From positions 32,001-96,000 of the forward strand of contig JBHLPW010000006.1 in NCBI GenBank assembly GCA_048939015.1: 64,000 nucleotides of DNA, written 5' to 3'. This DNA comes from Promethearchaeota archaeon. GTDB lineage: Archaea; Asgardarchaeota; Lokiarchaeia; Sigyniarchaeales; SOKP01. The notes below the pieces were generated by a model. It saw only the letters and a list, made by a program, of their open reading frames with translations. It had not been told where the DNA came from and ran no database searches. A program made the position numbers and the translations under genes. Shown piece after piece: positions 1 through 64,000 of this stretch. How positions within the stretch are numbered: position 1 is the stretch's first letter; each line of letters starts with the position of its first letter.

Positions 1-2124
1 TTCTTTTGTTATCGTTACCTCTTCAAAAGAGAGATTTCCTAATGTATCATTTGCATAAAAAGTAATGGTTACTGAACCCTCAGATAATACCGCCCACGCT
101 GCCTGGTTAATGGTAGCATTCGTAGTAATTGTATAATTTGTTTCACCGCCATCAAGAGAATACCAGATCGCATCTAAGTTGTCATCTGTTACCTTAATAA
201 TGAAAGCAGGGGCTGTAACGCCGAACTCAGCTCCAGAAGAAGGAGAATCGATTACGATAATTGGTCCTGCTGTATCTTTGAAAATTGTCACGACAGCAGT
301 ACCAATATTTCCGGGTTTATCGGATGCATGAAACATAAGAGTAATAATTCCATCAGATGTAGCATCCCAAGTAGATTGATCGATAGATCCACTAGATCCT
401 GTAAATGTATAGTTATGCATCCCTCCATCAAGTGAGTACCACATTTCGTGAAGATAGGTGTCTGTTATAGTCACATCGTATGCCGGAGCTTCAGTTCCGA
501 ATACATCGCTTGAGCTAGGGGAATTAACCATGATAGATGGTTCTACATCGTCTGCAATTGGTAATAAATCCTTACTCCCTGATGACCCGCTAATATTGTA
601 GGAGATATCGACAATTCCATCCTGTGGACTAACATCTGGACCTGTATGATTATCCCAATAATTACCAATAGTAGTACTATTCCACAAGTTTCCAGTTCCC
701 TCATCATATGCATGTTTTCCATTTCTCAAATAGAAATTTTTAAACATTAAGTTAAAATCGTTCAATCCTAGTATATTCATTCCTATGGCGTTATTAAGTA
801 TGATATTTTCAGTAATTTCTTGGTAATCAGAATCTTGTTCAAAATAAATCCCATTCGAACCGCTATTACAGATGGTATTACCAGTGATGCTATTGTTATT
901 AGCATCATAGAGATACAATCCAACCTCGTTATCATTTATAGTGTTTCCTGATATGGTATTATAATTAGACGTTTCTGTCAAACGTATCCCAATCTGAGAG
1001 TTATTGCTAGCTTGATTTCCTGAAATTGTGTTATTTAAACTTTGTTCTAATGTTATTCCATAAAAATCATTATTAAAAATATTGTTCTCTACAATAGTAT
1101 TGAAATCGCTATAATATAGTTCTATTCCAATATCATTATCATAAAAAACATTATTTCTGATAAAATTATTATCGCATCCATCTTCCAAGAAAATTCCGTT
1201 ATTATTACCACTACCTGTATTTTCATCAATTTTATTATCCTCACTGAAATTTAAATATACTACTGCAACAACATTTCCATCTCCTGTATTTCCTGAAATA
1301 GTATTATTATGTGAGTAATCGAGTTCAATGCCGTTGCTTGTGTTATCGTTCAAAATATTATTTGTGACTGTATTATTATTGCTATACCATATCAGTATTC
1401 CATTGTCGTTATTATTATTGGCTTTGTTTTCATAGATCTCATTAAAATCGCTATTGCTTAATTGTATCCCATTCGAATTACTATAAAAAGTGTTGTTATA
1501 GATGAAGTTATTGTCACTTAGTGATAAGCCAACCCCATATTCGGAATTATATACGGTATTATCATATATTTCAATGGATTCGCTTTGGGAAATATAAATT
1601 GCGCCCATAGTACCATAAATTGTATTTTTAGTAAGAATAATATCCTCACATTGAGTTAACTCGATACCTATAGGCATACCATGAATAAGATTATCATTTA
1701 TTAATCCATTAGTTACATTCACTAAACTTATAGCTGATTCAAAGCCAATTGAAATGAATCCATCCCAAAAAAATGTACAATTTTCAATTATAAAATATAT
1801 ATCTTCTGAATTTTGTATATCAATTCCATCAAAGATTGAATCTATTCCTAATGTGTGCCCTTGAATTATATAAGGATTTTGTAATGTTCCTAAACCGGTG
1901 CACCACTCTTGGTTTTCTGCCCATTCCCAATTATTCCAGCTTCCAGGAAGATTATCAATTGTTATATTTTCATATGTGCCTGAAATTTTAATATTTGTAC
2001 CTATCTCAGTTTGTATAGAAATTTTAGCCTCAAAATAACCTATTGGAACAATCATGAAGCAAATTGCCATAATCAAAATCAATTCAATTATGACGATCTT
2101 CATTTTTCGTAGATTTAGTTTCAT
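1..2124 (-). CDS. NosD/CASH parallel beta-helix repeat surface protein with C-terminal Ig-like domains; 3' end runs off the window
   Basis: Absent from the ORF track because it has no stop inside the window. ATG at 2124 (MKLNLRKMKIVIIELILIMAICF, signal-like) is in frame with position 1 (...LSFEEVTITKE). Paralog of 8656-11130 (NWxWA..WC.G.GT..PY motif, N/I-rich repeats, GNYWDN, WYSLDGG). Confidence 0.85.
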   Translation of the reverse strand, partial: MKLNLRKMKIVIIELILIMAICFMIVPIGYFEAKISIQTEIGTNIKISGTYENITIDNLPGSWNNWEWAENQEWCTGLGTLQNPYIIQGHTLGIDSIFDGIDIQNSEDIYFIIENCTFFWDGFISIGFESAISLVNVTNGLINDNLIHGMPIGIELTQCEDIILTKNTIYGTMGAIYISQSESIEIYDNTVYNSEYGVGLSLSDNNFIYNNTFYSNSNGIQLSNSDFNEIYENKANNNNDNGILIWYSNNNTVTNNILNDNTSNGIELDYSHNNTISGNTGDGNVVAVVYLNFSEDNKIDENTGSGNNNGIFLEDGCDNNFIRNNVFYDNDIGIELYYSDFNTIVENNIFNNDFYGITLEQSLNNTISGNQASNNSQIGIRLTETSNYNTISGNTINDNEVGLYLYDANNNSITGNTICNSGSNGIYFEQDSDYQEITENIILNNAIGMNILGLNDFNLMFKNFYLRNGKHAYDEGTGNLWNSTTIGNYWDNHTGPDVSPQDGIVDISYNISGSSGSKDLLPIADDVEPSIMVNSPSSSDVFGTEAPAYDVTITDTYLHEMWYSLDGGMHNYTFTGSSGSIDQSTWDATSDGIITLMFHASDKPGNIGTAVVTIFKDTAGPIIVIDSPSSGAEFGVTAPAFIIKVTDDNLDAIWYSLDGGETNYTITTNATINQAAWAVLSEGSVTITFYANDTLGNLSFEEVTITKE

Positions 2125-2305
2125 TCTTATAACCTAAATTTAAAAGTATGTAAGCAGATATGCTTCGTTTAATTTAAATGTTGTTGGATTAATGGACTTT
2201 TAAGTAAAGACAAATTTGTACATGGAAAAAGGAAAGTGAAAAAGCTCAGTCCAAGATAAGATTTAAATAAAAGTAGATTTCATTGATAGAAAATTTAAAA
2301 ATAAT

Positions 2306-3874
2306 TTAATTTTTAATTTTATATCGGGCATTCCCATCCATTATGGCTCTATTCAGGATCAAATCGTTTACCTGCATACCAGCAAGTAATGTTGCGAAAA
2401 CACTATGGATGAATTTTGGTTGGAATAATCCTTTAATTGGCGTTCTCATTTTTAAACGAGTTCGTCCAAAGTTATCAGGATAAGGTGCCATATCATATAT
2501 AGCTCCTGAAGGTGAACCTGAGTAACGCGCATACGTTGCTGGCGTAGAGATATCCACAACTTTAATATGCTTTCTTAATTCTGGGATTAAATATTTTTCT
2601 GTTTTCTCAATGAAGAAATCCGCCCATCTTTGTTTTTTTTCATTATATTTCTCTGGATTATTTTCTCTCAATTCCGTCCAATCTTCAATCCCCATCGGTA
2701 CTATTCTCAGAGCAATATTAGGTTTGCCACCGGTGGTTAGAGAAGGGCAGATTACCCCCAGTCGGAATTTATCATCCGAATATCCTATTATACCCTTTTC
2801 CATGTCATCAAATAATCGATCATAGATATCTCCTCCTGTTGTTATTACACTATATCCACAATCTAACCCTAATGCACTTAAATCGATTTGATTGTCAAGC
2901 CCTATACTAACATTCATAGAAGAGGTTGACATCTTAACTGATTCAACTTTTTCTGCATATTTTTTATCCAAATTTCGGATGACTTCTAAATCAACCATCT
3001 CCTTCATAGCAACATTGGGATCCACCGTGGTAACTACTATATCGGAATATATTTCTTTACCATCCTTAAGTCGCACTCCTTTAGCTACTCCATTTTCTAC
3101 AAGAATTTTATCAACTTTAGTATTAAGCATTAATTCTCCTCCTAACTGAAGATATTTTTCTTCAAACTTCTTTGGAAACTCAATAAATCCCCCTTTAGGA
3201 CGGAATGCTCCATCTAATAATGAATTCATGGCAGATATTGGAACTGGTGCAGAAACCCTGTCAGCAGGTAATCCACTAAATTCAGCAAAAATGGTAAAAA
3301 TCTCGATAACATCAGGTTCAGTAATATTGAACTGAGAAAAATACTCACTGAACGTCTTTGAACCGTTTTTCACGATTTTTTTACAAGTGAATAACATCTT
3401 AAGAATTTCTGTAAATTTAGGTTCCAATTTTAACTTAAATAATTCTAAGTACATCGCTCTTGAGTAATCTAAAAAGTTTTCAATCTCAGCAGCATTATTC
3501 GGATATTTTTCCATCAAACTTTGCTTAAAATTTTCAAACCCTGATGGTAATTCAATCGTTTTCACTTCATTGGTTTTAGTATTTACTAAAAATATTCTCA
3601 TGTAATAGCCTTTATATTCCCTAAGATCGATATCAACTTTAAAGAAGTCTAATAACTCAGAAATATTAGGGATCATTTGACACGTATCGAAAATATAACC
3701 TTGTCGTTCATAAGAGGTTACATAACCACCTGTTTTCGGCTCTTTTTCTATAATTAGAACAGGTTCTTTTTTCACGTCATGATACATAGCCCATGTCAAA
3801 CCAGCACTTAAACCGGTAATCCCTCCACCAATTACTATTAATGATTTCTTATCTTTATCAACATTCACAGCCAT
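2306..3874 (-). CDS. Phytoene desaturase-like FAD-dependent oxidoreductase (COG1233 family)
   Basis: N-terminal GGGITGL..G Rossmann motif, EK..GG...S...GY.FD, C-terminal STP.TY.RY.....GAIY motif. Confidence 0.8.
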   Translation of the reverse strand: MAVNVDKDKKSLIVIGGGITGLSAGLTWAMYHDVKKEPVLIIEKEPKTGGYVTSYERQGYIFDTCQMIPNISELLDFFKVDIDLREYKGYYMRIFLVNTKTNEVKTIELPSGFENFKQSLMEKYPNNAAEIENFLDYSRAMYLELFKLKLEPKFTEILKMLFTCKKIVKNGSKTFSEYFSQFNITEPDVIEIFTIFAEFSGLPADRVSAPVPISAMNSLLDGAFRPKGGFIEFPKKFEEKYLQLGGELMLNTKVDKILVENGVAKGVRLKDGKEIYSDIVVTTVDPNVAMKEMVDLEVIRNLDKKYAEKVESVKMSTSSMNVSIGLDNQIDLSALGLDCGYSVITTGGDIYDRLFDDMEKGIIGYSDDKFRLGVICPSLTTGGKPNIALRIVPMGIEDWTELRENNPEKYNEKKQRWADFFIEKTEKYLIPELRKHIKVVDISTPATYARYSGSPSGAIYDMAPYPDNFGRTRLKMRTPIKGLFQPKFIHSVFATLLAGMQVNDLILNRAIMDGNARYKIKN

Positions 3875-4136
3875 ATTTCACACCTATATTAATATTAAAA
3901 TATATTGTGTTATCCTTCTATAAAAGTGTTGTCAGTTTTGTATAGTGAAATTAGTTAGAGAAAAAGCTTTAGATTTCATATTGATATCTCTAAAATTTGT
4001 TTTTATATTATTTGTTAGGATAAACATGTATAGAATACGATAGATCTATTTCTGTTATGATATTATTTTTAAATTATTCTAAGGATTCACTTAAATACTA
4101 TTATTTTCTTTATTATAATGGAAAAGGGGGTGTATT

Positions 4137-4958
4137 ATGTTGAATCAAACCAAATTTAATAAGATTGATAATGAAAGTTTGGAACGAATTTGGAAAATTC
4201 GTGATTACATCCTGGAACTCGAGGATGTAAAAGATGAAATGATTGAATTTATAGGCTCTGATGTTGATATTGATAATGGAACGAGCAATATTTGGGTTTC
4301 AGACGCAAAGGAATTCTATTTTAATACAGTGACCGCGTGGGAAATGCTCCACTTTACTGTGAGGGGAATGAAAAACCATATAGATGATTCTAAAGGTTTT
4401 TTATATCGCGCAAAATCTAAACTAGCACAATCAATTAGTGAATTAAAAATATTTGAGGAAGAAAAAAAACTCACTAAATTGATAATGAAAGCAGAAAAAG
4501 CTTTTGAAAAATGTTGGGATGCTTTTCAAAGCGAGTATAAGTTAATGGAACCAGAGATAAGGATAAAAGGGCCTATTCCACGAGTAATAAAAAAAGCCAA
4601 TGATGAATACCAGCTTCCATGTTTTATTTGTGGTGAAATTGCCGTCGATTATAAAATAGGTATTGGTCAATTTGATAAAGAAAAAAAACTCCTGTATAGA
4701 GGGATTATTTGTGGTACTTCGCTTAATAAAAGATTAGCTGATAATTTGTTTAAGATTTTAGAAAATGAAGATATAGCTGGAGCTCATGAATTTATGAGGA
4801 AATACCATTCATATGAAGGCATTGATGCATACTGTCCAGAGTGCGATAAAATTTATTGTTGGAACCACTACAAATTAGAAGAAGAATGGGAAGAGGGTTT
4901 TTATGATTGTACTTATGGAGAGTGCCCAGAAGGGCATAAAAGAATGATAGATGATTAA
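4137..4958 (+). CDS. Hypothetical protein, helical N-terminus plus Cys/His zinc-binding C-terminus
   Basis: 273-aa ORF with CFIC, CPEC..YCWNH and CPEGH motifs. Confidence 0.65.
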   Translation: MLNQTKFNKIDNESLERIWKIRDYILELEDVKDEMIEFIGSDVDIDNGTSNIWVSDAKEFYFNTVTAWEMLHFTVRGMKNHIDDSKGFLYRAKSKLAQSISELKIFEEEKKLTKLIMKAEKAFEKCWDAFQSEYKLMEPEIRIKGPIPRVIKKANDEYQLPCFICGEIAVDYKIGIGQFDKEKKLLYRGIICGTSLNKRLADNLFKILENEDIAGAHEFMRKYHSYEGIDAYCPECDKIYCWNHYKLEEEWEEGFYDCTYGECPEGHKRMIDD

Positions 4959-4989
4959 GTAATCTTCTTTTCATAAAATTTTTTTTTAA

Positions 4990-5433
4990 TTAAATATAAC
5001 CTAATTTTTTTTGAATCTCTTTTAACATCTGGAACATAAACCGATTAAGAACTTGTCTAGAGGGCCACTCCTCTTCACTCCGAAGATCAAACCAACCTAC
5101 TTCTGATATCTCATACACTTCATTAGCTTCTGGTTCTGGTTCATATCCAGGCTTTGCATTATTTGTTAGTGGTTTACATAAATAAGTCTTATATGAACAG
5201 TAAACGGTATTAGATTGTCCAGCTCTATCTAATAGTAAACGCTCAACGACTATATCGAGATTTGTTTCTTCTTTTATCTCCCTCTTTACACATTCCTCTT
5301 CAGTTTCTCCTTCTTCTCGTCCTCCACCAGGTAACAACCAATATTCAAGTCCATCTTTAAAGTGTCTATGCTTAATCAATAATATTTGGTCATCAAGGAT
5401 TACAGCACCTTGATAACGAGTAGTACGACTCAT
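4990..5433 (-). CDS. NUDIX hydrolase
   Basis: Nudix box GGGREEGETEEECVKREIKEETNL. Confidence 0.9.
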   Translation of the reverse strand: MSRTTRYQGAVILDDQILLIKHRHFKDGLEYWLLPGGGREEGETEEECVKREIKEETNLDIVVERLLLDRAGQSNTVYCSYKTYLCKPLTNNAKPGYEPEPEANEVYEISEVGWFDLRSEEEWPSRQVLNRFMFQMLKEIQKKLGYI

Positions 5434-5577
5434 TATAAATCTACATAAATCTAATAATTAATTTATATTTAATCATATTATATTGCTTTTAATAATCACG
5501 CATATTGATTTAATTAAAAAAGTAAGAGTATTGATAAAATTTAATAATTTAAATTTAATATTACTTCATATTATATT

Positions 5578-5850
5578 ATGTCTGACTCATCTAAAGCGGA
5601 ATCGGCAAATAAAATAAAAGCAGAGTATAACAAGAAATTGAAAAATTTAGAAGCTCAAATAGCAAGATTACATTCAGAATTAAAAAAAATTGATAGTGTC
5701 TTTACTCACGAACCTAAAAGAGTAGATCATCTGAATCTTTCTCAAGCAAAGGTAAAAAGAGCAGAATTAAACTCAATGATTAGCCAGTTAAGAAAAGAAT
5801 TAAAAAAAATCAGTAAAGAAAAAGTTAAAAAACTAAAAAATTTGAAGTAA
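5578..5850 (+). CDS. Small basic coiled-coil hypothetical protein
   Basis: 90-aa ORF, K/E-rich with a heptad pattern. Confidence 0.55.
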   Translation: MSDSSKAESANKIKAEYNKKLKNLEAQIARLHSELKKIDSVFTHEPKRVDHLNLSQAKVKRAELNSMISQLRKELKKISKEKVKKLKNLK

Positions 5851-5910
5851 TATTAGCTTAGTCAATAAGTCTTTTTCTGTTGGTTTTCTAAGCTAAGGTA
5901 ATTATACTAC

Positions 5911-6144
5911 CTAAATTAGCTTTTTCTTCTTCCTGCGGTAAATGATGAAAAATGGCAACCCAATCAATAATAAAGAGCTTGATATACTGCCCATTATAAT
6001 TCCGATATACAACCTAATCAATGGCCCATTGTAAACAATTTCGTCTTGCTCATAAGCAATATAATTTGGAAAGAAATTTCGAAGTAAAATTACTTTTATG
6101 ACCACGAGGAAAATTCCAGTTATTGTTAAAACTAACCCAAACAT
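5911..6144 (-). CDS. Small two-TM membrane protein (possibly truncated by an upstream in-frame TAG)
   Basis: Two hydrophobic segments and a basic tail. The frame continues upstream past TAG 6166-6168 to TTG 6207. Confidence 0.45.
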   Translation of the reverse strand: MFGLVLTITGIFLVVIKVILLRNFFPNYIAYEQDEIVYNGPLIRLYIGIIMGSISSSLLLIGLPFFIIYRRKKKKLI

Positions 6145-6428
6145 GTATTTCTTTCTTATGAAATACTATCCTATTAATTGATCAAGGTCTCGCTCTAATT
6201 CATTCAATTTGATCTTATTAATATTTAAATTAAGTTTATATGGATGCTATTATTGTATAGGCAACAAGTTATAAAAAAGTTTTATTAGAATAATTCAAAT
6301 CCTACTTTTTTCTTTTCTTCCTTAACGTTATATTAAGTATAAATAGGAGTTTATACTACCATAATATTAACGATTTTCACACAAATCACACAAAAGATGA
6401 AAAATTAACCACAGGAAAAATGTAGTAA

Positions 6429-8168
6429 ATGATATTACATGAAAACATTGATAAAACTAAAGTATTAAAACTAAGTATAGTATTTGTACTAGTAATTTTA
6501 ATACTAGGCAACTTACCTACATTTAATTCTCAACTTGATAGGAACCACAAAACGCACTCTAACATCAGAGTGGCATCAGTAAACACTGAGATGGAGTTAT
6601 TTTTAAATGGTGTGGCAAAAAATGATGGGGATTCTATTCAAGCTGAGATTGATGATCTCATTAATGTCACCGTATATTATAGAGATAATATTACAAAAGA
6701 ACACATCCCTAATGCGACAGTAGAATTGGTGGGATGGGGGTTTTTAAATGAAACTAATAATCAATATTATAACATTATGATAAATGCTGCTGATTTAAAT
6801 CAAGGAGTAAATATCTTGACAATCTATGCTCAAAAAAGTGATTATGACCCCCAATCTATTCAGTTTTTAGTTATAATTGTTGAGAGAGCCACAAATCTAC
6901 AATTATTCTTGAATGGTGAGGATAAAACCCTTGATCCTACTTTTAGTCTTACAATTGGCCAAATTCTGAATATAACTGTAAAATATACTGATAATCAAAC
7001 TGGGAATCATATTACTACAGGAATCATTCAAATTATTGGAGAAGGAAGTACCTATAATTTGACTAGAAATGATATTTTGGAACAATATTCTATAATTCTC
7101 GATACTAAAGATTTGGGTATCGGAGTTAAATTATTTTCGATTGTAGCACACGCTAATAATTATCAGATTAAAACAATTGAACTAAGAATCACAGTAAGTC
7201 GAATTATTGCAGAGATAAGAACCTTATCAGGAGTTGCTCAAATTGAGGCTGAAATTGGGGATGAAGTATTACTACAAATAGTATTAAATGATAAAAGTTT
7301 TGGTGGTAATATAACTGGAGCGATTGTTACATATATCTGGGCTTATGGTCAAGGAGAACTTGAAGATCCTGATAATAACGGAATCTATGAGGTTCTTTTG
7401 GAGAATGTACGGGAAGGTTTCCACATTATAACGATAATTGCTTTTGCAGGGGAAGATTATGATTTTGAACCATATGAATTAACTTTGATAGTAATTACCC
7501 CTTCTTCATTCACGCTTATTTCCGATGCAACCATTCCGGATACCGATGGTTCATTTATCCTCATGTGGAATAATTCCATTGGAGCAGATAATTATTCAGT
7601 ATATCAATACGATAAGTATATTACAGAAATTAATGAAAGTGTAATCTCTTTAGCAAATGAAATTACCAATCTTACACTTCCTCTGAGTAATTATACAACA
7701 GGTACTTATTATTTTATAATTATTGCTTATAATAAGGGGAGGAATACTCTATCCAACTGTATTGAGATCAACGTATCGCTTCCTCTTCCAGGTTATTTTA
7801 TGTTATGGTCTAATGCAGACATTCCAGATACCGATGGCTTATTTATCCTCATGTGGAATAGTTCCAATGGAGCGGTTTATTATTCAGTATATCAATATGA
7901 TAGATATATCACAGAAATTAATGGGAGTTTAACCCCTCTAACAGAAGAGATCACCAATTTAAGTATATTTTTAAATAACTATTTGAGTGGAACTTATTAT
8001 TTTATTGTTGTTGCACATGGTGATTACGGAGATACACTTTCAAATTGTATTCTAGTTTCTGTGTTAAGGATAAAAAATGTTCCTCAAATTTCAGGTTACA
8101 ACTTATTCTTCGTAATTGTAATGTTAAGTGTTATTCTATTGATAGGGTTTAAAAAAAAGATAAAATAA
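6429..8168 (+). CDS. Surface protein with Ig-like repeats and Loki-CTERM-like C-terminal sorting signal
   Basis: Signal peptide, repeated T.L.LFLNG domains, two ~96-aa PDTDG.F.L.W repeats, and a C-terminal ISGY-hydrophobic helix-KKKIK tail. Confidence 0.8.
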   Translation: MILHENIDKTKVLKLSIVFVLVILILGNLPTFNSQLDRNHKTHSNIRVASVNTEMELFLNGVAKNDGDSIQAEIDDLINVTVYYRDNITKEHIPNATVELVGWGFLNETNNQYYNIMINAADLNQGVNILTIYAQKSDYDPQSIQFLVIIVERATNLQLFLNGEDKTLDPTFSLTIGQILNITVKYTDNQTGNHITTGIIQIIGEGSTYNLTRNDILEQYSIILDTKDLGIGVKLFSIVAHANNYQIKTIELRITVSRIIAEIRTLSGVAQIEAEIGDEVLLQIVLNDKSFGGNITGAIVTYIWAYGQGELEDPDNNGIYEVLLENVREGFHIITIIAFAGEDYDFEPYELTLIVITPSSFTLISDATIPDTDGSFILMWNNSIGADNYSVYQYDKYITEINESVISLANEITNLTLPLSNYTTGTYYFIIIAYNKGRNTLSNCIEINVSLPLPGYFMLWSNADIPDTDGLFILMWNSSNGAVYYSVYQYDRYITEINGSLTPLTEEITNLSIFLNNYLSGTYYFIVVAHGDYGDTLSNCILVSVLRIKNVPQISGYNLFFVIVMLSVILLIGFKKKIK

Positions 8169-8317
8169 AATATTAAACTTAATAAGTATTCTATTTAGAA
8201 AATTATCTCTCTTGTAAAAAGAGATTAAATCTCATATTACCAGTAAAAAGAATTATCTTCTATAAAAAAGGAGAATCAAGTTCTTATACAATAAGAACGA
8301 ATAAAATCCCTTAATTT

Positions 8318-8567
8318 TTATTCTGGTATAATAATCGAGTGATCTTCTTTAATGCGATCTAAAACAATCTCAGTTTTAACTTCCTCAACTCCAGGAAGGT
8401 TGCGAAGTGTTTCTATAAGACCCATGGAGTCTGAATGATCTAGACATTTTGCCATAATGAACAAGGGATATTCTCCAGTGACCACATAAGCATATTTGAT
8501 TTTTTCCATCTTTTCAATCTCGTTTTTAACATCCTCTAAGGGATTTGTTGCATTTACTCTCAGTGAT
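8318..8567 (-). pseudogene. 5'-truncated copy of the 3' part of the Lrp/AsnC gene (ligand-binding domain only); direct repeat of 11416-11665
   Basis: 250 bp match 11416-11665 at offset 3098. By-eye count is 14 mismatches, all at third codon positions. The HTH is absent and an in-frame TAG lies just upstream. Confidence 0.85.
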
Positions 8568-8655
8568 CCTATTACTTTTATAAATATCTACCACAAATTT
8601 ATACTATATTGATAATTCTTAAATCCAAAAAAAAGAATAAGATTTAAATTAGAAT

Positions 8656-11130
8656 TTATTCTGGAGTTCCTCGTTTTTTCATAAAGATATAGATACCAGC
8701 GATTACTGCGACTCCTCCGACTATAGACATAACGACTATAACTATAATAATGGTTGGATCTATTCCACCAGCAGGGATACTTTTAGTAATTGTTACTTCT
8801 TCAAACGTGAGATTTCCTAACGTATCATTCGCATAAAACGTAATGGTTATTGAACCTTCAGATAAAGCAGCCCATGCTGCTTGATCAATAGTACTATTCG
8901 TAGTAATATCAAATGTTGTTAAACCTCCATCAAGAGAATACCATATTGAGTCCAAGTGGTCATCTGTAACTGTAATTACGAAATCGGGGGCAGTAGTACC
9001 AAATTCGCTTCCAGCAGAAGGTGAATTGATTGTAATAGTTGGAGCTTGAGTGTCTTTTTCTATGCTTAACTCAGCAGATCCAATATTTCCTATTAGATCT
9101 GAAGCATAAACTGTGAAAGTAATACTACCGTCAGATATAGCATCCCACACAGATTGATCAATAGTTCCAGTAAATTCGGTAAATATGTAGTTATGTAATC
9201 CTCCATCTAGAGAATACCACGTTTCAACCAAATATACATCAGTTATTATAACATCGTAGCTTGGCGCATTGCTTTCAAATAAATCATCATCATTTGGCGA
9301 ATTAATCGTTATCTGGGGGGCACCGTCTTCTGCTATGGGTAAATAATCTATACTTCCAGCAGAACCACCGATATAGATATAGGGATCATCGACAATTCCA
9401 TCTTGTGGGGGATCATCTGGACTAGTCCAATTATCCCAGTAATTACCAATTGACGTGCTATTCCAAGTGTTATCAGTTCCATCATCAATCGCATGTATTC
9501 CATTTTCCAGAAAGAAATTTTTATAAATTGAGTTGTTATCACACCCTGAAGCAATGTGTATTCCCTGAGTATTATTATAGAAGATATTATCAATGATGTC
9601 ACTGTAATCGCAATTATTTTCTAGATAAATCCCGTCTTCTTCATTGTAATTTGCGGTGTTTCCCGTGATGTTAGTGTATTGGGATTGATGTAAATATATC
9701 CCATACCAAGTATTATAGTTAGCGGTGTTATCCGAGATCGTGTTATCATCGCAATTAGAAGCTAAATGTATTCCTCTTAAATTTTTATTTACGGTGTTTC
9801 CCGAGAGGGTGTTATTATCGCAATCAAGATATAATGCTATCCCATAATAATTGGTATTTTCACTTGCGGTGTTTTCCGAGAGGATGTTATTATCGCAATT
9901 ATTTTCTAGATATATCCCGTCTTCTTCATTGTAATTTGCGGTGTTTCCCGTGATGTTAGTGTAATGGGATTGATGTAAATATATCCCGAACTGAGTATTA
10001 TTGTTTGCGGTATTTCCTGAGATCGTGTTATCATCGCAATAATCTGAATGTATTCCTCTTAAATTTTTGTTTACGGTGTTTCCCGAGAGGGTGTTATTAT
10101 CGCAATCATGATATAATTCTATCCCATAATAATTAGTATTTTCACTTGCGGTGTTTCCCGAGATGGTGTTATCATCGCAGTTGGTTTCTAAACGGATTCC
10201 GTCATCTTCATTGTAGTTTGCAGTGTTATCCGAGATCGTGTTATTATTGCAATTAGTAGATAACCATATCCCATGATCGTCATTGTAGTTTGCGATGTTT
10301 CCCATGATGTTAGTGTAATTGGAGTGACTTAAATATATCCCGAAATGAGTATTATCGTTTGCGGTGTTTCCCGAGATCGTGTTATCATCGCAATAATTTA
10401 AAGTTATCCCATACCCAGTATTATCGTTTGCGGTGTTTCCCGAGAGGGTGTTTCTAGAGCAATAAGAATCTAAAGTTATTCCATAATTGTTGAGGCTTGC
10501 GTTATTTTCCGAGATGGTGTTATCATCGCAGTTGGTATCTAAATATATACCTGTATCATCATTATTATTTGCGGTGTTTCCCGAGAGGGTGTTATTACTG
10601 CAATCAGTAGATAACCATATCCCAATATTGTTGAGGCTTGCGTTGTTTCCCGCGATTATATTATCTTGACCACCGTTCAAATATATTCCAAAATAATTGT
10701 TATATATTTGATTATCTATTATTTGTCCATTAGTCACATTATCTAATCTAAGCCCTCCGAAGCCACCTAGCAGCATATCTTTTAATGTACAATTCCTGAC
10801 GGCAAAATATTTTCTTGAATTGGATATCATCAGGCAATCACCTAGCCCTGGTGAGAGAAAAGTTGAATCTTTTATCACATAGGGGTATTCCTTTGTACCG
10901 TCCCCTTCAGTGCACCAAGGTTGAGTTCTTGCCCATGCCCAATTGCCAAAGTTTGATCCATTAAACGGAAGGGTATCATCAATCCATATCCCAATATAAG
11001 TACCTGAAGTCTTTGGATTCTCAATGATAGGTTGATAATTACTACTTAAATTAAAGTTAAAATTAATAATTAAAGGAAAAACAAGCCCAATTATTAATAA
11101 AATCACTAACTTTTTTATATTGGATTTCAA
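8656..11130 (-). CDS. NosD/CASH parallel beta-helix repeat surface protein with two Ig-like domains and C-terminal TM anchor
   Basis: Signal peptide, about 18 GIYL...C..N.ISGNTA..N repeats, WYSLDGG Ig-like domains, TM helix followed by KKRG. TTG start. Confidence 0.88.
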   Translation of the reverse strand: MKSNIKKLVILLIIGLVFPLIINFNFNLSSNYQPIIENPKTSGTYIGIWIDDTLPFNGSNFGNWAWARTQPWCTEGDGTKEYPYVIKDSTFLSPGLGDCLMISNSRKYFAVRNCTLKDMLLGGFGGLRLDNVTNGQIIDNQIYNNYFGIYLNGGQDNIIAGNNASLNNIGIWLSTDCSNNTLSGNTANNNDDTGIYLDTNCDDNTISENNASLNNYGITLDSYCSRNTLSGNTANDNTGYGITLNYCDDNTISGNTANDNTHFGIYLSHSNYTNIMGNIANYNDDHGIWLSTNCNNNTISDNTANYNEDDGIRLETNCDDNTISGNTASENTNYYGIELYHDCDNNTLSGNTVNKNLRGIHSDYCDDNTISGNTANNNTQFGIYLHQSHYTNITGNTANYNEEDGIYLENNCDNNILSENTASENTNYYGIALYLDCDNNTLSGNTVNKNLRGIHLASNCDDNTISDNTANYNTWYGIYLHQSQYTNITGNTANYNEEDGIYLENNCDYSDIIDNIFYNNTQGIHIASGCDNNSIYKNFFLENGIHAIDDGTDNTWNSTSIGNYWDNWTSPDDPPQDGIVDDPYIYIGGSAGSIDYLPIAEDGAPQITINSPNDDDLFESNAPSYDVIITDVYLVETWYSLDGGLHNYIFTEFTGTIDQSVWDAISDGSITFTVYASDLIGNIGSAELSIEKDTQAPTITINSPSAGSEFGTTAPDFVITVTDDHLDSIWYSLDGGLTTFDITTNSTIDQAAWAALSEGSITITFYANDTLGNLTFEEVTITKSIPAGGIDPTIIIVIVVMSIVGGVAVIAGIYIFMKKRGTPE
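9600..10660 (-). repeat. Intragenic tandem repeats (~69-72 bp units, higher-order ~285-bp unit) encoding beta-helix rungs
   Basis: Recurrent ttgcggtgtttcccgaga motif. The block cccgtcttcttcattgtaatttgcggtgtttcccgtgatgttagtgta occurs at 9631 and 9916. Confidence 0.8.
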
Positions 11131-11415
11131 ATTGTTGTACCTAAATTTTGTTTAGATATGTATTGTTAATGTAAACCAATATATAACGATATATGTTTTC
11201 TTTTTATCAATACTCTTTGTGGATAAAAAAAATATAATATGATTCAATCATTTTGCAACATTTTTTTAAGATTTTCTTTTCGAAATCCACTAAAAAGTGT
11301 AAAAAAAAAGTAAAAAGAAAGAAATTTTGACACTAATGTTCGAATTTGATCGTTGACATCTTTAATTTATTTGTGTTTAATTTTAAAAATCAAAAACACT
11401 TTTAGATTTGATTAA

Positions 11416-11883
11416 CTACTCAGGAATAATAATCGAGTGATCTTCTTTTATTCGGTCTAAGACAATCTCTGTCTTGACTTCCTCAACTCCAGGAAGGTTG
11501 CGAAGTGTTTCTATAAGACCCATGGAGTCTGAATGATCTAGACATTTAGCCATTATGAACAAGGGATATTCTCCAGTGACCACATAAGCATACTTGATTT
11601 TTTCCATCTTTTCAATCTCGTTTTTAACATCCTCTAAGGGATTTGTTGCATTTACTCTCAGTGATGCCATTACCATTTCACGATATCCCAATTGGCGACA
11701 ATCAATCAACGCAACATACTTTTTAATCAATTCTTTCTCAAGTCGTTGAATACGTGCTCTTATCGCAGTAGCACTCTTATTAGTTTGGTGAGCAATTTCT
11801 CGGATAGTTATTTTTGCATCTTCCTGCAACAATTCGAGAATTTGTCTGTCTATATCATCTATAGTTCCATTTGTTATAACCAT
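11416..11883 (-). CDS. Lrp/AsnC family transcriptional regulator
   Basis: DDIDRQILELLQEDAK HTH, RIQRLEK, C-terminal RAM domain with VTGEY. Confidence 0.93.
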   Translation of the reverse strand: MVITNGTIDDIDRQILELLQEDAKITIREIAHQTNKSATAIRARIQRLEKELIKKYVALIDCRQLGYREMVMASLRVNATNPLEDVKNEIEKMEKIKYAYVVTGEYPLFIMAKCLDHSDSMGLIETLRNLPGVEEVKTEIVLDRIKEDHSIIIPE

Positions 11884-12178
11884 TAGAATAAACCTTTTTT
11901 TCCATATAGTAGCAATTTATAATTTATTAGTTTTTTATTAGTTTCTAACTCTCAAATAAAAAAGATTTTTCTTTACTTTTCTATAAGAATTACAAGCTTA
12001 TAATTTTTTTCACTACAATTTTATATTTCTATAGTTTTGTTTGTTTAATAAATCATATGTTTATAGAAAAAAAAACTATAGTTTATATATCACTTTGTAT
12101 TTTTTATCTATAACTGATATTGTTCATAATTAAATGAAATATCAAGTGAAAAAAAAATAAATAAAAAAACTAAAAAAA
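11884..12178. promoter_or_regulatory. Divergent promoter region between lrp and the tusA-dsr-hdr cluster
   Basis: Very AT-rich intergenic region. TATA-like tttatatat near 12082, preceded by an A-tract. Inverted pair ctatagtttt (12030) / aaaactatag (12072). Confidence 0.45.
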
Positions 12179-12412
12179 GTGAAAAAAATGGCTGTTAAAA
12201 CACTTGATTATACTGGATTGAAATGTCCGATGCCAGTGTTGAAAACTAAAAAGGAATTAAGAAGTTTGGTTTCTGGAGATGTAATAGAAGTTATCGCTGA
12301 TGATGTCGGCGCCAAAAAAGATATTCCAGCTCTTCTTAACAAGATTGGTGACGAATTAGTAGAGCTTCGAGAAGATAATGGAAATTTAACTTTTGTCATT
12401 AAAAAAGCGTAA
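12179..12412 (+). CDS. tusA: Sulfurtransferase TusA family protein
   Basis: LDYTGLKCPMP motif. The likely start is ATG 12188. Confidence 0.92.
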   Translation: MKKMAVKTLDYTGLKCPMPVLKTKKELRSLVSGDVIEVIADDVGAKKDIPALLNKIGDELVELREDNGNLTFVIKKA

Positions 12413-12429
12413 AATACGTTATACGGAGT

Positions 12430-12810
12430 ATGGATATTAATATGTCTAAATATGTTTTCTTTATTAGCACAGAGCCTTATAAATATCAAGCAGTAGATTC
12501 TCTGATAGAAATAGGTAAAGCTGCAATAAAAAAGGGGCATGAAATTACGGGTATATTTTTCTTTGGAACTGGTGTCTATAATCTTAAAAAGGATATTAGT
12601 TGCGGAAGTACTCTAAGAAACATTCCTGAAAAAATTGAGAAATTTTCTAAAGAGAATAATATTCGCGTTGCTGGATGTAGTACATGGGTAAGTATAACAG
12701 GGCTGAAAGAACCAGAATTCATTGAAGGAGCATCTGAAGAAGGTTTAGGGGACTTTTCAAATTGGGCGATTGGGGCTGATAAACTAATAGTATTTGGAGC
12801 AGGAGGTTAG
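12430..12810 (+). CDS. dsrE: DsrE/TusD family sulfur relay protein
   Basis: PY...A, GH.I..IFF.G.GV, active-site-equivalent Cys in AGCSTW, GL.DF...D..I.F. Confidence 0.82.
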   Translation: MDINMSKYVFFISTEPYKYQAVDSLIEIGKAAIKKGHEITGIFFFGTGVYNLKKDISCGSTLRNIPEKIEKFSKENNIRVAGCSTWVSITGLKEPEFIEGASEEGLGDFSNWAIGADKLIVFGAGG

Positions 12811-12815
12811 GTATT

Positions 12816-13184
12816 ATGGTAGAATCTGTGGTAATAATAAGTGATCAATCTCCTATTGGACGAAATTCTGCTGTTGAAGTTATTAGAATTGGTTCAGGAT
12901 TCACTGCACTTGGAGAATTCATTGATTGTAAAATTGTATTTATGGGGGATGCTGTGTATCTATTCAATAAAAATTGCGATCCTGAGGTGGTAGGAATGGA
13001 TTCTTTAGCAGAAGTATTAGAAATGGCTGATTTATCAGATTTAGAAGTAAATATTATTGAATCTGCTTTACAAGATGCGGGATTAACAAAAGAAGATATG
13101 ATTGACTATGAAAATTTGAAATTCATTGGATACGATGAACTAACAGATTTGATTGCTAATGCAGATGTGTCTTTTAGATATTAG
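12816..13184 (+). CDS. dsrF: DsrF/TusC family protein
   Basis: SP.G...A.E..R and VFMGDAVY motifs. Positioned between dsrE and dsrH. Confidence 0.8.
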   Translation: MVESVVIISDQSPIGRNSAVEVIRIGSGFTALGEFIDCKIVFMGDAVYLFNKNCDPEVVGMDSLAEVLEMADLSDLEVNIIESALQDAGLTKEDMIDYENLKFIGYDELTDLIANADVSFRY

Positions 13185-13200
13185 AGGAGGTTAGAAAAAG

Positions 13201-13542
13201 ATGTCAGAAAATCTTGATATGATATATTTGTTTGGATATAGCGGATTAACAGGAAGTCAATTAGAGAGATTATTACCTATTTTAAAAAGTCAAATTAAAA
13301 AGAACACAAAACTTGGATTAGTTTTAATTCATGATGGCGTTATCGGGATTACAACAAAGGGAAAGATGCCAAAAGAACTGGAAGAAATTCTCAGTTTAGA
13401 TGTTGAATTATTTGCTATGAAATCAGATATGAAAGCACGTGGTATTGCTCCTGAATATGTACATGACAAAATTAAAGCAATAGATTATGATGACCTTATA
13501 GATGTCATTGATACTACACCAAAAGTGATATCTTGGATGTAG
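13201..13542 (+). CDS. dsrH: DsrH/TusB family protein
   Basis: LIHDGV, D..ARG and IDYD.LID....K.ISW signatures. Confidence 0.85.
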   Translation: MSENLDMIYLFGYSGLTGSQLERLLPILKSQIKKNTKLGLVLIHDGVIGITTKGKMPKELEEILSLDVELFAMKSDMKARGIAPEYVHDKIKAIDYDDLIDVIDTTPKVISWM

Positions 13543-13653
13543 GAGGACAAGAAAACAAAATTCAAAAAATTTTTTTGAAAAATCCTGGGTTAAACCAGAA
13601 AAATTAAACTATATATAACAAAAAAAAGGAAATTTCCAAAAAAAAACAAAAAA

Positions 13654-14088
13654 GTGGTAAATATGGCTGAAGATGCTGAAACAATAAACTTTATTGTAAA
13701 GGATAAGTCATTTGAGAAGTTTGCGATGATGGCTATCCTTGGTTCAACTGGTGACGCAATGGATATGAAAATGAATTTTTTCTTTACCTTTTGGGGTTTG
13801 AACTTATTAACCAAAAAGTTTAAACCTAAAGTTGCTGGAATGCCTACTCCTATGAAAGGTATGGGAGCAAAAATTTTCACAAAAAGGATGAAAAAGTTTG
13901 GAATTGAAGATCCATGGGCTTTAATTAAAGATGGTGTTGAAAACGGTAATTTAAAATTATATCCATGTCAAATGACAATGGATTTAATGGGTATTAAAGC
14001 TGAAGATATAATTGATTTCGCAGAACCACCGGTTGGAGCAGCTTCATTCTTAGAAATGAGCAATGGAGGCAGAATAGTCTCATTATAA
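13654..14088 (+). CDS. DsrE/DsrF/DrsH-like (DsrE2-type) sulfurtransferase
   Basis: FFTFWGL, PCQMTMDLMG and VGAA.FL motifs. Confidence 0.85.
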   Translation: MVNMAEDAETINFIVKDKSFEKFAMMAILGSTGDAMDMKMNFFFTFWGLNLLTKKFKPKVAGMPTPMKGMGAKIFTKRMKKFGIEDPWALIKDGVENGNLKLYPCQMTMDLMGIKAEDIIDFAEPPVGAASFLEMSNGGRIVSL

Positions 14089-14131
14089 ATTAAATTTTAA
14101 TAAATTTTTTTTTTATTTTTTAACAAAAAAA

Positions 14132-14698
14132 GTGATGATAATGTCTGATGTAAAAGAAGAACACCGTGAATTTAAAACGGATGATGATTTTGATCAAGAA
14201 TTTTTTAAAAGTATAGAGAGAAGATCAAATATCTGGCAGTGCATCCAATGTGGTACATGCACAGCGAGCTGTGAAAGTGGAAGATGGACTGCTTTAAAAA
14301 CTCGTTCAATTGTAAGAAAAGTGGTATTAGGAGACCTTTCAGTGCTAAGGGACCCTGATATTTGGTTATGTACAACATGTTATCAATGTTATGAGCGATG
14401 TCCACGTGATGTAAGACCTACTGATGTAATTATGGAGTTAAGAAATTACGCTACTAAATTAGGTAATATTTCTCCTAACCATAGAGCGGTTGTAGGTTAT
14501 TTAAAGAATTTTGGACATGCTGTACCAATTAATGATGAAGTAAGAAAAAGAAGAGTCGATTTAGGACTAGAAGAATTACCTCCTACTGCGTTTAAATTTA
14601 AGCAAGAGGGGGATGATAAAGATTTAAAGAATATTGAAGAATATATGTTTAATTTACCTCCAGTTAAGGAGGATAAAAAAGAAAAGGAGGAGGCATAA
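14132..14698 (+). CDS. hdrC: Heterodisulfide reductase subunit C
   Basis: CIQCGTCTASC, IWLCTTCYQCYERCPR and GHAVPI. Confidence 0.93.
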   Translation: MMIMSDVKEEHREFKTDDDFDQEFFKSIERRSNIWQCIQCGTCTASCESGRWTALKTRSIVRKVVLGDLSVLRDPDIWLCTTCYQCYERCPRDVRPTDVIMELRNYATKLGNISPNHRAVVGYLKNFGHAVPINDEVRKRRVDLGLEELPPTAFKFKQEGDDKDLKNIEEYMFNLPPVKEDKKEKEEA

Positions 14699-14700
14699 AA

Positions 14701-15618
14701 TTGGTTAAAGAAAACACATTTGCGTTCTTTTTAGGGTGTATAATGCCTAATCGATATCCTGCGATCGAGAAATCAACGAAATTTGTCATGGATAAATTAG
14801 GATATGAACTCTTAGATATGGAAAGAGCAACTTGTTGTCCTGCTCCAGGAGTTTTCCGTTCTTTCAATAAATTTGATTGGATGGTGGCAGCTGCAAGAAA
14901 TCTTTGTATTGCTGAAAAATTAGATGCTGATATTTTAACAGTTTGTAATGGCTGTTTTGGCACACTTCAAGAAGTAAATAAACACCTTAAAGAAAACGAA
15001 GAACATCGTGAAATGGTAAACGAAAAACTCAAATTACTGGGAGACTATGAATTTAAAGGAACGATTAATGTACGCCATGTAGCTGAAGTTTTGGGTTATG
15101 AAATTGGACCATGGGGAATTGAAGATCATATTGTTAGAAAATTAAATCTTAAAGCGGCGATTCATTATGGGTGTCATTTCTTAAAGCCTACCAGAATTAG
15201 GGAAATTGAAAGTTCTGAAGGTCCAACAATAATTGAAGATTTTATTGAAGTATTAGGAGTTGAATCGGTACGATTTAAAGAACAGCTTACATGCTGTGGT
15301 GCAGGTGGAGGGGTAAAAGCATATTCTGGTGATGCAAGTATGACAATTTTCGGTGAGAAAATGAAAAACATCGATGAAGTAAAACCAGATATAATCTTAG
15401 ATATCTGTCCATTTTGTCATTTACAATTTGAAACAGGCCAAGATTATTTAAATAAAAACAAAGGCTGTAATTATGATTATCCTGTAATTCATATCTCACA
15501 ACTCGTTGCCTATTGTATGGGAATGGATCAAGAATTTATTGGTCTTCAATATCAGTTAATGGGACAGGAGTTTATATTTGGAGGAGAAGAATTAAATAAA
15601 GAGGAGGAGGTTGCTTAA
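14701..15618 (+). CDS. hdrB: Heterodisulfide reductase subunit B
   Basis: Two CCG domains: GC..CCPAPG..CNGC and GCH..CCGAGGG..CPFC. TTG start after a GGAGG SD. Confidence 0.94.
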   Translation: MVKENTFAFFLGCIMPNRYPAIEKSTKFVMDKLGYELLDMERATCCPAPGVFRSFNKFDWMVAAARNLCIAEKLDADILTVCNGCFGTLQEVNKHLKENEEHREMVNEKLKLLGDYEFKGTINVRHVAEVLGYEIGPWGIEDHIVRKLNLKAAIHYGCHFLKPTRIREIESSEGPTIIEDFIEVLGVESVRFKEQLTCCGAGGGVKAYSGDASMTIFGEKMKNIDEVKPDIILDICPFCHLQFETGQDYLNKNKGCNYDYPVIHISQLVAYCMGMDQEFIGLQYQLMGQEFIFGGEELNKEEEVA

Positions 15619-17646
15619 ATGACAGTAAAAGATGAAAAAGTAACCGATTCAAGTAATATTAGTGATAATGAAAAAGAAGAAGAACCTAAAATAGGCGTTT
15701 TTATATGTCATTGTGGTCATAATATCGCAGGGACAGTTGATGTGGCTAAAGTCGCAGATTATGCTAAAAATTTGCCTAATGTGGTTAAAGCGGAGCATTA
15801 TATGTTTATGTGTTCTAAACCAGGAGTTCAAATGCTCAAAGATTCTATTGAAGAATTAGGAGTTAATCGTAGTGTAGTAGCCAGTTGCTCGAAAAACCAA
15901 CATGGCAGAACTTTTGCTAAAGCAATTGAAGAGATGGGACTTAATAAGCACAGACATCAACAAGTAAATATTAGAGAATTTAATAGTTGGGTACATCAGA
16001 AAGAGAAAGATAAAGCAACCAATAAAGCAATGAAGTTAGTGGAAGCTGGAGTAAATAGGGCAAGGAAACTAGAGGATGTTGAAACTCGAAGAGTCCCAAC
16101 TACTAAAGCCGCGTTAGTTATTGGTGCTGGAATTGCTGGACTTCGTGCTTCTTATGATCTAGCCGAATTAGGGATACCAGTTTATTTAATTGAGAGACTT
16201 TCAACTATCGGAGGGCATATGACTCAATTAAATAAGACATTTCCAACACTTGAGTGTCCACAGTGTTCAATAAGTCCTTTGACTAATGGAGTTGCAAATC
16301 ACCCACTTGTTGAGCTTTATACAAACGCTCAGATAAAAAACGTACAAGGATCGATGGGTAATTTTGAAGTTGAGGTTGAAATAAAACCTCGATACGTTAA
16401 AGATAATTGTACATCTTGTGGTGAATGTGCTGCTCATTGTCCTGTGGAAGTCCCTAGTGAATGGGACAGTGGAATGTCAATGAGAAACGCAATTTATAAA
16501 GCTTATCCGCAAGCAATTCCCGCTACGTATGTGAGAGACAAGAAAAATTGTATTGAATGTAATACGTGTGTTAATGTTTGTCCCGTTCAGGCTGTAGATT
16601 TTTCAATGCAAGCAGAAACTAAAACTTTTAAAGTTGGTTCTATTGTTGTTGCTGCAGGTTATGATGAGTATGACCCATCAGAAATAGAACCATACCATTA
16701 TGGTCAAGAAGGATTTGAAGATGTTATAACTCAACTCAAATTAGAAAGGATGTTAGCTCCAGGTTCTCTTACTAACAGTCAAGTACTTCGTCCTTCTGAT
16801 GGTAAAATCCCCAAAAGTGTCGTAATGATACAATGTGTAGGAAGTAGAAATGATCAAGTAGGAAATCAATATTGTACAGGAGTTTGTTGTAAATTTGCAA
16901 TTAAGAATGCTCGAATTGTAAAAGAAATGTATCCAGATACAGATGTTACAATTTGCTATATTGATGTGAGAACTCCTGGTTTAAACTTTGAAGAATTATA
17001 TAAATCTGCACAAGAAGTGGGTGTAAGATTCATTAGAGGACGTCCATCAGAGATCCTAAGAGATCCTGTGTCTGGAGAATTAAAGGTAATTGTTGAAGAT
17101 ACATTAAGTCAAACTCCTTTAAAACTAAAAGCAGATATGGTAGTATTATCAGCAGCGATGGTACCTCCCGAAGGTATCGGTCCATTAGGATCAAAGTTAC
17201 AGGTTCTACGCTCAAAAGAAGGATTTTTAAAAGAATTCCATATTAAAATGAATCCGACTTTAAGCAGTAAAGGAGGAATATTTTTAGCGGGAGCAATTCA
17301 AGGTCCTAAAGATATTTCTGAAAGTGTTGCTCAAGCAGGTAATGCTGCAGCTATAGCTGCTGCTCCATTAGTTAAGGGCTATATTGAAAAGGAAATGTTA
17401 ATTCCTTCAGTAGATTTTGAATTATGCGTAAGATGTAGTTTATGTAAAACTGTATGTGCTCCAGCAGCGATAGAAATAAATGATGATGGAACGCCTATGA
17501 TTAATGAAGTTGCTTGTAAATCATGTGGTATGTGCATGCCTGTATGTCCTACGGGAGCAATTCAATTATTAAATTTTAGTGATGATCAATTGTTAGATGA
17601 AATAATCGCAATATCAGGAGGAGGTGCTGTATGCGAAAATGAGTGA
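15619..17646 (+). CDS. hdrA: Heterodisulfide reductase subunit A
   Basis: CHCG.NI, NIRE..SW.H, GAGIAG, KTFPT.EC..C, inserted 2[4Fe-4S] domain, QCVGSR..CT.VCC, C-terminal ferredoxin. Confidence 0.95.
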   Translation: MTVKDEKVTDSSNISDNEKEEEPKIGVFICHCGHNIAGTVDVAKVADYAKNLPNVVKAEHYMFMCSKPGVQMLKDSIEELGVNRSVVASCSKNQHGRTFAKAIEEMGLNKHRHQQVNIREFNSWVHQKEKDKATNKAMKLVEAGVNRARKLEDVETRRVPTTKAALVIGAGIAGLRASYDLAELGIPVYLIERLSTIGGHMTQLNKTFPTLECPQCSISPLTNGVANHPLVELYTNAQIKNVQGSMGNFEVEVEIKPRYVKDNCTSCGECAAHCPVEVPSEWDSGMSMRNAIYKAYPQAIPATYVRDKKNCIECNTCVNVCPVQAVDFSMQAETKTFKVGSIVVAAGYDEYDPSEIEPYHYGQEGFEDVITQLKLERMLAPGSLTNSQVLRPSDGKIPKSVVMIQCVGSRNDQVGNQYCTGVCCKFAIKNARIVKEMYPDTDVTICYIDVRTPGLNFEELYKSAQEVGVRFIRGRPSEILRDPVSGELKVIVEDTLSQTPLKLKADMVVLSAAMVPPEGIGPLGSKLQVLRSKEGFLKEFHIKMNPTLSSKGGIFLAGAIQGPKDISESVAQAGNAAAIAAAPLVKGYIEKEMLIPSVDFELCVRCSLCKTVCAPAAIEINDDGTPMINEVACKSCGMCMPVCPTGAIQLLNFSDDQLLDEIIAISGGGAVCENE

Positions 17647-18091
17647 ATGTGAATATATTGAACCAGAAGTACTTGAAAAGATGGAAAATATTGTAGTTTT
17701 TATGTGTAATGAATGTGGACAAGGTTCAGCAAACACAGCAGGAGTGGCTCGAATGGCATATAATCCAGCAATTCGAATAGTTCGAGTCCAATGTACAGGT
17801 CAAGTTGGTCCTATTCAGATTATGGATGCTTTAAGTAACGGAGCGGATTCTGTTGCGTGTGTTGGTTGTTGTTTAGGAGCTTGTCATTTCTTTAATGGCA
17901 ATATTTTATCCATGCATAGAATAAAATTAATGAAAAAGTTATTTAAGGAGTTAGGTTATAGTGATCAGTTTGTTAATCAATATACTTCGAGAGCTGCTGA
18001 AGGAGAAACGGCAGTCGGAGATTTTGAAGATATTGTGGAGCGATTAGCAACTGCAATTAGAGAGGAGGGGACTTTCAAAGATGGATGTTAG
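17639..18091 (+). CDS. mvhD: MvhD-type [2Fe-2S] subunit (Hdr electron-input adaptor)
   Basis: FMCNEC, RVQCTG, GAD...GC..G.CHF..GN. Overlaps the hdrA stop. ATG 17639 preferred over GTG 17624. Confidence 0.88.
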   Translation: MSECEYIEPEVLEKMENIVVFMCNECGQGSANTAGVARMAYNPAIRIVRVQCTGQVGPIQIMDALSNGADSVACVGCCLGACHFFNGNILSMHRIKLMKKLFKELGYSDQFVNQYTSRAAEGETAVGDFEDIVERLATAIREEGTFKDGC

Positions 18092-19322
18092 AGTATTTCA
18101 GTTTAATGGATGTAATAAATGCTTTAATGAGACGATACTTTTAAAAGGAGAATCCAAATATAAAGTAGAATTTATACAAGATCCTCAAAACTGGAAAGAA
18201 CAAAAGACTGAGGTATCAATTATCACTGGATTTTTACTACCAGAGAATAAAGAAATTTTAAATAAGATTAAAGCAAATTCAGAAAAAGTAATTGCATATG
18301 GAAATTGTACTACAACAGGAGGGATTTTTGCTCTTGCTAATCAAAAAAGTCATGATGTAACTCCATTAAAAAACATAATCGAAGATTCAATTAATATTAA
18401 TGGATGTTTAGGGGAAATTGAGGAATTAAAGCTAGAGATTGAAGATAATGATCTCCCAAAATTAAAGAATCTATGTATAGTATGTGGAAGACGGAAAACA
18501 TGTGATTACTTAGACGATGTAAAACGTCAAATTGAATTAGGAGATACTGAGACATGTTTTAATGATCTTGGGTATCTTTGTAATGGTTTTATATCAAAAG
18601 AATGCAAAGAACGATGTATTGATTATAATGCCCCATGTAGAGGTTGTAAACCAATTATAGAACGTTCTGGAATCAGAATGTTAGGAATGTTTGGAACTCT
18701 TATGGGAAATATTGAAGTAGCGACTGAACACTCTGAAAAGGGAGCAACTGATAAATTAGCAGATAGGGATGATGATATAACGGAAAGATTGCCAGATATA
18801 GTAGGAAATTTCTTTAGATTTACTTTACCAACATCAGGATTACCAAAAGGCAGAATTCCTTCAAATGGTAATATTTTAGATGACGTTTTTACTGGAAGAC
18901 TTATTGAAGAATTACCTTTGATTTCAGGATTATTAGGAGGAGATCATTCAATCTCACTAACATTAAAAATAATTGAAACTTACGAGGAAGCAAATGAAAT
19001 TGAAGTAAGCGAAAAAACAAAAAATTATCGAAGTCAATTGCTAAAATTGGAAGATCAACTCCAAAAGGCGATTCAAAGTAAAGATCTGGAAGAATATAAG
19101 AAAATTACTGAAGAAATTCGTAAAATTGCGGGAAATATGAATTTATCTAATTTAACTTATGGAGGATTCAGGTCTCAAATTGATGATAATGATGATTTTG
19201 AAGAATATAAAGCCCACGTTTTTGAAGTGGTCGAAGGAACATATAAAAATGGTTCTGTTGAATTTACAATTGATCCAGTTGGCATTGTAAAACAAATTAA
19301 AATTAAAGAGGGATATGCATGA
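18081..19322 (+). CDS. MvhG/FrhG-like [NiFe]-hydrogenase small-subunit homolog with long C-terminal extension
   Basis: GCNKC, YGNC...GG, NGC, CIVC and CF...G.LC.G......C...C......CRGC cluster ligands, followed by about 150 extra residues. Confidence 0.75.
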   Translation: MDVRVFQFNGCNKCFNETILLKGESKYKVEFIQDPQNWKEQKTEVSIITGFLLPENKEILNKIKANSEKVIAYGNCTTTGGIFALANQKSHDVTPLKNIIEDSININGCLGEIEELKLEIEDNDLPKLKNLCIVCGRRKTCDYLDDVKRQIELGDTETCFNDLGYLCNGFISKECKERCIDYNAPCRGCKPIIERSGIRMLGMFGTLMGNIEVATEHSEKGATDKLADRDDDITERLPDIVGNFFRFTLPTSGLPKGRIPSNGNILDDVFTGRLIEELPLISGLLGGDHSISLTLKIIETYEEANEIEVSEKTKNYRSQLLKLEDQLQKAIQSKDLEEYKKITEEIRKIAGNMNLSNLTYGGFRSQIDDNDDFEEYKAHVFEVVEGTYKNGSVEFTIDPVGIVKQIKIKEGYA

Positions 19323-21787
19323 GTTTTGAATTATTAAGAGAAGAAATAGTGGATGCTGGTCTTTGTCAAGGATGTGGTTTATGTGCTGGTTCATGTAAAC
19401 ATATTGAAATGGATCTAAGGCGTCCAACTTTAAAAGATTATTGTATATTGGAAAGAGATGGAAAAGATTGTGGCAAATGCTATCAAAATTGTCCTCAAGT
19501 AATCCAGAAAAAATTTAAAGAAAAGCAGCCTCTTGCGATTTACTCATTAAGAAGTAAAGACCCAGCTATTTTGAATAAAGCTTCAAGTGGAGGCTTTGTA
19601 ACTACTTTTGCTAAAGAATTGTTGGAGAATGAATCTCTTAAAGAAATAGTAATGGTTCAAGAAGAAGACGAGAAACCTACAGCTGAAATAGTTTCTGATC
19701 CTAATGACGTAGTTCAAAAGGCTGGGGTTATTTATGGTAGGTCTGGAGTACTGCAGAAATTAGTAGAACTTACCGGTGAAACATTTGAGCCGATTGGCAT
19801 AGTTGGTGTACCCTGTGAAATGCGTGGTGCTGCTGAACTTGAAGAAGATATGAATCGAGAAATTTTAAAAATTGGATTGTTTTGTAGTTCCCAAATGAGA
19901 ACTGAACAAACAGACAAGGGTTTAGTATGTTCTCCATGTTGTAATGGTTGTCCCTCTGGGGTCAATGCTCAAGGATATATATCATTGATACGTCAAGGAA
20001 AGTATCAAGATGCTGTTGATTTAATTAGAGAAAGTAATCCCCTTCCGTCTATATGTGGAAGAATTTGTACAAATGAGTGCGAGCATGGTTGTACTCTAAT
20101 TGGAGACGACCATCCTGTCGCGATTCGTGAATTAAAGAAATTTGTTACTGAATGGGAAATTGAAAGAGCTAAAAACACTTCAAAACAAAAAGCTAAATTA
20201 CCCAAAAATGCTAAAAAAGTAGCAATTATAGGATCTGGACCAGCAGGATTAACAGCGGCATATTATTTAAGGAGAATGGGTTATGCACCAACAATTTTTG
20301 AGAAGACAGATCAAACAGGAGGAATGCTAAGATTTGGTGTACCGCAGTTTCGATTACCTAATTATGTATTAGATTATGATGTAGGTAGGATCGTAGATTC
20401 TGGAGTTAAGGTTGTACTTAATAAGCCTTTAGGGCCTGAAATGTCTATTGATGATTTAAAGAATGATGGATTTGAAGCCATATTTATTGCAACTGGACAA
20501 TATAAACCCCGTACCTTACACTTAGAAGGAGAAGATTTACCAAATGTGCATGTAGCAATTCATTTTCTTATGGATAGAAAGTATCGATACTGGGAAAATA
20601 AAGAAGAATTTAAAGGCAAAACTTTAGGAATAATCGGAGGTGGACCAGTCGCAGTTGATGTTGCACAAACAGCTCTTAGATTAGGTGCAGATAAAGTTCA
20701 CCTTGTAGATATAATGTCAAAAGAACAACTCGAATTAGTACTACGAGAAATACCTGAAAATGAAATGGAATTTATGGAATATCACTTTACGACCTCAACT
20801 TCTAAAATCACTCAGAATAAAGATATAAAATTAGTTCTAAATTCTTATAAGATTGAATGGGGTAAACCTGATAAAAGTGGGAGGAAACCATTAATTAAAA
20901 TTGAAGAATCCGATTATCAGATACCAGTAGATTCCATTGTAATTGCAGTTGGTCAAGCAGTAGATTTTGAACAAATAGATGCTGCTACCAATAATATATT
21001 GGAAAAAGAACGAAATAGAATCAAAGTAAACGAGGTTACATTTGAAACAAATATACCTGGTGTTTTTGCTGGTGGAGATATAATCAGTAATTCTAAGGCT
21101 GTAGCCATTGCTGCTATAGCTCATGGAAAAGAAGCGGCAATTTCAATAGACAGATACTTAAAGGGAGAGAACTTAATGGAAGGAAGATACAAGATAAAGA
21201 ATTCCTTTTTCACTGGACCTAAAAAACCTCCAAAAGACTATTCCTTGAAACCAGATACTTTAGAAGAAGCAACTGAAGAAATTAATTGGAGTTTTGAGGA
21301 AATTGATCAAATGTTCAATGAAGATATGGCTTTACAGGAGGCTAGAAGATGTCTAAGTTGTAATCACTTCTGTTCTCATTGTCAAGATTTCCCTGCAATA
21401 TATTCAGATCTGACAGCGGGTGAAGTAGGATCACAAGAAGGCTATACTACAGTGGTAGTTTGGACAGAAAGAGGAAAAAATTTTGTTGAAGAAGCGATTA
21501 AAAAGGGATTATTCGAACAAGGAAAAGTCGATGATGAAGCATTGAAAAATGCTATAAATCTAAAATCAAAACGTGAATTGATGAATTTTGAAAAAACCCC
21601 AAGACAACAAGTATTAAACTATGTATCACTTCAAGGACCTAGTACTATTACAGATATCGTAAACCGAACAGGTCTTGAACCTAAAAAAGCAAGATATGAA
21701 GCGCTCCGATTAGTTCAATTAATGCAATTAGAGATGAAAGCTGAACCTGATATGGAGGAGCCAATATTTTCTATTATATGTGATTAA
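19319..21787 (+). CDS. Fusion: ferredoxin + FrhB/FdhB (F420-binding) domain interrupted by a GltD/NfnB-type FAD/NAD(P) oxidoreductase + C-terminal winged helix
   Basis: CQGCGLC..C; FrhB motifs SSGG.VT, VG.PC and IGLFC; GltD motifs PC..GCP..NP.P..CGR.C, GSGPAG, GGG.VA.D, FAGGD and EA.RCL.C; FrhB then resumes (C..C.DF....D...G.VG..G.T.V...T.RG); HTH-like tail. Confidence 0.85.
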   Translation: MSFELLREEIVDAGLCQGCGLCAGSCKHIEMDLRRPTLKDYCILERDGKDCGKCYQNCPQVIQKKFKEKQPLAIYSLRSKDPAILNKASSGGFVTTFAKELLENESLKEIVMVQEEDEKPTAEIVSDPNDVVQKAGVIYGRSGVLQKLVELTGETFEPIGIVGVPCEMRGAAELEEDMNREILKIGLFCSSQMRTEQTDKGLVCSPCCNGCPSGVNAQGYISLIRQGKYQDAVDLIRESNPLPSICGRICTNECEHGCTLIGDDHPVAIRELKKFVTEWEIERAKNTSKQKAKLPKNAKKVAIIGSGPAGLTAAYYLRRMGYAPTIFEKTDQTGGMLRFGVPQFRLPNYVLDYDVGRIVDSGVKVVLNKPLGPEMSIDDLKNDGFEAIFIATGQYKPRTLHLEGEDLPNVHVAIHFLMDRKYRYWENKEEFKGKTLGIIGGGPVAVDVAQTALRLGADKVHLVDIMSKEQLELVLREIPENEMEFMEYHFTTSTSKITQNKDIKLVLNSYKIEWGKPDKSGRKPLIKIEESDYQIPVDSIVIAVGQAVDFEQIDAATNNILEKERNRIKVNEVTFETNIPGVFAGGDIISNSKAVAIAAIAHGKEAAISIDRYLKGENLMEGRYKIKNSFFTGPKKPPKDYSLKPDTLEEATEEINWSFEEIDQMFNEDMALQEARRCLSCNHFCSHCQDFPAIYSDLTAGEVGSQEGYTTVVVWTERGKNFVEEAIKKGLFEQGKVDDEALKNAINLKSKRELMNFEKTPRQQVLNYVSLQGPSTITDIVNRTGLEPKKARYEALRLVQLMQLEMKAEPDMEEPIFSIICD

Positions 21788-21826
21788 ATAATAAATAAAT
21801 TTAATAAATACCAAGAGGTAAAGATA

Positions 21827-22066
21827 ATGAAATACGATATGGAATTAAACGTCTGCGGGTTAGTATGTCCTGTCCCAGCTTTAAAAACTAAAAAACAGCT
21901 CATGAAAATGAGACCTGGCACAGTTTTAAAAGTTATAACAGACTATAAACCTGCTAGTGAATCTGTTCCCCGTGATTTAGCAAAACAAACTAAGCATAAA
22001 CACTTAGGAACGGAATTTCTCGAAGACGATGAACAATGGTATATCTATTTTGAAGCTGTAAAATAA
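21827..22066 (+). CDS. tusA: Sulfurtransferase TusA family protein (second copy)
   Basis: LNVCGLVCPVP..KTKK motif with a GAGGT SD upstream. Confidence 0.9.
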   Translation: MKYDMELNVCGLVCPVPALKTKKQLMKMRPGTVLKVITDYKPASESVPRDLAKQTKHKHLGTEFLEDDEQWYIYFEAVK

Positions 22067-22073
22067 CTAGATA

Positions 22074-22110
22074 CTTCTTTTTTTATTCTTTTTTTTTTAG
22101 TTTTATTTGA
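22074..22110 (+). terminator. Oligo-T archaeal terminator after the hdr cluster
   Basis: Long T-tracts immediately after the tusA stop. Confidence 0.45.
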
Positions 22111-22231
22111 TTAGTAGGTCGAATCTAAAATTTATCCAAGAGTCCATTTATAGTTCTAGATTGTAAACTATAAATGAATTGCATTCTGATTATAATTTAA
22201 TAAAATTACTAAACAAAACATATAAAGAAAT

Positions 22232-22984
22232 ATGCAGGAAGTAGAAAATATATATCAAGATGCTTATTACAGAACAAAAAACTTCAAAGGGTTATTCATT
22301 CACGATATTTCAAATTTATTTCAGATAATCAGCAATTCTATTGAGTTTTGTGAATCAATGTTAAAAAATGAAGTAAAAACAGATGAAATTTTAGAGTTTT
22401 TTTATATGATTGCGAAACAGATAGACCGTGGTAAGAAATTGATTAGAAATGTTAGAAATCTTTCAGAAATGGAAGAATATGAAATGCCTTTAGTACCTGT
22501 TGAAATATTTTCTACTTTGGAGAATGTTTTTAGTTTTACTTATGCAAGTTTTCCTAAAAAGGAAATTGAAATTAATATGTACCCTAATCATGGAAACCTT
22601 TATATTATGGCAAATGAGCTACTGAGTGAAGTATTTGAAAATATAATTATAAATTCTATTTATTACAACAGAAATAGAGTTGTTAAAATTGAAGTTGTAG
22701 CTTCTATCATTGAAATTCATCATAAGAATTATGTAAAGATCGAGTTTAAGGATAATGGTATTGGTATCGATAATAATCGAAAACAGGTGATATTTCAAGA
22801 AACTCATCTAAAGAACAAGCAATCTAATGGTATGGGAATTGGTCTATCATTGGTTGCTAGAGTAATTGAATTATACGGTGGAGAAATTAGGGTAAAAGAT
22901 CATATAGAGGGAGATTCCACGAAAGGGAGCAATTTCATAATCTTGATTCCATTAATTAAAAAAAAAAAAGAAGGTAATGTGTAA
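22232..22984 (+). CDS. Histidine kinase (HisKA + HATPase, no obvious sensor domain)
   Basis: HDISN H-box, N-box ENIIIN, DNGIGI and GMGIGL. Confidence 0.88.
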   Translation: MQEVENIYQDAYYRTKNFKGLFIHDISNLFQIISNSIEFCESMLKNEVKTDEILEFFYMIAKQIDRGKKLIRNVRNLSEMEEYEMPLVPVEIFSTLENVFSFTYASFPKKEIEINMYPNHGNLYIMANELLSEVFENIIINSIYYNRNRVVKIEVVASIIEIHHKNYVKIEFKDNGIGIDNNRKQVIFQETHLKNKQSNGMGIGLSLVARVIELYGGEIRVKDHIEGDSTKGSNFIILIPLIKKKKEGNV

Positions 22985-23829
22985 TGACAATTAGTTATCA
23001 AAATACAAAACCACTAAAATTGAAGAAAAATATTAAATGGTATACTTATGTAGATTCTTCTCTTGACTTAAAACTAAAAGTCTTTATGGAAGAATATCGC
23101 TTGAATAACCAAGCGAGAATTATAAGAGATTTTGTAAATCATTGCATTGATTATTTCGAAGCAATGTTTAAGAAGAAATCTTATAATGATCCTCAGGTCT
23201 ATGATGAGAAAGAACTTGATAATTTAATAAAAAAAGCAATTACAACATATGAAAATGGTAATAATTTTCATGGAGAATTAAAGCAAAAACTTTCACCGCT
23301 TAAATTATCACTGTTAATGCTTAATAACTATATCGAAGAAAAAAATATGCTCAAAGAGGGCATTCAAAATGCAATAGACGCCTTAAACGAGTTAGAGATT
23401 TCTGTAAAACGACATTTTGAGGAACCTAGTATTGTAAGGTTTATAAAAAAAATAGATCTCTTATATGTTGAAGACAATGAATTGGAACGGAAAACCATAG
23501 AGCATTTTTTTAGAGCAAATGAAGTAAATATTAAATCCGTAGAAACTTCTGACGAGGCTTTATACATTCTTAAGAGCTTAACTCCTAAAGTCATATTACT
23601 TGATATTAATTTAAAGACTAGTAATATAAATGGAGATCGCCTTTGCCAGATGTTAAAATCAAGTTCTCAGTACAATTCAATTCCAATAGTATTAATATCA
23701 GCTGTTTTCTTCAATAATACCAAAGAACAAATTTTAACTGAAACAGGAGCCGATGAAGTCATTTTTAAACCTATTGACAGATTAAAAGATTTAAACGTTC
23801 TATTTAAATACTTTAAAGAAAAATATTGA
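22984..23829 (+). CDS. Response regulator with C-terminal receiver domain and N-terminal RHH-like extension
   Basis: YVEDN, LLDINL, NG..LC, ISA and FKP receiver motifs. Confidence 0.85.
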   Translation: MTISYQNTKPLKLKKNIKWYTYVDSSLDLKLKVFMEEYRLNNQARIIRDFVNHCIDYFEAMFKKKSYNDPQVYDEKELDNLIKKAITTYENGNNFHGELKQKLSPLKLSLLMLNNYIEEKNMLKEGIQNAIDALNELEISVKRHFEEPSIVRFIKKIDLLYVEDNELERKTIEHFFRANEVNIKSVETSDEALYILKSLTPKVILLDINLKTSNINGDRLCQMLKSSSQYNSIPIVLISAVFFNNTKEQILTETGADEVIFKPIDRLKDLNVLFKYFKEKY

Positions 23830-23978
23830 AAACCTAAAAAATAACTTGTTTTTTTTACATTTTTTTAAATTAACTAATTTTAAGACGAAATCTATAGAAG
23901 GATACTATTGAAAATTATTATTAAATTTAAAACACTATAAATATCTAACACTCATTAATTATGAGAAGGGATAAATAA

Positions 23979-25370
23979 GTGAGAATAACTGTCTTAAATG
24001 GAAGTCCTAAAGGGATTGAAAGCACTACAATGCAATATATTTTATATATCCAGAAGAAATTTCCTCAGCATGAACTCAAAATCTTAAATATTGGTCAACA
24101 AATCAAAAAACTTGAAAAGAATGAAGAGAAATTTCGAGAATTTATTGAAGATGTTAAGAATTCTGAGGGGATTATCTGGGCTACTCCCTTATACGTAATG
24201 CTTGTACCATATCAATATAAGAGATTCATTGAATTAATTTGGGAAAGAAATGTAGAGGGAATTTTTAAAGATAAATATGCTGCTGTGTTAACTACATCAA
24301 TTCATTTCTATGACCACACAGCTGTAAATTATATGAATGCCATTTGTGATGATTTGGAAATGAGATTTGTTGGATTTTTTTCACCAGATATGTTTGATCT
24401 TATGATTCCAGATAAGAGAAGGCAACTAGTATTATTTGCGGAGAATTTCTTTCATACTATTGAAAAAAGACTCCCAACCTCAAGAAAGAATCCCTCAATT
24501 AAACCTCAACAATTCGAATACCTTCCTAATTTGGATATAAAAGATGAAGAAAAAATAGAAGTTGAAGATAAGAAAATCTTGATTCTTTCAGATTCCACAG
24601 ATGGGAATACAAATTTAGGGAAGATGATTGAGAGATTTAAAAATTGTTTTAGAGATAATATCAAAATAATTAATATTTATGATATTGATATTAAAGGGGG
24701 TTGTTTAGGTTGTATACAATGTGGATATGATAATAATTGTGTATATAAAGATAAGGATGAGTTCACTGAGTTCTGGAAATCAATCCCAGAATATGACATT
24801 ATTATTTTTGCAGGAAATATTGTAGATAGATATTTAACATCAAGATGGAAATTAGTTTTGGATAGGTCTTTCTTTATGGGACATATACCTACATTAGATA
24901 AAAAACAGTTTGGTTTTATTATTTCTGGTCCATTAGGTCAGATCTCTAATTTAAGAGAAATCTTTGAAGCATATATAGAGATTCAAGATAGTAATTTAGT
25001 TGATATAATCACAGATGAATATCAAAATTCTGCTGAAATTGATCTATTACTACTTAATTTAGCTAAGAAATCGATTCAATTTTCAAAATCTGAGTATATT
25101 AAACCTCATACATTCCTCACTGAAGGTGGGATGAAAATATTTCGTGATGCAGTTTTTGGAAGGATGAGATTTGTTTTTCAAGCAGATCATAGATATTATG
25201 AAAAGCATGGATTATATGATTTCCCCCAAAACGATAAGTTTGCAAAAAAAATGAATGATAAATTCATGCCTTTAACTCAAAATGAGAAGTTTAGAAAAAC
25301 ATTCTATTCTGTATTAAAAACTGAAATGATAAAACCTCTAAAACGTGTTATTGAAAATCCAGATAAATAA
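23979..25370 (+). CDS. Tandem flavodoxin-fold NAD(P)H-dependent / iron-sulfur flavoprotein
   Basis: LNGSPKG..S.T N-terminus. The second domain has an Isf-type CLGCIQC....C motif. Confidence 0.82.
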   Translation: MRITVLNGSPKGIESTTMQYILYIQKKFPQHELKILNIGQQIKKLEKNEEKFREFIEDVKNSEGIIWATPLYVMLVPYQYKRFIELIWERNVEGIFKDKYAAVLTTSIHFYDHTAVNYMNAICDDLEMRFVGFFSPDMFDLMIPDKRRQLVLFAENFFHTIEKRLPTSRKNPSIKPQQFEYLPNLDIKDEEKIEVEDKKILILSDSTDGNTNLGKMIERFKNCFRDNIKIINIYDIDIKGGCLGCIQCGYDNNCVYKDKDEFTEFWKSIPEYDIIIFAGNIVDRYLTSRWKLVLDRSFFMGHIPTLDKKQFGFIISGPLGQISNLREIFEAYIEIQDSNLVDIITDEYQNSAEIDLLLLNLAKKSIQFSKSEYIKPHTFLTEGGMKIFRDAVFGRMRFVFQADHRYYEKHGLYDFPQNDKFAKKMNDKFMPLTQNEKFRKTFYSVLKTEMIKPLKRVIENPDK

Positions 25371-25387
25371 TAGTCATTCTTGGATAT

Positions 25388-26122
25388 ATGGAATTATTAA
25401 AAAATAATTTTGAAGAAATCAAAAAAACCAATGATCCAGAAATAATAAATGATTTCTTAATAAATTTAAGTAAAGATCCAGATAAAGGGTATCTTAGGTA
25501 TGTAGAATACTTCAAGAATAATTTAGATCCACGAATTTTTGAAAAAGTTAAGCTAAATATGATTTATTTGTTAGGAGAGATTGGTAAATTAACCAATATA
25601 GAAAAAAAGTTCATAAATTTATTAAAGGATACATATTACTCATCAGATCGATGGATTAGAAATGAGATAATTCAAGCGATTGGAAAAATTTCGACTAATT
25701 TAGATATAACAGAAGATATTATTAATTTATTGGGATACGCGGTAAATGATGACTATTTTCCGATTAAAGTTAATGCTCTTCAAGTAATTCTAAATTTAAA
25801 TGAACTTCCTGCTATATTAAGCAAAAATATTTTTCAAGCATTAAGTGTAAAAAATACTGAGTTAGAATCACTCTGTATAAAGATATTAGACAAATTTATA
25901 CCTGATTATAATCAATTGTTTTTTGCTCTTAACTTTCAAGATAATTACAAAATTTTAAAAAAACACGCTATTAGAGCTTTATTATTAACATATTTCAGGT
26001 CAGTACTGAATTTAGAATCATTTCGGCAAAAAATCTCTAACTCAAATTGGGAAAATGAATATATAGAAAATTTCCTTAAAGAAATAGATATATATGAAAA
26101 AATTATTATGAAAAAATTATGA
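25388..26122 (+). CDS. HEAT-repeat protein
   Basis: D.WIR...IQAIGKI and D....K.NAL repeats. Confidence 0.7.
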   Translation: MELLKNNFEEIKKTNDPEIINDFLINLSKDPDKGYLRYVEYFKNNLDPRIFEKVKLNMIYLLGEIGKLTNIEKKFINLLKDTYYSSDRWIRNEIIQAIGKISTNLDITEDIINLLGYAVNDDYFPIKVNALQVILNLNELPAILSKNIFQALSVKNTELESLCIKILDKFIPDYNQLFFALNFQDNYKILKKHAIRALLLTYFRSVLNLESFRQKISNSNWENEYIENFLKEIDIYEKIIMKKL

Positions 26123-26132
26123 CGAGGTTTAA

Positions 26133-27362
26133 TTATTCATAATTTTTAAGTATATCTTCTAAATCTTCATAAGATAATAAAATGTCATTAAAGATTTTTA
26201 TTAAAAACTTTATAATTTCTCTAGGATTACCTTTTGTTTGATTAAATATAGATTTCAAAATATTTTCATTTAAAGGATAAAGTGAATCAGAAAAATCCTT
26301 ATTATAGTCAAGAGAATTAATATGAGCAAAAAAAAACTCTAAATTCTTCTTATAAAACTGAAAAAGATCTTCTTCAACGAAATTTGATAAAACTATTGGT
26401 TTTTTTACAAGATTTAGAAGATTACTATTTTTACGTTCAATCTCACTTATGATCTCTTTATAAAATTCCATCGACTTCAATGTGATGATGATTCTAAGAC
26501 CATCAATTTTAGTTAATTTTAAGATTTTATCTAAGATTTTCTCTGCTCTCCTTTTATCAGGTGATTGTCTAGTTCCATAAAGCCAGCTTCGATCGAATAC
26601 TTCTTCTTCCTCTTCTCCTTCTTCCTCGATTTGTATAGGACTTATCATTGAAACAATTTTTTCAAAATCATCAATAAATAAAACACTATTGACCATGGCA
26701 TTTTCAACTAATACCTTAAGCATTGTATATGAATTATTCCTTTCTCTTAAGTCATGCTTTAGATTTAATCTTGAAAGATCTCTTATATCGATTACTTCGC
26801 CTAAAAACCATCTTTCCACATCCATTTTTTTATATGGATCTAATTGATGTGTTGTAATAGCAGTTATGATATCAGTTATCGCTTTTTTGTTTTCGAATTT
26901 TTGAGCCCACTTCTCAAATGCTTTATTTTTAACTTTTTCAATATCTCCTATATGAAAAAAACCAAATTTTCTTTCTAATGCGCCCCATTCATTACAAAGT
27001 CTTCTTGCTATATTTCTTAATACTTCTATACCCATATTCTCTATAAATTCTGCATAAGTATTGTTATAAAATTTCTTTATAACATTCTCTAGAGATATAT
27101 AAACAATATTATAATAGTATAATTCATGTTTTAATGCCCAATATAAATGTGTTTTTCCAGTTCCTACATCTCCAATAATAGGTAAGATGAAATTCTCTTC
27201 TTTTTCAGTAATATTGATGATATTTTGAATAAAATCTTGCCTTGAATGCACTAATCCAATATCTTCTTCAATTTCTCCTGTAGAAACAAATTTTTTAAAA
27301 GGAGATCCCGTAAATCTTAAAAGATTTAACAATTTTTGTTCTTTATTTTCAAAAAGAAGCAT
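26133..27362 (-). CDS. P-loop (AAA-like) ATPase
   Basis: Walker A GDVGTGKT, Walker B LFIDDFE, C-terminal GNPR. Confidence 0.8.
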   Translation of the reverse strand: MLLFENKEQKLLNLLRFTGSPFKKFVSTGEIEEDIGLVHSRQDFIQNIINITEKEENFILPIIGDVGTGKTHLYWALKHELYYYNIVYISLENVIKKFYNNTYAEFIENMGIEVLRNIARRLCNEWGALERKFGFFHIGDIEKVKNKAFEKWAQKFENKKAITDIITAITTHQLDPYKKMDVERWFLGEVIDIRDLSRLNLKHDLRERNNSYTMLKVLVENAMVNSVLFIDDFEKIVSMISPIQIEEEGEEEEEVFDRSWLYGTRQSPDKRRAEKILDKILKLTKIDGLRIIITLKSMEFYKEIISEIERKNSNLLNLVKKPIVLSNFVEEDLFQFYKKNLEFFFAHINSLDYNKDFSDSLYPLNENILKSIFNQTKGNPREIIKFLIKIFNDILLSYEDLEDILKNYE

Positions 27363-27379
27363 TTTAAATCAGATTATTA

Positions 27380-28003
27380 TCAAATTTTTAATTCCTCTAT
27401 TCCTAATACTGCAATATATTCAACTACTTTATCATCAACGTTAACTATTGGTTCATAACTTATATTTAGATCTTCATTTTCATCCCTTCCCACAATTAAA
27501 CAATCATAGAAAACAGGATTACCATTATCATCAATTACAACTCTGTCAGCAACAATGATACCATTTCTTATCATCGAGATTGGATTTTTGAGTATTTCTC
27601 CTTTAAAAAAATCTAAATGATTAACACCATATTTGGGATCATTCACTATAAGCGCAGCAGTGTGTAGTAAGTTTATAGTAAATGGAAAATCATTTGAGAA
27701 TTGCCCCTGATCATATTGTTCCATCGTGTCTTCTGGTATTAAAACTGAATATTCCAACGGAATTTCGTCTAAATCCCATTTAAAATCAACTTTTCTTGAA
27801 AATGCATTTAATTTTTTTCCTTTCTCTTCAAACCCAGTAATTAGGCCTTCAGATATACTAATTCCTTCAGAATCTGAAATTTCAATATTATCTGAAAAGA
27901 TGATTTTATCTTGATATTTAGATATAATCGATCCTTTAAACTTTCCATTAATTTTAACTTCTTTTAAAGAATCAAATAATACTAAACTGTCTACATCATT
28001 CAT
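27380..28003 (-). CDS. Acidic hypothetical protein
   Basis: 207-aa ORF, co-oriented and 17 bp upstream of the ATPase. Confidence 0.65.
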   Translation of the reverse strand: MNDVDSLVLFDSLKEVKINGKFKGSIISKYQDKIIFSDNIEISDSEGISISEGLITGFEEKGKKLNAFSRKVDFKWDLDEIPLEYSVLIPEDTMEQYDQGQFSNDFPFTINLLHTAALIVNDPKYGVNHLDFFKGEILKNPISMIRNGIIVADRVVIDDNGNPVFYDCLIVGRDENEDLNISYEPIVNVDDKVVEYIAVLGIEELKI

Positions 28004-28138
28004 GGTAACTAAATTTTCATCAATATTTTAGAGTCTTCCTTTCCGTGTATTTCAAGGTAATATCATTAATATTATATATATAATCTTTCCATATAATTTT
28101 AGATACAGTATAATACTTGCATCAGTATATTTAGCAAA

Positions 28139-29383
28139 ATGGGTTCTTCCATCCTTTCTCCACAAATTTCAGAACTTTCAAGATTAGATTTATTAAATAG
28201 ATCAAGTCAGTTCATTTTTTCAACTGGTCTAAATGATGGAACATCAAAATTATGCCAAGCAAACATGAAGTATGGTCTAGCTATGTTCCATCTTATTCAA
28301 GAAAAGTATGGATTTGAACCTAAAGCAACTTTTATTTCTTCTCCTGATGAAACTATCTCGAGAAATAAGTTTAGATGGAATTCTGGTTTGGGATATGGAG
28401 GAAGATTGAATTGGGGTGATGGGAAAGAAAAATTGGTCTTTCTAAATACTAAACCTAATTGTTGTGGAATTTTAGTCGGTGGTTTAGAAGAATTACCTGA
28501 TCCTTATGACCTGATAAAAAAAATTGACACTATTAAATCAAAAGAACTTTATCATGATGAAGTCTTAATTGATTGGGATTATGGAATCTCTAATCATTTT
28601 ATTAATTGCTTTGAATTAAAGAATCTCTCTGATATCGAACTTCCACCTTATATTTTTCTTATTCATGGGTCAGCTCCAGAATATAGAAGTGATAAATATG
28701 GTATTGGACTGTATATTGATAAATCAGAAGCATTACAAGATGTCGCAATCGAAGAGAAATGTAAATTAGGCACACAATATATATTATTGGATTCTGATGC
28801 TAAAGATTATCTTAAATTCAGCAAAGAAGCTTTAGAGTTTTCGAGTGTAAAAAGAGAGATAATAGCTAAGAATCTTTTCGATTATGGATATGAAATTATA
28901 TGTAATCAACCTCATCAGTTTTTAAAAGATTTTAATAATATGTATCTAGGAAGTAACTGTACTGACCTTAAATGTGATTTAATTACTTCAGAAATATTTC
29001 CTACCACTCTTAGAGCAGATATTGCAGCATATCTATTCAGAGGTAAAACTAATTTTTCTGAGACAACTCTTAGAAATCAAAAACTTTTAGAAAGAGCAGA
29101 AAACCTAGAGTTATTAGAATTATTAAAGAATGCTTGTATTCTTCCACATGGAGGAGGATATGAGTTTACAGACGTTGAAGACGTTTTAGATATATTAGAA
29201 TATAAGAATCAAAGATATTTTGTTACTTCGTTGAAGACTAATATCAGTAGATTAAAAATAGTAAGAAACGTGAGTGAGTTACAATTTGGTTACCGAGGCC
29301 GTGATATCATCCTTAAAACTATTCAATTGGATCTTGGAGATATTATAGCTCGCTTAAATCCATTGTTTTCCTTGAAACTTTAA
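28139..29383 (+). CDS. Divergent RtcB-like protein
   Basis: RtcB-like motifs in the expected order: NCCG, G.SNHF, IHGS, PHQ, PHGGG. Confidence 0.6.
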   Translation: MGSSILSPQISELSRLDLLNRSSQFIFSTGLNDGTSKLCQANMKYGLAMFHLIQEKYGFEPKATFISSPDETISRNKFRWNSGLGYGGRLNWGDGKEKLVFLNTKPNCCGILVGGLEELPDPYDLIKKIDTIKSKELYHDEVLIDWDYGISNHFINCFELKNLSDIELPPYIFLIHGSAPEYRSDKYGIGLYIDKSEALQDVAIEEKCKLGTQYILLDSDAKDYLKFSKEALEFSSVKREIIAKNLFDYGYEIICNQPHQFLKDFNNMYLGSNCTDLKCDLITSEIFPTTLRADIAAYLFRGKTNFSETTLRNQKLLERAENLELLELLKNACILPHGGGYEFTDVEDVLDILEYKNQRYFVTSLKTNISRLKIVRNVSELQFGYRGRDIILKTIQLDLGDIIARLNPLFSLKL

Positions 29384-29384
29384 T

Positions 29385-31448
29385 TCATTCTATTCTTGCT
29401 CCTAAAGGAAGATCTTTATCAGGTACTAAAACAGATACATTATCACCCTCAACAGCAGCAAGAAGCATACCTTCACTTAATATTCCTCTCAATTTACGAG
29501 GTTCTAAATTCGTTAAAACTATGATTTTTTTTCCTTTTAGATCTTCTGCTTTATAATACTCTGCTAATCCAGCAACCAAAGTTCTTTTTTCAGATCCCAA
29601 ATCAATTAAAAGCTTATAAAGTTTATTTGCTTTAGGAACTTTTTCTACTTTTTCAACTAAAGCTACTCGAATATCTAATTTTTTAAATTCGTCATAAGAT
29701 ACCAAATCTTTCTCACCTTCTTTTTTAGTTCCTTCTTTTATTTTTTTATAATTTTCTTTAATTTCATCAATATCTAATTTTTGAAATAGAGGTTCCGGTT
29801 TCTTAATTGCTTGTCCTGCTTTCAAAGAATTTTCATTAATACTATCCCATGCTAATTCTGATAATTTTGGACAACTTAAATATGATAAAATCTTTTCTGA
29901 GGTTTCTGGGATGAATGGACTTAGTAATATTGCCAAGGCATATGATGCTTGAGCACACAAATTAAAAACATATCCTGCCGCAGCTTTATTTTTCTTAATC
30001 AAGTGCCATGGTGCTTTTTCATTTAAATAAACATTACCATCCCTTCCAAAATTCACAATTTCTCTCAATGCTTTTCTAATTTCAAATCTTTGCAATAAAT
30101 CTCCTACTATCACAGAAATAGAGTTTATTTTTAATACAAAAGCTTTATCTACTTCATCTGGCTCAACCTTTCCAGGTATTTTATTATTAAATTGCCTATT
30201 GATAAAAGTCATAGAGCGATGAATAAAATTACCAATTACATCATTTAACATCTTATTAGTATTCTCAAATTCAGACCATAAGAATGATGTATCACTTGTT
30301 TCAGGTCTATTATATAATAGATTAAAACGCCAATAGTCTAATGGAGCTAGCTTCAAAGCTTCATCAATCCATATCCCTATTCTTCTTGATTTTGAGAATT
30401 TTTGATTCTCATACATTAACCATTCTGTAGATGATACATTATATGGTAATACAAGTTCTTGACCCTTTTCCTTGTTGTCATTATAAGCTAATAATAATCC
30501 TGGAAATACAATTAAATGAAAAATAATATTATCTTTTCCAATAAAATAGACTGTTTTTGTATTAGGATCGTTCCAAAAGTATTCAAATTTGGTTGGATCA
30601 TTAATCAAATTTACAGCCCATTCCTTTACAGCCGTTATATAGCCAATTACAGCTTCAAACCACACATAAATAGTTTTATCCTCAGCGTTCTCGAATGGTG
30701 CGGGAATTCCCCACTTTAGATCTCGTGTGATTGCTCTTTCAGGTAGTCCCTCTGCAATACTATTCAAACACATTTGCCGCGCATTAACGGGTATAATTTC
30801 ATTTTGTTCAATTAACTTTTCTAATCGATCTTGCAATTTCGGAAGATCTAAATACCAGTGTTTGGTTTTTTTAACGGTAGGAGTATGTCCACACACCGCA
30901 CATTTAGGGTTAATTAGTTCTAAAGGAGTTAGTAATTTCTGACATTTATCACATTGATCTCCTCTTGCATCTTCAAAATTGCAATGCGGGCATGTTCCTT
31001 CCACAAACCTATCAGGAAGAAATAAATTATCCTTTTTACAATAAAGTGACTCAATCTCTTTTTCTAAGATATACCCATTTTTCTGTATATCTAAATACAT
31101 TTTCTGTACAAATTCAATATGGGTAGGATTATGAGTTATCGTATAGTTGTCAAAAGAAATTTGCCATTTCTCATGCAAATCTTTGATAATCTTATGATAT
31201 TTAAAGGCTAAATCTTCAGCAGAAACTTGTAATTTTTTAGCTTCTATAGATACTGGGGTTCCATGAGAGTCAGAACCTGAGACAAACACTACTTCTTCTC
31301 CTTTCATTCTCAAGAATCTTGCGAATACATCTGCTGAAAGTGTACTGCCAATTAAATTACCTAAATGTGGAGTAGCATTCACATAGGGCCACGCTGAAGT
31401 TACAACCCATTTATTTCTTTTTTGAGTATCTAATTTAATCAACCTCAT
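29385..31448 (-). CDS. metG: Methionine--tRNA ligase with C-terminal tRNA-binding domain
   Basis: HLGN, Zn knuckles, YVWFEA, GKDNI.FH, KFSKS, C-terminal OB-fold. Confidence 0.97.
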   Translation of the reverse strand: MRLIKLDTQKRNKWVVTSAWPYVNATPHLGNLIGSTLSADVFARFLRMKGEEVVFVSGSDSHGTPVSIEAKKLQVSAEDLAFKYHKIIKDLHEKWQISFDNYTITHNPTHIEFVQKMYLDIQKNGYILEKEIESLYCKKDNLFLPDRFVEGTCPHCNFEDARGDQCDKCQKLLTPLELINPKCAVCGHTPTVKKTKHWYLDLPKLQDRLEKLIEQNEIIPVNARQMCLNSIAEGLPERAITRDLKWGIPAPFENAEDKTIYVWFEAVIGYITAVKEWAVNLINDPTKFEYFWNDPNTKTVYFIGKDNIIFHLIVFPGLLLAYNDNKEKGQELVLPYNVSSTEWLMYENQKFSKSRRIGIWIDEALKLAPLDYWRFNLLYNRPETSDTSFLWSEFENTNKMLNDVIGNFIHRSMTFINRQFNNKIPGKVEPDEVDKAFVLKINSISVIVGDLLQRFEIRKALREIVNFGRDGNVYLNEKAPWHLIKKNKAAAGYVFNLCAQASYALAILLSPFIPETSEKILSYLSCPKLSELAWDSINENSLKAGQAIKKPEPLFQKLDIDEIKENYKKIKEGTKKEGEKDLVSYDEFKKLDIRVALVEKVEKVPKANKLYKLLIDLGSEKRTLVAGLAEYYKAEDLKGKKIIVLTNLEPRKLRGILSEGMLLAAVEGDNVSVLVPDKDLPLGARIE

Positions 31449-31516
31449 AAATTGAATTTAATAATAAAAAGAATGCCATGCTTAAATAATTTAAACATCT
31501 ATGATTAAATAATTGG

Positions 31517-32698
31517 TTATTTTAAGATAATTTTTGCTCCGCAATATCTACATGCTTTAATTTCCTTATACATCTTTTGAAAACATGGTTCGTGATAATA
31601 AGATTTACAATTTTCACATTGATATACTTTAAAATCTCCTAAAAAGATATTATGGCAATAAGAACAAGATGCATCGATTTCATCAATCTTTTCATCTGGG
31701 ATTAGTGAGAATTCTGTCTCAAAGATTTCATCTTCTTCTATGATCTTTATCTCTGATAGTTCCTCTGTTTTTTCCTTAACAAGCTTTAATGCAGCTCTAG
31801 GAAGCTCTAAAAGGAAGAAACAAAAAGGGCATCGAAATACATTTTCTTTATATTCCGTCTTTTTAGCCCACATTGCAGCACATGATAAATGCATTGCTCT
31901 ATCACAACTAGGACAGTAACGTCCCTCACTGAAAAAATCAGCTCCAGTAACTACAGCTTTAATAGAATGACATATCTGACATTTTTGTTGCCCTCTACTG
32001 GATCCTCCCATCATCAACCGAATATCTAACAAAGTCGGTCTTCTTAACGGAAGTGCAATTTCACTGACTAAAGGGGCAATATCTTTTTTTTTCTCTGGAG
32101 AGAAGTAATCTGTACTCCCCCTCATATCCTTTTTTGAAGCAAATTCTTTACCCGCAAAAATTAATGCTTTTGAATTATTAAAATACCCATAATCTCCTCC
32201 CGTTTTTTGTGTTATTCTCTTTAAAGAGAATTCTTCATAATCTTGTTTTCCACCTAATTGACAAGCATCGATGAATACTCCTAATCCCTTAGCAATTTCT
32301 ACCATCTTTGATAATTTATTGACATCAATATTTAATTTATTATCTGTAATTATAAAAATACGAGGTATTTTACCACCGATTTTTCGCATTTCCTCAACAA
32401 GAATTTGTAGAGCGAATGCAATGCCTTCATGTAAAAATCCTTGACCTGAAATTTGCACTTTTTTTAAAGATTCGATTAGCTTATGTTCTTCAAATGCAAA
32501 ATCTATTAACTTTTTGGTGGTATTTCCAAAGGTGATTATAGAAATTCGATCTTTCATATCAATTGATAATTTTGATTTAATAAAATTCTTTGCAGCTTCT
32601 ATTTGCACCTTCAATCTACTTGGTTTAAAGTCTTTTCTCAGCATTGACCTAGAAGCATCTAAAAGCATAACGGTATCTTCTATTTTTAAATCGGGCAA
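31517..32698 (-). CDS. vWA domain protein with two C4HC3 RING/PHD-like zinc fingers (Ssl1/TFIIH-p44-like architecture)
   Basis: LLDASRSMLRKDFKPSRL vWA start, TGG.Y, fingers CQIC..CPSC...HLSC..CPFC and CSYC..CENC...HEPC..CRYC. Confidence 0.78.
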   Translation of the reverse strand: MPDLKIEDTVMLLDASRSMLRKDFKPSRLKVQIEAAKNFIKSKLSIDMKDRISIITFGNTTKKLIDFAFEEHKLIESLKKVQISGQGFLHEGIAFALQILVEEMRKIGGKIPRIFIITDNKLNIDVNKLSKMVEIAKGLGVFIDACQLGGKQDYEEFSLKRITQKTGGDYGYFNNSKALIFAGKEFASKKDMRGSTDYFSPEKKKDIAPLVSEIALPLRRPTLLDIRLMMGGSSRGQQKCQICHSIKAVVTGADFFSEGRYCPSCDRAMHLSCAAMWAKKTEYKENVFRCPFCFFLLELPRAALKLVKEKTEELSEIKIIEEDEIFETEFSLIPDEKIDEIDASCSYCHNIFLGDFKVYQCENCKSYYHEPCFQKMYKEIKACRYCGAKIILK

Positions 32699-32788
32699 AG
32701 TGTCTAAAAAGTTTTCTATTAATTGAAGTTTAATAAAATAATATTAGTAGAATCTTATAAATTTCTATCAATTTAAAATAACTGATAG

Positions 32789-34150
32789 TTATTTTAGAAA
32801 ATTATACGCAAATAATGTATAGACTTTTATAGTATCAACAAAATCTTGAATTTTAATTGATTCATCTATAGCATGTGCCGAGAACGCTTCTCCGGGTCCA
32901 AAGATAATAGTTTGAGGGCAAAAATTACTATTCCGGAGATATCTAGAATCGGCAGTCCCTATTCCAAGTATATAAGCTGGTTTTCCTCCAAAAATTCTTA
33001 CTAAAATATCCACAAAATCTTTTAGTTCTTGAGAATTTTCCCAATTTTCCCAATATGAAGCTTCACTATATCGATATATTTCAATATAAACAAAAATTTC
33101 TCGAGGATTTCCTCTAGGTTCATTTTTTACTTCATAACCTAAATCTTTAGTAATCACTTTTTTTAAAGCGTCAAGAATCATATCAACTTTTTGGCCTGGT
33201 AATAATCTAAAATCTATAATTGCTTCACAGCGATCAGGTATCACATTTTCTTTGAAGCCCCCATTAATGATAGTAAAACTTTTACTAAACTGTGTCATTG
33301 AATTAAAAATAAATTGAAGAACCTCTTGTTCATTAAAAATTCTTTCAAATTGTTCTTTACTTGGAAATAAATTACCAAAAATTTCTTTATATCGTTCATA
33401 AGAAATTGGTGGCTTTATTTTTGGCATATATTTATCCATTTTATCCAAGTTTACAATAATTTCACTCATCATATTGATAGAATTCTTTGCCATAGAAGGC
33501 ATCATCGAATGACCCATAATCCCACTTGTTATAACTTTTAGATGTAGATGCCCTTTTTCACCAACAGAAATTCCTTTACCTATAGGTTGCATCCCGGTCA
33601 TTTCCCCAACAACTGCAAAATCACATTTAATAGATTTTAATAGATTCTCTAAACTCCATTTTGCCCCTAATTTTCCTCCTGTTTCTTCATCTGCTACAGC
33701 ATTAAGGATTAGATTTCCAGATAGGTTTAAGTCCATTTTTTTTAAAATCTTTAAACTTATTACCATTGCTGATAATCCAGATTTCATATCCACCGCACCT
33801 CTTCCAAAAATCTTTTGATTTTTCTTACCACCCTTAATAATGCCAGATAATGGAGGAAATTTCCAATCTTCCTCATTTCCAGGAGGAACAACATCCATAT
33901 GTCCGTTATATAAGAGATTTCTTCCATTAAAATTATCTTTTAAGTAGGCTATTAAATTAGCTCGATTATCGCCAAAGGGATAAATTTCTGTTTTAATTCC
34001 AGAATCACTTAGGAATTCTTCAATTACAAGTGCTACATTTTTTTCATTACCAGGAGGATTATAAGATTCTGCTTGAATCATTTTTTGTAAGAAACTGATA
34101 TACTCATCTTTATTCTGTTCAATTTCATTTATTATTTGATCTTCGCTCAT
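32789..34150 (-). CDS. M20 family metallopeptidase (ArgE/DapE-like)
   Basis: NGHMDVVP, GRGAVDMK, DEE, FGPG...AH. Confidence 0.92.
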   Translation of the reverse strand: MSEDQIINEIEQNKDEYISFLQKMIQAESYNPPGNEKNVALVIEEFLSDSGIKTEIYPFGDNRANLIAYLKDNFNGRNLLYNGHMDVVPPGNEEDWKFPPLSGIIKGGKKNQKIFGRGAVDMKSGLSAMVISLKILKKMDLNLSGNLILNAVADEETGGKLGAKWSLENLLKSIKCDFAVVGEMTGMQPIGKGISVGEKGHLHLKVITSGIMGHSMMPSMAKNSINMMSEIIVNLDKMDKYMPKIKPPISYERYKEIFGNLFPSKEQFERIFNEQEVLQFIFNSMTQFSKSFTIINGGFKENVIPDRCEAIIDFRLLPGQKVDMILDALKKVITKDLGYEVKNEPRGNPREIFVYIEIYRYSEASYWENWENSQELKDFVDILVRIFGGKPAYILGIGTADSRYLRNSNFCPQTIIFGPGEAFSAHAIDESIKIQDFVDTIKVYTLFAYNFLK

Positions 34151-34316
34151 CTCTTAATTCCTGAAACTTTTTAACTTATTTAGATATATAGAAGGTTTTG
34201 GAGTTTTATAATATTTTGTCATTTTAACTTTAACCTAAATAAAATTAATAAATTTAGCAAATTTTAATACTTTTAAATTATTTTATTATCAAAAATTAGA
34301 TATTTCGGTAATTTTC

Positions 34317-37300
34317 TTGATTCGACGTAAAAAAGAGATAAAGCGAATTTTCTTTTCCGCGCTTTTCATTATTACAATTTGCTTAGCAAATGTGCAGATC
34401 TTAAATAATTTTAATACTCTTCAAGGTGGAGAGGTAAATAATATTGTTGATGAAAATTTATTAAATGATGCTCTTAAGAGTTCTAATTCTAATTTAGATG
34501 ATAATATTACAGGTTTTGGAGTAAATCAAGACGTTAGAATATATGCAAATAATGTTTCAGAAAATCTATTGAATAATGAAGGGTTTTTCGAAATTCCCTC
34601 TGTTGCTTCTGAGGATATGTTTCTTACATATGGTAATTTTAATTTTACCTTTCAAAATAATTTCACAACAGATTATACAATAGAAAATAATAGTGCTCTT
34701 TATGCCGAAAATTTTATTGAGTTTGGTTATGATACAGGATATTTTACTATGAATTTCAAAAATGGTTCAATGACAGGTGATTACACTGATTTATGGGATA
34801 ATAATAATGGAACCTCTATTGAATTAAGTAGTGATCCCAGTGGGTTATTAAATTTTACTATGACCGCAAATTATACAGACACAACCTACACTTCTGGAGT
34901 GATAAATGGGAATGTTGAATTTAACCGTACTAAAATTTTAGCTCTAATTTCATCTTTAGTTTTTACCATTCAGAATAGTGAAGATGTAAACTTGACTGTA
35001 CGGATAAAGAATTATTCGGATTCAACTTGGAAAGAACTAATATCTGTTCTCCCGATAAATGGTAGTTTAGGTATTCAGGAATTAAAGGATCATTTTATTA
35101 ATGAAAATTTGAATTTTATTGATCTTAATAATGTGTGTGAAATTGAATTTGTTTTAGAAAGAGGAGATTCATTTAGCACTCTTTTCCATGAATATAAATT
35201 ACAATCAGTATATGCCTTCGATCTTCCAATAACAAATCAATCATATGTTGCCTTAGAATTTGATTTGAAAGGAAAAAAATCAACTGTTAATGGGTTTTAT
35301 GCATGGATAAGAACACTCAATCTTACAGCAGCTGCTTCAACTCAAATAAATATAAGTTTATATAGAGCAAATAGAACTTTGATAAGATCTGAAGTTAATT
35401 TACAGAATGTTGATTTAGGTCCAAAATATAATGAAATGATAGATTCAATAGTGGTAAATACATATATAGAAGATGGTCTTTCCTATTTTGAATTCAATAG
35501 GGCTAATACTACCAATTTGAACCTTTATAATTATTTCATAATCATAAAAACTAATAATCCACAAGAAGTTTACAGTTTAGTTACAATTCCTCATTTTACA
35601 TATGGAGATAGTGAAACTGAACATCAATTAAAAATTACAACTAATGATGGATTAAATTGGAGAAATGCTAAAAAAATTATTACAACGACTAATCTACCAT
35701 ATACATCTGGTCAATTAGACGCAAGCTCATTTAAGTTAAATGTAACACGAGGATATATGCCTTCAGATTTCATTGTTAATAATAACCAAACTTTACGGAT
35801 TCAAGATATTCCGTTAGAAGATTTAGAGGATAAGTCATTTCCTTATAATGAAAGTTCATATTTGACATGGGGAATTGGTCAATGGAAGCATAATTTCTCA
35901 ACCATCATTGAAGATGATACATTTAATAATTTTCGAGTTGATGTTAATTGGAACAAGACAATAATCAAAGGATTCATGTTCAATGTTTCCGATTATTCTG
36001 TAATAGGATACTGGGTTGAAAATGCTTCAGCTACTTATTCTGTATATTATGATGATAATCCTAATTGGTTGTTTAAATATGATTTTAATGCCTCTAGCAT
36101 ATTATTCAATAATTGGGATTTTGTTGAATTATGGTATGTTTTTCAAGATTATTTTATAGCATATAATGTTACTAACCCAGATAATGAGAAAATTCTTACC
36201 TATAAACCAGCCCAAACAATTTTAGAGGGAGATCCAGGTAAAAATAAAGTAGTTGTTGATGGAAGTTTATTAACGCTAAACGGAGTGTATACACTTAATT
36301 TAAGTTCATTTAATTTTATCCATGATATGAATAGTTACATCAATTATAAAGGGAGATTATGGGAATCTAATGGTTTTATGTATGGAGATAATATATCAAT
36401 GAGTTTAGATATAAAAGATCATAAAGATAATGCTCCTAAAAGCGGTGAAGTGAATTCCATTCTATTCTATCCAAATGGCTCAAAATTTCGTGAATTAAAT
36501 TGGACAAATGGTTATATTGATGATAATATTTTAAGATATGATTTCAATAACAGGACTATTTTAAATTTAACAAATGCTCTTACAGTTTTTGGAGAATACC
36601 ATTTAGGTTTCTTTTGGTTTAATGGCTCTGCGATTGGGTGTAAAAAGATACCTATTTATATTGATACTTATGATGTTGTTTTGTATAATTGTGAATATTA
36701 TCCACAAATAGATACAAATGTTCTTGATGGTGAAATTAAAAATAAAGTTTTTCGAAATTACACCATATTCGTTGCTTCTATTAACGAAACTACGGGAATT
36801 TCCATACCAAACTTTTACCCTATAAATAATACAGGAATAGACACAACATATTCTCGTAAAATAGGAGATCAAGACTTACCAGTTTTATTGTCTTCATTTA
36901 AACAAAGTGAAAATATTTTAAATCCAAATGAAACTGTCGATATAAGTGTCTCACTTCAAAACTTACATACATTTCTTCCCGTGAATGTAAAAATTGATGT
37001 AAAATTAGTATCATATATTAATAAAGATTGGATTATAGCTGAAAATACATCTAATACAATTTCACTAAATTTTTCAGGTCATAAGAACGATAATCGAGAA
37101 TTTGATGTAAAATTATCAATTCCAGATTTGGATGTTAGTAGTAATACTTGGGAAGGTGTTAATGCACCAGTTAGATTAGGAGGCGTAAAAACATTAATAA
37201 CTATCTATATTGATGATTTTGAGGCTGGAGAATATGAGAGTCCAGATTATTCATTATTGAGTAATAAAACCTCTAATGATTTTGAAGGTTATATTCTTGG

Positions 37301-38423
37301 TTTGAGGGTTGCTGATGAAACATCAAGTAGATCAATCTTATATGATTTTGATAGAGAGGAATGCATCTATTATCCTAAAAATTCCACATTTTTGGTTAAT
37401 ATCATTGATCGAAATTATGTAAGTAGCTATCATCAATTTTTCGATGAATTTTCCTTAACTCTAAATAGCCGATTTACAGATATTCTCATTACTCCTAATA
37501 ATCCTATTAAAGGCACGAGTTTTAATTTGAGCTCTGTTTTAACTACAGAGTTTGGGGAGGAATTATCTGGAAAAAATGTATCTTGCCATTATTATGAACA
37601 AAATGTATGGGTTGATGCCGGTTTTGACGTCACAGATTCAAATGGATTTACTACGTTTTTAATTAATACAGAATTAATTGATTTTACGGAAAATTTATTA
37701 CTTAAGTTATCTTGGGATGGTGATACAGTTAATGGCGTTGAAAAGAATGTGTCAGTTCCAGTTGTACATCAAATAAATAATCTTTCTATATCAATTATAT
37801 CAACTAAAGCACAAATAATCCGAAATAGAGCGGCAACATTTACGATTAATCTTTTAAATATTGGTAATTCGGATTTAAAAGTGACAGATATCACAATTGA
37901 GATTTCTCAGCATTTCTCTTATTCTCTTGTTGAAATAGATTATTTAAAATTAGATTGGCTGACCGCAGGAGAATCTACTAGTTTTATTTTAGAAGTTCAA
38001 GTAGGTAGTACTAATAATTTTGAAATTGAAATTTCAATTACCGCACAAAATGTAATAACTAATAATTCTTTTAATGTTACCAACGATGCATTATATCATA
38101 CCTTTGATCCACCAATCACAGATTATTTTGTCGAATTCTTTATACTTATAATTGGAGCAATTATTGTATTAGTATGGTTAACAGCAATTATCTATTCCAG
38201 AAGAATAAAAAGAAAAATTGAAACACCAATTGAAGAACCCGTTAGAAAGAAGCCAAGAAGGGAAAAATATGTTCCAGTTTCTGAATTGAAAAAACCAGCT
38301 CCTGTCAAACAAATAACAAAGAAGAAAGAAACACCAAAAACAGATGAATCCGAAAAAGTGGATTTAGATTCTCTTTTGGAACAGAGAGGATTAGCAGACA
38401 AAAAGAAAAAACCGAAAGAGTAA
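34317..38423 (+). CDS. Large secreted, membrane-anchored glycoprotein (S-layer/adhesin-like)
   Basis: 1368 aa with a signal peptide, many N-x-S/T sequons, beta-rich composition, a C-terminal TM helix and a charged cytoplasmic tail. Confidence 0.75.
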   Translation: MIRRKKEIKRIFFSALFIITICLANVQILNNFNTLQGGEVNNIVDENLLNDALKSSNSNLDDNITGFGVNQDVRIYANNVSENLLNNEGFFEIPSVASEDMFLTYGNFNFTFQNNFTTDYTIENNSALYAENFIEFGYDTGYFTMNFKNGSMTGDYTDLWDNNNGTSIELSSDPSGLLNFTMTANYTDTTYTSGVINGNVEFNRTKILALISSLVFTIQNSEDVNLTVRIKNYSDSTWKELISVLPINGSLGIQELKDHFINENLNFIDLNNVCEIEFVLERGDSFSTLFHEYKLQSVYAFDLPITNQSYVALEFDLKGKKSTVNGFYAWIRTLNLTAAASTQINISLYRANRTLIRSEVNLQNVDLGPKYNEMIDSIVVNTYIEDGLSYFEFNRANTTNLNLYNYFIIIKTNNPQEVYSLVTIPHFTYGDSETEHQLKITTNDGLNWRNAKKIITTTNLPYTSGQLDASSFKLNVTRGYMPSDFIVNNNQTLRIQDIPLEDLEDKSFPYNESSYLTWGIGQWKHNFSTIIEDDTFNNFRVDVNWNKTIIKGFMFNVSDYSVIGYWVENASATYSVYYDDNPNWLFKYDFNASSILFNNWDFVELWYVFQDYFIAYNVTNPDNEKILTYKPAQTILEGDPGKNKVVVDGSLLTLNGVYTLNLSSFNFIHDMNSYINYKGRLWESNGFMYGDNISMSLDIKDHKDNAPKSGEVNSILFYPNGSKFRELNWTNGYIDDNILRYDFNNRTILNLTNALTVFGEYHLGFFWFNGSAIGCKKIPIYIDTYDVVLYNCEYYPQIDTNVLDGEIKNKVFRNYTIFVASINETTGISIPNFYPINNTGIDTTYSRKIGDQDLPVLLSSFKQSENILNPNETVDISVSLQNLHTFLPVNVKIDVKLVSYINKDWIIAENTSNTISLNFSGHKNDNREFDVKLSIPDLDVSSNTWEGVNAPVRLGGVKTLITIYIDDFEAGEYESPDYSLLSNKTSNDFEGYILGLRVADETSSRSILYDFDREECIYYPKNSTFLVNIIDRNYVSSYHQFFDEFSLTLNSRFTDILITPNNPIKGTSFNLSSVLTTEFGEELSGKNVSCHYYEQNVWVDAGFDVTDSNGFTTFLINTELIDFTENLLLKLSWDGDTVNGVEKNVSVPVVHQINNLSISIISTKAQIIRNRAATFTINLLNIGNSDLKVTDITIEISQHFSYSLVEIDYLKLDWLTAGESTSFILEVQVGSTNNFEIEISITAQNVITNNSFNVTNDALYHTFDPPITDYFVEFFILIIGAIIVLVWLTAIIYSRRIKRKIETPIEEPVRKKPRREKYVPVSELKKPAPVKQITKKKETPKTDESEKVDLDSLLEQRGLADKKKKPKE

Positions 38424-38473
38424 ATTCTTTTAATTAACTTTTTTCTTGTTTTTAAAAAAAAGAGAATAGAAAT

Positions 38474-38827
38474 TTATAAATTGGATATTGATATTAAATT
38501 TCGCTTCAATAACGCAAGAGAACTCCTTCCATCTAAACCTGCTAAACCAATTAATACAGTCTTCTCAGATCCTACCAAAACTGCAAATCCATTTTCTAAT
38601 TCAATAGTTGTTGTTTTTAATCCTCCTTTACCAATATCTTTCCCTAAATTATTTGAATCCTTAATAATGGTGGCACACGCTTTAGCGATTTTAGCATGAT
38701 CCATATCTGTAATTGTCTGACCTATCAATACTTTACCATTAGCATCAGCTGCGATTAATCCTTCAGTTTCTGGCACGATATCCATGAGTTCTGCCATTTT
38801 TTGTTCTAAAACTTTTTTATCAACCAT
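38474..38827 (-). CDS. Roadblock/LC7 (MglB/LAMTOR-like) domain protein
   Basis: 117 aa; EG.I..D..G..., helix, then IE.ENG..... beta strands, matching the roadblock pattern. Confidence 0.75.
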   Translation of the reverse strand: MVDKKVLEQKMAELMDIVPETEGLIAADANGKVLIGQTITDMDHAKIAKACATIIKDSNNLGKDIGKGGLKTTTIELENGFAVLVGSEKTVLIGLAGLDGRSSLALLKRNLISISNL

Positions 38828-38989
38828 ATAACTTTAACTCCTAATGAAATAATTTTAATAGAATAGAATTCTGAAATTGATGAAGAAATTTTCTTAAATA
38901 AATCTATAGATTAAATATATAGTTTAAGGAATTTAAATGTATCAAATAATTAAAAAAGGAAAAGTAGAAAAAATTACATTTAATAACTT

Positions 38990-39274
38990 TTATTTTAAAA
39001 TGATTAAAATCAGGTTTTCTTCCAAAGCTACCATTGTTTCACCTTTACTAGTCTCTAGCCTTATGAAGTTAAGCTCTCCTTCTTGTAATGCGTCCACCAC
39101 CTGCCTCCCTTTCCCAATAAGTGAAGTTACATAAGCAGCAACAGACTCACTGAGCTCAATATCTAAGTTTGAATCAATTGGCAAACCGCTGGAATCGCAA
39201 ATAATAACACCGCGAATTCCCTCCCTTTCTTCGAAACGCCGAATTATGGCTTTAACTTCCGCACGATTTATAAT
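38990..39274 (-). CDS. Roadblock/LC7 protein similar to dynein light chain DYNLRB; probable ATT start
   Basis: The frame is open upstream of TTG 39184 to TGA 39278-39280, adding IINRAEVKAIIRRFEEREGIRGVIICDSSG, which the fold needs. AGGTG SD lies 9 nt before ATT 39274. Confidence 0.82.
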   Translation of the reverse strand: MINRAEVKAIIRRFEEREGIRGVIICDSSGLPIDSNLDIELSESVAAYVTSLIGKGRQVVDALQEGELNFIRLETSKGETMVALEENLILIILK

Positions 39275-39387
39275 GATTCATTACACCTTTAAGAAATATG
39301 TTCTAAATTTTTAATATTATAATAGATTTAAGGTTTTTAAAAATTTAGATTACTTTTCAATAATTTATTATTTTTACGGAAGTAGAT

Positions 39388-40035
39388 CTAAATATCACTA
39401 TCTTCTAAGAAATAATTCTTAAACATATTTGATTTTCTTTCTTCACCAACAGAAGTGATACCCATATGCCCTGGACATATAATAAAATTATCTGTAATTT
39501 CAGAATGATACATAATTTTGGTTTTAATACTTGAGAACAATAGATTTGAATCACCTCCTCTAAGGTCAGACCGACCAATACTTCTACGGAAAATTAAATC
39601 ACCAGTAAATATAACCCCTTCAATCTTCTGACCCTCATATTCTTTAGGTTCTTTTGAATAATAAGATAACGCTCCTGGAGAGTGTCCTGGTGTTTCAAGA
39701 ACATTAAGAGTAATTTCTCCAATCTGGATAGAATCTCCCTCTGTGAGCCATTTGTCAGCTTTCTTTTGAGTATATATTCCAGAGTCATATTCTTTTTTAC
39801 AGTACATGAGAGGCATTTCAAAATGGCGCAAAATTTTCCCGAGTTTTAATGTATGATCATAATGACCATGTGTGAGCAACAAACCAATTGGTTTTACATT
39901 CATTTCTTCAATAACATTAATGATTGTTTCAGGTTCCCCACCAACATCAATTAGAACTACTTCTTTTGTTATACTTGAACCAAAAATATATGAGTTCGTT
40001 CCAAGAGGTCCTACAATTAGTCTTTTTAAAATCAA
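39388..40035 (-). CDS. MBL-fold metallo-hydrolase (glyoxalase II-like)
   Basis: THGHYDH, TPGHSPG, FTGD, PGH. Confidence 0.92.
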   Translation of the reverse strand: MILKRLIVGPLGTNSYIFGSSITKEVVLIDVGGEPETIINVIEEMNVKPIGLLLTHGHYDHTLKLGKILRHFEMPLMYCKKEYDSGIYTQKKADKWLTEGDSIQIGEITLNVLETPGHSPGALSYYSKEPKEYEGQKIEGVIFTGDLIFRRSIGRSDLRGGDSNLLFSSIKTKIMYHSEITDNFIICPGHMGITSVGEERKSNMFKNYFLEDSDI

Positions 40036-40085
40036 AAGAATTGCATCTCATAGAATATTAGAGGTCGAAAAAAAAAATAATGAAA

Positions 40086-40436
40086 TTATTTTTTTACCAT
40101 GTTGTTGATTTCATTTAATTTCTCGTAGACTTCTAAACCCTTCTTTGTAAGTTTAATATTTTTTACCTTACTTGTATTCGTAATTTCTATGAGTCCTTTC
40201 TTGATTAATTCATCTTTTACCCTAAAGAATGAATTATAGTATGAAAATTTATTCAACTCGTTATAAAACGTATGTTTATCCGTCTGATAGTCCTTCTGGT
40301 TTATCAAAACATGTAGTGTGTCCTTAAATCCCTTCTTTTTCAACAATCCAATTAAATCTTCGAATATCAAGTTCCCATACCTAATTAAAATGTTTAAAAA
40401 TATTGTACTAATTTGTAATGGGAAATTAAAAACCAT
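40086..40436 (-). CDS. Small winged-helix protein (true start probably internal)
   Basis: L.KKGLI........I.LT.KG wHTH wing motif. Confidence 0.65.
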   Translation of the reverse strand: MVFNFPLQISTIFLNILIRYGNLIFEDLIGLLKKKGFKDTLHVLINQKDYQTDKHTFYNELNKFSYYNSFFRVKDELIKKGLIEITNTSKVKNIKLTKKGLEVYEKLNEINNMVKK

Positions 40437-40654
40437 TATTAAACCTTATGATTAATTTTTTTGTTGTAATTTTTTTCAGAATAACTCAATCGATCCAAAA
40501 AAGTGGTGATATAATTTTCGGGGAAATCATTTTTTTTTTGAACAATGTTTATAAAAAGTAAAATTCCTCAGTTTTAAGAGCTCAAATAGAGAATATTGAT
40601 TGATGGGAAAATGATGGGAAAAGTTTAAATAGATAGAATATTAATATATTAATA

Positions 40655-40831
40655 ATGAATAAAGGATTAGATGAACAAATCAATAGAGGTGATTGTCTAA
40701 ACTTAAATATAAGTTCAATAATTATTAAAAGTATTGAGGAAAGTGATAGGACAATTAACCAAATCCCTAAATTGAACTTTTACCAGATAAAAGAGAAAAT
40801 TTTAGAAAGTTTTATTAAAATCATGAAGTAA
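40655..40831 (+). CDS. Possible 58-aa small protein
   Basis: ATG 40655 to TAA 40831 (MNKGLDEQINRGDC...FIKIMK), below the ORF-track cutoff. TATA-like tttaaata about 30 nt upstream. Confidence 0.3.
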   Translation: MNKGLDEQINRGDCLNLNISSIIIKSIEESDRTINQIPKLNFYQIKEKILESFIKIMK

Positions 40832-40942
40832 TTTGAATTGAGAATCCATTACATATAATTCTCAATAAAATTCAAAAATATTTAATTTTTTTTTATATCT
40901 CAAATCGATAATTTCTTAATTCTTTATTTTTTTTATAATAGT

Positions 40943-41824
40943 ATTATTGAATCTGATATAACAATTTTAGGACATATTGCTTTAGATATAAATCAAATTG
41001 ATGGTCTAAGCACAAATTCTTTAGGTGGTGCCCCGTACTATGGAGGTATTGCGGGAAGTTCTATGGGTCTTAAAATTACAGTCATTACTCGATTAAGGAA
41101 ACAAGATTTCTCGATATTAAGTAATTTTAAGAAATATGGGATTAGATATTATGCTTATCCTTCTGAACAAACTTCTGGATTAAAAAACATTTATTCTTCA
41201 AGTAATATGGAATTTAGAACATATGAACCTCTTGGATTTGCTGGAATGTTTAAAAAGGAAGAGATTCCAGAAATTAATACAAAATATTTTGTCATAGGTC
41301 CAATTGTTGCTGGGGAGATCGATCTAGATTTATTAAACTATTTGTATGGGAAATATCCAGATCTCTGTTTGGACATCCAAGGTTTTATTAGAGTGAGAGA
41401 TGAAAGTGGAGTTTTTTACTGTGATCTCTCAGAAAATAACAAGAAGGAAATTCTAGGAAAAGTAAAGGTATTAAAATTGGATCAGAAAGAAGCTGAGGTT
41501 CTAACTCATCAGGATGATATTGAAAAAGCAGCTAAAGAAGTAGCTATGTATGGTCCAAGTGAAATTCTTATTACCCATGAAAAAGGAATTTCTCTATATA
41601 CCTCCCAAAAGTTATATTATTTTCCATGGAAGAATAAAAAATCTGAGGGTCGAACAGGAAGGGGAGATACTGCATTTATTAGTTATTTAGGTTCAAGATT
41701 AACTAAAAATCCTGAAAATTCGCTAAGATTTGCAGCCGCTCTTACTTCCCTTAAGCTTGAAACCCCAGGACCTTTCACGTTACCATTAAATCAAGTTGAA
41801 GAATTAATTAAGAGGGAGTATTGA
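40943..41824 (+). CDS. PfkB/ribokinase family carbohydrate kinase; probable ATT start upstream of the first ATG (41063)
   Basis: The conserved N-terminal motif DITILGHIALD...LGGAPYYG lies in frame upstream of ATG 41063. C-terminal TGRGDT anion hole. Confidence 0.82.
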   Translation: MIESDITILGHIALDINQIDGLSTNSLGGAPYYGGIAGSSMGLKITVITRLRKQDFSILSNFKKYGIRYYAYPSEQTSGLKNIYSSSNMEFRTYEPLGFAGMFKKEEIPEINTKYFVIGPIVAGEIDLDLLNYLYGKYPDLCLDIQGFIRVRDESGVFYCDLSENNKKEILGKVKVLKLDQKEAEVLTHQDDIEKAAKEVAMYGPSEILITHEKGISLYTSQKLYYFPWKNKKSEGRTGRGDTAFISYLGSRLTKNPENSLRFAAALTSLKLETPGPFTLPLNQVEELIKREY

Positions 41825-42579
41825 TGAGATTTGGTGGAATAATTGATATCTCAACCAAGGATATACCGCATAGGTCATCTATGGTTATTTTTACAGTTGG
41901 CTGTAATTTAAGTTGTGGATTTTGTCATAATAAACATTTACTAAATAAAGATGTGGGACGTGATATTAGTATATCTGAATTAATTGAAAATGTGAAATGC
42001 AATCCATTAGTCAGTGGAGTCAGTATAAGTGGAGGAGAACCCACACTTCAGGATGATTTGTTAGAATTATGTAAAGAAATAAGAAAACTTGGAAGGTATT
42101 TAAGTATCGATACCAATGGAACAAATCCAAAAGTTTTGAGACAACTAATTCCTTATATTAATCGTGTTGCTTTAGATTTAAAAGGTCCATTAAAAGCTCA
42201 AAGACTAAGACAAATCACAGGGAAGGCAATTTCTCCAACCTTAATAGAAGATACTATTAATCTTGTAAATTATATTAATGAAATTGATTTTGAAATACGA
42301 ACAACATATGTTGGAAATCTAATGACGCCTCAGGATATACATAAAATTATAAATTTCCTCAAAAAAGTCCATTTTAGAGGTGAATTTGTATTACAACAAT
42401 ACCAATATTCTGATCATGTAGGAGAAAAATATAAAGAGATTTATTATATACCAGAACACATAGAATTACTAAAAATTCTTAATCCATACAAAACATCTGA
42501 ACTACCTTTTAAGATATTTATACGGGATAATGTGGTTGGTTCTTGTAATATTGATGAGCTAGGCTTTAATGATTTTTAG
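41821..42579 (+). CDS. Radical SAM glycyl-radical activating enzyme (NrdG/PflA-like)
   Basis: GCNLSCGFCHN, SGGEP, DTNG, DLK, EIRTT. Confidence 0.88.
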   Translation: MMRFGGIIDISTKDIPHRSSMVIFTVGCNLSCGFCHNKHLLNKDVGRDISISELIENVKCNPLVSGVSISGGEPTLQDDLLELCKEIRKLGRYLSIDTNGTNPKVLRQLIPYINRVALDLKGPLKAQRLRQITGKAISPTLIEDTINLVNYINEIDFEIRTTYVGNLMTPQDIHKIINFLKKVHFRGEFVLQQYQYSDHVGEKYKEIYYIPEHIELLKILNPYKTSELPFKIFIRDNVVGSCNIDELGFNDF

Positions 42580-42605
42580 CTACATTTATTCACACTTTCT
42601 AGTGT

Positions 42606-43451
42606 TTATTTTAATGGATATTTCGGTGTTCGTTTCTCAAAGAAAGCACTAGAAGCCTCTTTTAAATCCTTTGAAAAGAAACTTATAACAATCGAACTAT
42701 TTTCAAATTGTAATATATTATTCAAACTTGGAGAATCTAACGATAGATTAAGAACTTCTTTTGTCATTCGTAATCCTAAAGGACTTTTGGATAATAATTC
42801 TTCAGCTAATTTAAATGCCTCTGGCATTAAATCTTCTTTCTGTACGACTTTAAGAATAAATCCAGATTTTTCAGCTTCTTGTCCAGAAACCGCTCTACCA
42901 CTGTAGATTATTTCAGCAGCTCTCGAAAGGTTAATAAGACGTGGCAGGAAGTAACTACTTCCCATATCCGCTCCGGTTAATCCAATATTAATGGAAGCGT
43001 TAATAAAACTAACATCTTCAGTTGCAATTCTAATGTCAGAAGCCAATGCAAATCCCAGTCCACCTCCCACTACAGATCCATGAAGAGCAGCTATAATTGG
43101 TTGTGGAATTTTTCTCATTTTCATAATAAGTTTAGTAATATAGTTTTGATGATAATAAGATTTTTTGAGCGGTTCCGGTACGTCTAAAAAATAAAATTTA
43201 TCATATCCTTCCGGATTTTTTTTCGAATTCATAATTAAGCCTTCTTGTAAATCAGTTCCTGCTGAAAATGCTCTTCCCTCACCTTTCAGAATTAACACCC
43301 TGCATTCTAAATTCACCATTAACTCATCTAATACTTGATGAATTTCTTCTTCCATTTGAAACGAAATGGCATTTAGCCTTTCAGGTCTGTTTAATGAAAG
43401 AATTGCAATCCCATTTTCTCTAATTTCAAACTTTATAGTTTTATACTGCAT
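42606..43451 (-). CDS. Enoyl-CoA hydratase/isomerase family protein
   Basis: LNRPERLNA, FSAG.DL, GGG..ALA.DIR, AF.EKR.P. Confidence 0.93.
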   Translation of the reverse strand: MQYKTIKFEIRENGIAILSLNRPERLNAISFQMEEEIHQVLDELMVNLECRVLILKGEGRAFSAGTDLQEGLIMNSKKNPEGYDKFYFLDVPEPLKKSYYHQNYITKLIMKMRKIPQPIIAALHGSVVGGGLGFALASDIRIATEDVSFINASINIGLTGADMGSSYFLPRLINLSRAAEIIYSGRAVSGQEAEKSGFILKVVQKEDLMPEAFKLAEELLSKSPLGLRMTKEVLNLSLDSPSLNNILQFENSSIVISFFSKDLKEASSAFFEKRTPKYPLK

Positions 43452-43473
43452 ATTTTTTCAATTTTTCATTTGT

Positions 43474-44334
43474 TTATGATTTGGGATATTGAGGTTTTCT
43501 CTTTTCAAAAAAAGCGTTAATGCCTTCCAAAATATCTGTAGATGTCGAGCAAAGCATTTGTGTACGGTTTTCTATCTGCATTATTGTATCAAGACTAGGT
43601 GAATCAAGTGTTATATTTAGAGCTTCTTTTGTCATTCTAAGACCTAATGGACTTTTAGAAAGCAAATTTTCCGCAATTTCAAATGCTGCTTCTAAGAGTT
43701 TCATATCATCTCCTTTTATTACTTTCAGGACAAGTCCTATCCTTTCAGCTTCTTCAGCATCTACAAAACGACCGGTATATAATATTTCAGCAGCTCGTGA
43801 CATACCTATTAATCGAGGTAAATGATAACTACTTGCTAAATCAGAACCAGAGAATCCAATATTAATAAAAGAATTGGCTAATTTTGCATTTTCTCCAGCA
43901 ATTCTTATATCTGCTGCCAAGCATAAAGTAAAACCTGCTCCAGTTGCAGGACCTTGAATAACTGCTATAATAGGTTGACTAATTTTTCTCATTTTAACGA
44001 CTAAATGACTAGCCCTAGCTTGAGCGTAAATTTTCGCTTTAATCGTATCTTTTTCTGGAGCATTCATGAAGAAGAACTTTTTCTTGAGCGCCTCTGGTTT
44101 CTTTTTTGATTGAAGGACCGTAGATTCCTTTAAATCTAATCCTGCACAGAAACCTCTTCCCGCGGCTTTTAGAATAAGTACTCTACAATCCAAATTCACC
44201 ATCAGTTCATCAAAAATTGAGTGCAAATCTTCGATCATCTGAAAATTTAAAGCATTCAATTTATCAGGACGATTAAGAGTTAATATTCCGATCCCATTAT
44301 CTCTTAATTCGAATTTAATAGTTTCAAAGTTCAT
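43474..44334 (-). CDS. Enoyl-CoA hydratase/isomerase family protein (tandem paralog)
   Basis: LNRPDKLNA, FCAG.DL, GAG..L..DIR. Confidence 0.93.
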   Translation of the reverse strand: MNFETIKFELRDNGIGILTLNRPDKLNALNFQMIEDLHSIFDELMVNLDCRVLILKAAGRGFCAGLDLKESTVLQSKKKPEALKKKFFFMNAPEKDTIKAKIYAQARASHLVVKMRKISQPIIAVIQGPATGAGFTLCLAADIRIAGENAKLANSFINIGFSGSDLASSYHLPRLIGMSRAAEILYTGRFVDAEEAERIGLVLKVIKGDDMKLLEAAFEIAENLLSKSPLGLRMTKEALNITLDSPSLDTIMQIENRTQMLCSTSTDILEGINAFFEKRKPQYPKS

Positions 44335-44478
44335 ATTTTATAACACTATCTTATTCATACTTTAATTGTATATGTAATAAACTAAATTTCAATTATCTTA
44401 TTGAATCATTAATTATAAATAGTTATTAGCTTTCAAAATATTTTAAATAATCTTATAAAATCACAATCGGCTACCTAA

Positions 44479-46866
44479 GTGTCAATGAAAAGAACCTTAA
44501 AACTAAAAAATCAATTACTGTCATGTAAATATGAATTATGTATAGAGCGTATGAAATATTTTACGGAGATCTATAACAGATATCCTGATAATCCAGAAAT
44601 AATAAAAAGAGCGAAAGCCATAGCATATACTCTAGAAAACATGACAATTTTCATCAGAGATGATGAGTTTTTAGTTGGGAATGAAACAAGTAAAAATTTA
44701 GGTGAAAAAATTTGTCTTGACTTGTATTCTTATGATGATACATTTGATGATCATACTGGCATAAAGCAATATGAAAAAAGGAAACTGCAACCGTTTTTTA
44801 TGGAAGAAAGGACTATTAATGATTTATTAGAGATAATCCCTTTTTGGAAAGGTAGAGCTTTGTATAGTGATATTATCAACCAAAAAGCTTTAGATGAAAA
44901 TTTAATTACAGGAATGGATAGAATTGCTTCAGCCGCACCAAATATTGCAATAGCAAATGGGACTAATGAAGGTCATATATGCATTGGATATGATAAACTC
45001 CTAAAATTAGGGTATAATGGAATTATTAAAGAAGCAGAATCATATCAATTAAAATTAGAAACCAATGATCCTGAATTTAAAAATAAATATAATTTTTACG
45101 AAGCTGTAAAGATATGCTATCATGCAGCCATTCAATTTTCAAGGAGATTTTCTGAGCTTGCATTTAAAATGGCGTTAAATGGAAAAAATAAGCAGAGAAA
45201 GAAAGAACTTGAAATCATTGGAGCCATGATGGAGAAATTTACTGAGAGTACACCTGATTCATTTTATGAAGCTGTTCAACTCATACATTTTACACAAAAT
45301 ATCATAAATATAATTTATCAAAGAAGTGTAGTTGCATTAGGTCGGTTAGATCAAATACTTTGGCCATATTATAAAAAAGATTTTGAAACTAACAAGATTA
45401 CAAGAGCTTCTGCATTAGAATTAATTGAAGAACTAAATTTGAAATTAACTTGGAATGTAACATTATTACCATCAGACTATTCAACTGTCTCAAATGCGCT
45501 TGGATTAAATACACAAACAATAACTATTTCAGGCGTAGATAAAGAAGGAAAAGATATTACGAATGAAATTTCCTATTTATTTCTTGAAGCATATAAGAAT
45601 TTAAAATCTCTAACTACAGATCTCTCCATAAGAGTTCATAATAACACCCCAGATAAATTCCTAAAAGAAGCATTAAAAGTATTTCAATCAACTTCTGGAA
45701 TTGCTTTTTATAACGATGAAATAATTATTCCTGCTATGGAGGGTGCAGGATATTCCAGAGAAGATGCAAATAATTATGCAATAATAGGATGCGTAGAACC
45801 TGCAAGCCAAGGAAATACGTTTGCAGCAACGGGTCGAATATTTATTAATTTACCTGGTGTTCTTGAACTTGCATTAAATAATGGATTTTGTAATTTAACA
45901 AATCAAATAAGTGGATTAGAAACTGGAGATCCTATTAACTTTACTACTTATGAGATTTTTTACCAAGCTTTCATTCACCAATTACGCTATAATATTGAGA
46001 AATCGGTAAAAATTGCTAAAATAGGAGATAAGGATACAATGAAGTTTTTTCCACAACCATTTGTTTCTGCTATTATTAAAGGTTGCATGGAGAATGGCAA
46101 GGATTACACTGCTGGTGGAGCGATATATAATTTTTCTTCTATAACGGCTTATGGATTTGCTACTCTAGTTGATTCAATATACAATATAAAAAAATTAGTC
46201 TATGAAGAGAAAATGATGAATTTATCTGAACTTGTACAAATATTAAATTCAAATTTCACTGGACAAAAAGAATTCAGACAGCGATTAATACATAAATATA
46301 ATAAATGGGGAAATGATAAAGAAGATATTGATCAGCTTGCAAAGGAATTGTGGGATGTGTTCTGTTCTGAAGTAGTTAATCATAAGTGTATTCGAAATGG
46401 TCGATATAATCCAGGAGCTTATTCTATGGGCATCCATGTAATAGAGGGTTTTTTTACTAAAGCCTCTGCAGATGGAAGAAGATCAATGCAACCCTTATCT
46501 AACAGTCTTTCCCCTGTAAATCACATGGAAAAAAATGGTTTAACTGCTACATTAAATTCAATTTCAAATCTAGATTATAGTTTAAGTATTAATGGAGTTG
46601 CTGTAAATATTAGAATCCATCCTCAGAATCTTTCAAGTGAAGAAAATATAAATAAATTGTGTTATCTTTTAAAAGGTTATTTTGATAAAGGAGGGATGCA
46701 ACTACAACCAAATGTGGTCTCAACAGAAACTTTAAGAGATGCTCAGAAACATCCAAAAAAGTATCCTGATTTGATTGTAAAAGTAGGAGGATATAATGCA
46801 ACCTTTATCGACCTCGGGACTCCAATTCAAGATGATATAATTAGTAGATTAGAACATGATTTTTAA
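44479..46866 (+). CDS. Glycyl radical enzyme (PFL2/eliminase class)
   Basis: GRLDQ.L.PYY, Cys loop GCVEP, KWGND, ADGR, C-terminal glycyl motif LIVKVGGY. Confidence 0.92.
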   Translation: MSMKRTLKLKNQLLSCKYELCIERMKYFTEIYNRYPDNPEIIKRAKAIAYTLENMTIFIRDDEFLVGNETSKNLGEKICLDLYSYDDTFDDHTGIKQYEKRKLQPFFMEERTINDLLEIIPFWKGRALYSDIINQKALDENLITGMDRIASAAPNIAIANGTNEGHICIGYDKLLKLGYNGIIKEAESYQLKLETNDPEFKNKYNFYEAVKICYHAAIQFSRRFSELAFKMALNGKNKQRKKELEIIGAMMEKFTESTPDSFYEAVQLIHFTQNIINIIYQRSVVALGRLDQILWPYYKKDFETNKITRASALELIEELNLKLTWNVTLLPSDYSTVSNALGLNTQTITISGVDKEGKDITNEISYLFLEAYKNLKSLTTDLSIRVHNNTPDKFLKEALKVFQSTSGIAFYNDEIIIPAMEGAGYSREDANNYAIIGCVEPASQGNTFAATGRIFINLPGVLELALNNGFCNLTNQISGLETGDPINFTTYEIFYQAFIHQLRYNIEKSVKIAKIGDKDTMKFFPQPFVSAIIKGCMENGKDYTAGGAIYNFSSITAYGFATLVDSIYNIKKLVYEEKMMNLSELVQILNSNFTGQKEFRQRLIHKYNKWGNDKEDIDQLAKELWDVFCSEVVNHKCIRNGRYNPGAYSMGIHVIEGFFTKASADGRRSMQPLSNSLSPVNHMEKNGLTATLNSISNLDYSLSINGVAVNIRIHPQNLSSEENINKLCYLLKGYFDKGGMQLQPNVVSTETLRDAQKHPKKYPDLIVKVGGYNATFIDLGTPIQDDIISRLEHDF

Positions 46867-46933
46867 ATTCAAAAAAAAAAATTCAAACAAACATTCTTCC
46901 AGGAAAAAGTACCTTTCCTATCTTTTTATTTTT

Positions 46934-48373
46934 TTAATAGCCAAGTTCTTGTAGTTTAACTTTATTTTCTAGAACTTTTTCTTGAGTGAGAGGATAAAGT
47001 TTCCAAAAAATAAGTGTACCTATTAAAAGGACCAACATAGGAATAATTCCGCACAGAAGACGAATACCCCCAATAACTAAATCTACATTTGCTCCAGATG
47101 CAACTAAAGCGTCATAATCTTCGAGTCCAGCATTAAAACCAGTAAGAGTAAATACAAATGTAATTAATACTTCATCAATAAAAGCTGTCATTAGGCTTAA
47201 AACCGCCCAAGTCCCAACGAGTATACCTTTCTGGTTTTTTCCAGTACGCACAACAAAATCATCTTGTATGTTCGAAAACATTACGGGTTTTCCAATTGTC
47301 CATACACACCCATTACCAAAGCCCACCAAAAATGATATAATCATTAAATCAATAAATGTTTGGAAAAAAGTTAATGGTACAATAACTCCACATAATATAA
47401 AGCTTCCGATAAGATATGTTTTCTTATTGTTATTCATTCTCTTTAGCAATTTGATCCATACCGGAACAGAAATTAATGATCCAAGAAGAAATATTGCGAA
47501 AATTAATGTCATTGCATCAGGATCATTGAAACGCAAAATAAACGTTGTTAAATACGTTACCATAGTTACTATTATTGTTGTAGCCACAAGAAAGGCGACG
47601 TACGCAGCATAAAAAGCCATAAAACTTTTATGTTTAATAACTTGTCGTAGGCCCTTAAACACATTCAAAGGTTTATATTCTCTTGAGTAGTAGCGATCAA
47701 TAATTATTTTATCTTCGCGGGCTCCAGAGATAAATATAAACCCAAATATAATAGTTATTAATGCTAAAATCGCTGCCATAACTATGTACGATAACTTTGT
47801 GGGTCCAAAAAACAGAAGAAGTGGTGGAAGCATCAGTGCAAGTACTGATGCGACCATATCAAAGAATCCCCAAGATCCTGCATATTTCCTTCTTTCTGTT
47901 TCGGTTCGAAATTTGTCAGCACGAAGTATTGATACATGAATATCTACAAGTGTGATAAATAAATCATATAAGAACAGGGAGAACCAAAGCCATAACATTA
48001 CTGGTAAAGGATTCGATGGATCTAATTTTGGAGGAGCAAAGATCATGATTAAAGATAAAGAATGTGGAATAAATCCAATTGCTATCCATGGAAAGCGTCG
48101 ACCCCATTTTCTTGTCCACTTAAAATTCCGGTCAGTTAGCCACCCAATTAAAGGGTCGTTAAGACCACCCCAAACAGTATTTATAGCAATAACCGTCAAT
48201 ATCCAAATAGGAGCAAGACCTATTACTGTGTGATAATAAAAAAACATGAAAACATCCATTGTTACTGGTGGGATCGTCCAGAGGATATTGTATGAACCAA
48301 AAGATACATAAGTCCAAAAAGAATGCCTTGAAGTATCTTCATTTTGAGACAAAAAAATCACCAATTTGACCAT
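46934..48373 (-). CDS. MFS transporter, GPH/MelB (glycoside-pentoside-hexuronide) family
   Basis: NDPLIGW.TD...RWGRR.PW motif, multiple TM helices. Confidence 0.88.
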   Translation of the reverse strand: MVKLVIFLSQNEDTSRHSFWTYVSFGSYNILWTIPPVTMDVFMFFYYHTVIGLAPIWILTVIAINTVWGGLNDPLIGWLTDRNFKWTRKWGRRFPWIAIGFIPHSLSLIMIFAPPKLDPSNPLPVMLWLWFSLFLYDLFITLVDIHVSILRADKFRTETERRKYAGSWGFFDMVASVLALMLPPLLLFFGPTKLSYIVMAAILALITIIFGFIFISGAREDKIIIDRYYSREYKPLNVFKGLRQVIKHKSFMAFYAAYVAFLVATTIIVTMVTYLTTFILRFNDPDAMTLIFAIFLLGSLISVPVWIKLLKRMNNNKKTYLIGSFILCGVIVPLTFFQTFIDLMIISFLVGFGNGCVWTIGKPVMFSNIQDDFVVRTGKNQKGILVGTWAVLSLMTAFIDEVLITFVFTLTGFNAGLEDYDALVASGANVDLVIGGIRLLCGIIPMLVLLIGTLIFWKLYPLTQEKVLENKVKLQELGY

Positions 48374-48382
48374 AATTTTAAA

Positions 48383-49822
48383 TTAAAAGCCAAGTTTTTT
48401 TAGCTTAGCTTTATTTTCTAGAACCTTTTCTTGAGTGAGAGGATAAAATTTCCAAAAGACTAGTGTACCTGCTAAGAGAACCAACATAGGGATAACTCCC
48501 AAAAGTAGACGAATACCCCAAATAACCAAATTTACATTTGCACCAGATGCAACTAAAGCTGTATAATTCTTAAGTCCAGCATTAAAGCCCGTGAGAGTGA
48601 ATACCAATGTAATTAATGCCTCGTCAATAAAAGAGGTTAAGAGTCCTAAGATTTCCCAAGTACCAACAAGTATACCTTTCTGATTTTTCCCAGTACGTAC
48701 AACAAAATCATCTTGTGTATTCGAATACAAAACTGGTATTCCAATTGTCAACACACACCCAGTACCGAATCCAGTTAAAAACGCAATTATCATTAAGTCA
48801 ATATATGTTTGGAAAAAAGTGAGGGGGAGAATAAAACAACATAATACAAAGCTTCCAATAAGATATGTTTTTTTATTGTTATTCAATTTTTTTAAAATTT
48901 TGAGCCATATTGGAATAGAAATTAATGTTCCTAAGAGGAGTACTGCATAAATTAATGTCATCACATCTGGATTATCAGACCGCATAACAAACGTTATTGT
49001 ATAAGATACCATGGCTATTATTATTGTTGTAGAACATAAAAAGGCAATATATGCTGCATAGAGAGCAGTAAAACTTTTCTGTTTAAGAACTAACCTAAGG
49101 CCCTTAAACACTTTAAGTGGTTTATAATCTCTTGAATAGTAGCGATCAATAATAGTTTTGTCCTCCCGAGCTCCAGGGAGAAATGTAATGCCAAATATAA
49201 TCGTTATTAAAGATAAAATTGATGCCATAACGGTATATGATAATCTTGTGGGGCCAAAAAAAAGAAGAAGTGGTGGGAGCATCATTCCAATTACTGTAGC
49301 AGTCATTTCAAAGACACCCCAAGATCCTGAAAATTTCCTTCTTTCTAGTTCAGTTCGAAATTTATCTGCACGAAGTATTGCTACATGGACATTTACAAGT
49401 GTGATAAATAAATCATATAAGAAAAAAGAGAGTATAAGCCATAACATTATTGGTAAAGGATTTGTTGGATCTGCTTGTGGAGCACTAAAAATCATGATTA
49501 AAGCTAAGGACTGTGGGATAAATCCGATTGCTATCCATGGAAAGCGTCGACCCCACTTTTTTGTCCACTTAAAATTTCGATCAGTTAACCATCCAATCAA
49601 TGGGTCATTAAAACTATCCCAAATAGTATTTATAAAAACACAAAGCAATATCCATATTGGCGCAAGACCTATTACTGTATGATAATAGAAAAACATGAAA
49701 ACATCCATTGTTGATACTGGAATTGTCCAAAGGATATTGTATGTACCGAAAGATACATAAGTCCAAAAAGAATGCCTTGAAGTTTGAGTTTCTTCAATAA
49801 CAGACATAAAAACCACCAACAC
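48383..49822 (-). CDS. MFS transporter, GPH/MelB family (close tandem paralog)
   Basis: Same motifs; high similarity to 46934-48373. Confidence 0.88.
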   Translation of the reverse strand: MLVVFMSVIEETQTSRHSFWTYVSFGTYNILWTIPVSTMDVFMFFYYHTVIGLAPIWILLCVFINTIWDSFNDPLIGWLTDRNFKWTKKWGRRFPWIAIGFIPQSLALIMIFSAPQADPTNPLPIMLWLILSFFLYDLFITLVNVHVAILRADKFRTELERRKFSGSWGVFEMTATVIGMMLPPLLLFFGPTRLSYTVMASILSLITIIFGITFLPGAREDKTIIDRYYSRDYKPLKVFKGLRLVLKQKSFTALYAAYIAFLCSTTIIIAMVSYTITFVMRSDNPDVMTLIYAVLLLGTLISIPIWLKILKKLNNNKKTYLIGSFVLCCFILPLTFFQTYIDLMIIAFLTGFGTGCVLTIGIPVLYSNTQDDFVVRTGKNQKGILVGTWEILGLLTSFIDEALITLVFTLTGFNAGLKNYTALVASGANVNLVIWGIRLLLGVIPMLVLLAGTLVFWKFYPLTQEKVLENKAKLKKLGF

Positions 49823-49983
49823 TAGATTTCTAGAAATTAAAACAATTTCTTTTAATGCATTTTTATAATTTAATTTTCTATTTTAAACATTCTCTTTTTT
49901 TTAAAAAGTGAAGTTTTAACTTTTAAGAAAATCGTGTGAGCCAAAATTGAATTGGATTGAGGTAATTATTTCAAAAATGTTAT

Positions 49984-51846
49984 TTATATTAATGGTTTTA
50001 ATGCTTTTTCTTTAGATTTATCATCTTTAAAAGGATCCCTGAATTGCATATCGTAAAGATGTTTATAGAATCCTCCTTTTTCAATTAAATCTTGATGTGA
50101 ACCTTGTTCAATAATTTTACCCTTATCCAAAACGATAATACGATCTGAATTAATAATTGTCGACAGTCTATGTGCTATCGAAACAGAGGTCTTTCCCTTT
50201 AACAATGTTTCTAAAGCTTCTTGGATTAAAAGCTCACTGTAAGGATCAATTGAAGAGGTAGCTTCATCAAAAATTAGAATCGGAGGATTTGAAATTAATG
50301 CTCTTGCAAAAGCAATTAGCTGTCGTTGACCTTCAGATAATCTACTTCCTCGTTCTCCAACAATAGTATCATAACCATTATTTAGACCCATTATTAATTC
50401 ATGAATATTAATCTTTTTAGCAACTTCGAATATTTCCTCATCGGTTGCGGATAATTTACCATATTTAATATTATCTTTAATGGTTCCTGTAAAGAGGAAA
50501 TTATCTTGAAGTACAATTCCTAAATTTTCTCTAAGATTTTTAATTTTTATATCTTTCAAATCAGTTTTGTCAATTTCTATCTTCCCACTAGTAGGATCGT
50601 AAAACCTACATAACATTTTAATGAATGTACTTTTTCCCGCACCTGTATATCCCACTACTGCTAATCTTTCTTTTTCCTTTATAGCTAAGTTAATATTATT
50701 TATAACAGGTAAATTCTCTTTATATGAAAAATTGACATTATTATAATCAATTTCTCCAATAATTCCATCAATTTCTATAGCGTCGCCTTTTTCTTTTATT
50801 AAAATATCTTCATCCAATAACTTTATTATTCGGGCGCCAGCTGCTAGAGAATCTTGTAGAACTGTACCAAAATTAATAAGAGAATACAATTGTTCAAAAA
50901 ATGTGAATATATAAAAGAAAAAGGCAACTAAAATTCCTTGAGTGAGTAGTCCCTGGCGTATTAATACTCCCGAAACAAAGAAGACAATGACAAATGACAC
51001 TGCAATAAAAACGAATACTATTCCAGGTACAACTGCTGTTAACTTAGCTGCTTTCATTGTCATATGTCTTTCTAATTTTGTAGCAACGTTAAATTCTCTA
51101 AAATTATTTTCTTCAACTGTAAATGATTGAATTACTTTCATTCCCATAATAGATTCATCCAAAATGCTAGTTACATTAGAAACACTTTCTCTTAACGGTT
51201 TGAAATATTTTCTAGCTATTCTAAAAATAATTAGAGCAATAACAATAAGTATTGGTAAAATCATAAATAATACTAAAGTTAAAATGGGACTAAGTACTAT
51301 CATAAAAAAGACTGACCCAAAAACTAAGAAAGCATTACCTATTGCAACTAACAATCCCGATTGAATTAATTCTTGGATTGTATTTACATCTGCAGTAAGA
51401 TAATTTATCTCTTTTCCAGTTGTCATTTTAGTACTTTCATGATAATCCAATCCTAATTTTTGAAATTTCTCAAATAAATCATGCCGTAAATTATGCATAG
51501 TTATAATTGCTAGTTTCTGAATGATAAAATCTTGGATAATTCTAAATACTACTCCAGCTATGGTCGCAATGAAAAAAATCGTTCCGAGTAAAATTATGAT
51601 ATCTATATTACCTTCTGTCGCTCCAATTCCTCCTCCTAATCCATCATCCACTAGTGATTTAAAGACTAAAGGTGACAACCAACCAATGATTACATTTAAA
51701 ATTAAGAGGATAACTAATGGAATAACTAATCGTTTTTTTCCAGCACCTACGTGTTGAATTAATTTCTTTAATATAATGAAGGATCTAATTTTTCTTGTAT
51801 CAATTGTATCAGAGTTTTCCTGTTTTTTCTTTCTTTTCATACCCAT
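49984..51846 (-). CDS. ABC exporter half-transporter (TMD+NBD), consensus Walker B subunit
   Basis: GYTGAGKS, LSEGQ, FDEAT, AHRL. Confidence 0.92.
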   Translation of the reverse strand: MGMKRKKKQENSDTIDTRKIRSFIILKKLIQHVGAGKKRLVIPLVILLILNVIIGWLSPLVFKSLVDDGLGGGIGATEGNIDIIILLGTIFFIATIAGVVFRIIQDFIIQKLAIITMHNLRHDLFEKFQKLGLDYHESTKMTTGKEINYLTADVNTIQELIQSGLLVAIGNAFLVFGSVFFMIVLSPILTLVLFMILPILIVIALIIFRIARKYFKPLRESVSNVTSILDESIMGMKVIQSFTVEENNFREFNVATKLERHMTMKAAKLTAVVPGIVFVFIAVSFVIVFFVSGVLIRQGLLTQGILVAFFFYIFTFFEQLYSLINFGTVLQDSLAAGARIIKLLDEDILIKEKGDAIEIDGIIGEIDYNNVNFSYKENLPVINNINLAIKEKERLAVVGYTGAGKSTFIKMLCRFYDPTSGKIEIDKTDLKDIKIKNLRENLGIVLQDNFLFTGTIKDNIKYGKLSATDEEIFEVAKKINIHELIMGLNNGYDTIVGERGSRLSEGQRQLIAFARALISNPPILIFDEATSSIDPYSELLIQEALETLLKGKTSVSIAHRLSTIINSDRIIVLDKGKIIEQGSHQDLIEKGGFYKHLYDMQFRDPFKDDKSKEKALKPLI

Positions 51847-53654
51847 TGTGCTTTCTCCTCAATTTTTAAACTTAAATATAATTTTTTATATATTCCTTCA
51901 TCCTGATCCATCAATTCTTCATGTGAGCCTATCTGGGAAATTTCACCATCTTTTAAAACAATTATCCTATCAGCATTTCTCACACTGGATAACCTTTGAG
52001 TTATCAAAAAAGTAGTTGAATCTTTAAAAATTTTTTTGAAATGTTTTTGGATTCTATATTCTGTATCTACATCTACAGAGCTAGTTGCATCATCTAAAAT
52101 TAGAATTTTGGGCTTTATAGCAAGCGCTCGCGCAATTGTTATTCTTTGCTTTTGACCTCCTGATAATGTTGTTCCTCCTTCACTTATTCTGGTTTCGTAT
52201 TTTTGTGGTAATTCCTCTTCAATAAAATTATGAATATCGGAGACCATAGCTACTTTTTTGATATCTTCTAAATCAATCTTTCTATTTCCAAATCCAATGT
52301 TTTCTCTTATAGAACGATAAAATAAAAAGCATTCCTGGGAAACATAACCAATCTGGCTTCTTAAAGATTTAAATGTAACATCTCCAATATCAATATCATC
52401 TATTAAGATTTGTCCTTTAGAAATTTCATGAAATCTTGGAATTAGTTTAACTAGAGATGATTTCCCTGAACCTGTAGCGCCGAGTATAGCGATATTTTCG
52501 CCAGGTTTTACCTTTAAGTTGATATTTTTTAAAACATAATGGTTGCCATCATCATTGTAACTAAAATAAACATTTTTAAATTCAATATTCCCTTTAATCG
52601 AAGGTAATTCTATAGCATCTTCCTTCTCTTTAACATCAATTTTAGAATTTAATATTTGAGTAATTCTTTCACATGTTTCTGTAATTTGAGGCATATTACC
52701 CAAAAATCTTGAAATAAAGTATAAAGGATCTATCGTAAAATTCAATACAATTACAAAAGCAAATAAGTCACCAAACGTTAGGTTTCCATTAAGAACAAAT
52801 ATACTTCCTAATAGTATTACTATTAAAAAAGCTATGTTATCGATAAGATAGATTATGGGATCAAAAATAGATTGCAATTTGATCATACCCATTGAATCTT
52901 TCCTATAAGCTTTATTTTCTTTTTTGAATTTCTTCATTTCATATGGTTCTCTTGCAAAAGATTTAACAACTGTAATTCCTTGCCAGTTTTCTTGGATTGT
53001 CCGTGTTAAATCTGAATATAGTTCTCTGGACTTTTTAAATAAAGATCTCATTTTTTTTCTGAAGATTATTAATGAGTAAAACAAAACGGGTGAAACTATT
53101 AAAATAAATAATGATAACTCTAAATTGATAATACTTAGGATTAGGAAACTAAATCCTAAAGTTGCAGCTTCTCTAACAAAAGATTGTAAATTATTTCCAA
53201 AGAATTCTTTAAGAAGATTGACATCACTAGTTGTTCGAGATATTAGATCTCCCGTTTTATGTTTATCAAACCATTTAAAGCTCATTAATTGAAGAGTCAT
53301 AAATAGATCGTCCCGTAAATTAAAAATTATATTTGCCCCGATCCATCTATTGACATAAATACGGAAACCATAAAGGATTCCTACAATTGACTGAATAAGA
53401 ATGATATTAATAAAGACTGGAAACATATTGTCAATTGGGATAGCAGGATCCATCAAAATATCTAAACTTAGCCCTAAGTATAAGGGAAATGTTAGAAATA
53501 AAAGGGATTGGAAAAGGCCTACTATTAGATCGCTGATAAAAATCCATTTATAATCCCAAAGATAAGATAATATTTGCCTAAAACTAGTTTTATATTTACT
53601 TTCTAAAAATTTCCTTCTTTTTTTTAAGAAAAGATTTCTATAATTGGGTTTCAT
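51837..53654 (-). CDS. ABC exporter half-transporter (TMD+NBD), degenerate-site subunit of a heterodimer
   Basis: GATGSGKS, LSGGQ, Walker B LDD and switch TQRL, as in TM287/288-type heterodimers. Confidence 0.92.
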   Translation of the reverse strand: MKPNYRNLFLKKRRKFLESKYKTSFRQILSYLWDYKWIFISDLIVGLFQSLLFLTFPLYLGLSLDILMDPAIPIDNMFPVFINIILIQSIVGILYGFRIYVNRWIGANIIFNLRDDLFMTLQLMSFKWFDKHKTGDLISRTTSDVNLLKEFFGNNLQSFVREAATLGFSFLILSIINLELSLFILIVSPVLFYSLIIFRKKMRSLFKKSRELYSDLTRTIQENWQGITVVKSFAREPYEMKKFKKENKAYRKDSMGMIKLQSIFDPIIYLIDNIAFLIVILLGSIFVLNGNLTFGDLFAFVIVLNFTIDPLYFISRFLGNMPQITETCERITQILNSKIDVKEKEDAIELPSIKGNIEFKNVYFSYNDDGNHYVLKNINLKVKPGENIAILGATGSGKSSLVKLIPRFHEISKGQILIDDIDIGDVTFKSLRSQIGYVSQECFLFYRSIRENIGFGNRKIDLEDIKKVAMVSDIHNFIEEELPQKYETRISEGGTTLSGGQKQRITIARALAIKPKILILDDATSSVDVDTEYRIQKHFKKIFKDSTTFLITQRLSSVRNADRIIVLKDGEISQIGSHEELMDQDEGIYKKLYLSLKIEEKAQWV

Positions 53655-53736
53655 ATAGAATTATTATTCATCTTTATAAAATAATTTTTATCACATCTGA
53701 ATGTGAAATTAAATTTTAAAAATAACCTGATAAATA

Positions 53737-54240
53737 TTGCCAAATTGCTTTTATTGTAGTATTAGTATCAGATATATACCGTATAGGTGTAAATATTGTG
53801 GTATGGTTTTTTGTAATAAACATAGGCTTCCAGAAAACCATGCTTGTCCTTTCGATCTAAGATCAAAAGATTTTATTCTTGAATCTTTAAAAGATCCACT
53901 CTATCAAGATGCACTAGATTATATGAATAAAGAATTAACTGTAGCAAAAATATATGACTATGTTACTGATAAGCAGATGACTAAATCAGAAGCTATAGAT
54001 CTATTAACATATTTTTTAGAAGTTAGTGATAATGTAGAAATTAAAAAAACGGCGGTTATGGCATTTAAAGTGTTAGAGCTTAAAGATAAAAAAGCATTTA
54101 AAGCTCTTGAAACTTACTTACTTTCAGAAGAAGATTCCAATATAAAAAAAGTTATAGCAAAAATAATGGTCCAAATATTTCCAAAAAAGAGTAGGGAGTT
54201 GTTGAATTGGATCAAAATGCATGAAAAAGATTTTCAATAA
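53737..54240 (+). CDS. AN1-type zinc finger protein with C-terminal HEAT-like helices
   Basis: C..C....PY.C.YC...FC..HRLPE.H.C. Confidence 0.85.
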   Translation: MPNCFYCSISIRYIPYRCKYCGMVFCNKHRLPENHACPFDLRSKDFILESLKDPLYQDALDYMNKELTVAKIYDYVTDKQMTKSEAIDLLTYFLEVSDNVEIKKTAVMAFKVLELKDKKAFKALETYLLSEEDSNIKKVIAKIMVQIFPKKSRELLNWIKMHEKDFQ

Positions 54241-54389
54241 AAAGCTTGAAAATTATCGATCTTTTTACAAACTTGTACTATAACTATTTAAGTAATCTAA
54301 TTTTGCTTAAACTTTATAATATATAATTTATGTTGAATTATAACTAAATTCATAATTTTTATATTAAAAATACGAAAAGTTGAGATTCG

Positions 54390-55268
54390 ATGGGTTTTAT
54401 AAAAACAATAGGAAAACCATTTCTCATCTTAATACTTATCTATGTAATAATCATCCCAGTTACGATAATTCAAGTAGTTTTTCTTGGTGAACAAGGTGGT
54501 AGAGTTCCTTTATTAGGTCTTTCCAATAATATGCATGGACTAGTATTTTATTTTATTGTACCATTGGTTTTTCCATTAGCAACTGTCCTTCTTTTTTCTC
54601 GATTTATCACACCAGGTTTTCTTAAAGTTAAAGGGTTTATCTATAGACGTCATAAAAATGCCTATCTTAATCTGCCCTTTAATGTTTTCTTTATTAAAAA
54701 ATTTCTTAAGAGGGGAATTTATGTTTTTCTCTTAACACTTGGATTATTAGCTGTATTATTACCAATTATAGAACCTCATGCTGATGTATTAATTAATGAA
54801 GAATTTCTAGCTGGTTATATAGCGGAAGGTTTAAATCTATCTTATTTATTGCCAGTAGTAATGGTTGTGTCAGGTATGATTTTACCAATTGTTATCGGAT
54901 TATGGTCAATAGGGTGGATTTTAGAAGATTCTGGATTAATTCATTATAGTCTTAAAGGAAGACTTGATCAACTATTTGAAATTGAACCTGTTCATCTAAG
55001 ATATAACAGTTATTTAAAAGGGTATGCCGGTATCTCATCGATAATTTTATTGATAAAACTATTTCTTGAATTTGCTAGCCAAGGTGCTATAAGGAGAGTA
55101 GATGCTATAATGGTGTTGTTGATTCCACTTTTCAATATATTACATACAATTCCCCCATATTTATTATATGGCTTAGTAACAAGAAATTATAAAAATCTTA
55201 TTAAAGGTTTACCTGAAGCTAAAATTATCTCTGAAGATCAATTGCTTTTAAAAAAGGAAGAAGAATAA
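54390..55268 (+). CDS. Hypothetical multi-pass membrane protein
   Basis: About 6 hydrophobic segments and a W.LEDSG motif. Confidence 0.7.
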   Translation: MGFIKTIGKPFLILILIYVIIIPVTIIQVVFLGEQGGRVPLLGLSNNMHGLVFYFIVPLVFPLATVLLFSRFITPGFLKVKGFIYRRHKNAYLNLPFNVFFIKKFLKRGIYVFLLTLGLLAVLLPIIEPHADVLINEEFLAGYIAEGLNLSYLLPVVMVVSGMILPIVIGLWSIGWILEDSGLIHYSLKGRLDQLFEIEPVHLRYNSYLKGYAGISSIILLIKLFLEFASQGAIRRVDAIMVLLIPLFNILHTIPPYLLYGLVTRNYKNLIKGLPEAKIISEDQLLLKKEEE

Positions 55269-55305
55269 AATCTAAACTATTTTTATTTCTATTTTTATTT
55301 TTGTT

Positions 55306-56589
55306 TTAAAGCTCTTTCATACTCAATTCTATTTCTTCTTTTTTGATATAATTATTTTCATTATTAATACGCACATGAGCAATCCGCCAAATTATTAGAG
55401 TAATTATCATCCCTAATACAGAACAAATTAGAAACAATGGAGTTACTCCAATCATGACAGATAGAGGTCCAGTTATAATAGGGGCAATTGGAGATATTGC
55501 TGATGAGATCGCCCAATCAAGGGAAGACAATCTTCCCATTTTATCTGCGGGAACTTTTTTCTGCATTATAGTTAAATAAATTGTATTTACGATGGGTAGC
55601 GCAAAACCTGTAATTCCAAGTACAATACTAATCATAATAAATACTCGAAATGGAGTTAACGCAACTAGGCCAACATTCATTATTAAAATGAATTCAAGTC
55701 CACAGTAGATAGGAAGGGCATGCTTCCATTCTTTCTTAATAGATGTAATTAATGCGCCTAAAACCGTGCCACCGTTCATAAATGCGATAACAAATGCTAA
55801 ATTAGAAACATCTCCCAGATGGTTATATCTGATGAAATATGGTAGTAATATACTAAATGGTCGTAATAAAAAGTTGAGGAACATTGATATTAAAAGCATC
55901 ATAAAAATAATTGGAATTGATTTTAATGTACGGTATCCAAGTTTAAAATCTTCTATAAATGACTTTTTTTCAACTGATTTATCTTTACTGTTAATCCTAG
56001 GTATTTTAATTACCAGTAAAGGAATAAATGCAATAATAAATGTAATTGGATCAATCCACAGTATTGATTTAAGTGGTAAAAATGAAAACATCATTGCACC
56101 TATTACAGGTCCAATGATCTCAATGAAACTTCTAAAGAAAAAATTAATTCCATTTATTCTACTTAATCTTTCCTTTTGCACCATTGTAGGAACAATGGCT
56201 CCTACAGTAGGAATATGAAAACCTTGTAAGATTCCCAATACACCCATTATACCAACAATTAATATGGGATTTTCTCCTCCAAGATTGAAGATAACAATTA
56301 CAAGCAGCATTACAAATGCTTGGAGGGAATCCACAATCATAATAATGCCTTTTCGATTCCATTTATCAATTATTACTCCAGATAAAGCCACCACAATTGT
56401 CATGGGTAAAATGTAAAGAAAACTGGCTAAAGAAAGAAGCATTGTGCTTCCAGTTGTATCTGTTATCCACCAAATTATCGCAAATTGTGAAATTGATGAT
56501 CCTAAAACAGAAAAGAGTTGCCCGATCCAAAATACAATATAATTCCTAAAGGTTTGTTTATTTGCTAATTCTTCTGTTATGTCTCTCAC
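55306..56589 (-). CDS. MFS transporter (DHA3/MefA-like)
   Basis: W.GQ.FS.LGS, D..NRK, PTMV.K..L.R.NG. Confidence 0.9.
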   Translation of the reverse strand: MRDITEELANKQTFRNYIVFWIGQLFSVLGSSISQFAIIWWITDTTGSTMLLSLASFLYILPMTIVVALSGVIIDKWNRKGIIMIVDSLQAFVMLLVIVIFNLGGENPILIVGIMGVLGILQGFHIPTVGAIVPTMVQKERLSRINGINFFFRSFIEIIGPVIGAMMFSFLPLKSILWIDPITFIIAFIPLLVIKIPRINSKDKSVEKKSFIEDFKLGYRTLKSIPIIFMMLLISMFLNFLLRPFSILLPYFIRYNHLGDVSNLAFVIAFMNGGTVLGALITSIKKEWKHALPIYCGLEFILIMNVGLVALTPFRVFIMISIVLGITGFALPIVNTIYLTIMQKKVPADKMGRLSSLDWAISSAISPIAPIITGPLSVMIGVTPLFLICSVLGMIITLIIWRIAHVRINNENNYIKKEEIELSMKEL

Positions 56590-56617
56590 CTAACCTAATT
56601 AATTGAAAAAAAAAAAA

Positions 56618-57904
56618 TTAGAGTGTAATTTTATCTACCTTTCCGTTAATTTCCTCAAGAGCACTTTTACTATCAATATCTACTTTTCTTATACCTGTAA
56701 AGCTCCAAAAACTAATAGTTATTATTACTCCAAGGAATCCACAATAGAAAAATAGTGATGGAATACCTAGTAATAAAGCTAATGGTCCTGCTGCTAATGC
56801 GCCAATTGGTGAGATTGCTGAAGATAAAGCATGGTCAATTGAAGTAACTCTCCCTAATTTATCAGAGGGTACCGTAGTTTGTAAGAAGGTTTGGTATAGC
56901 GAGTTAATAATTGGTAAATTGAATCCGAGAAGAGCACCACCCATTCCCAAAATGTAATAGTTCCCTATGGGTGCTAAGGCTAATATCATATATCCAATAA
57001 GTGCAAAAACAGCACTAATAAAAATTACTCTTAGTTTATTTCCCCAATTCTTCTTAATTGATGTTACTAATGCACCAATAATCATTCCTCCAGTAAAAAC
57101 CATTTCAGCTAAAGCTAAATACCCCGCGTTTCCTCCATGAACATTTAGGATAAATAAAGACATTAACGCATTGACAGGTTGGATCAAGAAGTTTAGTAGC
57201 ATTGATAATATAACCAGAATAACCAATCCCGGAATAATTTTTAATGTTTTAAACCCTAACTTAAAATCTTTTACAAATGAACTCTTTTTGATATGTTCTT
57301 CGTCATTATTGATCTGTTTTACTGAAGGTATGGATATTAGCAATAAAGGTATTAATGCAATAAAAAAAGTAATAATGTCTGTCCAAAAGATCATATAAAC
57401 TGACAGAAATATTAAGAATAAAGCTCCTAAAAACGGTGATAAAAGTTGCACTACTCCCGTAAATAAAAAGTTTATCCCATTTATGCGTGATAATTTATCC
57501 TTGGGAACCATAGTAGGTATGATTGCATTAACAGTAGGTACATGGAATGCTTGAAAAATGCTACGTAGACTAATAAAAATATAGACTATCACTATGTTGG
57601 TTATTCCAAATTGAAAGAAGAGTATTAAAGCAAATGTAGCCAACGCTTGTAATGAATCTACAGTTATTATTAACATCTTTCGATTCACTCTGTCTGCAAA
57701 AACACCTGCTAAAGGCATACAAATTGTCATCATTATTATATATAAAAACGATGCAAAAGCACTTATCATAGGATTATCGTAAACATCAGCAATCCAAAAC
57801 GTTATTACAAAGAATACTACCATTGAACCGAGCAAAGAAAACAATTGACCGCTCCAAAAAAATAAATACCTTTTAAATGTTTCATTATTCACATTTTCTT
57901 CCAT
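56618..57904 (-). CDS. MFS transporter (DHA3/MefA-like), paralog 2
   Basis: Same motifs as 55306-56589. Confidence 0.9.
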   Translation of the reverse strand: MEENVNNETFKRYLFFWSGQLFSLLGSMVVFFVITFWIADVYDNPMISAFASFLYIIMMTICMPLAGVFADRVNRKMLIITVDSLQALATFALILFFQFGITNIVIVYIFISLRSIFQAFHVPTVNAIIPTMVPKDKLSRINGINFLFTGVVQLLSPFLGALFLIFLSVYMIFWTDIITFFIALIPLLLISIPSVKQINNDEEHIKKSSFVKDFKLGFKTLKIIPGLVILVILSMLLNFLIQPVNALMSLFILNVHGGNAGYLALAEMVFTGGMIIGALVTSIKKNWGNKLRVIFISAVFALIGYMILALAPIGNYYILGMGGALLGFNLPIINSLYQTFLQTTVPSDKLGRVTSIDHALSSAISPIGALAAGPLALLLGIPSLFFYCGFLGVIITISFWSFTGIRKVDIDSKSALEEINGKVDKITL

Positions 57905-58008
57905 TTTTATCCCCTAATTTCCTATTTTTATTTTTTATTTTATTTTTTTTTTTATTATTCTTTTTTCTATTCTCCTCTTACTGTAATTAAAATAAAAAAG
58001 AAAAAAAA

Positions 58009-59295
58009 TTAAATTGAAATATTTTCTATTTTTCCATTAATTTCTTTAAGTGTTGATTCACTATCAAAATCAACTTTTCGAATGCCCGTAAAACTCCAGA
58101 ATCCAATTGTAGATGCAATACCAATAACACTACATAAGATAAATAGACCTTGAAGTCCAAATAGGAGTGCTAATGGTCCTGATAGTATTGAGCCAATGGG
58201 TGATATAGCTGAAGAAAGTGCATGATCAATTGACCCTACTCTGCCAAGTTTATCTGGTGGAACCGCAGTTTGCATATATGTCTGAGCTAGAGAATTAACT
58301 ATAGGCAAATTGAATCCTAGAACTATGCCACCTACAGCGAGTATATAATACTGCCCTGGAGGTGCTAGTGCAAATATTAAATATCCTACCATTGCGATTC
58401 CAAGAGCTATAAATATGGTTTTAATTTTATTATTCCAATTCTTTTTCACTGATGTAAACAACGCACCTGAGATTAAGCCAGCTGTAAATGTCATTTGAGC
58501 TAATGCTAAATGTCCTGCTACTCCGCCATGAAAGTTTAAAATAAAAAGAGCCATTTGTGAATCAAGTGGTCGTATCAAGAAATTTAAAATCATTGCAAGA
58601 ATAAGTAGAGTGATTACGCCTGGAATTAATTTTAATGTTTTAATTCCTAATCTAAATTCCTTTATAAAAGAACTCTTCTCAGCTTCATCATCAGAGTGGT
58701 TAATTTGATTGACAGAGGGTATTGAAATCATTAATAGAGGTACCAGAGCTATGAAAAATGTGATAACATCTGCCCAGAGAATTAGGTTTACTGTTAAAAA
58801 AGCCCATAATGTCGCTCCGATAGCTGGTGCAAACATTTGTACTACGCCAGTAAAAAGAAAGGTAACTCCATTGATACGAGATAATTTTTCTTTTGGAACC
58901 ATCGTTGGAATAATTGCATTGACAGTAGGTGCATGGAACGCTTGACAAACACTACGTAAACTAAGAAAGATATATACAATCCAAATATTTGCTAGCCCGA
59001 ATTGGAAAAATAATATCAATCCAAATGTCACAAATGCTTGTGATGAATCTGCGACAATAATTAATAACTTCCGATTAACTCTATCTGCAACGACTCCGGC
59101 TATAGGCATACTAATGGTCAACACTATTATATATAGAAATGATGCAAAAGCACTTATCATAGGATTATTGTATACAGCCGCAATCCAAAACATTAATACA
59201 AAAAAGACCACCATCGATCCAAGCAAAGAGAACAATTGCCCTATCCAAAAGAACATATAGTGCCTAAAAGTTTCTCTATTCGCTAATTCTTCCAT
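58009..59295 (-). CDS. MFS transporter (DHA3/MefA-like), paralog 3
   Basis: Same motifs; closest to 56618-57904. Confidence 0.9.
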   Translation of the reverse strand: MEELANRETFRHYMFFWIGQLFSLLGSMVVFFVLMFWIAAVYNNPMISAFASFLYIIVLTISMPIAGVVADRVNRKLLIIVADSSQAFVTFGLILFFQFGLANIWIVYIFLSLRSVCQAFHAPTVNAIIPTMVPKEKLSRINGVTFLFTGVVQMFAPAIGATLWAFLTVNLILWADVITFFIALVPLLMISIPSVNQINHSDDEAEKSSFIKEFRLGIKTLKLIPGVITLLILAMILNFLIRPLDSQMALFILNFHGGVAGHLALAQMTFTAGLISGALFTSVKKNWNNKIKTIFIALGIAMVGYLIFALAPPGQYYILAVGGIVLGFNLPIVNSLAQTYMQTAVPPDKLGRVGSIDHALSSAISPIGSILSGPLALLFGLQGLFILCSVIGIASTIGFWSFTGIRKVDFDSESTLKEINGKIENISI

Positions 59296-59421
59296 TTTTT
59301 TCCCCTAATTCATAATTTTTTATTGTTTTTTTTCATTTATTTTAATTACAAATTTTTTTTTTAATTATTCTTAATTATTTTATTTTTTTAAAAGGTGGAA
59401 AAAGTTTCCTTTTTCATTATT

Positions 59422-60531
59422 TTAGATTTTCCATTTCCCTTCTTCATAGATAACTTTGTCATCAACGAAAATTTTGGACCCGGGAAGAGTCATGTCTTTT
59501 AAAATATCCCAATGAATTCCAGAATCATTTTTTGAGCCTGCTTCCTTAATTCCGGAACCAAGAGCACAATGAATCGTTCCTCCCATTTTTTCATCGAAGA
59601 GCATGTTTTTTGTGAATTTATTAATACCATAATTTGTACCAATTGCAAATTCACCTAATATATCGGCATTTTCAATTTTTAATATCTCTTGAAGTAATTC
59701 TTCACCCTTATCTGCGGATGCTTTTATTACCTTTCCATCCTTGAATTCCAAATAGATATTTTCGATTTCTTTCCCTTGGAATATACCTGGATATGTGAAC
59801 TGAATATGCCCATTAACAGAATCTTCTATAGGAGCACTTAAAACTTCACCATCAGGTAAGTTTTCATGACCACATTCATTTACCCAGAGTCTACCCTTAA
59901 CTGACATTGTTAAATCAGTATTTTCTCCAATCACCTGGATTTTTTCAACATCCTTTAATTTCTCACATATGGCGTCTTGTTCTTTTTCGACTTTTAACCA
60001 TTCCTTTACAGGATCTTCTTTATCCAAGTGCATAGCTTTCATTATAAATTCAGTATAAGAAAATAAATCCATACTTGCCTCTTGGGCAAGTGCATGACAT
60101 GGGAATGGTAATAGAAGATATTTTAATTCTTTTGAACCTATTCTCTTCATTAAAATATCCCATACCTCCCTATTAGCTGGTGATCCTTGAGCTTTTGCCA
60201 CCAATTTAGGATCAACCAAACTCAATTTCCGAGTGTTATAATCTGCACCAATTACAATATAAGCATCAAATTCTTCAATTATCTTCTTTTGAACCGGATC
60301 TACATATGTCAATTGTTCTTCAGAAGCATACTTATATCTTAATTCTTGGATTCCTTCGATCCCTACCACAAGAAGAGGATGCCCTCCCGCTTTTATTGTC
60401 TCTACAAATAAAGCTTGAAACAACTCCTGAGCTAATGTAGGACCCGCTATGAAGACTCTATCACCCTTCTGGATATTCACAGCATAATTGATTGCCAATT
60501 TAGCAAACTTTTCATAAATCGCATTAATCAT
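59422..60531 (-). CDS. Aminopeptidase, M29 family
   Basis: NLPDGEV, GEFAIG, LFDEK.GGT.H.ALG, S.IHWD. Confidence 0.93.
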   Translation of the reverse strand: MINAIYEKFAKLAINYAVNIQKGDRVFIAGPTLAQELFQALFVETIKAGGHPLLVVGIEGIQELRYKYASEEQLTYVDPVQKKIIEEFDAYIVIGADYNTRKLSLVDPKLVAKAQGSPANREVWDILMKRIGSKELKYLLLPFPCHALAQEASMDLFSYTEFIMKAMHLDKEDPVKEWLKVEKEQDAICEKLKDVEKIQVIGENTDLTMSVKGRLWVNECGHENLPDGEVLSAPIEDSVNGHIQFTYPGIFQGKEIENIYLEFKDGKVIKASADKGEELLQEILKIENADILGEFAIGTNYGINKFTKNMLFDEKMGGTIHCALGSGIKEAGSKNDSGIHWDILKDMTLPGSKIFVDDKVIYEEGKWKI

Positions 60532-60623
60532 TTTTTATAAATTCCTCCTTTTACTTTACTTTTTTACTTAATTCATTAATTTTTGAAATTTTTTATTTCG
60601 TATCTCTTTTTTTATTATTTGTT

Positions 60624-61733
60624 TTAAATCTTCCATTTTCCTTCTTCATAAATTACTTTATTATCGGCTATAACTTTAGAGCCGGGTACTTTCATATCTT
60701 TCAATATATCCCAGTGAACAGAAGAGATATTTTTAGAACCAGCATCTTCAAAACCAAGCCCTAAGGCACAATGTAATGTGCCACCGAGTTTCTCATCAAA
60801 TAACATATTTTTTGTAAAATTTGTAACCCCATAATTCGTCCCTATCGCAAATTCTCCAATTCTATTAGCATTCTCTACTTTTAATATCTCTTGAAGAATA
60901 TCTTCTCCCTTAGTTGCTGTTGCTTTAATTACTTCTCCATCTTTGAACTCCAAATAGATATTTTCTACTTCTTTTCCTGTGTATATGCCAGGATATGTAA
61001 ATCTAATATGACCGTTAACAGAATCCTCAATTGGACTTGTATAAATTTCACCATCAGGTAAATTTGTCTTACCACAGCAATTTATCCATTTTCTTCCTTC
61101 TACTGACAATGATAAGTCTGTATCTTCTCCAATAACTTGGATCTCTTTAAACAGATTTAATTTTGCAATGATCAAATCTTGAGTTTTCTGCATGTGTCGC
61201 CATTCCTCGACAGGATCTTCCCTATCTAAAAATAAACTCTTTTTCACAAATTCAGCATATGAAAATAGATCCATATTTGCTTCTTGGGCTAAAGCATTGC
61301 AAGGATAAGGAATTACAATCCATTTTAATTCACCAGTTGAAGTTCTCTGCTCTTGAATCGCTCTTAACTCTTTCCTTCTAGGAGCACTCATAAATATTGA
61401 TAATTTTTTTGAATCAATATTACTATATTTACGGGTATTATAATCCGCTCTTATTTCAATTAGACGATTATAATCAGTAAAAATTAACTCCTGAGATTTA
61501 TCAACATATTTCAACTGTTCATCAGACGCAAATTTATAGAATGCCTCTCGTATCCCTTCTATACCAGGTACTATTAAGACATGAGCCCCAGCTTTAATTA
61601 TTTCAATATTTAATGCTTGAAATAATTCCACCGCAAATGCAGGCCCAGTTATGAAAACAGTATGCCCCTTTTCTATCTCAAGTGAATAATGTACCACTAT
61701 TTTTGCCAACTTCTCATATATCGGATTAATCAT
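60624..61733 (-). CDS. Aminopeptidase, M29 family (tandem paralog)
   Basis: NLPDGEI, GEFAIG, LFDEK, S.VHWD. Confidence 0.93.
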   Translation of the reverse strand: MINPIYEKLAKIVVHYSLEIEKGHTVFITGPAFAVELFQALNIEIIKAGAHVLIVPGIEGIREAFYKFASDEQLKYVDKSQELIFTDYNRLIEIRADYNTRKYSNIDSKKLSIFMSAPRRKELRAIQEQRTSTGELKWIVIPYPCNALAQEANMDLFSYAEFVKKSLFLDREDPVEEWRHMQKTQDLIIAKLNLFKEIQVIGEDTDLSLSVEGRKWINCCGKTNLPDGEIYTSPIEDSVNGHIRFTYPGIYTGKEVENIYLEFKDGEVIKATATKGEDILQEILKVENANRIGEFAIGTNYGVTNFTKNMLFDEKLGGTLHCALGLGFEDAGSKNISSVHWDILKDMKVPGSKVIADNKVIYEEGKWKI

Positions 61734-61747
61734 TTTTGTTCTCTCTC

Positions 61748-62704
61748 TTATTTCATTTTATCTATTAATTCATGTAATTTAGCTATAACATCCTCTAAAG
61801 TGCTTGTGAATTTAAATACACCTTCTTCAAGAGTACCCTCAATGCCATCTGCAACCATCTCGTATACCATGTTTTCAGCCTCTTCGTCTGATTTGTCTAT
61901 GGCTTGAGCTAATTTATCAATGGGTATACTATTATGGAGCTTAATTAGCCCTGTCACCCTTTTCTTTATCTTTTCCTTTCTATCAGTATCTATTGTAATT
62001 TGAACTCTATGCTTTGGTTTCCCTTCCTTTTTATCAAAGTGTTTTTCAAACTTCCCTTCAAATTCTCTTTCTATTTTTTCACCTAACTCTTCTATCCCAG
62101 AATCTTTTACTGCTTGTTCTATACCTTCTCCCATTTTTTCCAAATTTCGACCTAAATGTTCCAATTTTGCGATGTCTCCAATATTGTTTTTTACAAATTT
62201 CATTGATTTTCGAACTAATTCTGATACCGAAGCACCTAATCCTTCTGCCCAATCCCTCCATTCATCACTCATTTCAGGATCGACAGAAATATTTATGCGT
62301 GCAGCCTTCTTTTTCGCTTTTTCCACCTTCTTCCAAATTTTATTTTCAAATTTTGCCTCATGGTTTTCAATTTTCCTCTTTACTCGTTCTAATTTCTCTC
62401 TTGCATTTTCAATATGATCTCTTGCATCTGCTCCGTAATTTTCTAATTCTTCTTTAACATTTCCAACTTCTTCCAATAACTCTTCTCGTTCTTCCATTAA
62501 CTCTTCTAAGTCCTCTCTTAAGTCATCCTTTATATCATCAGCTTCATCTTTTAAATCTTCAATTACATCTTTTAAATCATCATGTAAATCGTCTAATTCA
62601 AACATAAGTTCATCTTTAAGGTCATTTAATTCAAATCTCACCTTACTTTTCTCTAGATCCTTTTCATTATCTTCCTTCTCATTCCATCCTTCATCATGCG
62701 ACAT
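61748..62704 (-). CDS. Acidic coiled-coil protein with central ribbon-helix-helix and C-terminal winged-helix/PCI-like domain
   Basis: D/E-rich heptads; RINISVD..M...W...A..LG.SVSELVR (RHH); IPI..LA..I......E..VY..V..G.I.G. Confidence 0.65.
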   Translation of the reverse strand: MSHDEGWNEKEDNEKDLEKSKVRFELNDLKDELMFELDDLHDDLKDVIEDLKDEADDIKDDLREDLEELMEEREELLEEVGNVKEELENYGADARDHIENAREKLERVKRKIENHEAKFENKIWKKVEKAKKKAARINISVDPEMSDEWRDWAEGLGASVSELVRKSMKFVKNNIGDIAKLEHLGRNLEKMGEGIEQAVKDSGIEELGEKIEREFEGKFEKHFDKKEGKPKHRVQITIDTDRKEKIKKRVTGLIKLHNSIPIDKLAQAIDKSDEEAENMVYEMVADGIEGTLEEGVFKFTSTLEDVIAKLHELIDKMK

Positions 62705-62766
62705 TTATTTTCCTCCAATTTTTTTAAATTTATTAATAATAATCGCTTTAATTTTATATTCTATTT

Positions 62767-63444
62767 TTACAAATCCCTTTCTGTTATATGAATAGGCTCA
62801 TTAGCCAAAGTGGCTTTATCATGAACCTCAATATTTTCAACATAATAAACCATTCCTTTAATTTCGGTTCCTTTTCCAATTATAACTGTACGGCCTCTTA
62901 CATCACCTTCTACAAGCGTTCTGGCAAGATCAACATGATTTTTCGCGAAAATGCTTCCATTGATTATACTCAAATGTTTATATATGTTTCTACCCATTCT
63001 TGGTTCTCGCCCTAAAACAATATCAGACCCAGACACATCTCCATGAATCGTCGATGACCCTGAAATTTTAATTAACCTTTGAGATGATAAGTCACCATTA
63101 ATACGTGCAGAACCTGAAATGTTAATTCCCTCAGGAGCTTCAACTTTGCCTCCCGCTCTTAGAGATCCCGAGTTTACTAGGGTTCCTTTAACTGATATTT
63201 CACCTCCAATTGACATTGAACCAGAAGATTTAGCTTTACCATCCCCATAAAGAGATCCTCCAAGTCTGAAGGATCCTGAACTGGAAACATCACCATGAAC
63301 AGTTAAACTTCCTTCACCTCTCAATGAACCAGAAGAATGAAATCCATAACATTCAAAATCTCCCTTTAATTTAGCGGAACCCGACACATGAAGATTATCT
63401 TCAATTTTTCCCGCCGAAAGGGTTCCTGATCCAGAAATTTTCAT
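62767..63444 (-). CDS. Polymer-forming cytoskeletal (bactofilin/YhbE-like) beta-helix protein
   Basis: Repeated (I/V)SGS...G motifs and V.G..V.IG.G..I..V.Y. Confidence 0.78.
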   Translation of the reverse strand: MKISGSGTLSAGKIEDNLHVSGSAKLKGDFECYGFHSSGSLRGEGSLTVHGDVSSSGSFRLGGSLYGDGKAKSSGSMSIGGEISVKGTLVNSGSLRAGGKVEAPEGINISGSARINGDLSSQRLIKISGSSTIHGDVSGSDIVLGREPRMGRNIYKHLSIINGSIFAKNHVDLARTLVEGDVRGRTVIIGKGTEIKGMVYYVENIEVHDKATLANEPIHITERDL

Positions 63445-63494
63445 TTTTTTATTCTACCTCTTCTTTTTGTTTTTTTATTATTATAATTATATCA

Positions 63495-64000
63495 TTATTT
63501 TATCTTTCCAACTGGTGCCAAATACAGAGCAATTTCGTTCTCTCCATCCACACCAATAAATTTATCAAGTTTATCTTGATTATATGCAACAATAGCACAC
63601 GTTCCAGCACTTATTGCTTCACATGCAAGATAAAGGTTTTGACAGATATGGCCAACCCCCATTAATATATCTTTCAGGGAATCTTCTCCGTATCGATACT
63701 CTAATCTATATGGTCTCACAGCCCAGATAAAAACCACTGCTGCTGTTCCTATAAATGCTTGACCATGACAAACATCCACAATCTTCTCAGATAAATTTGG
63801 ATTATTAGTAATTTCAATCAATAATTTATGTTCTATCGCTAAATAACGATACAACCCCGGCTCTAAACCTTCGATGTTTTTAACCAATAAATATGTCTCG
63901 TAGGGATGCATCGCACCACCAGAAGGAACAGTTCTTTTTGTGAGCATGCCCCCTCGAACGAGTTCCTTTACTCCCTGTGTTGCCCAAAGTAGAAATGATA
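63495..64000 (-). CDS. SagB/ThcOx family nitroreductase-like dehydrogenase (5' end beyond the window)
   Basis: The frame is open to the window edge (LSFLLWATQG...RTVPSGGA.HP.E.Y, GHI.QN.YL). Confidence 0.9.
   Translation of the reverse strand, partial: SFLLWATQGVKELVRGGMLTKRTVPSGGAMHPYETYLLVKNIEGLEPGLYRYLAIEHKLLIEITNNPNLSEKIVDVCHGQAFIGTAAVVFIWAVRPYRLEYRYGEDSLKDILMGVGHICQNLYLACEAISAGTCAIVAYNQDKLDKFIGVDGENEIALYLAPVGKIK

Follow-up and report, generated by a model that had tools for sequence, protein, structure and literature searches.

A candidate sulfur-carrier-linked Hdr complex of methanogen type in Promethearchaeota

What does a methanogen-type Hdr act on in an Asgard archaeon when its genes stand between those of sulfur carriers? 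The question is raised by a stretch of a Promethearchaeota genome (GCA_048939015.1, JBHLPW010000006.1:32001-96000; 64,000 nucleotides, hereafter the window), in which Pfam and NCBIfam models identify a divergent lrp and twelve co-oriented, closely spaced genes at 11416-22066. The gene string reads tusA-dsrE-dsrF-dsrH-dsrE2B-hdrC-hdrB-hdrA-mvhD-mvhG'-frhB::nfnB-tusA, with intergenic spacers from tusA1 to tusA2 of 17, 5, 16, 111, 43, 2, 0, -23, -11, -4 and 39 bp. Each gene in the list and coordinates of the original prediction was confirmed with these model collections:

11416-11883, minus strand: Lrp/AsnC-family regulator, divergent from the operon (HTH_AsnC-type and AsnC_trans_reg matches)
12179-12412, plus strand: TusA1 sulfur carrier (Pfam TusA, 1.5e-24; active Cys16 in KCPMP)
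12430-12810, plus strand: DsrE (Pfam DsrE; TIGR03012/03010/03011 set with DsrF and DsrH; Cys83 in GCSTW)
12816-13184, plus strand: DsrF-like protein (Pfam DsrE; same TIGR03012/03010/03011 set)
13201-13542, plus strand: DsrH (Pfam DsrH; same TIGR03012/03010/03011 set)
13654-14088, plus strand: DsrE2B-type single-Cys carrier (Pfam DrsE_2, 5.6e-23; Cys105 in LYPC)
14132-14698, plus strand: HdrC, two cubane clusters (TIGR03290)
14701-15618, plus strand: HdrB, catalytic subunit with two CCG domains (TIGR03288)
15619-17646, plus strand: HdrA, full-length bifurcating-type flavoprotein (N-terminal, inserted and C-terminal Fe-S domains)
17624-18091, plus strand: MvhD/FlpD, [2Fe-2S] connector between input arm and HdrA (Pfam FlpD, 6e-32; VhuD, 3e-26)
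18081-19322, plus strand: MvhG', 413 aa (Pfam Oxidored_q6)
19319-21787, plus strand: FrhB::NfnB, 822 aa (FrhB_N, Fer4_20, Pyr_redox_2 and FrhB_C)
21827-22066, plus strand: TusA2 sulfur carrier (Pfam TusA, 1.1e-17; Cys14 in VCPVP)

The reductase core is of the methanogen type and not of the sHdr type, as had been predicted. HdrC (174.3 bits on TIGR03290, cut-off 160) and HdrB (373.9 bits on TIGR03288, cut-off 345.15) both exceed the curated cut-offs of the CoB-CoM Hdr equivalog models. HdrB aligns over its full length with the methanogen chains 9sfi_C and 5odc_B at about E 1e-92 to 1e-93, and its five-Cys CCG motifs are both intact (C13-x31-CC-x35-CxxC and C158-x39-CC-x36-CxxC). Residues 22-666 of HdrA align with methanogen HdrA (9sfi_A, E 2.2e-190), whereas sHdrA (6tjr_A) aligns with residues 340-584 only (E 2.4e-38). 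The closest HdrB homologues that are not orthologues are encoded in plain hdrACB-mvhDGA clusters, which lack carrier genes. The top NCBIfam model for HdrA is HdrA2 (740 bits, short of its curated cut-off of 1100), and the HdrA2B2C2 model is also the top one for MvhD (99 bits). In HdrA2B2C2 of Methanosarcina acetivorans, F420H2 is the bifurcation donor. That enzyme is built on an HdrA-MvhD fusion, unlike the separate Asgard genes, and the Asgard operon adds MvhG' and FrhB::NfnB subunits and has another substrate context.

The input arm departs from the methanogen Mvh pattern. MvhG' residues 1-255, with 13 Cys, match MvhG (5odc_E, profile E 1.5e-39), and residues 263-413 of its AlphaFold model match hydrogenase large subunits (6qgt_A, Z 13.5, rmsd 2.5, 148 aligned; 4kl8_L, Z 12.9; 5aa5_C, Z 12.7); the last Cys is residue 189. 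Promethearchaeota are the only source in which this protein was found. The gene first described as mvhG-like therefore has its MvhG part but is not MvhG alone, and the structural matches indicate a small subunit fused to a Cys-free [NiFe] large-subunit remnant (~263-413). The predicted FrhB-GltD fusion likewise contains both parts, though nested by domain order (FrhB_N 75-145, Fer4_20 190-283, Pyr_redox_2 299-603, FrhB_C 667-739) and not joined end to end. Residues 201-617 match 9n5u_A (a chain named NfnA) at 4e-94 as well as 4ylf_B and 5jca_L, both of NfnB type; the two ends match 8rja_E and 7np8_A, both of the FrhB family, and the two dinucleotide motifs (GSGPAG, GGGPVA) are retained. Judged by sequence, a complete NfnB/GltD NADPH-FAD-2[4Fe-4S] module is inserted between the N and C halves of an FrhB/FdhB-family F420-type flavoprotein. 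This fused form occurs in 58 of 76 relatives and an unfused FrhB (about 350-400 aa) in 9 of 76.

Compared with the methanogen MvhAGD-HdrABC and VhuAGD-HdrABC complexes (PDB 5ODC, 9SW2, 9SFI), HdrA, HdrB, HdrC, MvhD and the MvhG portion are clearly homologous and share the cluster-binding cysteines, so the bifurcating core is presumably shared too. Unlike in methanogens, all that is left of the Asgard large subunit is a Cys-free stump of ~150 residues with no H2 site, and the operon adds FrhB::NfnB and six sulfur-carrier genes. A closer precedent for the arm comes from the F420H2- or formate-driven ElpABC-HdrABC and FdhAB-MvhD-HdrABC complexes (PMC12350162; PDB 8RVU-type, 7BKB): in the solved Elp-Hdr, a dead subunit, an FrhB homologue and MvhD pass F420H2 electrons to HdrABC (PMC12350162). 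The Asgard arm shares with both an FrhB/FdhB-family flavoprotein, a dead catalytic-subunit relative as scaffold and an MvhD connection to HdrA. However, its scaffold derives from [NiFe] hydrogenase (MvhG plus MvhA stump) and not from FdhA, and its FrhB holds the nested NADPH module, whereas Elp-Hdr acts on CoM-S-S-CoB in methanogens and works without sulfur carriers.

Among the carriers, the CPMP motif of TusA1 is invariant in the 17 orthologues compared, as are DsrE Cys83 and Cys105 of the DsrE2B-type carrier among their orthologues. DsrH contains no Cys; DsrE, DsrF and DsrH together are predicted to form a DsrEFH/TusBCD-type carrier complex. The closest solved relative of the DsrE2B-type carrier is Sulfolobus DsrE2B (2qs7_A, 3e-17), and the Thorarchaeota loci lack this gene. 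TusA2 is the most conserved carrier, with 58-62% identity even in Thorarchaeota, and its gene follows frhB in every locus reaching that far. Its second Cys (Cys10) is not conserved, which excludes an intramolecular disulfide as a general feature. Further TusA copies are encoded elsewhere in the genome.

Chance proximity does not explain the arrangement, which recurs in 76 species-level Asgard loci: a search of 185,579 species with a marker protein recovered it in Promethearchaeota only, including the cultured P. syntrophicum MK-D1 and L. ossiferum. The complete 12-gene string is present in 40 of the 76 loci, and tusA1/dsrE in all 43 that have more than 6.5 kb of upstream flank. Thorarchaeota retain the carrier linkage in a changed order, with dsrEFH after tusA2, and tus/dsr genes adjoin hdr in every relative examined, such rearrangements included. 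Some relatives carry an hdrC2B2 pair inside the operon, after tusA2. Essentially every locus with sufficient flank also has an lrp, which in MK-D1 and L. ossiferum sits between dsrE2 and hdrC. Within the genus, too, the cluster is an accessory element, carried by 31 of 53 genomes. In MK-D1, the expression values of all 13 orthologues (182-348) fall among those of other listed metabolic genes.

The genome is 94.9% complete. MCR (MCR_alpha) was not found in it, nor was ComA, the marker searched for CoM synthesis; F420 biosynthesis is represented by CofE and CofG/CofH. The absence of dsrC and dsrAB from the window extends to this genome, where no sulfite reductase, no DsrK and no DsrC/TusE, the usual DsrEFH acceptor, was found. 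Similarly, no GcvH/LbpA gene lies near any hdr gene, the two GcvH homologues being located in a gcvTHP cluster and beside unrelated genes. The claim that hydrogenase is lacking holds in cis, with no mvhA in the window, but not for the genome, which encodes one Vhu-type [NiFeSe] hydrogenase (contig C95). This enzyme is apparently intact, with a RICGIC motif in VhuA and D-C-U-L-S-C-A-A-H in a separate 49-codon ORF. It adjoins a second hdrCB (hdrC2B2), a second dsrEFH and yeeE, with no hdrA or mvhD beside it. At least 12 HdrA-MvhD paralogues and several HdrB paralogues are also encoded.

The DsrMK(JOP)-DsrC system is a precedent for a CCG-domain (HdrD/HdrB-like) subunit that reduces protein-bound sulfur, namely the DsrC trisulfide, and DsrEFH belongs to that setting too. 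Unlike it, the Asgard genome lacks DsrC, DsrK and DsrAB, and the DsrEFH acceptor would therefore be DsrE2B, TusA2 or HdrB; the enzyme predicted from the genes is soluble and bifurcating, not quinone-linked. Complex modelling, proposed earlier for HdrB and the carriers, supports TusA2 as a candidate direct partner: the HdrB-TusA2 pair scored 0.68 (three runs, 0.57-0.74), while the highest of 3 controls scored 0.00. In the calibration of the method, 58 of 80 solved complexes and 2 of 110 mismatched pairs attained this level. Contacts agree between runs to at least 94%, partner pLDDT is at least 89, and TusA2 residues 15-16 and 18-19, flanking active Cys14, lie in the modelled interface. The HdrB side (123-142, 164-181) is conserved no better than the rest of the protein (0.66 vs 0.75), and since the pair was modelled without HdrC, HdrA or cofactors, this site may not be free in the real assembly. 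We know of no solved HdrB-TusA complex.

With moderate confidence, we propose F420H2/NADPH-driven, bifurcating reduction of carrier-bound sulfane sulfur as the best reading of the operon; the donor, substrate, direction, relay order and bifurcation itself we infer. HdrABC, MvhD, MvhG' and FrhB::NfnB would form a soluble flavin-based electron-bifurcating complex of methanogen Hdr type with a degenerated hydrogenase arm, in which MvhG keeps three Fe-S clusters and the metal-free stump serves as scaffold only, so that hydride carriers would replace H2 as donor. Electrons would enter from F420H2 at the flavin of FrhB, from NADPH at the nested NfnB module, or from both, and would pass by way of the clusters of MvhG' and the [2Fe-2S] cluster of MvhD to the FAD of HdrA. 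There the pair would be split, the first electron reducing ferredoxin and the second travelling via HdrC to HdrB and its two non-cubane clusters. Given that MCR and ComA were not found, HdrB probably acts not on CoM-S-S-CoB but on sulfane sulfur or a disulfide bound to protein cysteines. TusA1, DsrEFH and DsrE2B may gather and hand on sulfur from polysulfide/S0, thiosulfate or cysteine, with TusA2 presenting it to HdrB and H2S being released. The sulfane/H2S potential (about -270 mV) is much lower than that of CoM-S-S-CoB (about -140 mV), and bifurcation from F420H2/NADPH to ferredoxin would therefore run near equilibrium, a limit that would be lifted if H2S were kept low or the carrier-bound couple were more positive.

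This thermodynamic margin lends some weight to a possible, though improbable, alternative, that the complex is reversible or runs in reverse. TusA/DsrE cysteines would then be a recyclable thiol/(per)disulfide couple in place of CoM-SH/CoB-SH, with inorganic sulfur not the terminal acceptor. Carrier thiols and reduced ferredoxin would be confurcated to F420 or NADP+ reduction or, with the trans-encoded Vhu hydrogenase and HdrC2B2, to H2, while other Hdr paralogues re-reduced the carriers. The MK-D1 authors proposed a confurcating, H2-evolving Asgard Mvh-Hdr, the many HdrA-MvhD and HdrB paralogues could share one redox couple, and a second hdrCB adjoins the sole hydrogenase or, in some relatives, lies within the operon. 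However, TusA and DsrE are known as single-active-Cys sulfane or thiosulfonate carriers and not as dithiol redox carriers, TusA2 has no general intramolecular disulfide, and the yeeE-type sulfur importer beside the second dsrEFH suggests that the relay takes in inorganic sulfur.

We consider it unlikely that HdrB reduces a low-molecular-weight disulfide and that the tus/dsr genes are placed here by co-regulation, serving H2S assimilation (cysteine, Fe-S), tRNA/cofactor thiolation or Hdr Fe-S supply and repair. The equivalog-level match of HdrB to CoM-S-S-CoB reductase would fit, as would the classically biosynthetic roles of TusA and TusBCD (KEGG names them so in MK-D1), the lack of an assimilatory sulfite reductase in the genome and a 2025 preprint that casts the Hdr link as reductive sulfur assimilation. 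Against this stand the linkage in 43/43 informative loci and through gene-order rearrangement, the unusually strong constraint on TusA2, its modelled binding to HdrB, the failure to find TusE/DsrC as acceptor for tRNA thiolation, and the TusA copies elsewhere for housekeeping.

An H2-driven system over two loci, with trans-encoded VhuAGU docking on the HdrA-MvhD core as in an ordinary Mvh/Vhu-Hdr, seems very unlikely. It would give the lone Vhu-type hydrogenase the HdrA and MvhD that it lacks alongside, and the 2025 preprint, which draws Hdr reducing TusA/DsrE-bound persulfides, takes H2 as donor. However, MvhG' takes the place of MvhG in the operon, with translational coupling of its gene to mvhD (11-bp overlap) and to frhB (4-bp overlap), and its conservation of 70-96% among the 120 best database relatives argues for it as the working arm. 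Moreover, many other HdrA-MvhD pairs are available to Vhu, and many genomes of the genus have the hydrogenase without the operon.

The sHdr-LbpA systems of Hyphomicrobium, Aquifex and Sulfolobales, with their TusA/DsrE3/rhodanese carriers (PMC11094781, PMC4175335), oxidise sulfane sulfur to sulfite using a short non-bifurcating sHdrA and need LbpA and lipoate-assembly genes. The Asgard cluster resembles them in its carrier genes beside Hdr-like genes and in candidate sulfur delivery to an HdrB-type subunit, but its carriers are DsrEFH and DsrE2B and not DsrE3 types. Oxidation of carrier-bound sulfane sulfur with electrons passing to NADP+ or F420 is hardly credible here, even though sHdr clusters always come with TusA and DsrE genes (PMC11094781) and the two hdrCB pairs of some relatives recall hdrC1B1A-hyp-hdrC2B2, since the cluster does not match the hallmarks of sHdr: HdrA is a 675-aa bifurcating type of which sHdrA covers only a third, MvhD is present, HdrB passes the methanogen equivalog cut-off, and neither LbpA nor lipoate-assembly genes are encoded close by.

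The system is not wholly undescribed, as first supposed, but only partly described: its genes (DSAG12_01139-01151) are included in the supplementary table of the MK-D1 paper, and the preprint sketches the Hdr link. If carrier-bound sulfane sulfur is indeed what this Hdr reduces, the complex would provide an amino-acid fermenter with a sulfur electron sink together with reduced ferredoxin, and the Asgard-only cluster gives a testable candidate for the substrate of its Hdr.

ORF listing and Pfam/NCBIfam scans of the window, which occupies positions 32001-96000 of contig C46 in an assembly of 4.86 Mb (125 contigs, 94.9% complete), bore out gene by gene the anatomy read in the original prediction, namely an operon of sulfur carrier and heterodisulfide reductase (Hdr) genes behind a divergent regulator:

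11416-11883, minus strand: lrp, an Lrp/AsnC regulator (ORF listing, Pfam/NCBIfam)
following in order, plus strand: tusA1, dsrE, dsrF, dsrH, a DrsE_2-family gene, hdrC, hdrB, hdrA and mvhD (Pfam/NCBIfam)
after mvhD, plus strand: an Oxidored_q6 gene (413 codons), an FrhB/GltD gene (822 codons) and tusA2 (Pfam/NCBIfam)

Intergenic spacers in the operon measure between -23 and 111 bp. Active cysteines are kept in the carriers (TusA1 KCPMP, TusA2 VCPVP, DsrE GCSTW, DsrE2-like protein LYPC), and DsrEFH comprises three paralogous subunits with the DsrE active cysteine present, only TusB scoring above the TusBCD equivalog cut-offs of NCBIfam. A promoter and terminator scan, uninformative because its models are bacterial, returned counts close to shuffled expectation (51 versus 50.4 and 3 versus 4.2). 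The last 85 codons of lrp are duplicated (window 8321-8575 and 11416-11670, both minus strand; 97.6% amino-acid identity) and the two 3′-end copies flank a NosD/beta-helix surface-protein gene (window 8656-11130), an arrangement that looks like the scar of an insertion or recombination beside the operon's regulator. On the other side, 3′ of tusA2 (window 22232-25370), lie genes for a histidine-kinase-like ATPase, a receiver-domain protein and a 463-aa FMN_red/flavodoxin-like protein, which are retained in the closest relatives only (loci L008, L009, L035-L038) and may represent a lineage-specific sensor and redox partner.

The cluster is a genuine, strictly conserved feature found in Asgard archaea alone. 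With the product of the Oxidored_q6 gene, here termed MvhG′, as marker, we obtained 359 database relatives, the best 120 of which are 70-96% identical, and all named relatives are Asgard. MvhG′ is encoded in 79 of 400 Asgard genomes sampled; the share is 63 of 134 genomes for the window's family and 31 of 53 for the genus, and a distant family contributes seven. Among one genome each of 185,579 species, the 76 loci recovered all belong to Promethearchaeota and none was found outside Asgard, although the two search patterns could miss very distant relatives; hosts include Promethearchaeum syntrophicum MK-D1, Lokiarchaeum ossiferum, Harpocratesius repetitus, Sigynarchaeum springense and Thorarchaeota. 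When the loci were annotated by BLAST with the proteins of the window as reference, 40 of 76 had the complete 12-gene string, and wherever the upstream flank exceeded 6.5 kb (43 loci) tusA1/dsrE were present on the same strand. The placement of tus/dsr beside hdr, first noted in the window, therefore extends to every informative locus (43 of 43) and also to Thorarchaeota, where the order is rearranged to hdrCBA-mvhD-mvhG′-frhB-tusA2-dsrEFH(-tusA1), without dsrE2. That the carrier-hdr linkage outlasts such a reordering argues more strongly than any other genomic observation that the two gene sets are functionally tied.

The 3′ end of the operon occurs in cassette variants, with an FrhB::NfnB flavoprotein of ~820 aa in 58 loci and a plain FrhB of ~350-400 aa in nine, three of which carry a second hdrCB pair (hdrC2B2) 3′ of tusA2. 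Comparison of loci L003-L007, L016, L045, L046 and L072 showed tusA2 either preceding or following hdrC2B2 where FrhB is plain (here ~380-400 aa). Both variants are present within one genus and are distributed independently of MvhG′ identity, a pattern that suggests module swapping. In MK-D1 (L027/L091), L. ossiferum (L028/L093) and Harpocratesius (L031/L099), lrp has the same orientation and is placed between dsrE2 and hdrC, where it separates the carrier genes from the redox genes; MK-D1 has an additional mirror-image hdrCBA upstream, and the Harpocratesius FrhB gene is apparently down to a 142-codon ORF.

We assigned the type of Hdr using curated HMM cut-offs and PDB comparisons. HdrB contains two complete five-cysteine CCG motifs (C13-x31-C45C46-x35-C82xxC85 and C158-x39-C198C199-x36-C236xxC239) and scores 373.9 bits against TIGR03288 (cut-off 345.15), while HdrC scores 174.3 against TIGR03290 (cut-off 160). 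Methanogen HdrB 9sfi_C is matched with an E-value of 3e-93, and solved methanogen HdrB chains at about 1e-92. Residues 22-666 of the 675-aa HdrA align with residues 3-650 of 9sfi_A (E 2.2e-190), whereas sHdrA 6tjr_A, from the sulfur-oxidising Hdr-like complex (sHdr), aligns with residues 340-584 only (E 2.4e-38). Fer4 domains are located at HdrA residues 263-325 and 598-650 (Pfam), the next gene encodes FlpD/MvhD, and HdrA and MvhD jointly match the HdrA2 model of Methanosarcina (NCBIfam). Since both cut-offs are passed and HdrA matches the methanogen protein over its full length, the operon Hdr is, on sequence criteria, methanogen-type and not sHdr; the earlier classification of HdrB and MvhD holds, and HdrB was not placed with sHdr. 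About five further mHdr-like (methanogen-type) HdrB paralogues in the genome are 30-35% identical to the operon HdrB (tblastn), which makes the operon copy the nearest to the methanogen enzyme. The two nearest non-orthologous HdrB representatives inspected belong to carrier-free clusters of the ordinary hdrACB-mvhDGA or vhuG-hdrCB-vhuA kind.

In the electron input arm, the label mvhG-like is right for positions 1-255 of MvhG′, which match nearly all of MvhG 5odc_E (E 1.5e-39), but the protein is more than MvhG, as an exhaustive structural search aligned residues 263-413 with the hydrogenase large subunit FrhA (6qgt_A; Z 13.5, rmsd 2.5 Å, 148 residues), with further large-subunit matches to 4kl8_L (Z 12.9) and 5aa5_C (12.7), and also to HycE, NuoD and MbsL. 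The AlphaFold model (mean pLDDT 68.8) has good confidence at residues 1-128 and 256-409, but the cluster-binding residues 129-255 are poorly modelled. MvhG′ is thus MvhG fused to a vestigial [NiFe] large subunit. This C-terminal stump (~150 residues with the large-subunit fold) has zero cysteines, so a Ni-Fe site is impossible; Group 3c Mvh/Vhu enzymes, in contrast, have a large subunit with RxCGxC and DPC/UxxC nickel ligands beside the small subunit, and the operon is without both motifs.

The adjoining 822-aa protein does combine the FrhB and GltD families as first described, but by nested insertion and not end to end: a complete NfnB/GltD-type module lies between the FrhB N and C halves, consisting of Fer4_20 (190-283; 2x[4Fe-4S]) and Pyr_redox_2 (299-603) with two dinucleotide folds, whose GSGPAG and GGGPVA motifs are kept. 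The module matches 9n5u_A (4e-94) and the NfnB-type chains 4ylf_B (2e-69) and 5jca_L (2e-63), and has the features of an NfnB/GltD flavoprotein; it is situated inside FrhB, and NfnA/GltB partners are absent. A search of the genome for F420 biosynthesis genes identified CofE and CofG with an adjoining CofH-like gene, making F420 availability plausible. On contig C21, an FrhB-like gene that shares 54% identity with the NfnB portion of FrhB::NfnB adjoins an HdrC-like gene (tblastn). A comparable arm is known from the solved and characterised Elp-Hdr complex, which feeds F420H2 electrons to HdrABC in nickel-starved methanogens and consists of ElpA (a truncated inactive FdhA), ElpB (an FdhB/FrhB homologue) and ElpC (an MvhD homologue) (PMC12350162). 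The operon encodes FrhB-family halves, for which F420 binding is putative, and an MvhD connector, and the partner is hydrogenase-derived, not FdhA-derived. The Asgard arm can be regarded as a hydrogenase-derived counterpart of the Elp design, by analogy and not as a member by descent.

Of the carriers, TusA2 is under the strongest constraint: every locus extending far enough encodes it, and its identity is 74-95% among the aligned Loki-type loci and ~60% in Thorarchaeota, where MvhG′ is only ~35% identical. Structure prediction for HdrB with TusA2, without cofactors, HdrC or HdrA and with 13 orthologues per alignment, points to a contact between the two: the score, which is the model's own confidence and not a measurement, had a median of 0.68 in three runs (0.57-0.74) against 0.00 for the best of three controls, a mark that in the tool's calibration 58 of 80 solved complexes attained, as did 2 of 110 mismatched pairs. 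Contact agreement between runs was at least 94% and partner pLDDT at least 89. The modelled interface brings TusA2 residues 15-30 and 50-56, immediately after active Cys14, against HdrB residues 123-142 and 164-181, a short way past the first cysteine of the second CCG motif. Interface conservation lends the model no support, since the HdrB contact residues are no better conserved than the rest (0.66 versus 0.75) and those of TusA2 only slightly better (0.84 versus 0.80). A separate idea, that TusA2 acts as a dithiol carrier like DsrC, with an intramolecular Cys10/Cys14 (CxxxC) disulfide reduced by HdrB, was dropped as a general property, since MK-D1, Sigynarchaeum, Thorarchaeota and others have Q, K or R in place of Cys10.

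We propose, giving it an even chance of being correct, that the complex couples F420H2- or NADPH-driven bifurcation to ferredoxin with the reduction by HdrB of a substrate that TusA2 presents, either sulfane sulfur or a disulfide. F420H2 and/or NADPH would be oxidised at FrhB::NfnB, and electrons would reach the HdrA flavin by way of MvhG′ and MvhD and there could be bifurcated to ferredoxin and, via HdrC, to HdrB. TusA1, DsrEFH and DsrE2B (the DrsE_2-family protein) would supply sulfur to TusA2, and H2S would be released. More tentatively, and on balance short of probable, TusA2-bound sulfane sulfur fed by DsrEFH and DsrE2B may be the native "heterodisulfide" of Asgard HdrABC. Energetics are the main weakness of this bifurcating reading. 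Sulfane/H2S couples lie well below CoM-S-S-CoB, and the reaction may thus be reversible; a confurcating mode with carrier thiols is unlikely in our view, yet the foremost alternative.

We consider it rather improbable that HdrB reduces a small-molecule disulfide while the carriers serve assimilation or maturation. DsrC/TusE (PF04358), the usual DsrEFH acceptor, whose absence from the window was noted earlier, was not found in the 94.9% complete genome either, nor was an NIR_SIR sulfite reductase. MCR_alpha (PF02249) and ComA (PF02679) were likewise not found in the 94.9% complete genome, while methanogen controls scored; judged by these two families, what CoM-S-S-CoB would require as physiological substrate appears to be lacking, an argument that is strong but not absolute. 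A further dsrEFH is located on contig C89, and on contig C95 yeeE-dsrE-dsrF-dsrH (minus strand) diverges from genes for a hydrogenase small subunit, a large subunit, HdrC and HdrB. The C95 hdrCB is the orthologue of the hdrC2B2 lying inside the operon in some relatives, so that the genome has two places where carrier and Hdr genes are neighbours, one of them including a sulfur importer.

The same contig bears on a supply of H2 in trans, which we regard as very unlikely. The observation that no hydrogenase accompanies the operon stands for the window; the genome does encode a single [NiFe] large subunit, on C95. This VhuA (26685-27992, 435 aa, RICGIC) stops before the C-terminal nickel motif, and 38 bp downstream a 49-codon ORF (C95:28030-28179) encodes ...FDCULSCAAH..., its U being an in-frame TGA presumed to specify selenocysteine. 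C95:26685-28179 (locus L002:8686-10180) is a split Vhu-type [NiFeSe] hydrogenase, the genome's only [NiFe] hydrogenase, and its small subunit is long (438 aa, 22 Cys). Co-occurrence in the genus revealed no dependency (VhuA orthologue in ~39 of 53 genomes, yeeE in 13 of 53, mvhG′ operon in 31 of 53). By tblastn, the genome also carries at least 12 HdrA paralogues, most with an adjoining MvhD, and several FrhB-like genes, which for an organism that is not a methanogen is a very large set of Hdr genes.

Oxidation in the manner of sHdr is extremely improbable: the operon shares the TusA/DsrE-family sulfur transferases (two TusA, DsrEFH and a DsrE2B-like protein), but sHdr has a short sHdrA (~340 aa) without extra ferredoxin domains, no MvhD, and linked lbpA (encoding a GcvH-like lipoate-binding protein) and lipoate-assembly genes, whereas the operon has a 675-aa HdrA with MvhD, no lbpA or lipoate-assembly genes were found within the window, and the genome's two GcvH homologues are not near hdr, one being part of a gcvT-H-P cluster on C107 and the other flanked by MptE-like and NAD-kinase genes on C66.

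The original interpretation was reasonable and overstated in two points, the lack of a hydrogenase and the description of the cluster as undescribed. Supplementary tables of the MK-D1 paper contain the orthologues DSAG12_01139-01144 and 01151 in the genome annotation list and also tabulate DSAG12_01145-01150 under "Heterodisulfide reductase complexes", with expression values of 182-348 for DSAG12_01139-01151, while its text discusses the confurcating MvhADG-HdrABC alone. A 2025 preprint depicts persulfides bound to TusA/DsrE as being reduced by Hdr, albeit with H2 as electron donor. Our literature search found no other paper joining Asgard, Hdr and TusA. The cluster builds on known kinds, Mvh/Elp-Hdr and sulfur-relay-coupled Hdr, and is not categorically new.

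Asgard archaea lack methanogenesis, and their genomes are rich in Hdr paralogues, which the literature treats as "MvhADG-HdrABC" with an unknown thiol/disulfide or an assumed CoM/CoB partner. Of these Hdr sets, the operon is the one with the HdrB nearest to the methanogen enzyme and the one in constant company of sulfur carriers, which provides a concrete, testable substrate hypothesis, and the presence of the operon in the cultured MK-D1 and L. ossiferum makes biochemical and transcript tests feasible now. MvhG′ presents a hydrogenase turned pure electron-transfer module, paralleling ElpA in methanogens and NuoB/NuoD in complex I. If the proposed mechanism is true, the closest prokaryotic relatives of eukaryotes would conserve energy by flavin-based bifurcation with a carrier persulfide as high-potential acceptor, using a former hydrogenase that has become an electron wire blind to hydrogen and accepting F420H2 or NADPH. 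Hdr would then have a substrate of a new class, the sulfur side of hydrogen-sulfur syntrophy models would rest on a direct molecular footing, and models of Asgard syntrophy and eukaryogenesis would have to add sulfur-dependent energy conservation.

Follow-up and report, generated by a model that had tools for sequence, protein, structure and literature searches.

FlxABCD-HdrABC is an Hdr system proposed to depend on NADH and to do without a hydrogenase, with an MvhD-like connector and an NfnA/HydG-like NADH subunit, FlxA. This system of sulfate reducers has also been named for Asgard archaea, for which current reconstructions rest on the MvhADG-HdrABC hydrogenase (PMC7015854). In the characterised Elp-Hdr complex, an FrhB-type subunit is found together with MvhD and a dead catalytic scaffold (PMC12350162). 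FrhB ligates its cluster through Cys104, Cys134, Cys192, and Cys195 and has a lid that bears an IGKGK turn beside F420 (PMC3591093). The [4Fe-4S] cluster motif of Fsr is PCX40CX54CX2C, and the X54 between cluster cysteines 2 and 3 is the lid (204-253; PMC10229431). In StnC and Bfu-type NfnA, NADPH enters at domains that do not bifurcate, and the GltD domain of StnC is an insertion in another redox protein (PMC10482914).

We detected a protein combining these components differently in the window, a 64,000-nucleotide stretch of contig JBHLPW010000006.1 of a Lokiarchaeial genome. The gene (19319..21787, + strand, as are all its parts given below) has an intact reading frame of 822 aa that encodes, in order, an N-terminal ferredoxin domain with two [4Fe-4S] clusters (19319..19513, aa 1-65, with invariant C16/19/22/26 and C42/51/54/58), the FrhB N-half (19514..19909, aa 66-197, with SSGGFVTT, Y139, PC166, and GLFC189), an inserted GltD/NfnB-type module of the StnC/Bfu-NfnA subfamily (19910..21370, aa ~198-684), the FrhB C-half (21371..21589, aa 685-757, with C685 and C688, then DLTAGEVGS...TTVVVWT), and a winged-helix tail (21590..21784, aa 758-822). 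Pfam matches followed the same order: FrhB_FdhB_N at aa 75-145 (1.4e-12), Fer4_20 at aa 190-283 (5.9e-23), Pyr_redox_2 at aa 299-603 (1.7e-29), and FrhB_FdhB_C at aa 667-739 (5.7e-19, profile positions 79-149 only), with the GltD-like NCBIfam model PRK12771 covering aa 195-688. The ferredoxin domain arrangement is common to Fsr, FpoF, and the C-terminus of FrhG, and a two-[4Fe-4S] ferredoxin domain followed by FrhB with PC..C..CxxC is also seen in the N-terminal half of group I Fsr and in FpoF (7NP8); unlike the nested protein, Fsr keeps its lid, uses F420H2, and has its extra catalytic domain fused at the end (PMC10229431).

The first-pass annotation had proposed a domain insertion rather than an end-to-end fusion, which is borne out by the split FrhB_C profile, by the joint superposition of both FrhB halves, and by a natural 381-aa relative without the module. 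In a genome-wide scan, FrhB_C profile positions 4-49 fell at aa 159-200 and positions 68-149 at aa 656-739; positions 50-67 were missing, and the lid position is taken by the GltD module. FrhB-family structures superposed on both halves at once over residues 65-760 of the AlphaFold model (VIA-align: 9r51_B, Z 22.0, 225 of 282 residues aligned, rmsd 4.0; 8rvu_E, Z 21.1, rmsd 2.5; 8rja_K, Z 20.8; 7np8_A, Z 16.8). This likeness emerged with a wide VIA-align search, and Foldseek with the whole model returned GltD relatives only. The full-length model is moderate (mean pLDDT 69.7, pTM 0.50) and poor at both junctions and in the ferredoxin domain. Residues of solved FrhB and Fsr structures aligned to aa 3-190 and aa 685-760, placing the CSHC motif (C685, C688) on Cys192/Cys195 of M. 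marburgensis FrhB. Each of the four FrhB cluster cysteines has an invariant counterpart across 32 sequences, the most distant at 45% identity. The protein retains the FrhB core, and both halves supply ligands to its [4Fe-4S] cluster, C166 and C189 on one side of the insertion and C685 and C688 on the other. The ends of the module meet at one cysteine motif, just three residues from C685.

The closest solved relatives of the module are the GltD-like domain of StnC (8OH5) and Bfu-type NfnA (9N5U, 9BOV), with E values of 4e-94 to 1e-76 and Z scores of 27.8-28.6, along with NfnB (4YLF_B, Z 26.3), and aa 205-683 are 54% identical to the module of an Asgard HdrC-GltD-HdrB-like paralogue. Eight module cysteines are invariant, enough for two [4Fe-4S] clusters: C207, C211, C246, C250, C254, and C258 in the Fe-S domain (Fer4_20, 19928..20167), and C678 and C681 in the EARRC678LSC681 that ends the module's C-terminal lead-in (21260..21370). 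Two others, C204 and C208, are variable among distant members. The first CxxC pair of the GltD/NfnB family is thus found at the C-terminal end of the module, where EARRCLSC is the counterpart of the N-terminal EAxRCLxC of canonical NfnB, and the module is therefore permuted relative to NfnB. Earlier taken as a separate element after the module, EARRCLSC belongs to it: StnC, Bfu-type NfnA, and the Asgard paralogue have it too, and the first two also share the PCxxxCP start and carry EAxRCLxC after the Rossmann folds. Both Rossmann folds are present, for FAD (GSGPAG, with G305, G307, and G310, up to R345 of PQFRLP; 20213..20323) and for the nicotinamide (GGGPVAVD ... VHLVDIM, with D464; 20618..20728). 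Five solved NADPH-binding homologues have YRR where this protein reads VHLVDIM, and by this signature the nicotinamide fold is NADH-type, not NADPH-type. Of 32 family members, 30 have VDIM; because the most divergent relative, at 45% identity, is the only one to read YRR, nucleotide preference is not uniform in the family. StnC and Bfu-type NfnA, with YRR, are NADPH-binding and have a NuoG/FdhF-like host, whereas here the host is FrhB and the signature VDIM.

The distribution of this architecture argues against an artefact. Independent NCBI, JGI, ENA, and Logan assemblies yielded over 120 protein clusters, 817-825 aa long and 72-92% identical, and the frame is intact over its full length in no fewer than 32 species genomes. 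None of the 20 cluster cysteines varies across the aligned family. There is next to no chance that the gene is an assembly chimera or broken, and nothing was found in favour of this. Save for one likely mis-binned outlier, the architecture is confined to one Lokiarchaeial order. It is common within that order, but we found no characterisation of it, and our literature search, including Asgard/Lokiarchaeia and Hdr papers, returned no published description of a GltD module nested in FrhB. In the 381-aa relative, which occupies the same operon, the FrhB halves are contiguous, and both the remnant GCTLIGE and an RCxSC..CxHC motif are retained. Because this variant keeps the FrhB part under selection without the NADH module, the FrhB part has a role of its own.

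The nested gene lies in an operon that is conserved in six other genomes, where DsrEFH-DsrE2-HdrCBA-MvhD-MvhG-like genes precede it. Here these are the DsrE, DsrF-like, DsrH, and DsrE2-type sulfur-carrier genes (12430..14088, +), HdrC, HdrB, HdrA, and MvhD (14132..18091, +), and an MvhG-like small-subunit protein (18081..19322, +), of which aa 1-256 match MvhG and the extra ~155 aa gave no sequence match to any solved structure. The nested gene's start ATG overlaps the MvhG-like stop by 4 nt (ATGA), and the operon continues beyond it, as TusA (21827..22066, +; PF01206, 1.1e-17) follows 40 nt downstream. A divergent AsnC/Lrp regulator (11416..11883, -) is also conserved in synteny. Synteny was strict down to 52% identity, which upholds the proposed link to the MvhG-like protein, MvhD, and HdrA; the 45%-identity relative lies at the edge of its contig.

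Taken together with gene order, these sequence features suggest that the protein is, on balance probably, the subunit through which nicotinamide-linked electrons enter (or leave) an Hdr complex that has no hydrogenase and is made up of HdrABC, MvhD, and the MvhG-like protein. By analogy with Elp-Hdr, the most likely reading is an NADH input subunit. Its ancestor would have been an FpoF/Fsr-N/ElpB-type subunit with a ferredoxin domain and FrhB fold, whose F420-side lid was replaced by an insertable GltD-type module. Electrons from NADH would pass to the module FAD, the proximal cluster, the distal cluster (C207/C258/C678/C681), and the FrhB cluster, with the module cysteines presumably assigned to clusters as in DPD/NfnB. 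From there they would move through the two N-terminal ferredoxin clusters and the MvhG-like protein to the [2Fe-2S] of MvhD and the bifurcating FAD of HdrA, where ferredoxin may take one share and a disulfide or persulfide substrate at HdrB the other, the latter possibly served by the DsrE/TusA carriers. Electron flow in the reverse direction is also possible.

The main question for this reading is what the FrhB flavin does. In the FrhB part, the FAD pyrophosphate motif SSGGFVTT has invariant G91, G92, and T95 alongside an invariant Y139, with the Lys of the Lys-Tyr loop replaced by Val/Ile; the lid turn and the GSVGS loop near F420 are altered. The module sits between the second and third cysteine ligands of the FrhB cluster, the usual site of the F420-contacting lid, and the IGKGK turn is absent. 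A "TDKG" after GLFC was considered as a leftover of this turn and rejected, as its spacing is wrong and its Lys variable. The F420-proximal loop is GE[VI]GS or GDLGS in all 32 members and GS[VI]GS in four solved F420 enzymes, so that the Ser position is here an invariant acidic residue. Of five unsplit FrhB paralogues encoded in the same genome, four retain MDINKGKF and GS[IV]GS. We consider that the FAD site of the FrhB part probably still holds its flavin and that the F420 pocket is probably lost or remodelled, which makes F420 use by the nested protein doubtful. Because the FAD motifs are conserved and F420 is made by this organism (CofD and CofG scored above cut-off), a site for F420 or another hydride carrier on this flavin may nonetheless exist. 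A two-flavin enzyme with two active donors, F420H2 at the FrhB flavin and NAD(P)H at the GltD flavin, interconverting them and/or feeding Hdr, is possible though unlikely: the conserved FAD site, the F420 genes, and a GltD-less variant whose retained FrhB scaffold may have its own substrate are consistent with it, but the replaced segment is the very lid that bears the F420-adjacent turn, the acidic substitution affects an F420-proximal residue (PMC3591093), and no canonical lid is seen in the GltD-less variant either. The same genome also encodes a 909-aa protein in which FrhB and GltD are fused end to end; with its lid intact and YRR present, this protein is the better candidate for F420/NADP chemistry. 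Along with the NADH-type VDIM, these observations count against the F420H2/NAD(P)H interconversion proposed in the first-pass annotation.

The opposite possibility, that the FrhB part has lost its flavin and is a mere Fe-S and docking scaffold wiring the GltD module to the MvhG-like subunit, would fit the loss of the lid and the replacement of Lys75 of the FrhB Lys-Tyr loop by Val/Ile, of PCQ by PCE, and of VRT by VWT. We regard it as decidedly unlikely, given the invariant GG..T at the helix N-terminus and Y139; and because Ile-Tyr also occurs in an unsplit paralogue whose other F420 marks are all present, this change from Lys-Tyr is not diagnostic. Bifurcation at the GltD flavin, as in Nfn, would give a complex with two bifurcating centres, an idea raised earlier that gained no support and that we judge very improbable. 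In its favour is R345, the PQFRLP arginine, which is the counterpart of NfnB R201 and StnC R239; however, StnC has this arginine and does not bifurcate, and we rejected it as a bifurcation marker (PMC10482914). The module also belongs to the StnC/Bfu-NfnA subfamily rather than to NfnB proper, and no NfnA-like partner with [2Fe-2S] and a second FAD was found in the conserved operon. A more elaborate version of the dual-donor reading, quite unlikely, would keep the FrhB flavin active in hydride transfer with F420 or another deazaflavin or flavin-type carrier, with two donors on one Fe-S wire, a three-flavin Hdr complex confurcating or transhydrogenating NADH, F420H2, and ferredoxin while reducing protein-bound sulfur, and a tail that reports redox state to DNA.

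The NADH input subunit that we favour resembles several described systems in part. As in Elp-Hdr, the genes for MvhD and HdrABC are accompanied by one for a flavo-Fe-S subunit with the FrhB fold, but the dead scaffold is ElpA and Fdh-derived there and MvhG-like and hydrogenase-derived here. ElpB (structural match Z 21.1, rmsd 2.5 Å) likewise delivers electrons to the bifurcating HdrA flavin, as we propose for the nested protein; unlike ElpB, which oxidises F420H2 and has a normal lid, the nested protein has its lid replaced by an NADH-type GltD module and adds an N-terminal ferredoxin domain and a winged-helix tail. GltD modules have also been found inserted in HdrA itself, with proposed NADH access to the Hdr complex, in nine known sequences from methane- and alkane-metabolising archaea, whereas in the present operon HdrA is of the ordinary type and the module is carried by the FrhB-type donor subunit. 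The likeness to Flx is functional only, FlxA being unrelated to the nested protein. NfnAB shares the NfnB fold, two [4Fe-4S] clusters, and FAD with the module, but differs in the NfnA partner missing from this operon, the permuted first Cys motif, and the NADH-type signature. As in StnC, where the domain is a non-bifurcating hydride entry (PMC10482914), GltD is here inserted in another redox protein. The same insertable GltD cassette in FrhB, an HdrD-like protein, HdrA, and StnC suggests natural redox-module engineering, for which the deletion variant in the same operon is a built-in control. Energy conservation in Asgard archaea has a central place in models of the syntrophy behind the origin of eukaryotes, and this widespread Lokiarchaeial Hdr complex would place a nicotinamide-linked flavoprotein, made by domain insertion, in the position of the hydrogenase and couple it to sulfur carriers. 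If so, these archaea may dispense with H2 in coupling NADH, ferredoxin, and a sulfur or disulfide acceptor.

The tail had been read as a winged helix from sequence, and its model and structural matches agree. Though a Pfam search with the tail alone gave no match, including none to an HTH family, aa 758-822 were modelled as H-H-H-strand-strand (pLDDT 85.8), and the best 50 structural matches were all winged-helix folds (Z 9.2-11.0, 56-83 residues, rmsd 1.0-6.8 Å, most about 2 Å). Because C821 is penultimate and the operon lacks DsrC, we considered a DsrC/TusE-like tail; this gained no support, as C821, present in most members, is missing in the three most divergent (P0103, P0122, and P0123), Pfam gave no DsrC, and the top 50 folds included none. 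The tail is most likely a docking element, with DNA binding as the other possibility, and the fold alone shows no function. Its invariant residues are R762, G773, T776, I777, R792, L796-L798, Q800, P815, and F817, with Y793 and E814 nearly invariant (at least 90%).

The nested gene (window 19319-21787 (+)) is an intact ORF of 822 residues; its start codon and the stop codon of the preceding gene overlap in the sequence ATGA. Pfam placed FrhB_FdhB_N at aa 75-145, Fer4_20 at aa 190-283, Pyr_redox_2 at aa 299-603 and the last half only of FrhB_FdhB_C at aa 667-739, while the NCBIfam model for GltD-like PRK12771 covered aa 195-688; residues 1-65 make up a two-cluster ([4Fe-4S]) ferredoxin domain of the kind seen in Fsr, in FpoF and at the C-terminal end of FrhG. 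In a whole-genome scan, the PF04432 profile was split in this gene alone, with positions 4-49 at aa 159-200 and positions 68-149 at aa 656-739, and was unsplit in about ten other FrhB paralogues. The first-pass annotation had described a GltD/NfnB-type module nested within FrhB, and this observation was confirmed by the split profile, the cluster cysteines, structural superposition and a natural form that has no GltD part; the interpretation attached to it was partly supported.

Three lines of evidence, from cysteines, model and relatives, show that the two FrhB halves form a single fold. The FrhB-type cluster motif is non-canonical, reading PCX40CX54CX2C in Fsr (PMC10229431), and the cluster ligands of Methanothermobacter marburgensis FrhB are Cys104/134/192/195 (PMC3591093). 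These cysteines aligned to C166 and C189 in the N-terminal half and to C685 and C688 in the C-terminal half of the nested protein, all four of which were invariant in 32 relatives at identities down to 45%. On an AlphaFold2 model of moderate quality (mean pLDDT 69.7, pTM 0.50, with low quality at the junctions and in the ferredoxin domain), FrhB-family structures superposed on both halves at once in a single alignment: FrhB (9r51_B; Z 22.0, 225 of 282 residues aligned over model 65..760, rmsd 4.0 Å), ElpB of Elp-Hdr (8rvu_E; Z 21.1, 190 aligned, 2.5 Å), the F420-reducing CODH component (8riu_E; Z 20.9, 220 aligned, 3.5 Å), the F420-reducing Fmd complex (8rja_K; Z 20.8, 205 aligned, 2.9 Å) and Fsr (7np8_A; Z 16.8, 195 aligned, 3.0 Å). 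Finally, a GltD-less relative of 381 aa (P0126) and one ORF of genome G065 occupy the same operon position as the nested gene; they comprise an equivalent of residues 1-197 (73% identical), a linker of ~50 residues, then the C-terminal half and tail, and PF04432 runs through them unbroken (3-149). The 381-aa form might be taken for the ancestral, pre-insertion state, but its linker retains the module remnants GCTLIGE (module 257-263) and RCESC..CKHC, which rules this out and shows that the GltD-less forms arose by secondary loss of the Rossmann domains. At locus L026 (G065:C4, 9390-10529 (-) and 7636-8922 (-)), a further HdrC/HdrB-like pair comes after the GltD-less operon variant; it is divergent, sharing 28-36% identity with the HdrC/HdrB of the operon itself.

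By sequence and structure comparison, the nearest solved relatives of the inserted module were all GltD-like domains, namely Bfu-type NfnA (9n5u/9n5v; E 4e-94, Z 28.6), Csac NfnA (9bov), StnC (8oh5; Z 27.8) and NfnB (4ylf_B; Z 26.3). The module shares with StnC and NfnA a PCxxxCP start and an EAxRCLxC pair after the Rossmann folds, whereas in canonical NfnB this pair is N-terminal, so the module is permuted relative to NfnB, with both of its ends meeting at one cluster motif. Eight module cysteines were invariant (C207, C211, C246, C250, C254, C258, C678 and C681), which suffices for two [4Fe-4S] clusters, and C204 and C208 varied among relatives; we take the assignment of cysteines to clusters to follow the DPD/NfnB pattern. 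Together with the eight ferredoxin and four FrhB cysteines, one chain thus carries ligands for five clusters. The spacing from C681 to C685 is three residues, so we infer from covalent geometry that the FrhB cluster and the junction cluster of the module must be close. Insertions of GltD into redox hosts are known from StnC, where the same domain sits in a NuoG-like host as a non-bifurcating NADPH entry (PMC10482914), and from type III HdrA (PMC12054007). In the papers searched on FrhB together with Asgard/Lokiarchaeota, Hdr or GltD, we found no description of FrhB as such a host.

The nucleotide preference of the module appears to have changed. In five solved NADPH-binding homologues, strand two of the nicotinamide fold is followed by (V/I)YRR; at this site the nested protein has VHLVDIM, including Asp464. 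An Asp at this position classically selects NAD(H). The VD(I/V)(M/A) motif was common to 30 of 32 relatives; the exceptions were a 56%-identical relative with VEIR and a 45%-identical relative that retains YRR, which points to an ancestor of NADPH type followed by a switch. The module's closest paralogue (54% identical over 205-683), which likewise has VDLVDIL, is part of an HdrC-like-GltD-CCG protein of 921 aa encoded in the same genome. This protein (G000 contig C21, locus L025:6993-9758 (+)) runs from an HdrC-like ferredoxin part through the GltD module to an HdrB-like CCG domain, and resembles an HdrD-type protein into which the same cassette has been inserted. Its gene stands alone and adjoins peptidase and helicase genes.

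The module occupies the X54 segment, between the second and third FrhB cluster cysteines. In Fsr this segment is a lid, 204-253 (PMC10229431); in FrhB it is a three-stranded sheet (148-172) whose sole conserved part, the 163-IGKGK turn, lies beside the F420 ring with lysines that probably hold the phosphate, and S209/V210 also adjoin F420 (PMC3591093). The FrhB lid is absent from the nested-protein family, and an acidic residue invariably takes the place of S209 (GE[VI]GS or GDLGS). GS[VI]GS is present in four solved F420 enzymes, and four of five unsplit FrhB paralogues in the same genome, which makes F420 (CofD and CofG above cut-off in a profile search), keep GS[IV]GS and a turn of the MDINKG(K/R)F type. 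The F420 pocket of the FrhB part thus looks lost or remodelled, and the flavin is probably retained, with the FAD pyrophosphate motif and Tyr139 conserved across the family. The missing lid and the acidic residue speak against the proposal of a two-flavin chain that interconverts F420H2 and NAD(P)H. The candidate for an F420H2:NADP-type two-flavin enzyme is not the nested protein but a separate 909-aa fusion encoded by the same genome (contig C111, locus L014:682-3408 (+)), which joins its domains end to end and has the FrhB lid intact: Fer4, FrhB (MDINKGRF, GSIGS), a canonical Fer4_20 whose N-terminus carries RCLQC, and a Pyr_redox_2 that reads VVYRR. A 67-member Promethearchaeota cluster of the same make-up was present in the Atlas.

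The operon reads AsnC (divergent), DsrE, DsrF-like, DsrH, DsrE2-type, HdrC, HdrB, HdrA, MvhD, MvhG-like, nested gene and TusA. With TusA (21827-22066 (+); motif CGLVCPVP), which begins 40 nt downstream of the nested gene, a sulfur carrier closes the operon. In the MvhG-like protein (18081-19322 (+)), residues 1-256 match MvhG, and the last ~155 had no counterpart by sequence among solved structures. We detected one [NiFe] large subunit elsewhere in the genome and none in the operon. Among characterised systems, the closest is Elp-Hdr of M. marburgensis, in which the place of the Mvh hydrogenase is taken by ElpB (FrhB-type), ElpC (MvhD) and a dead FdhA scaffold, which together deliver electrons from F420H2 to HdrA (PMC12350162). 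Its scaffold is a dead FdhA, whereas that of the window operon is a hydrogenase-derived MvhG-like protein, and ElpB is an F420H2 donor subunit, whereas in the FrhB of the nested protein an NADH cassette stands in place of the F420 lid. We lean slightly towards a role for the nested protein as the NADH input subunit of an Hdr complex that lacks a hydrogenase and is linked to sulfur carriers; it would feed electrons from NADH into the HdrABC/MvhD/MvhG-like subunits.

This architecture is uncharacterised and conserved within one Asgard order. Clusters of 817-825 aa, taken at the 90% level, number >120 in public data and are labelled Lokiarchaeota or Promethearchaeota; a search of 1.84 billion representatives clustered at 50% identity added only two further full-length clusters. 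Full-length copies were found in at least 32 of 301 genomes of the phylum, and operon order was kept in six other genomes. One of the loci that keep it, L019 (G273:C94), encodes a nested protein only 52% identical to the window's alongside HdrA, HdrB, HdrC and MvhD at 79-82%, so evolution has been much faster in the donor subunit than in the Hdr core. All full-length copies among the 301 genomes belong to the window's own family or order bar one 83%-identical copy (L024, G295:C137), which has the same operon on a 10-kb contig of a genome from another family (f24) with 9% contamination; mis-binning is more likely here than transfer.

The winged-helix tail that had been proposed was borne out: aa 758-822 were modelled confidently (pLDDT 85.8), and all 50 best structural matches were winged-helix domains of MarR/ArsR/Fur, Z-alpha, SelB, TFE and ESCRT-II types (Z 9.2-11.0). 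Arg792, Arg797 and Gln800 in its third helix were invariant, and the modelled tail may serve in docking or nucleic-acid binding. Most orthologues end with a penultimate Cys (..FSIICD; aa 821-822, window 21779-21784). This is reminiscent of the DsrC/TusE arm, but the Cys is missing from the three most divergent orthologues and the fold is that of a winged helix.
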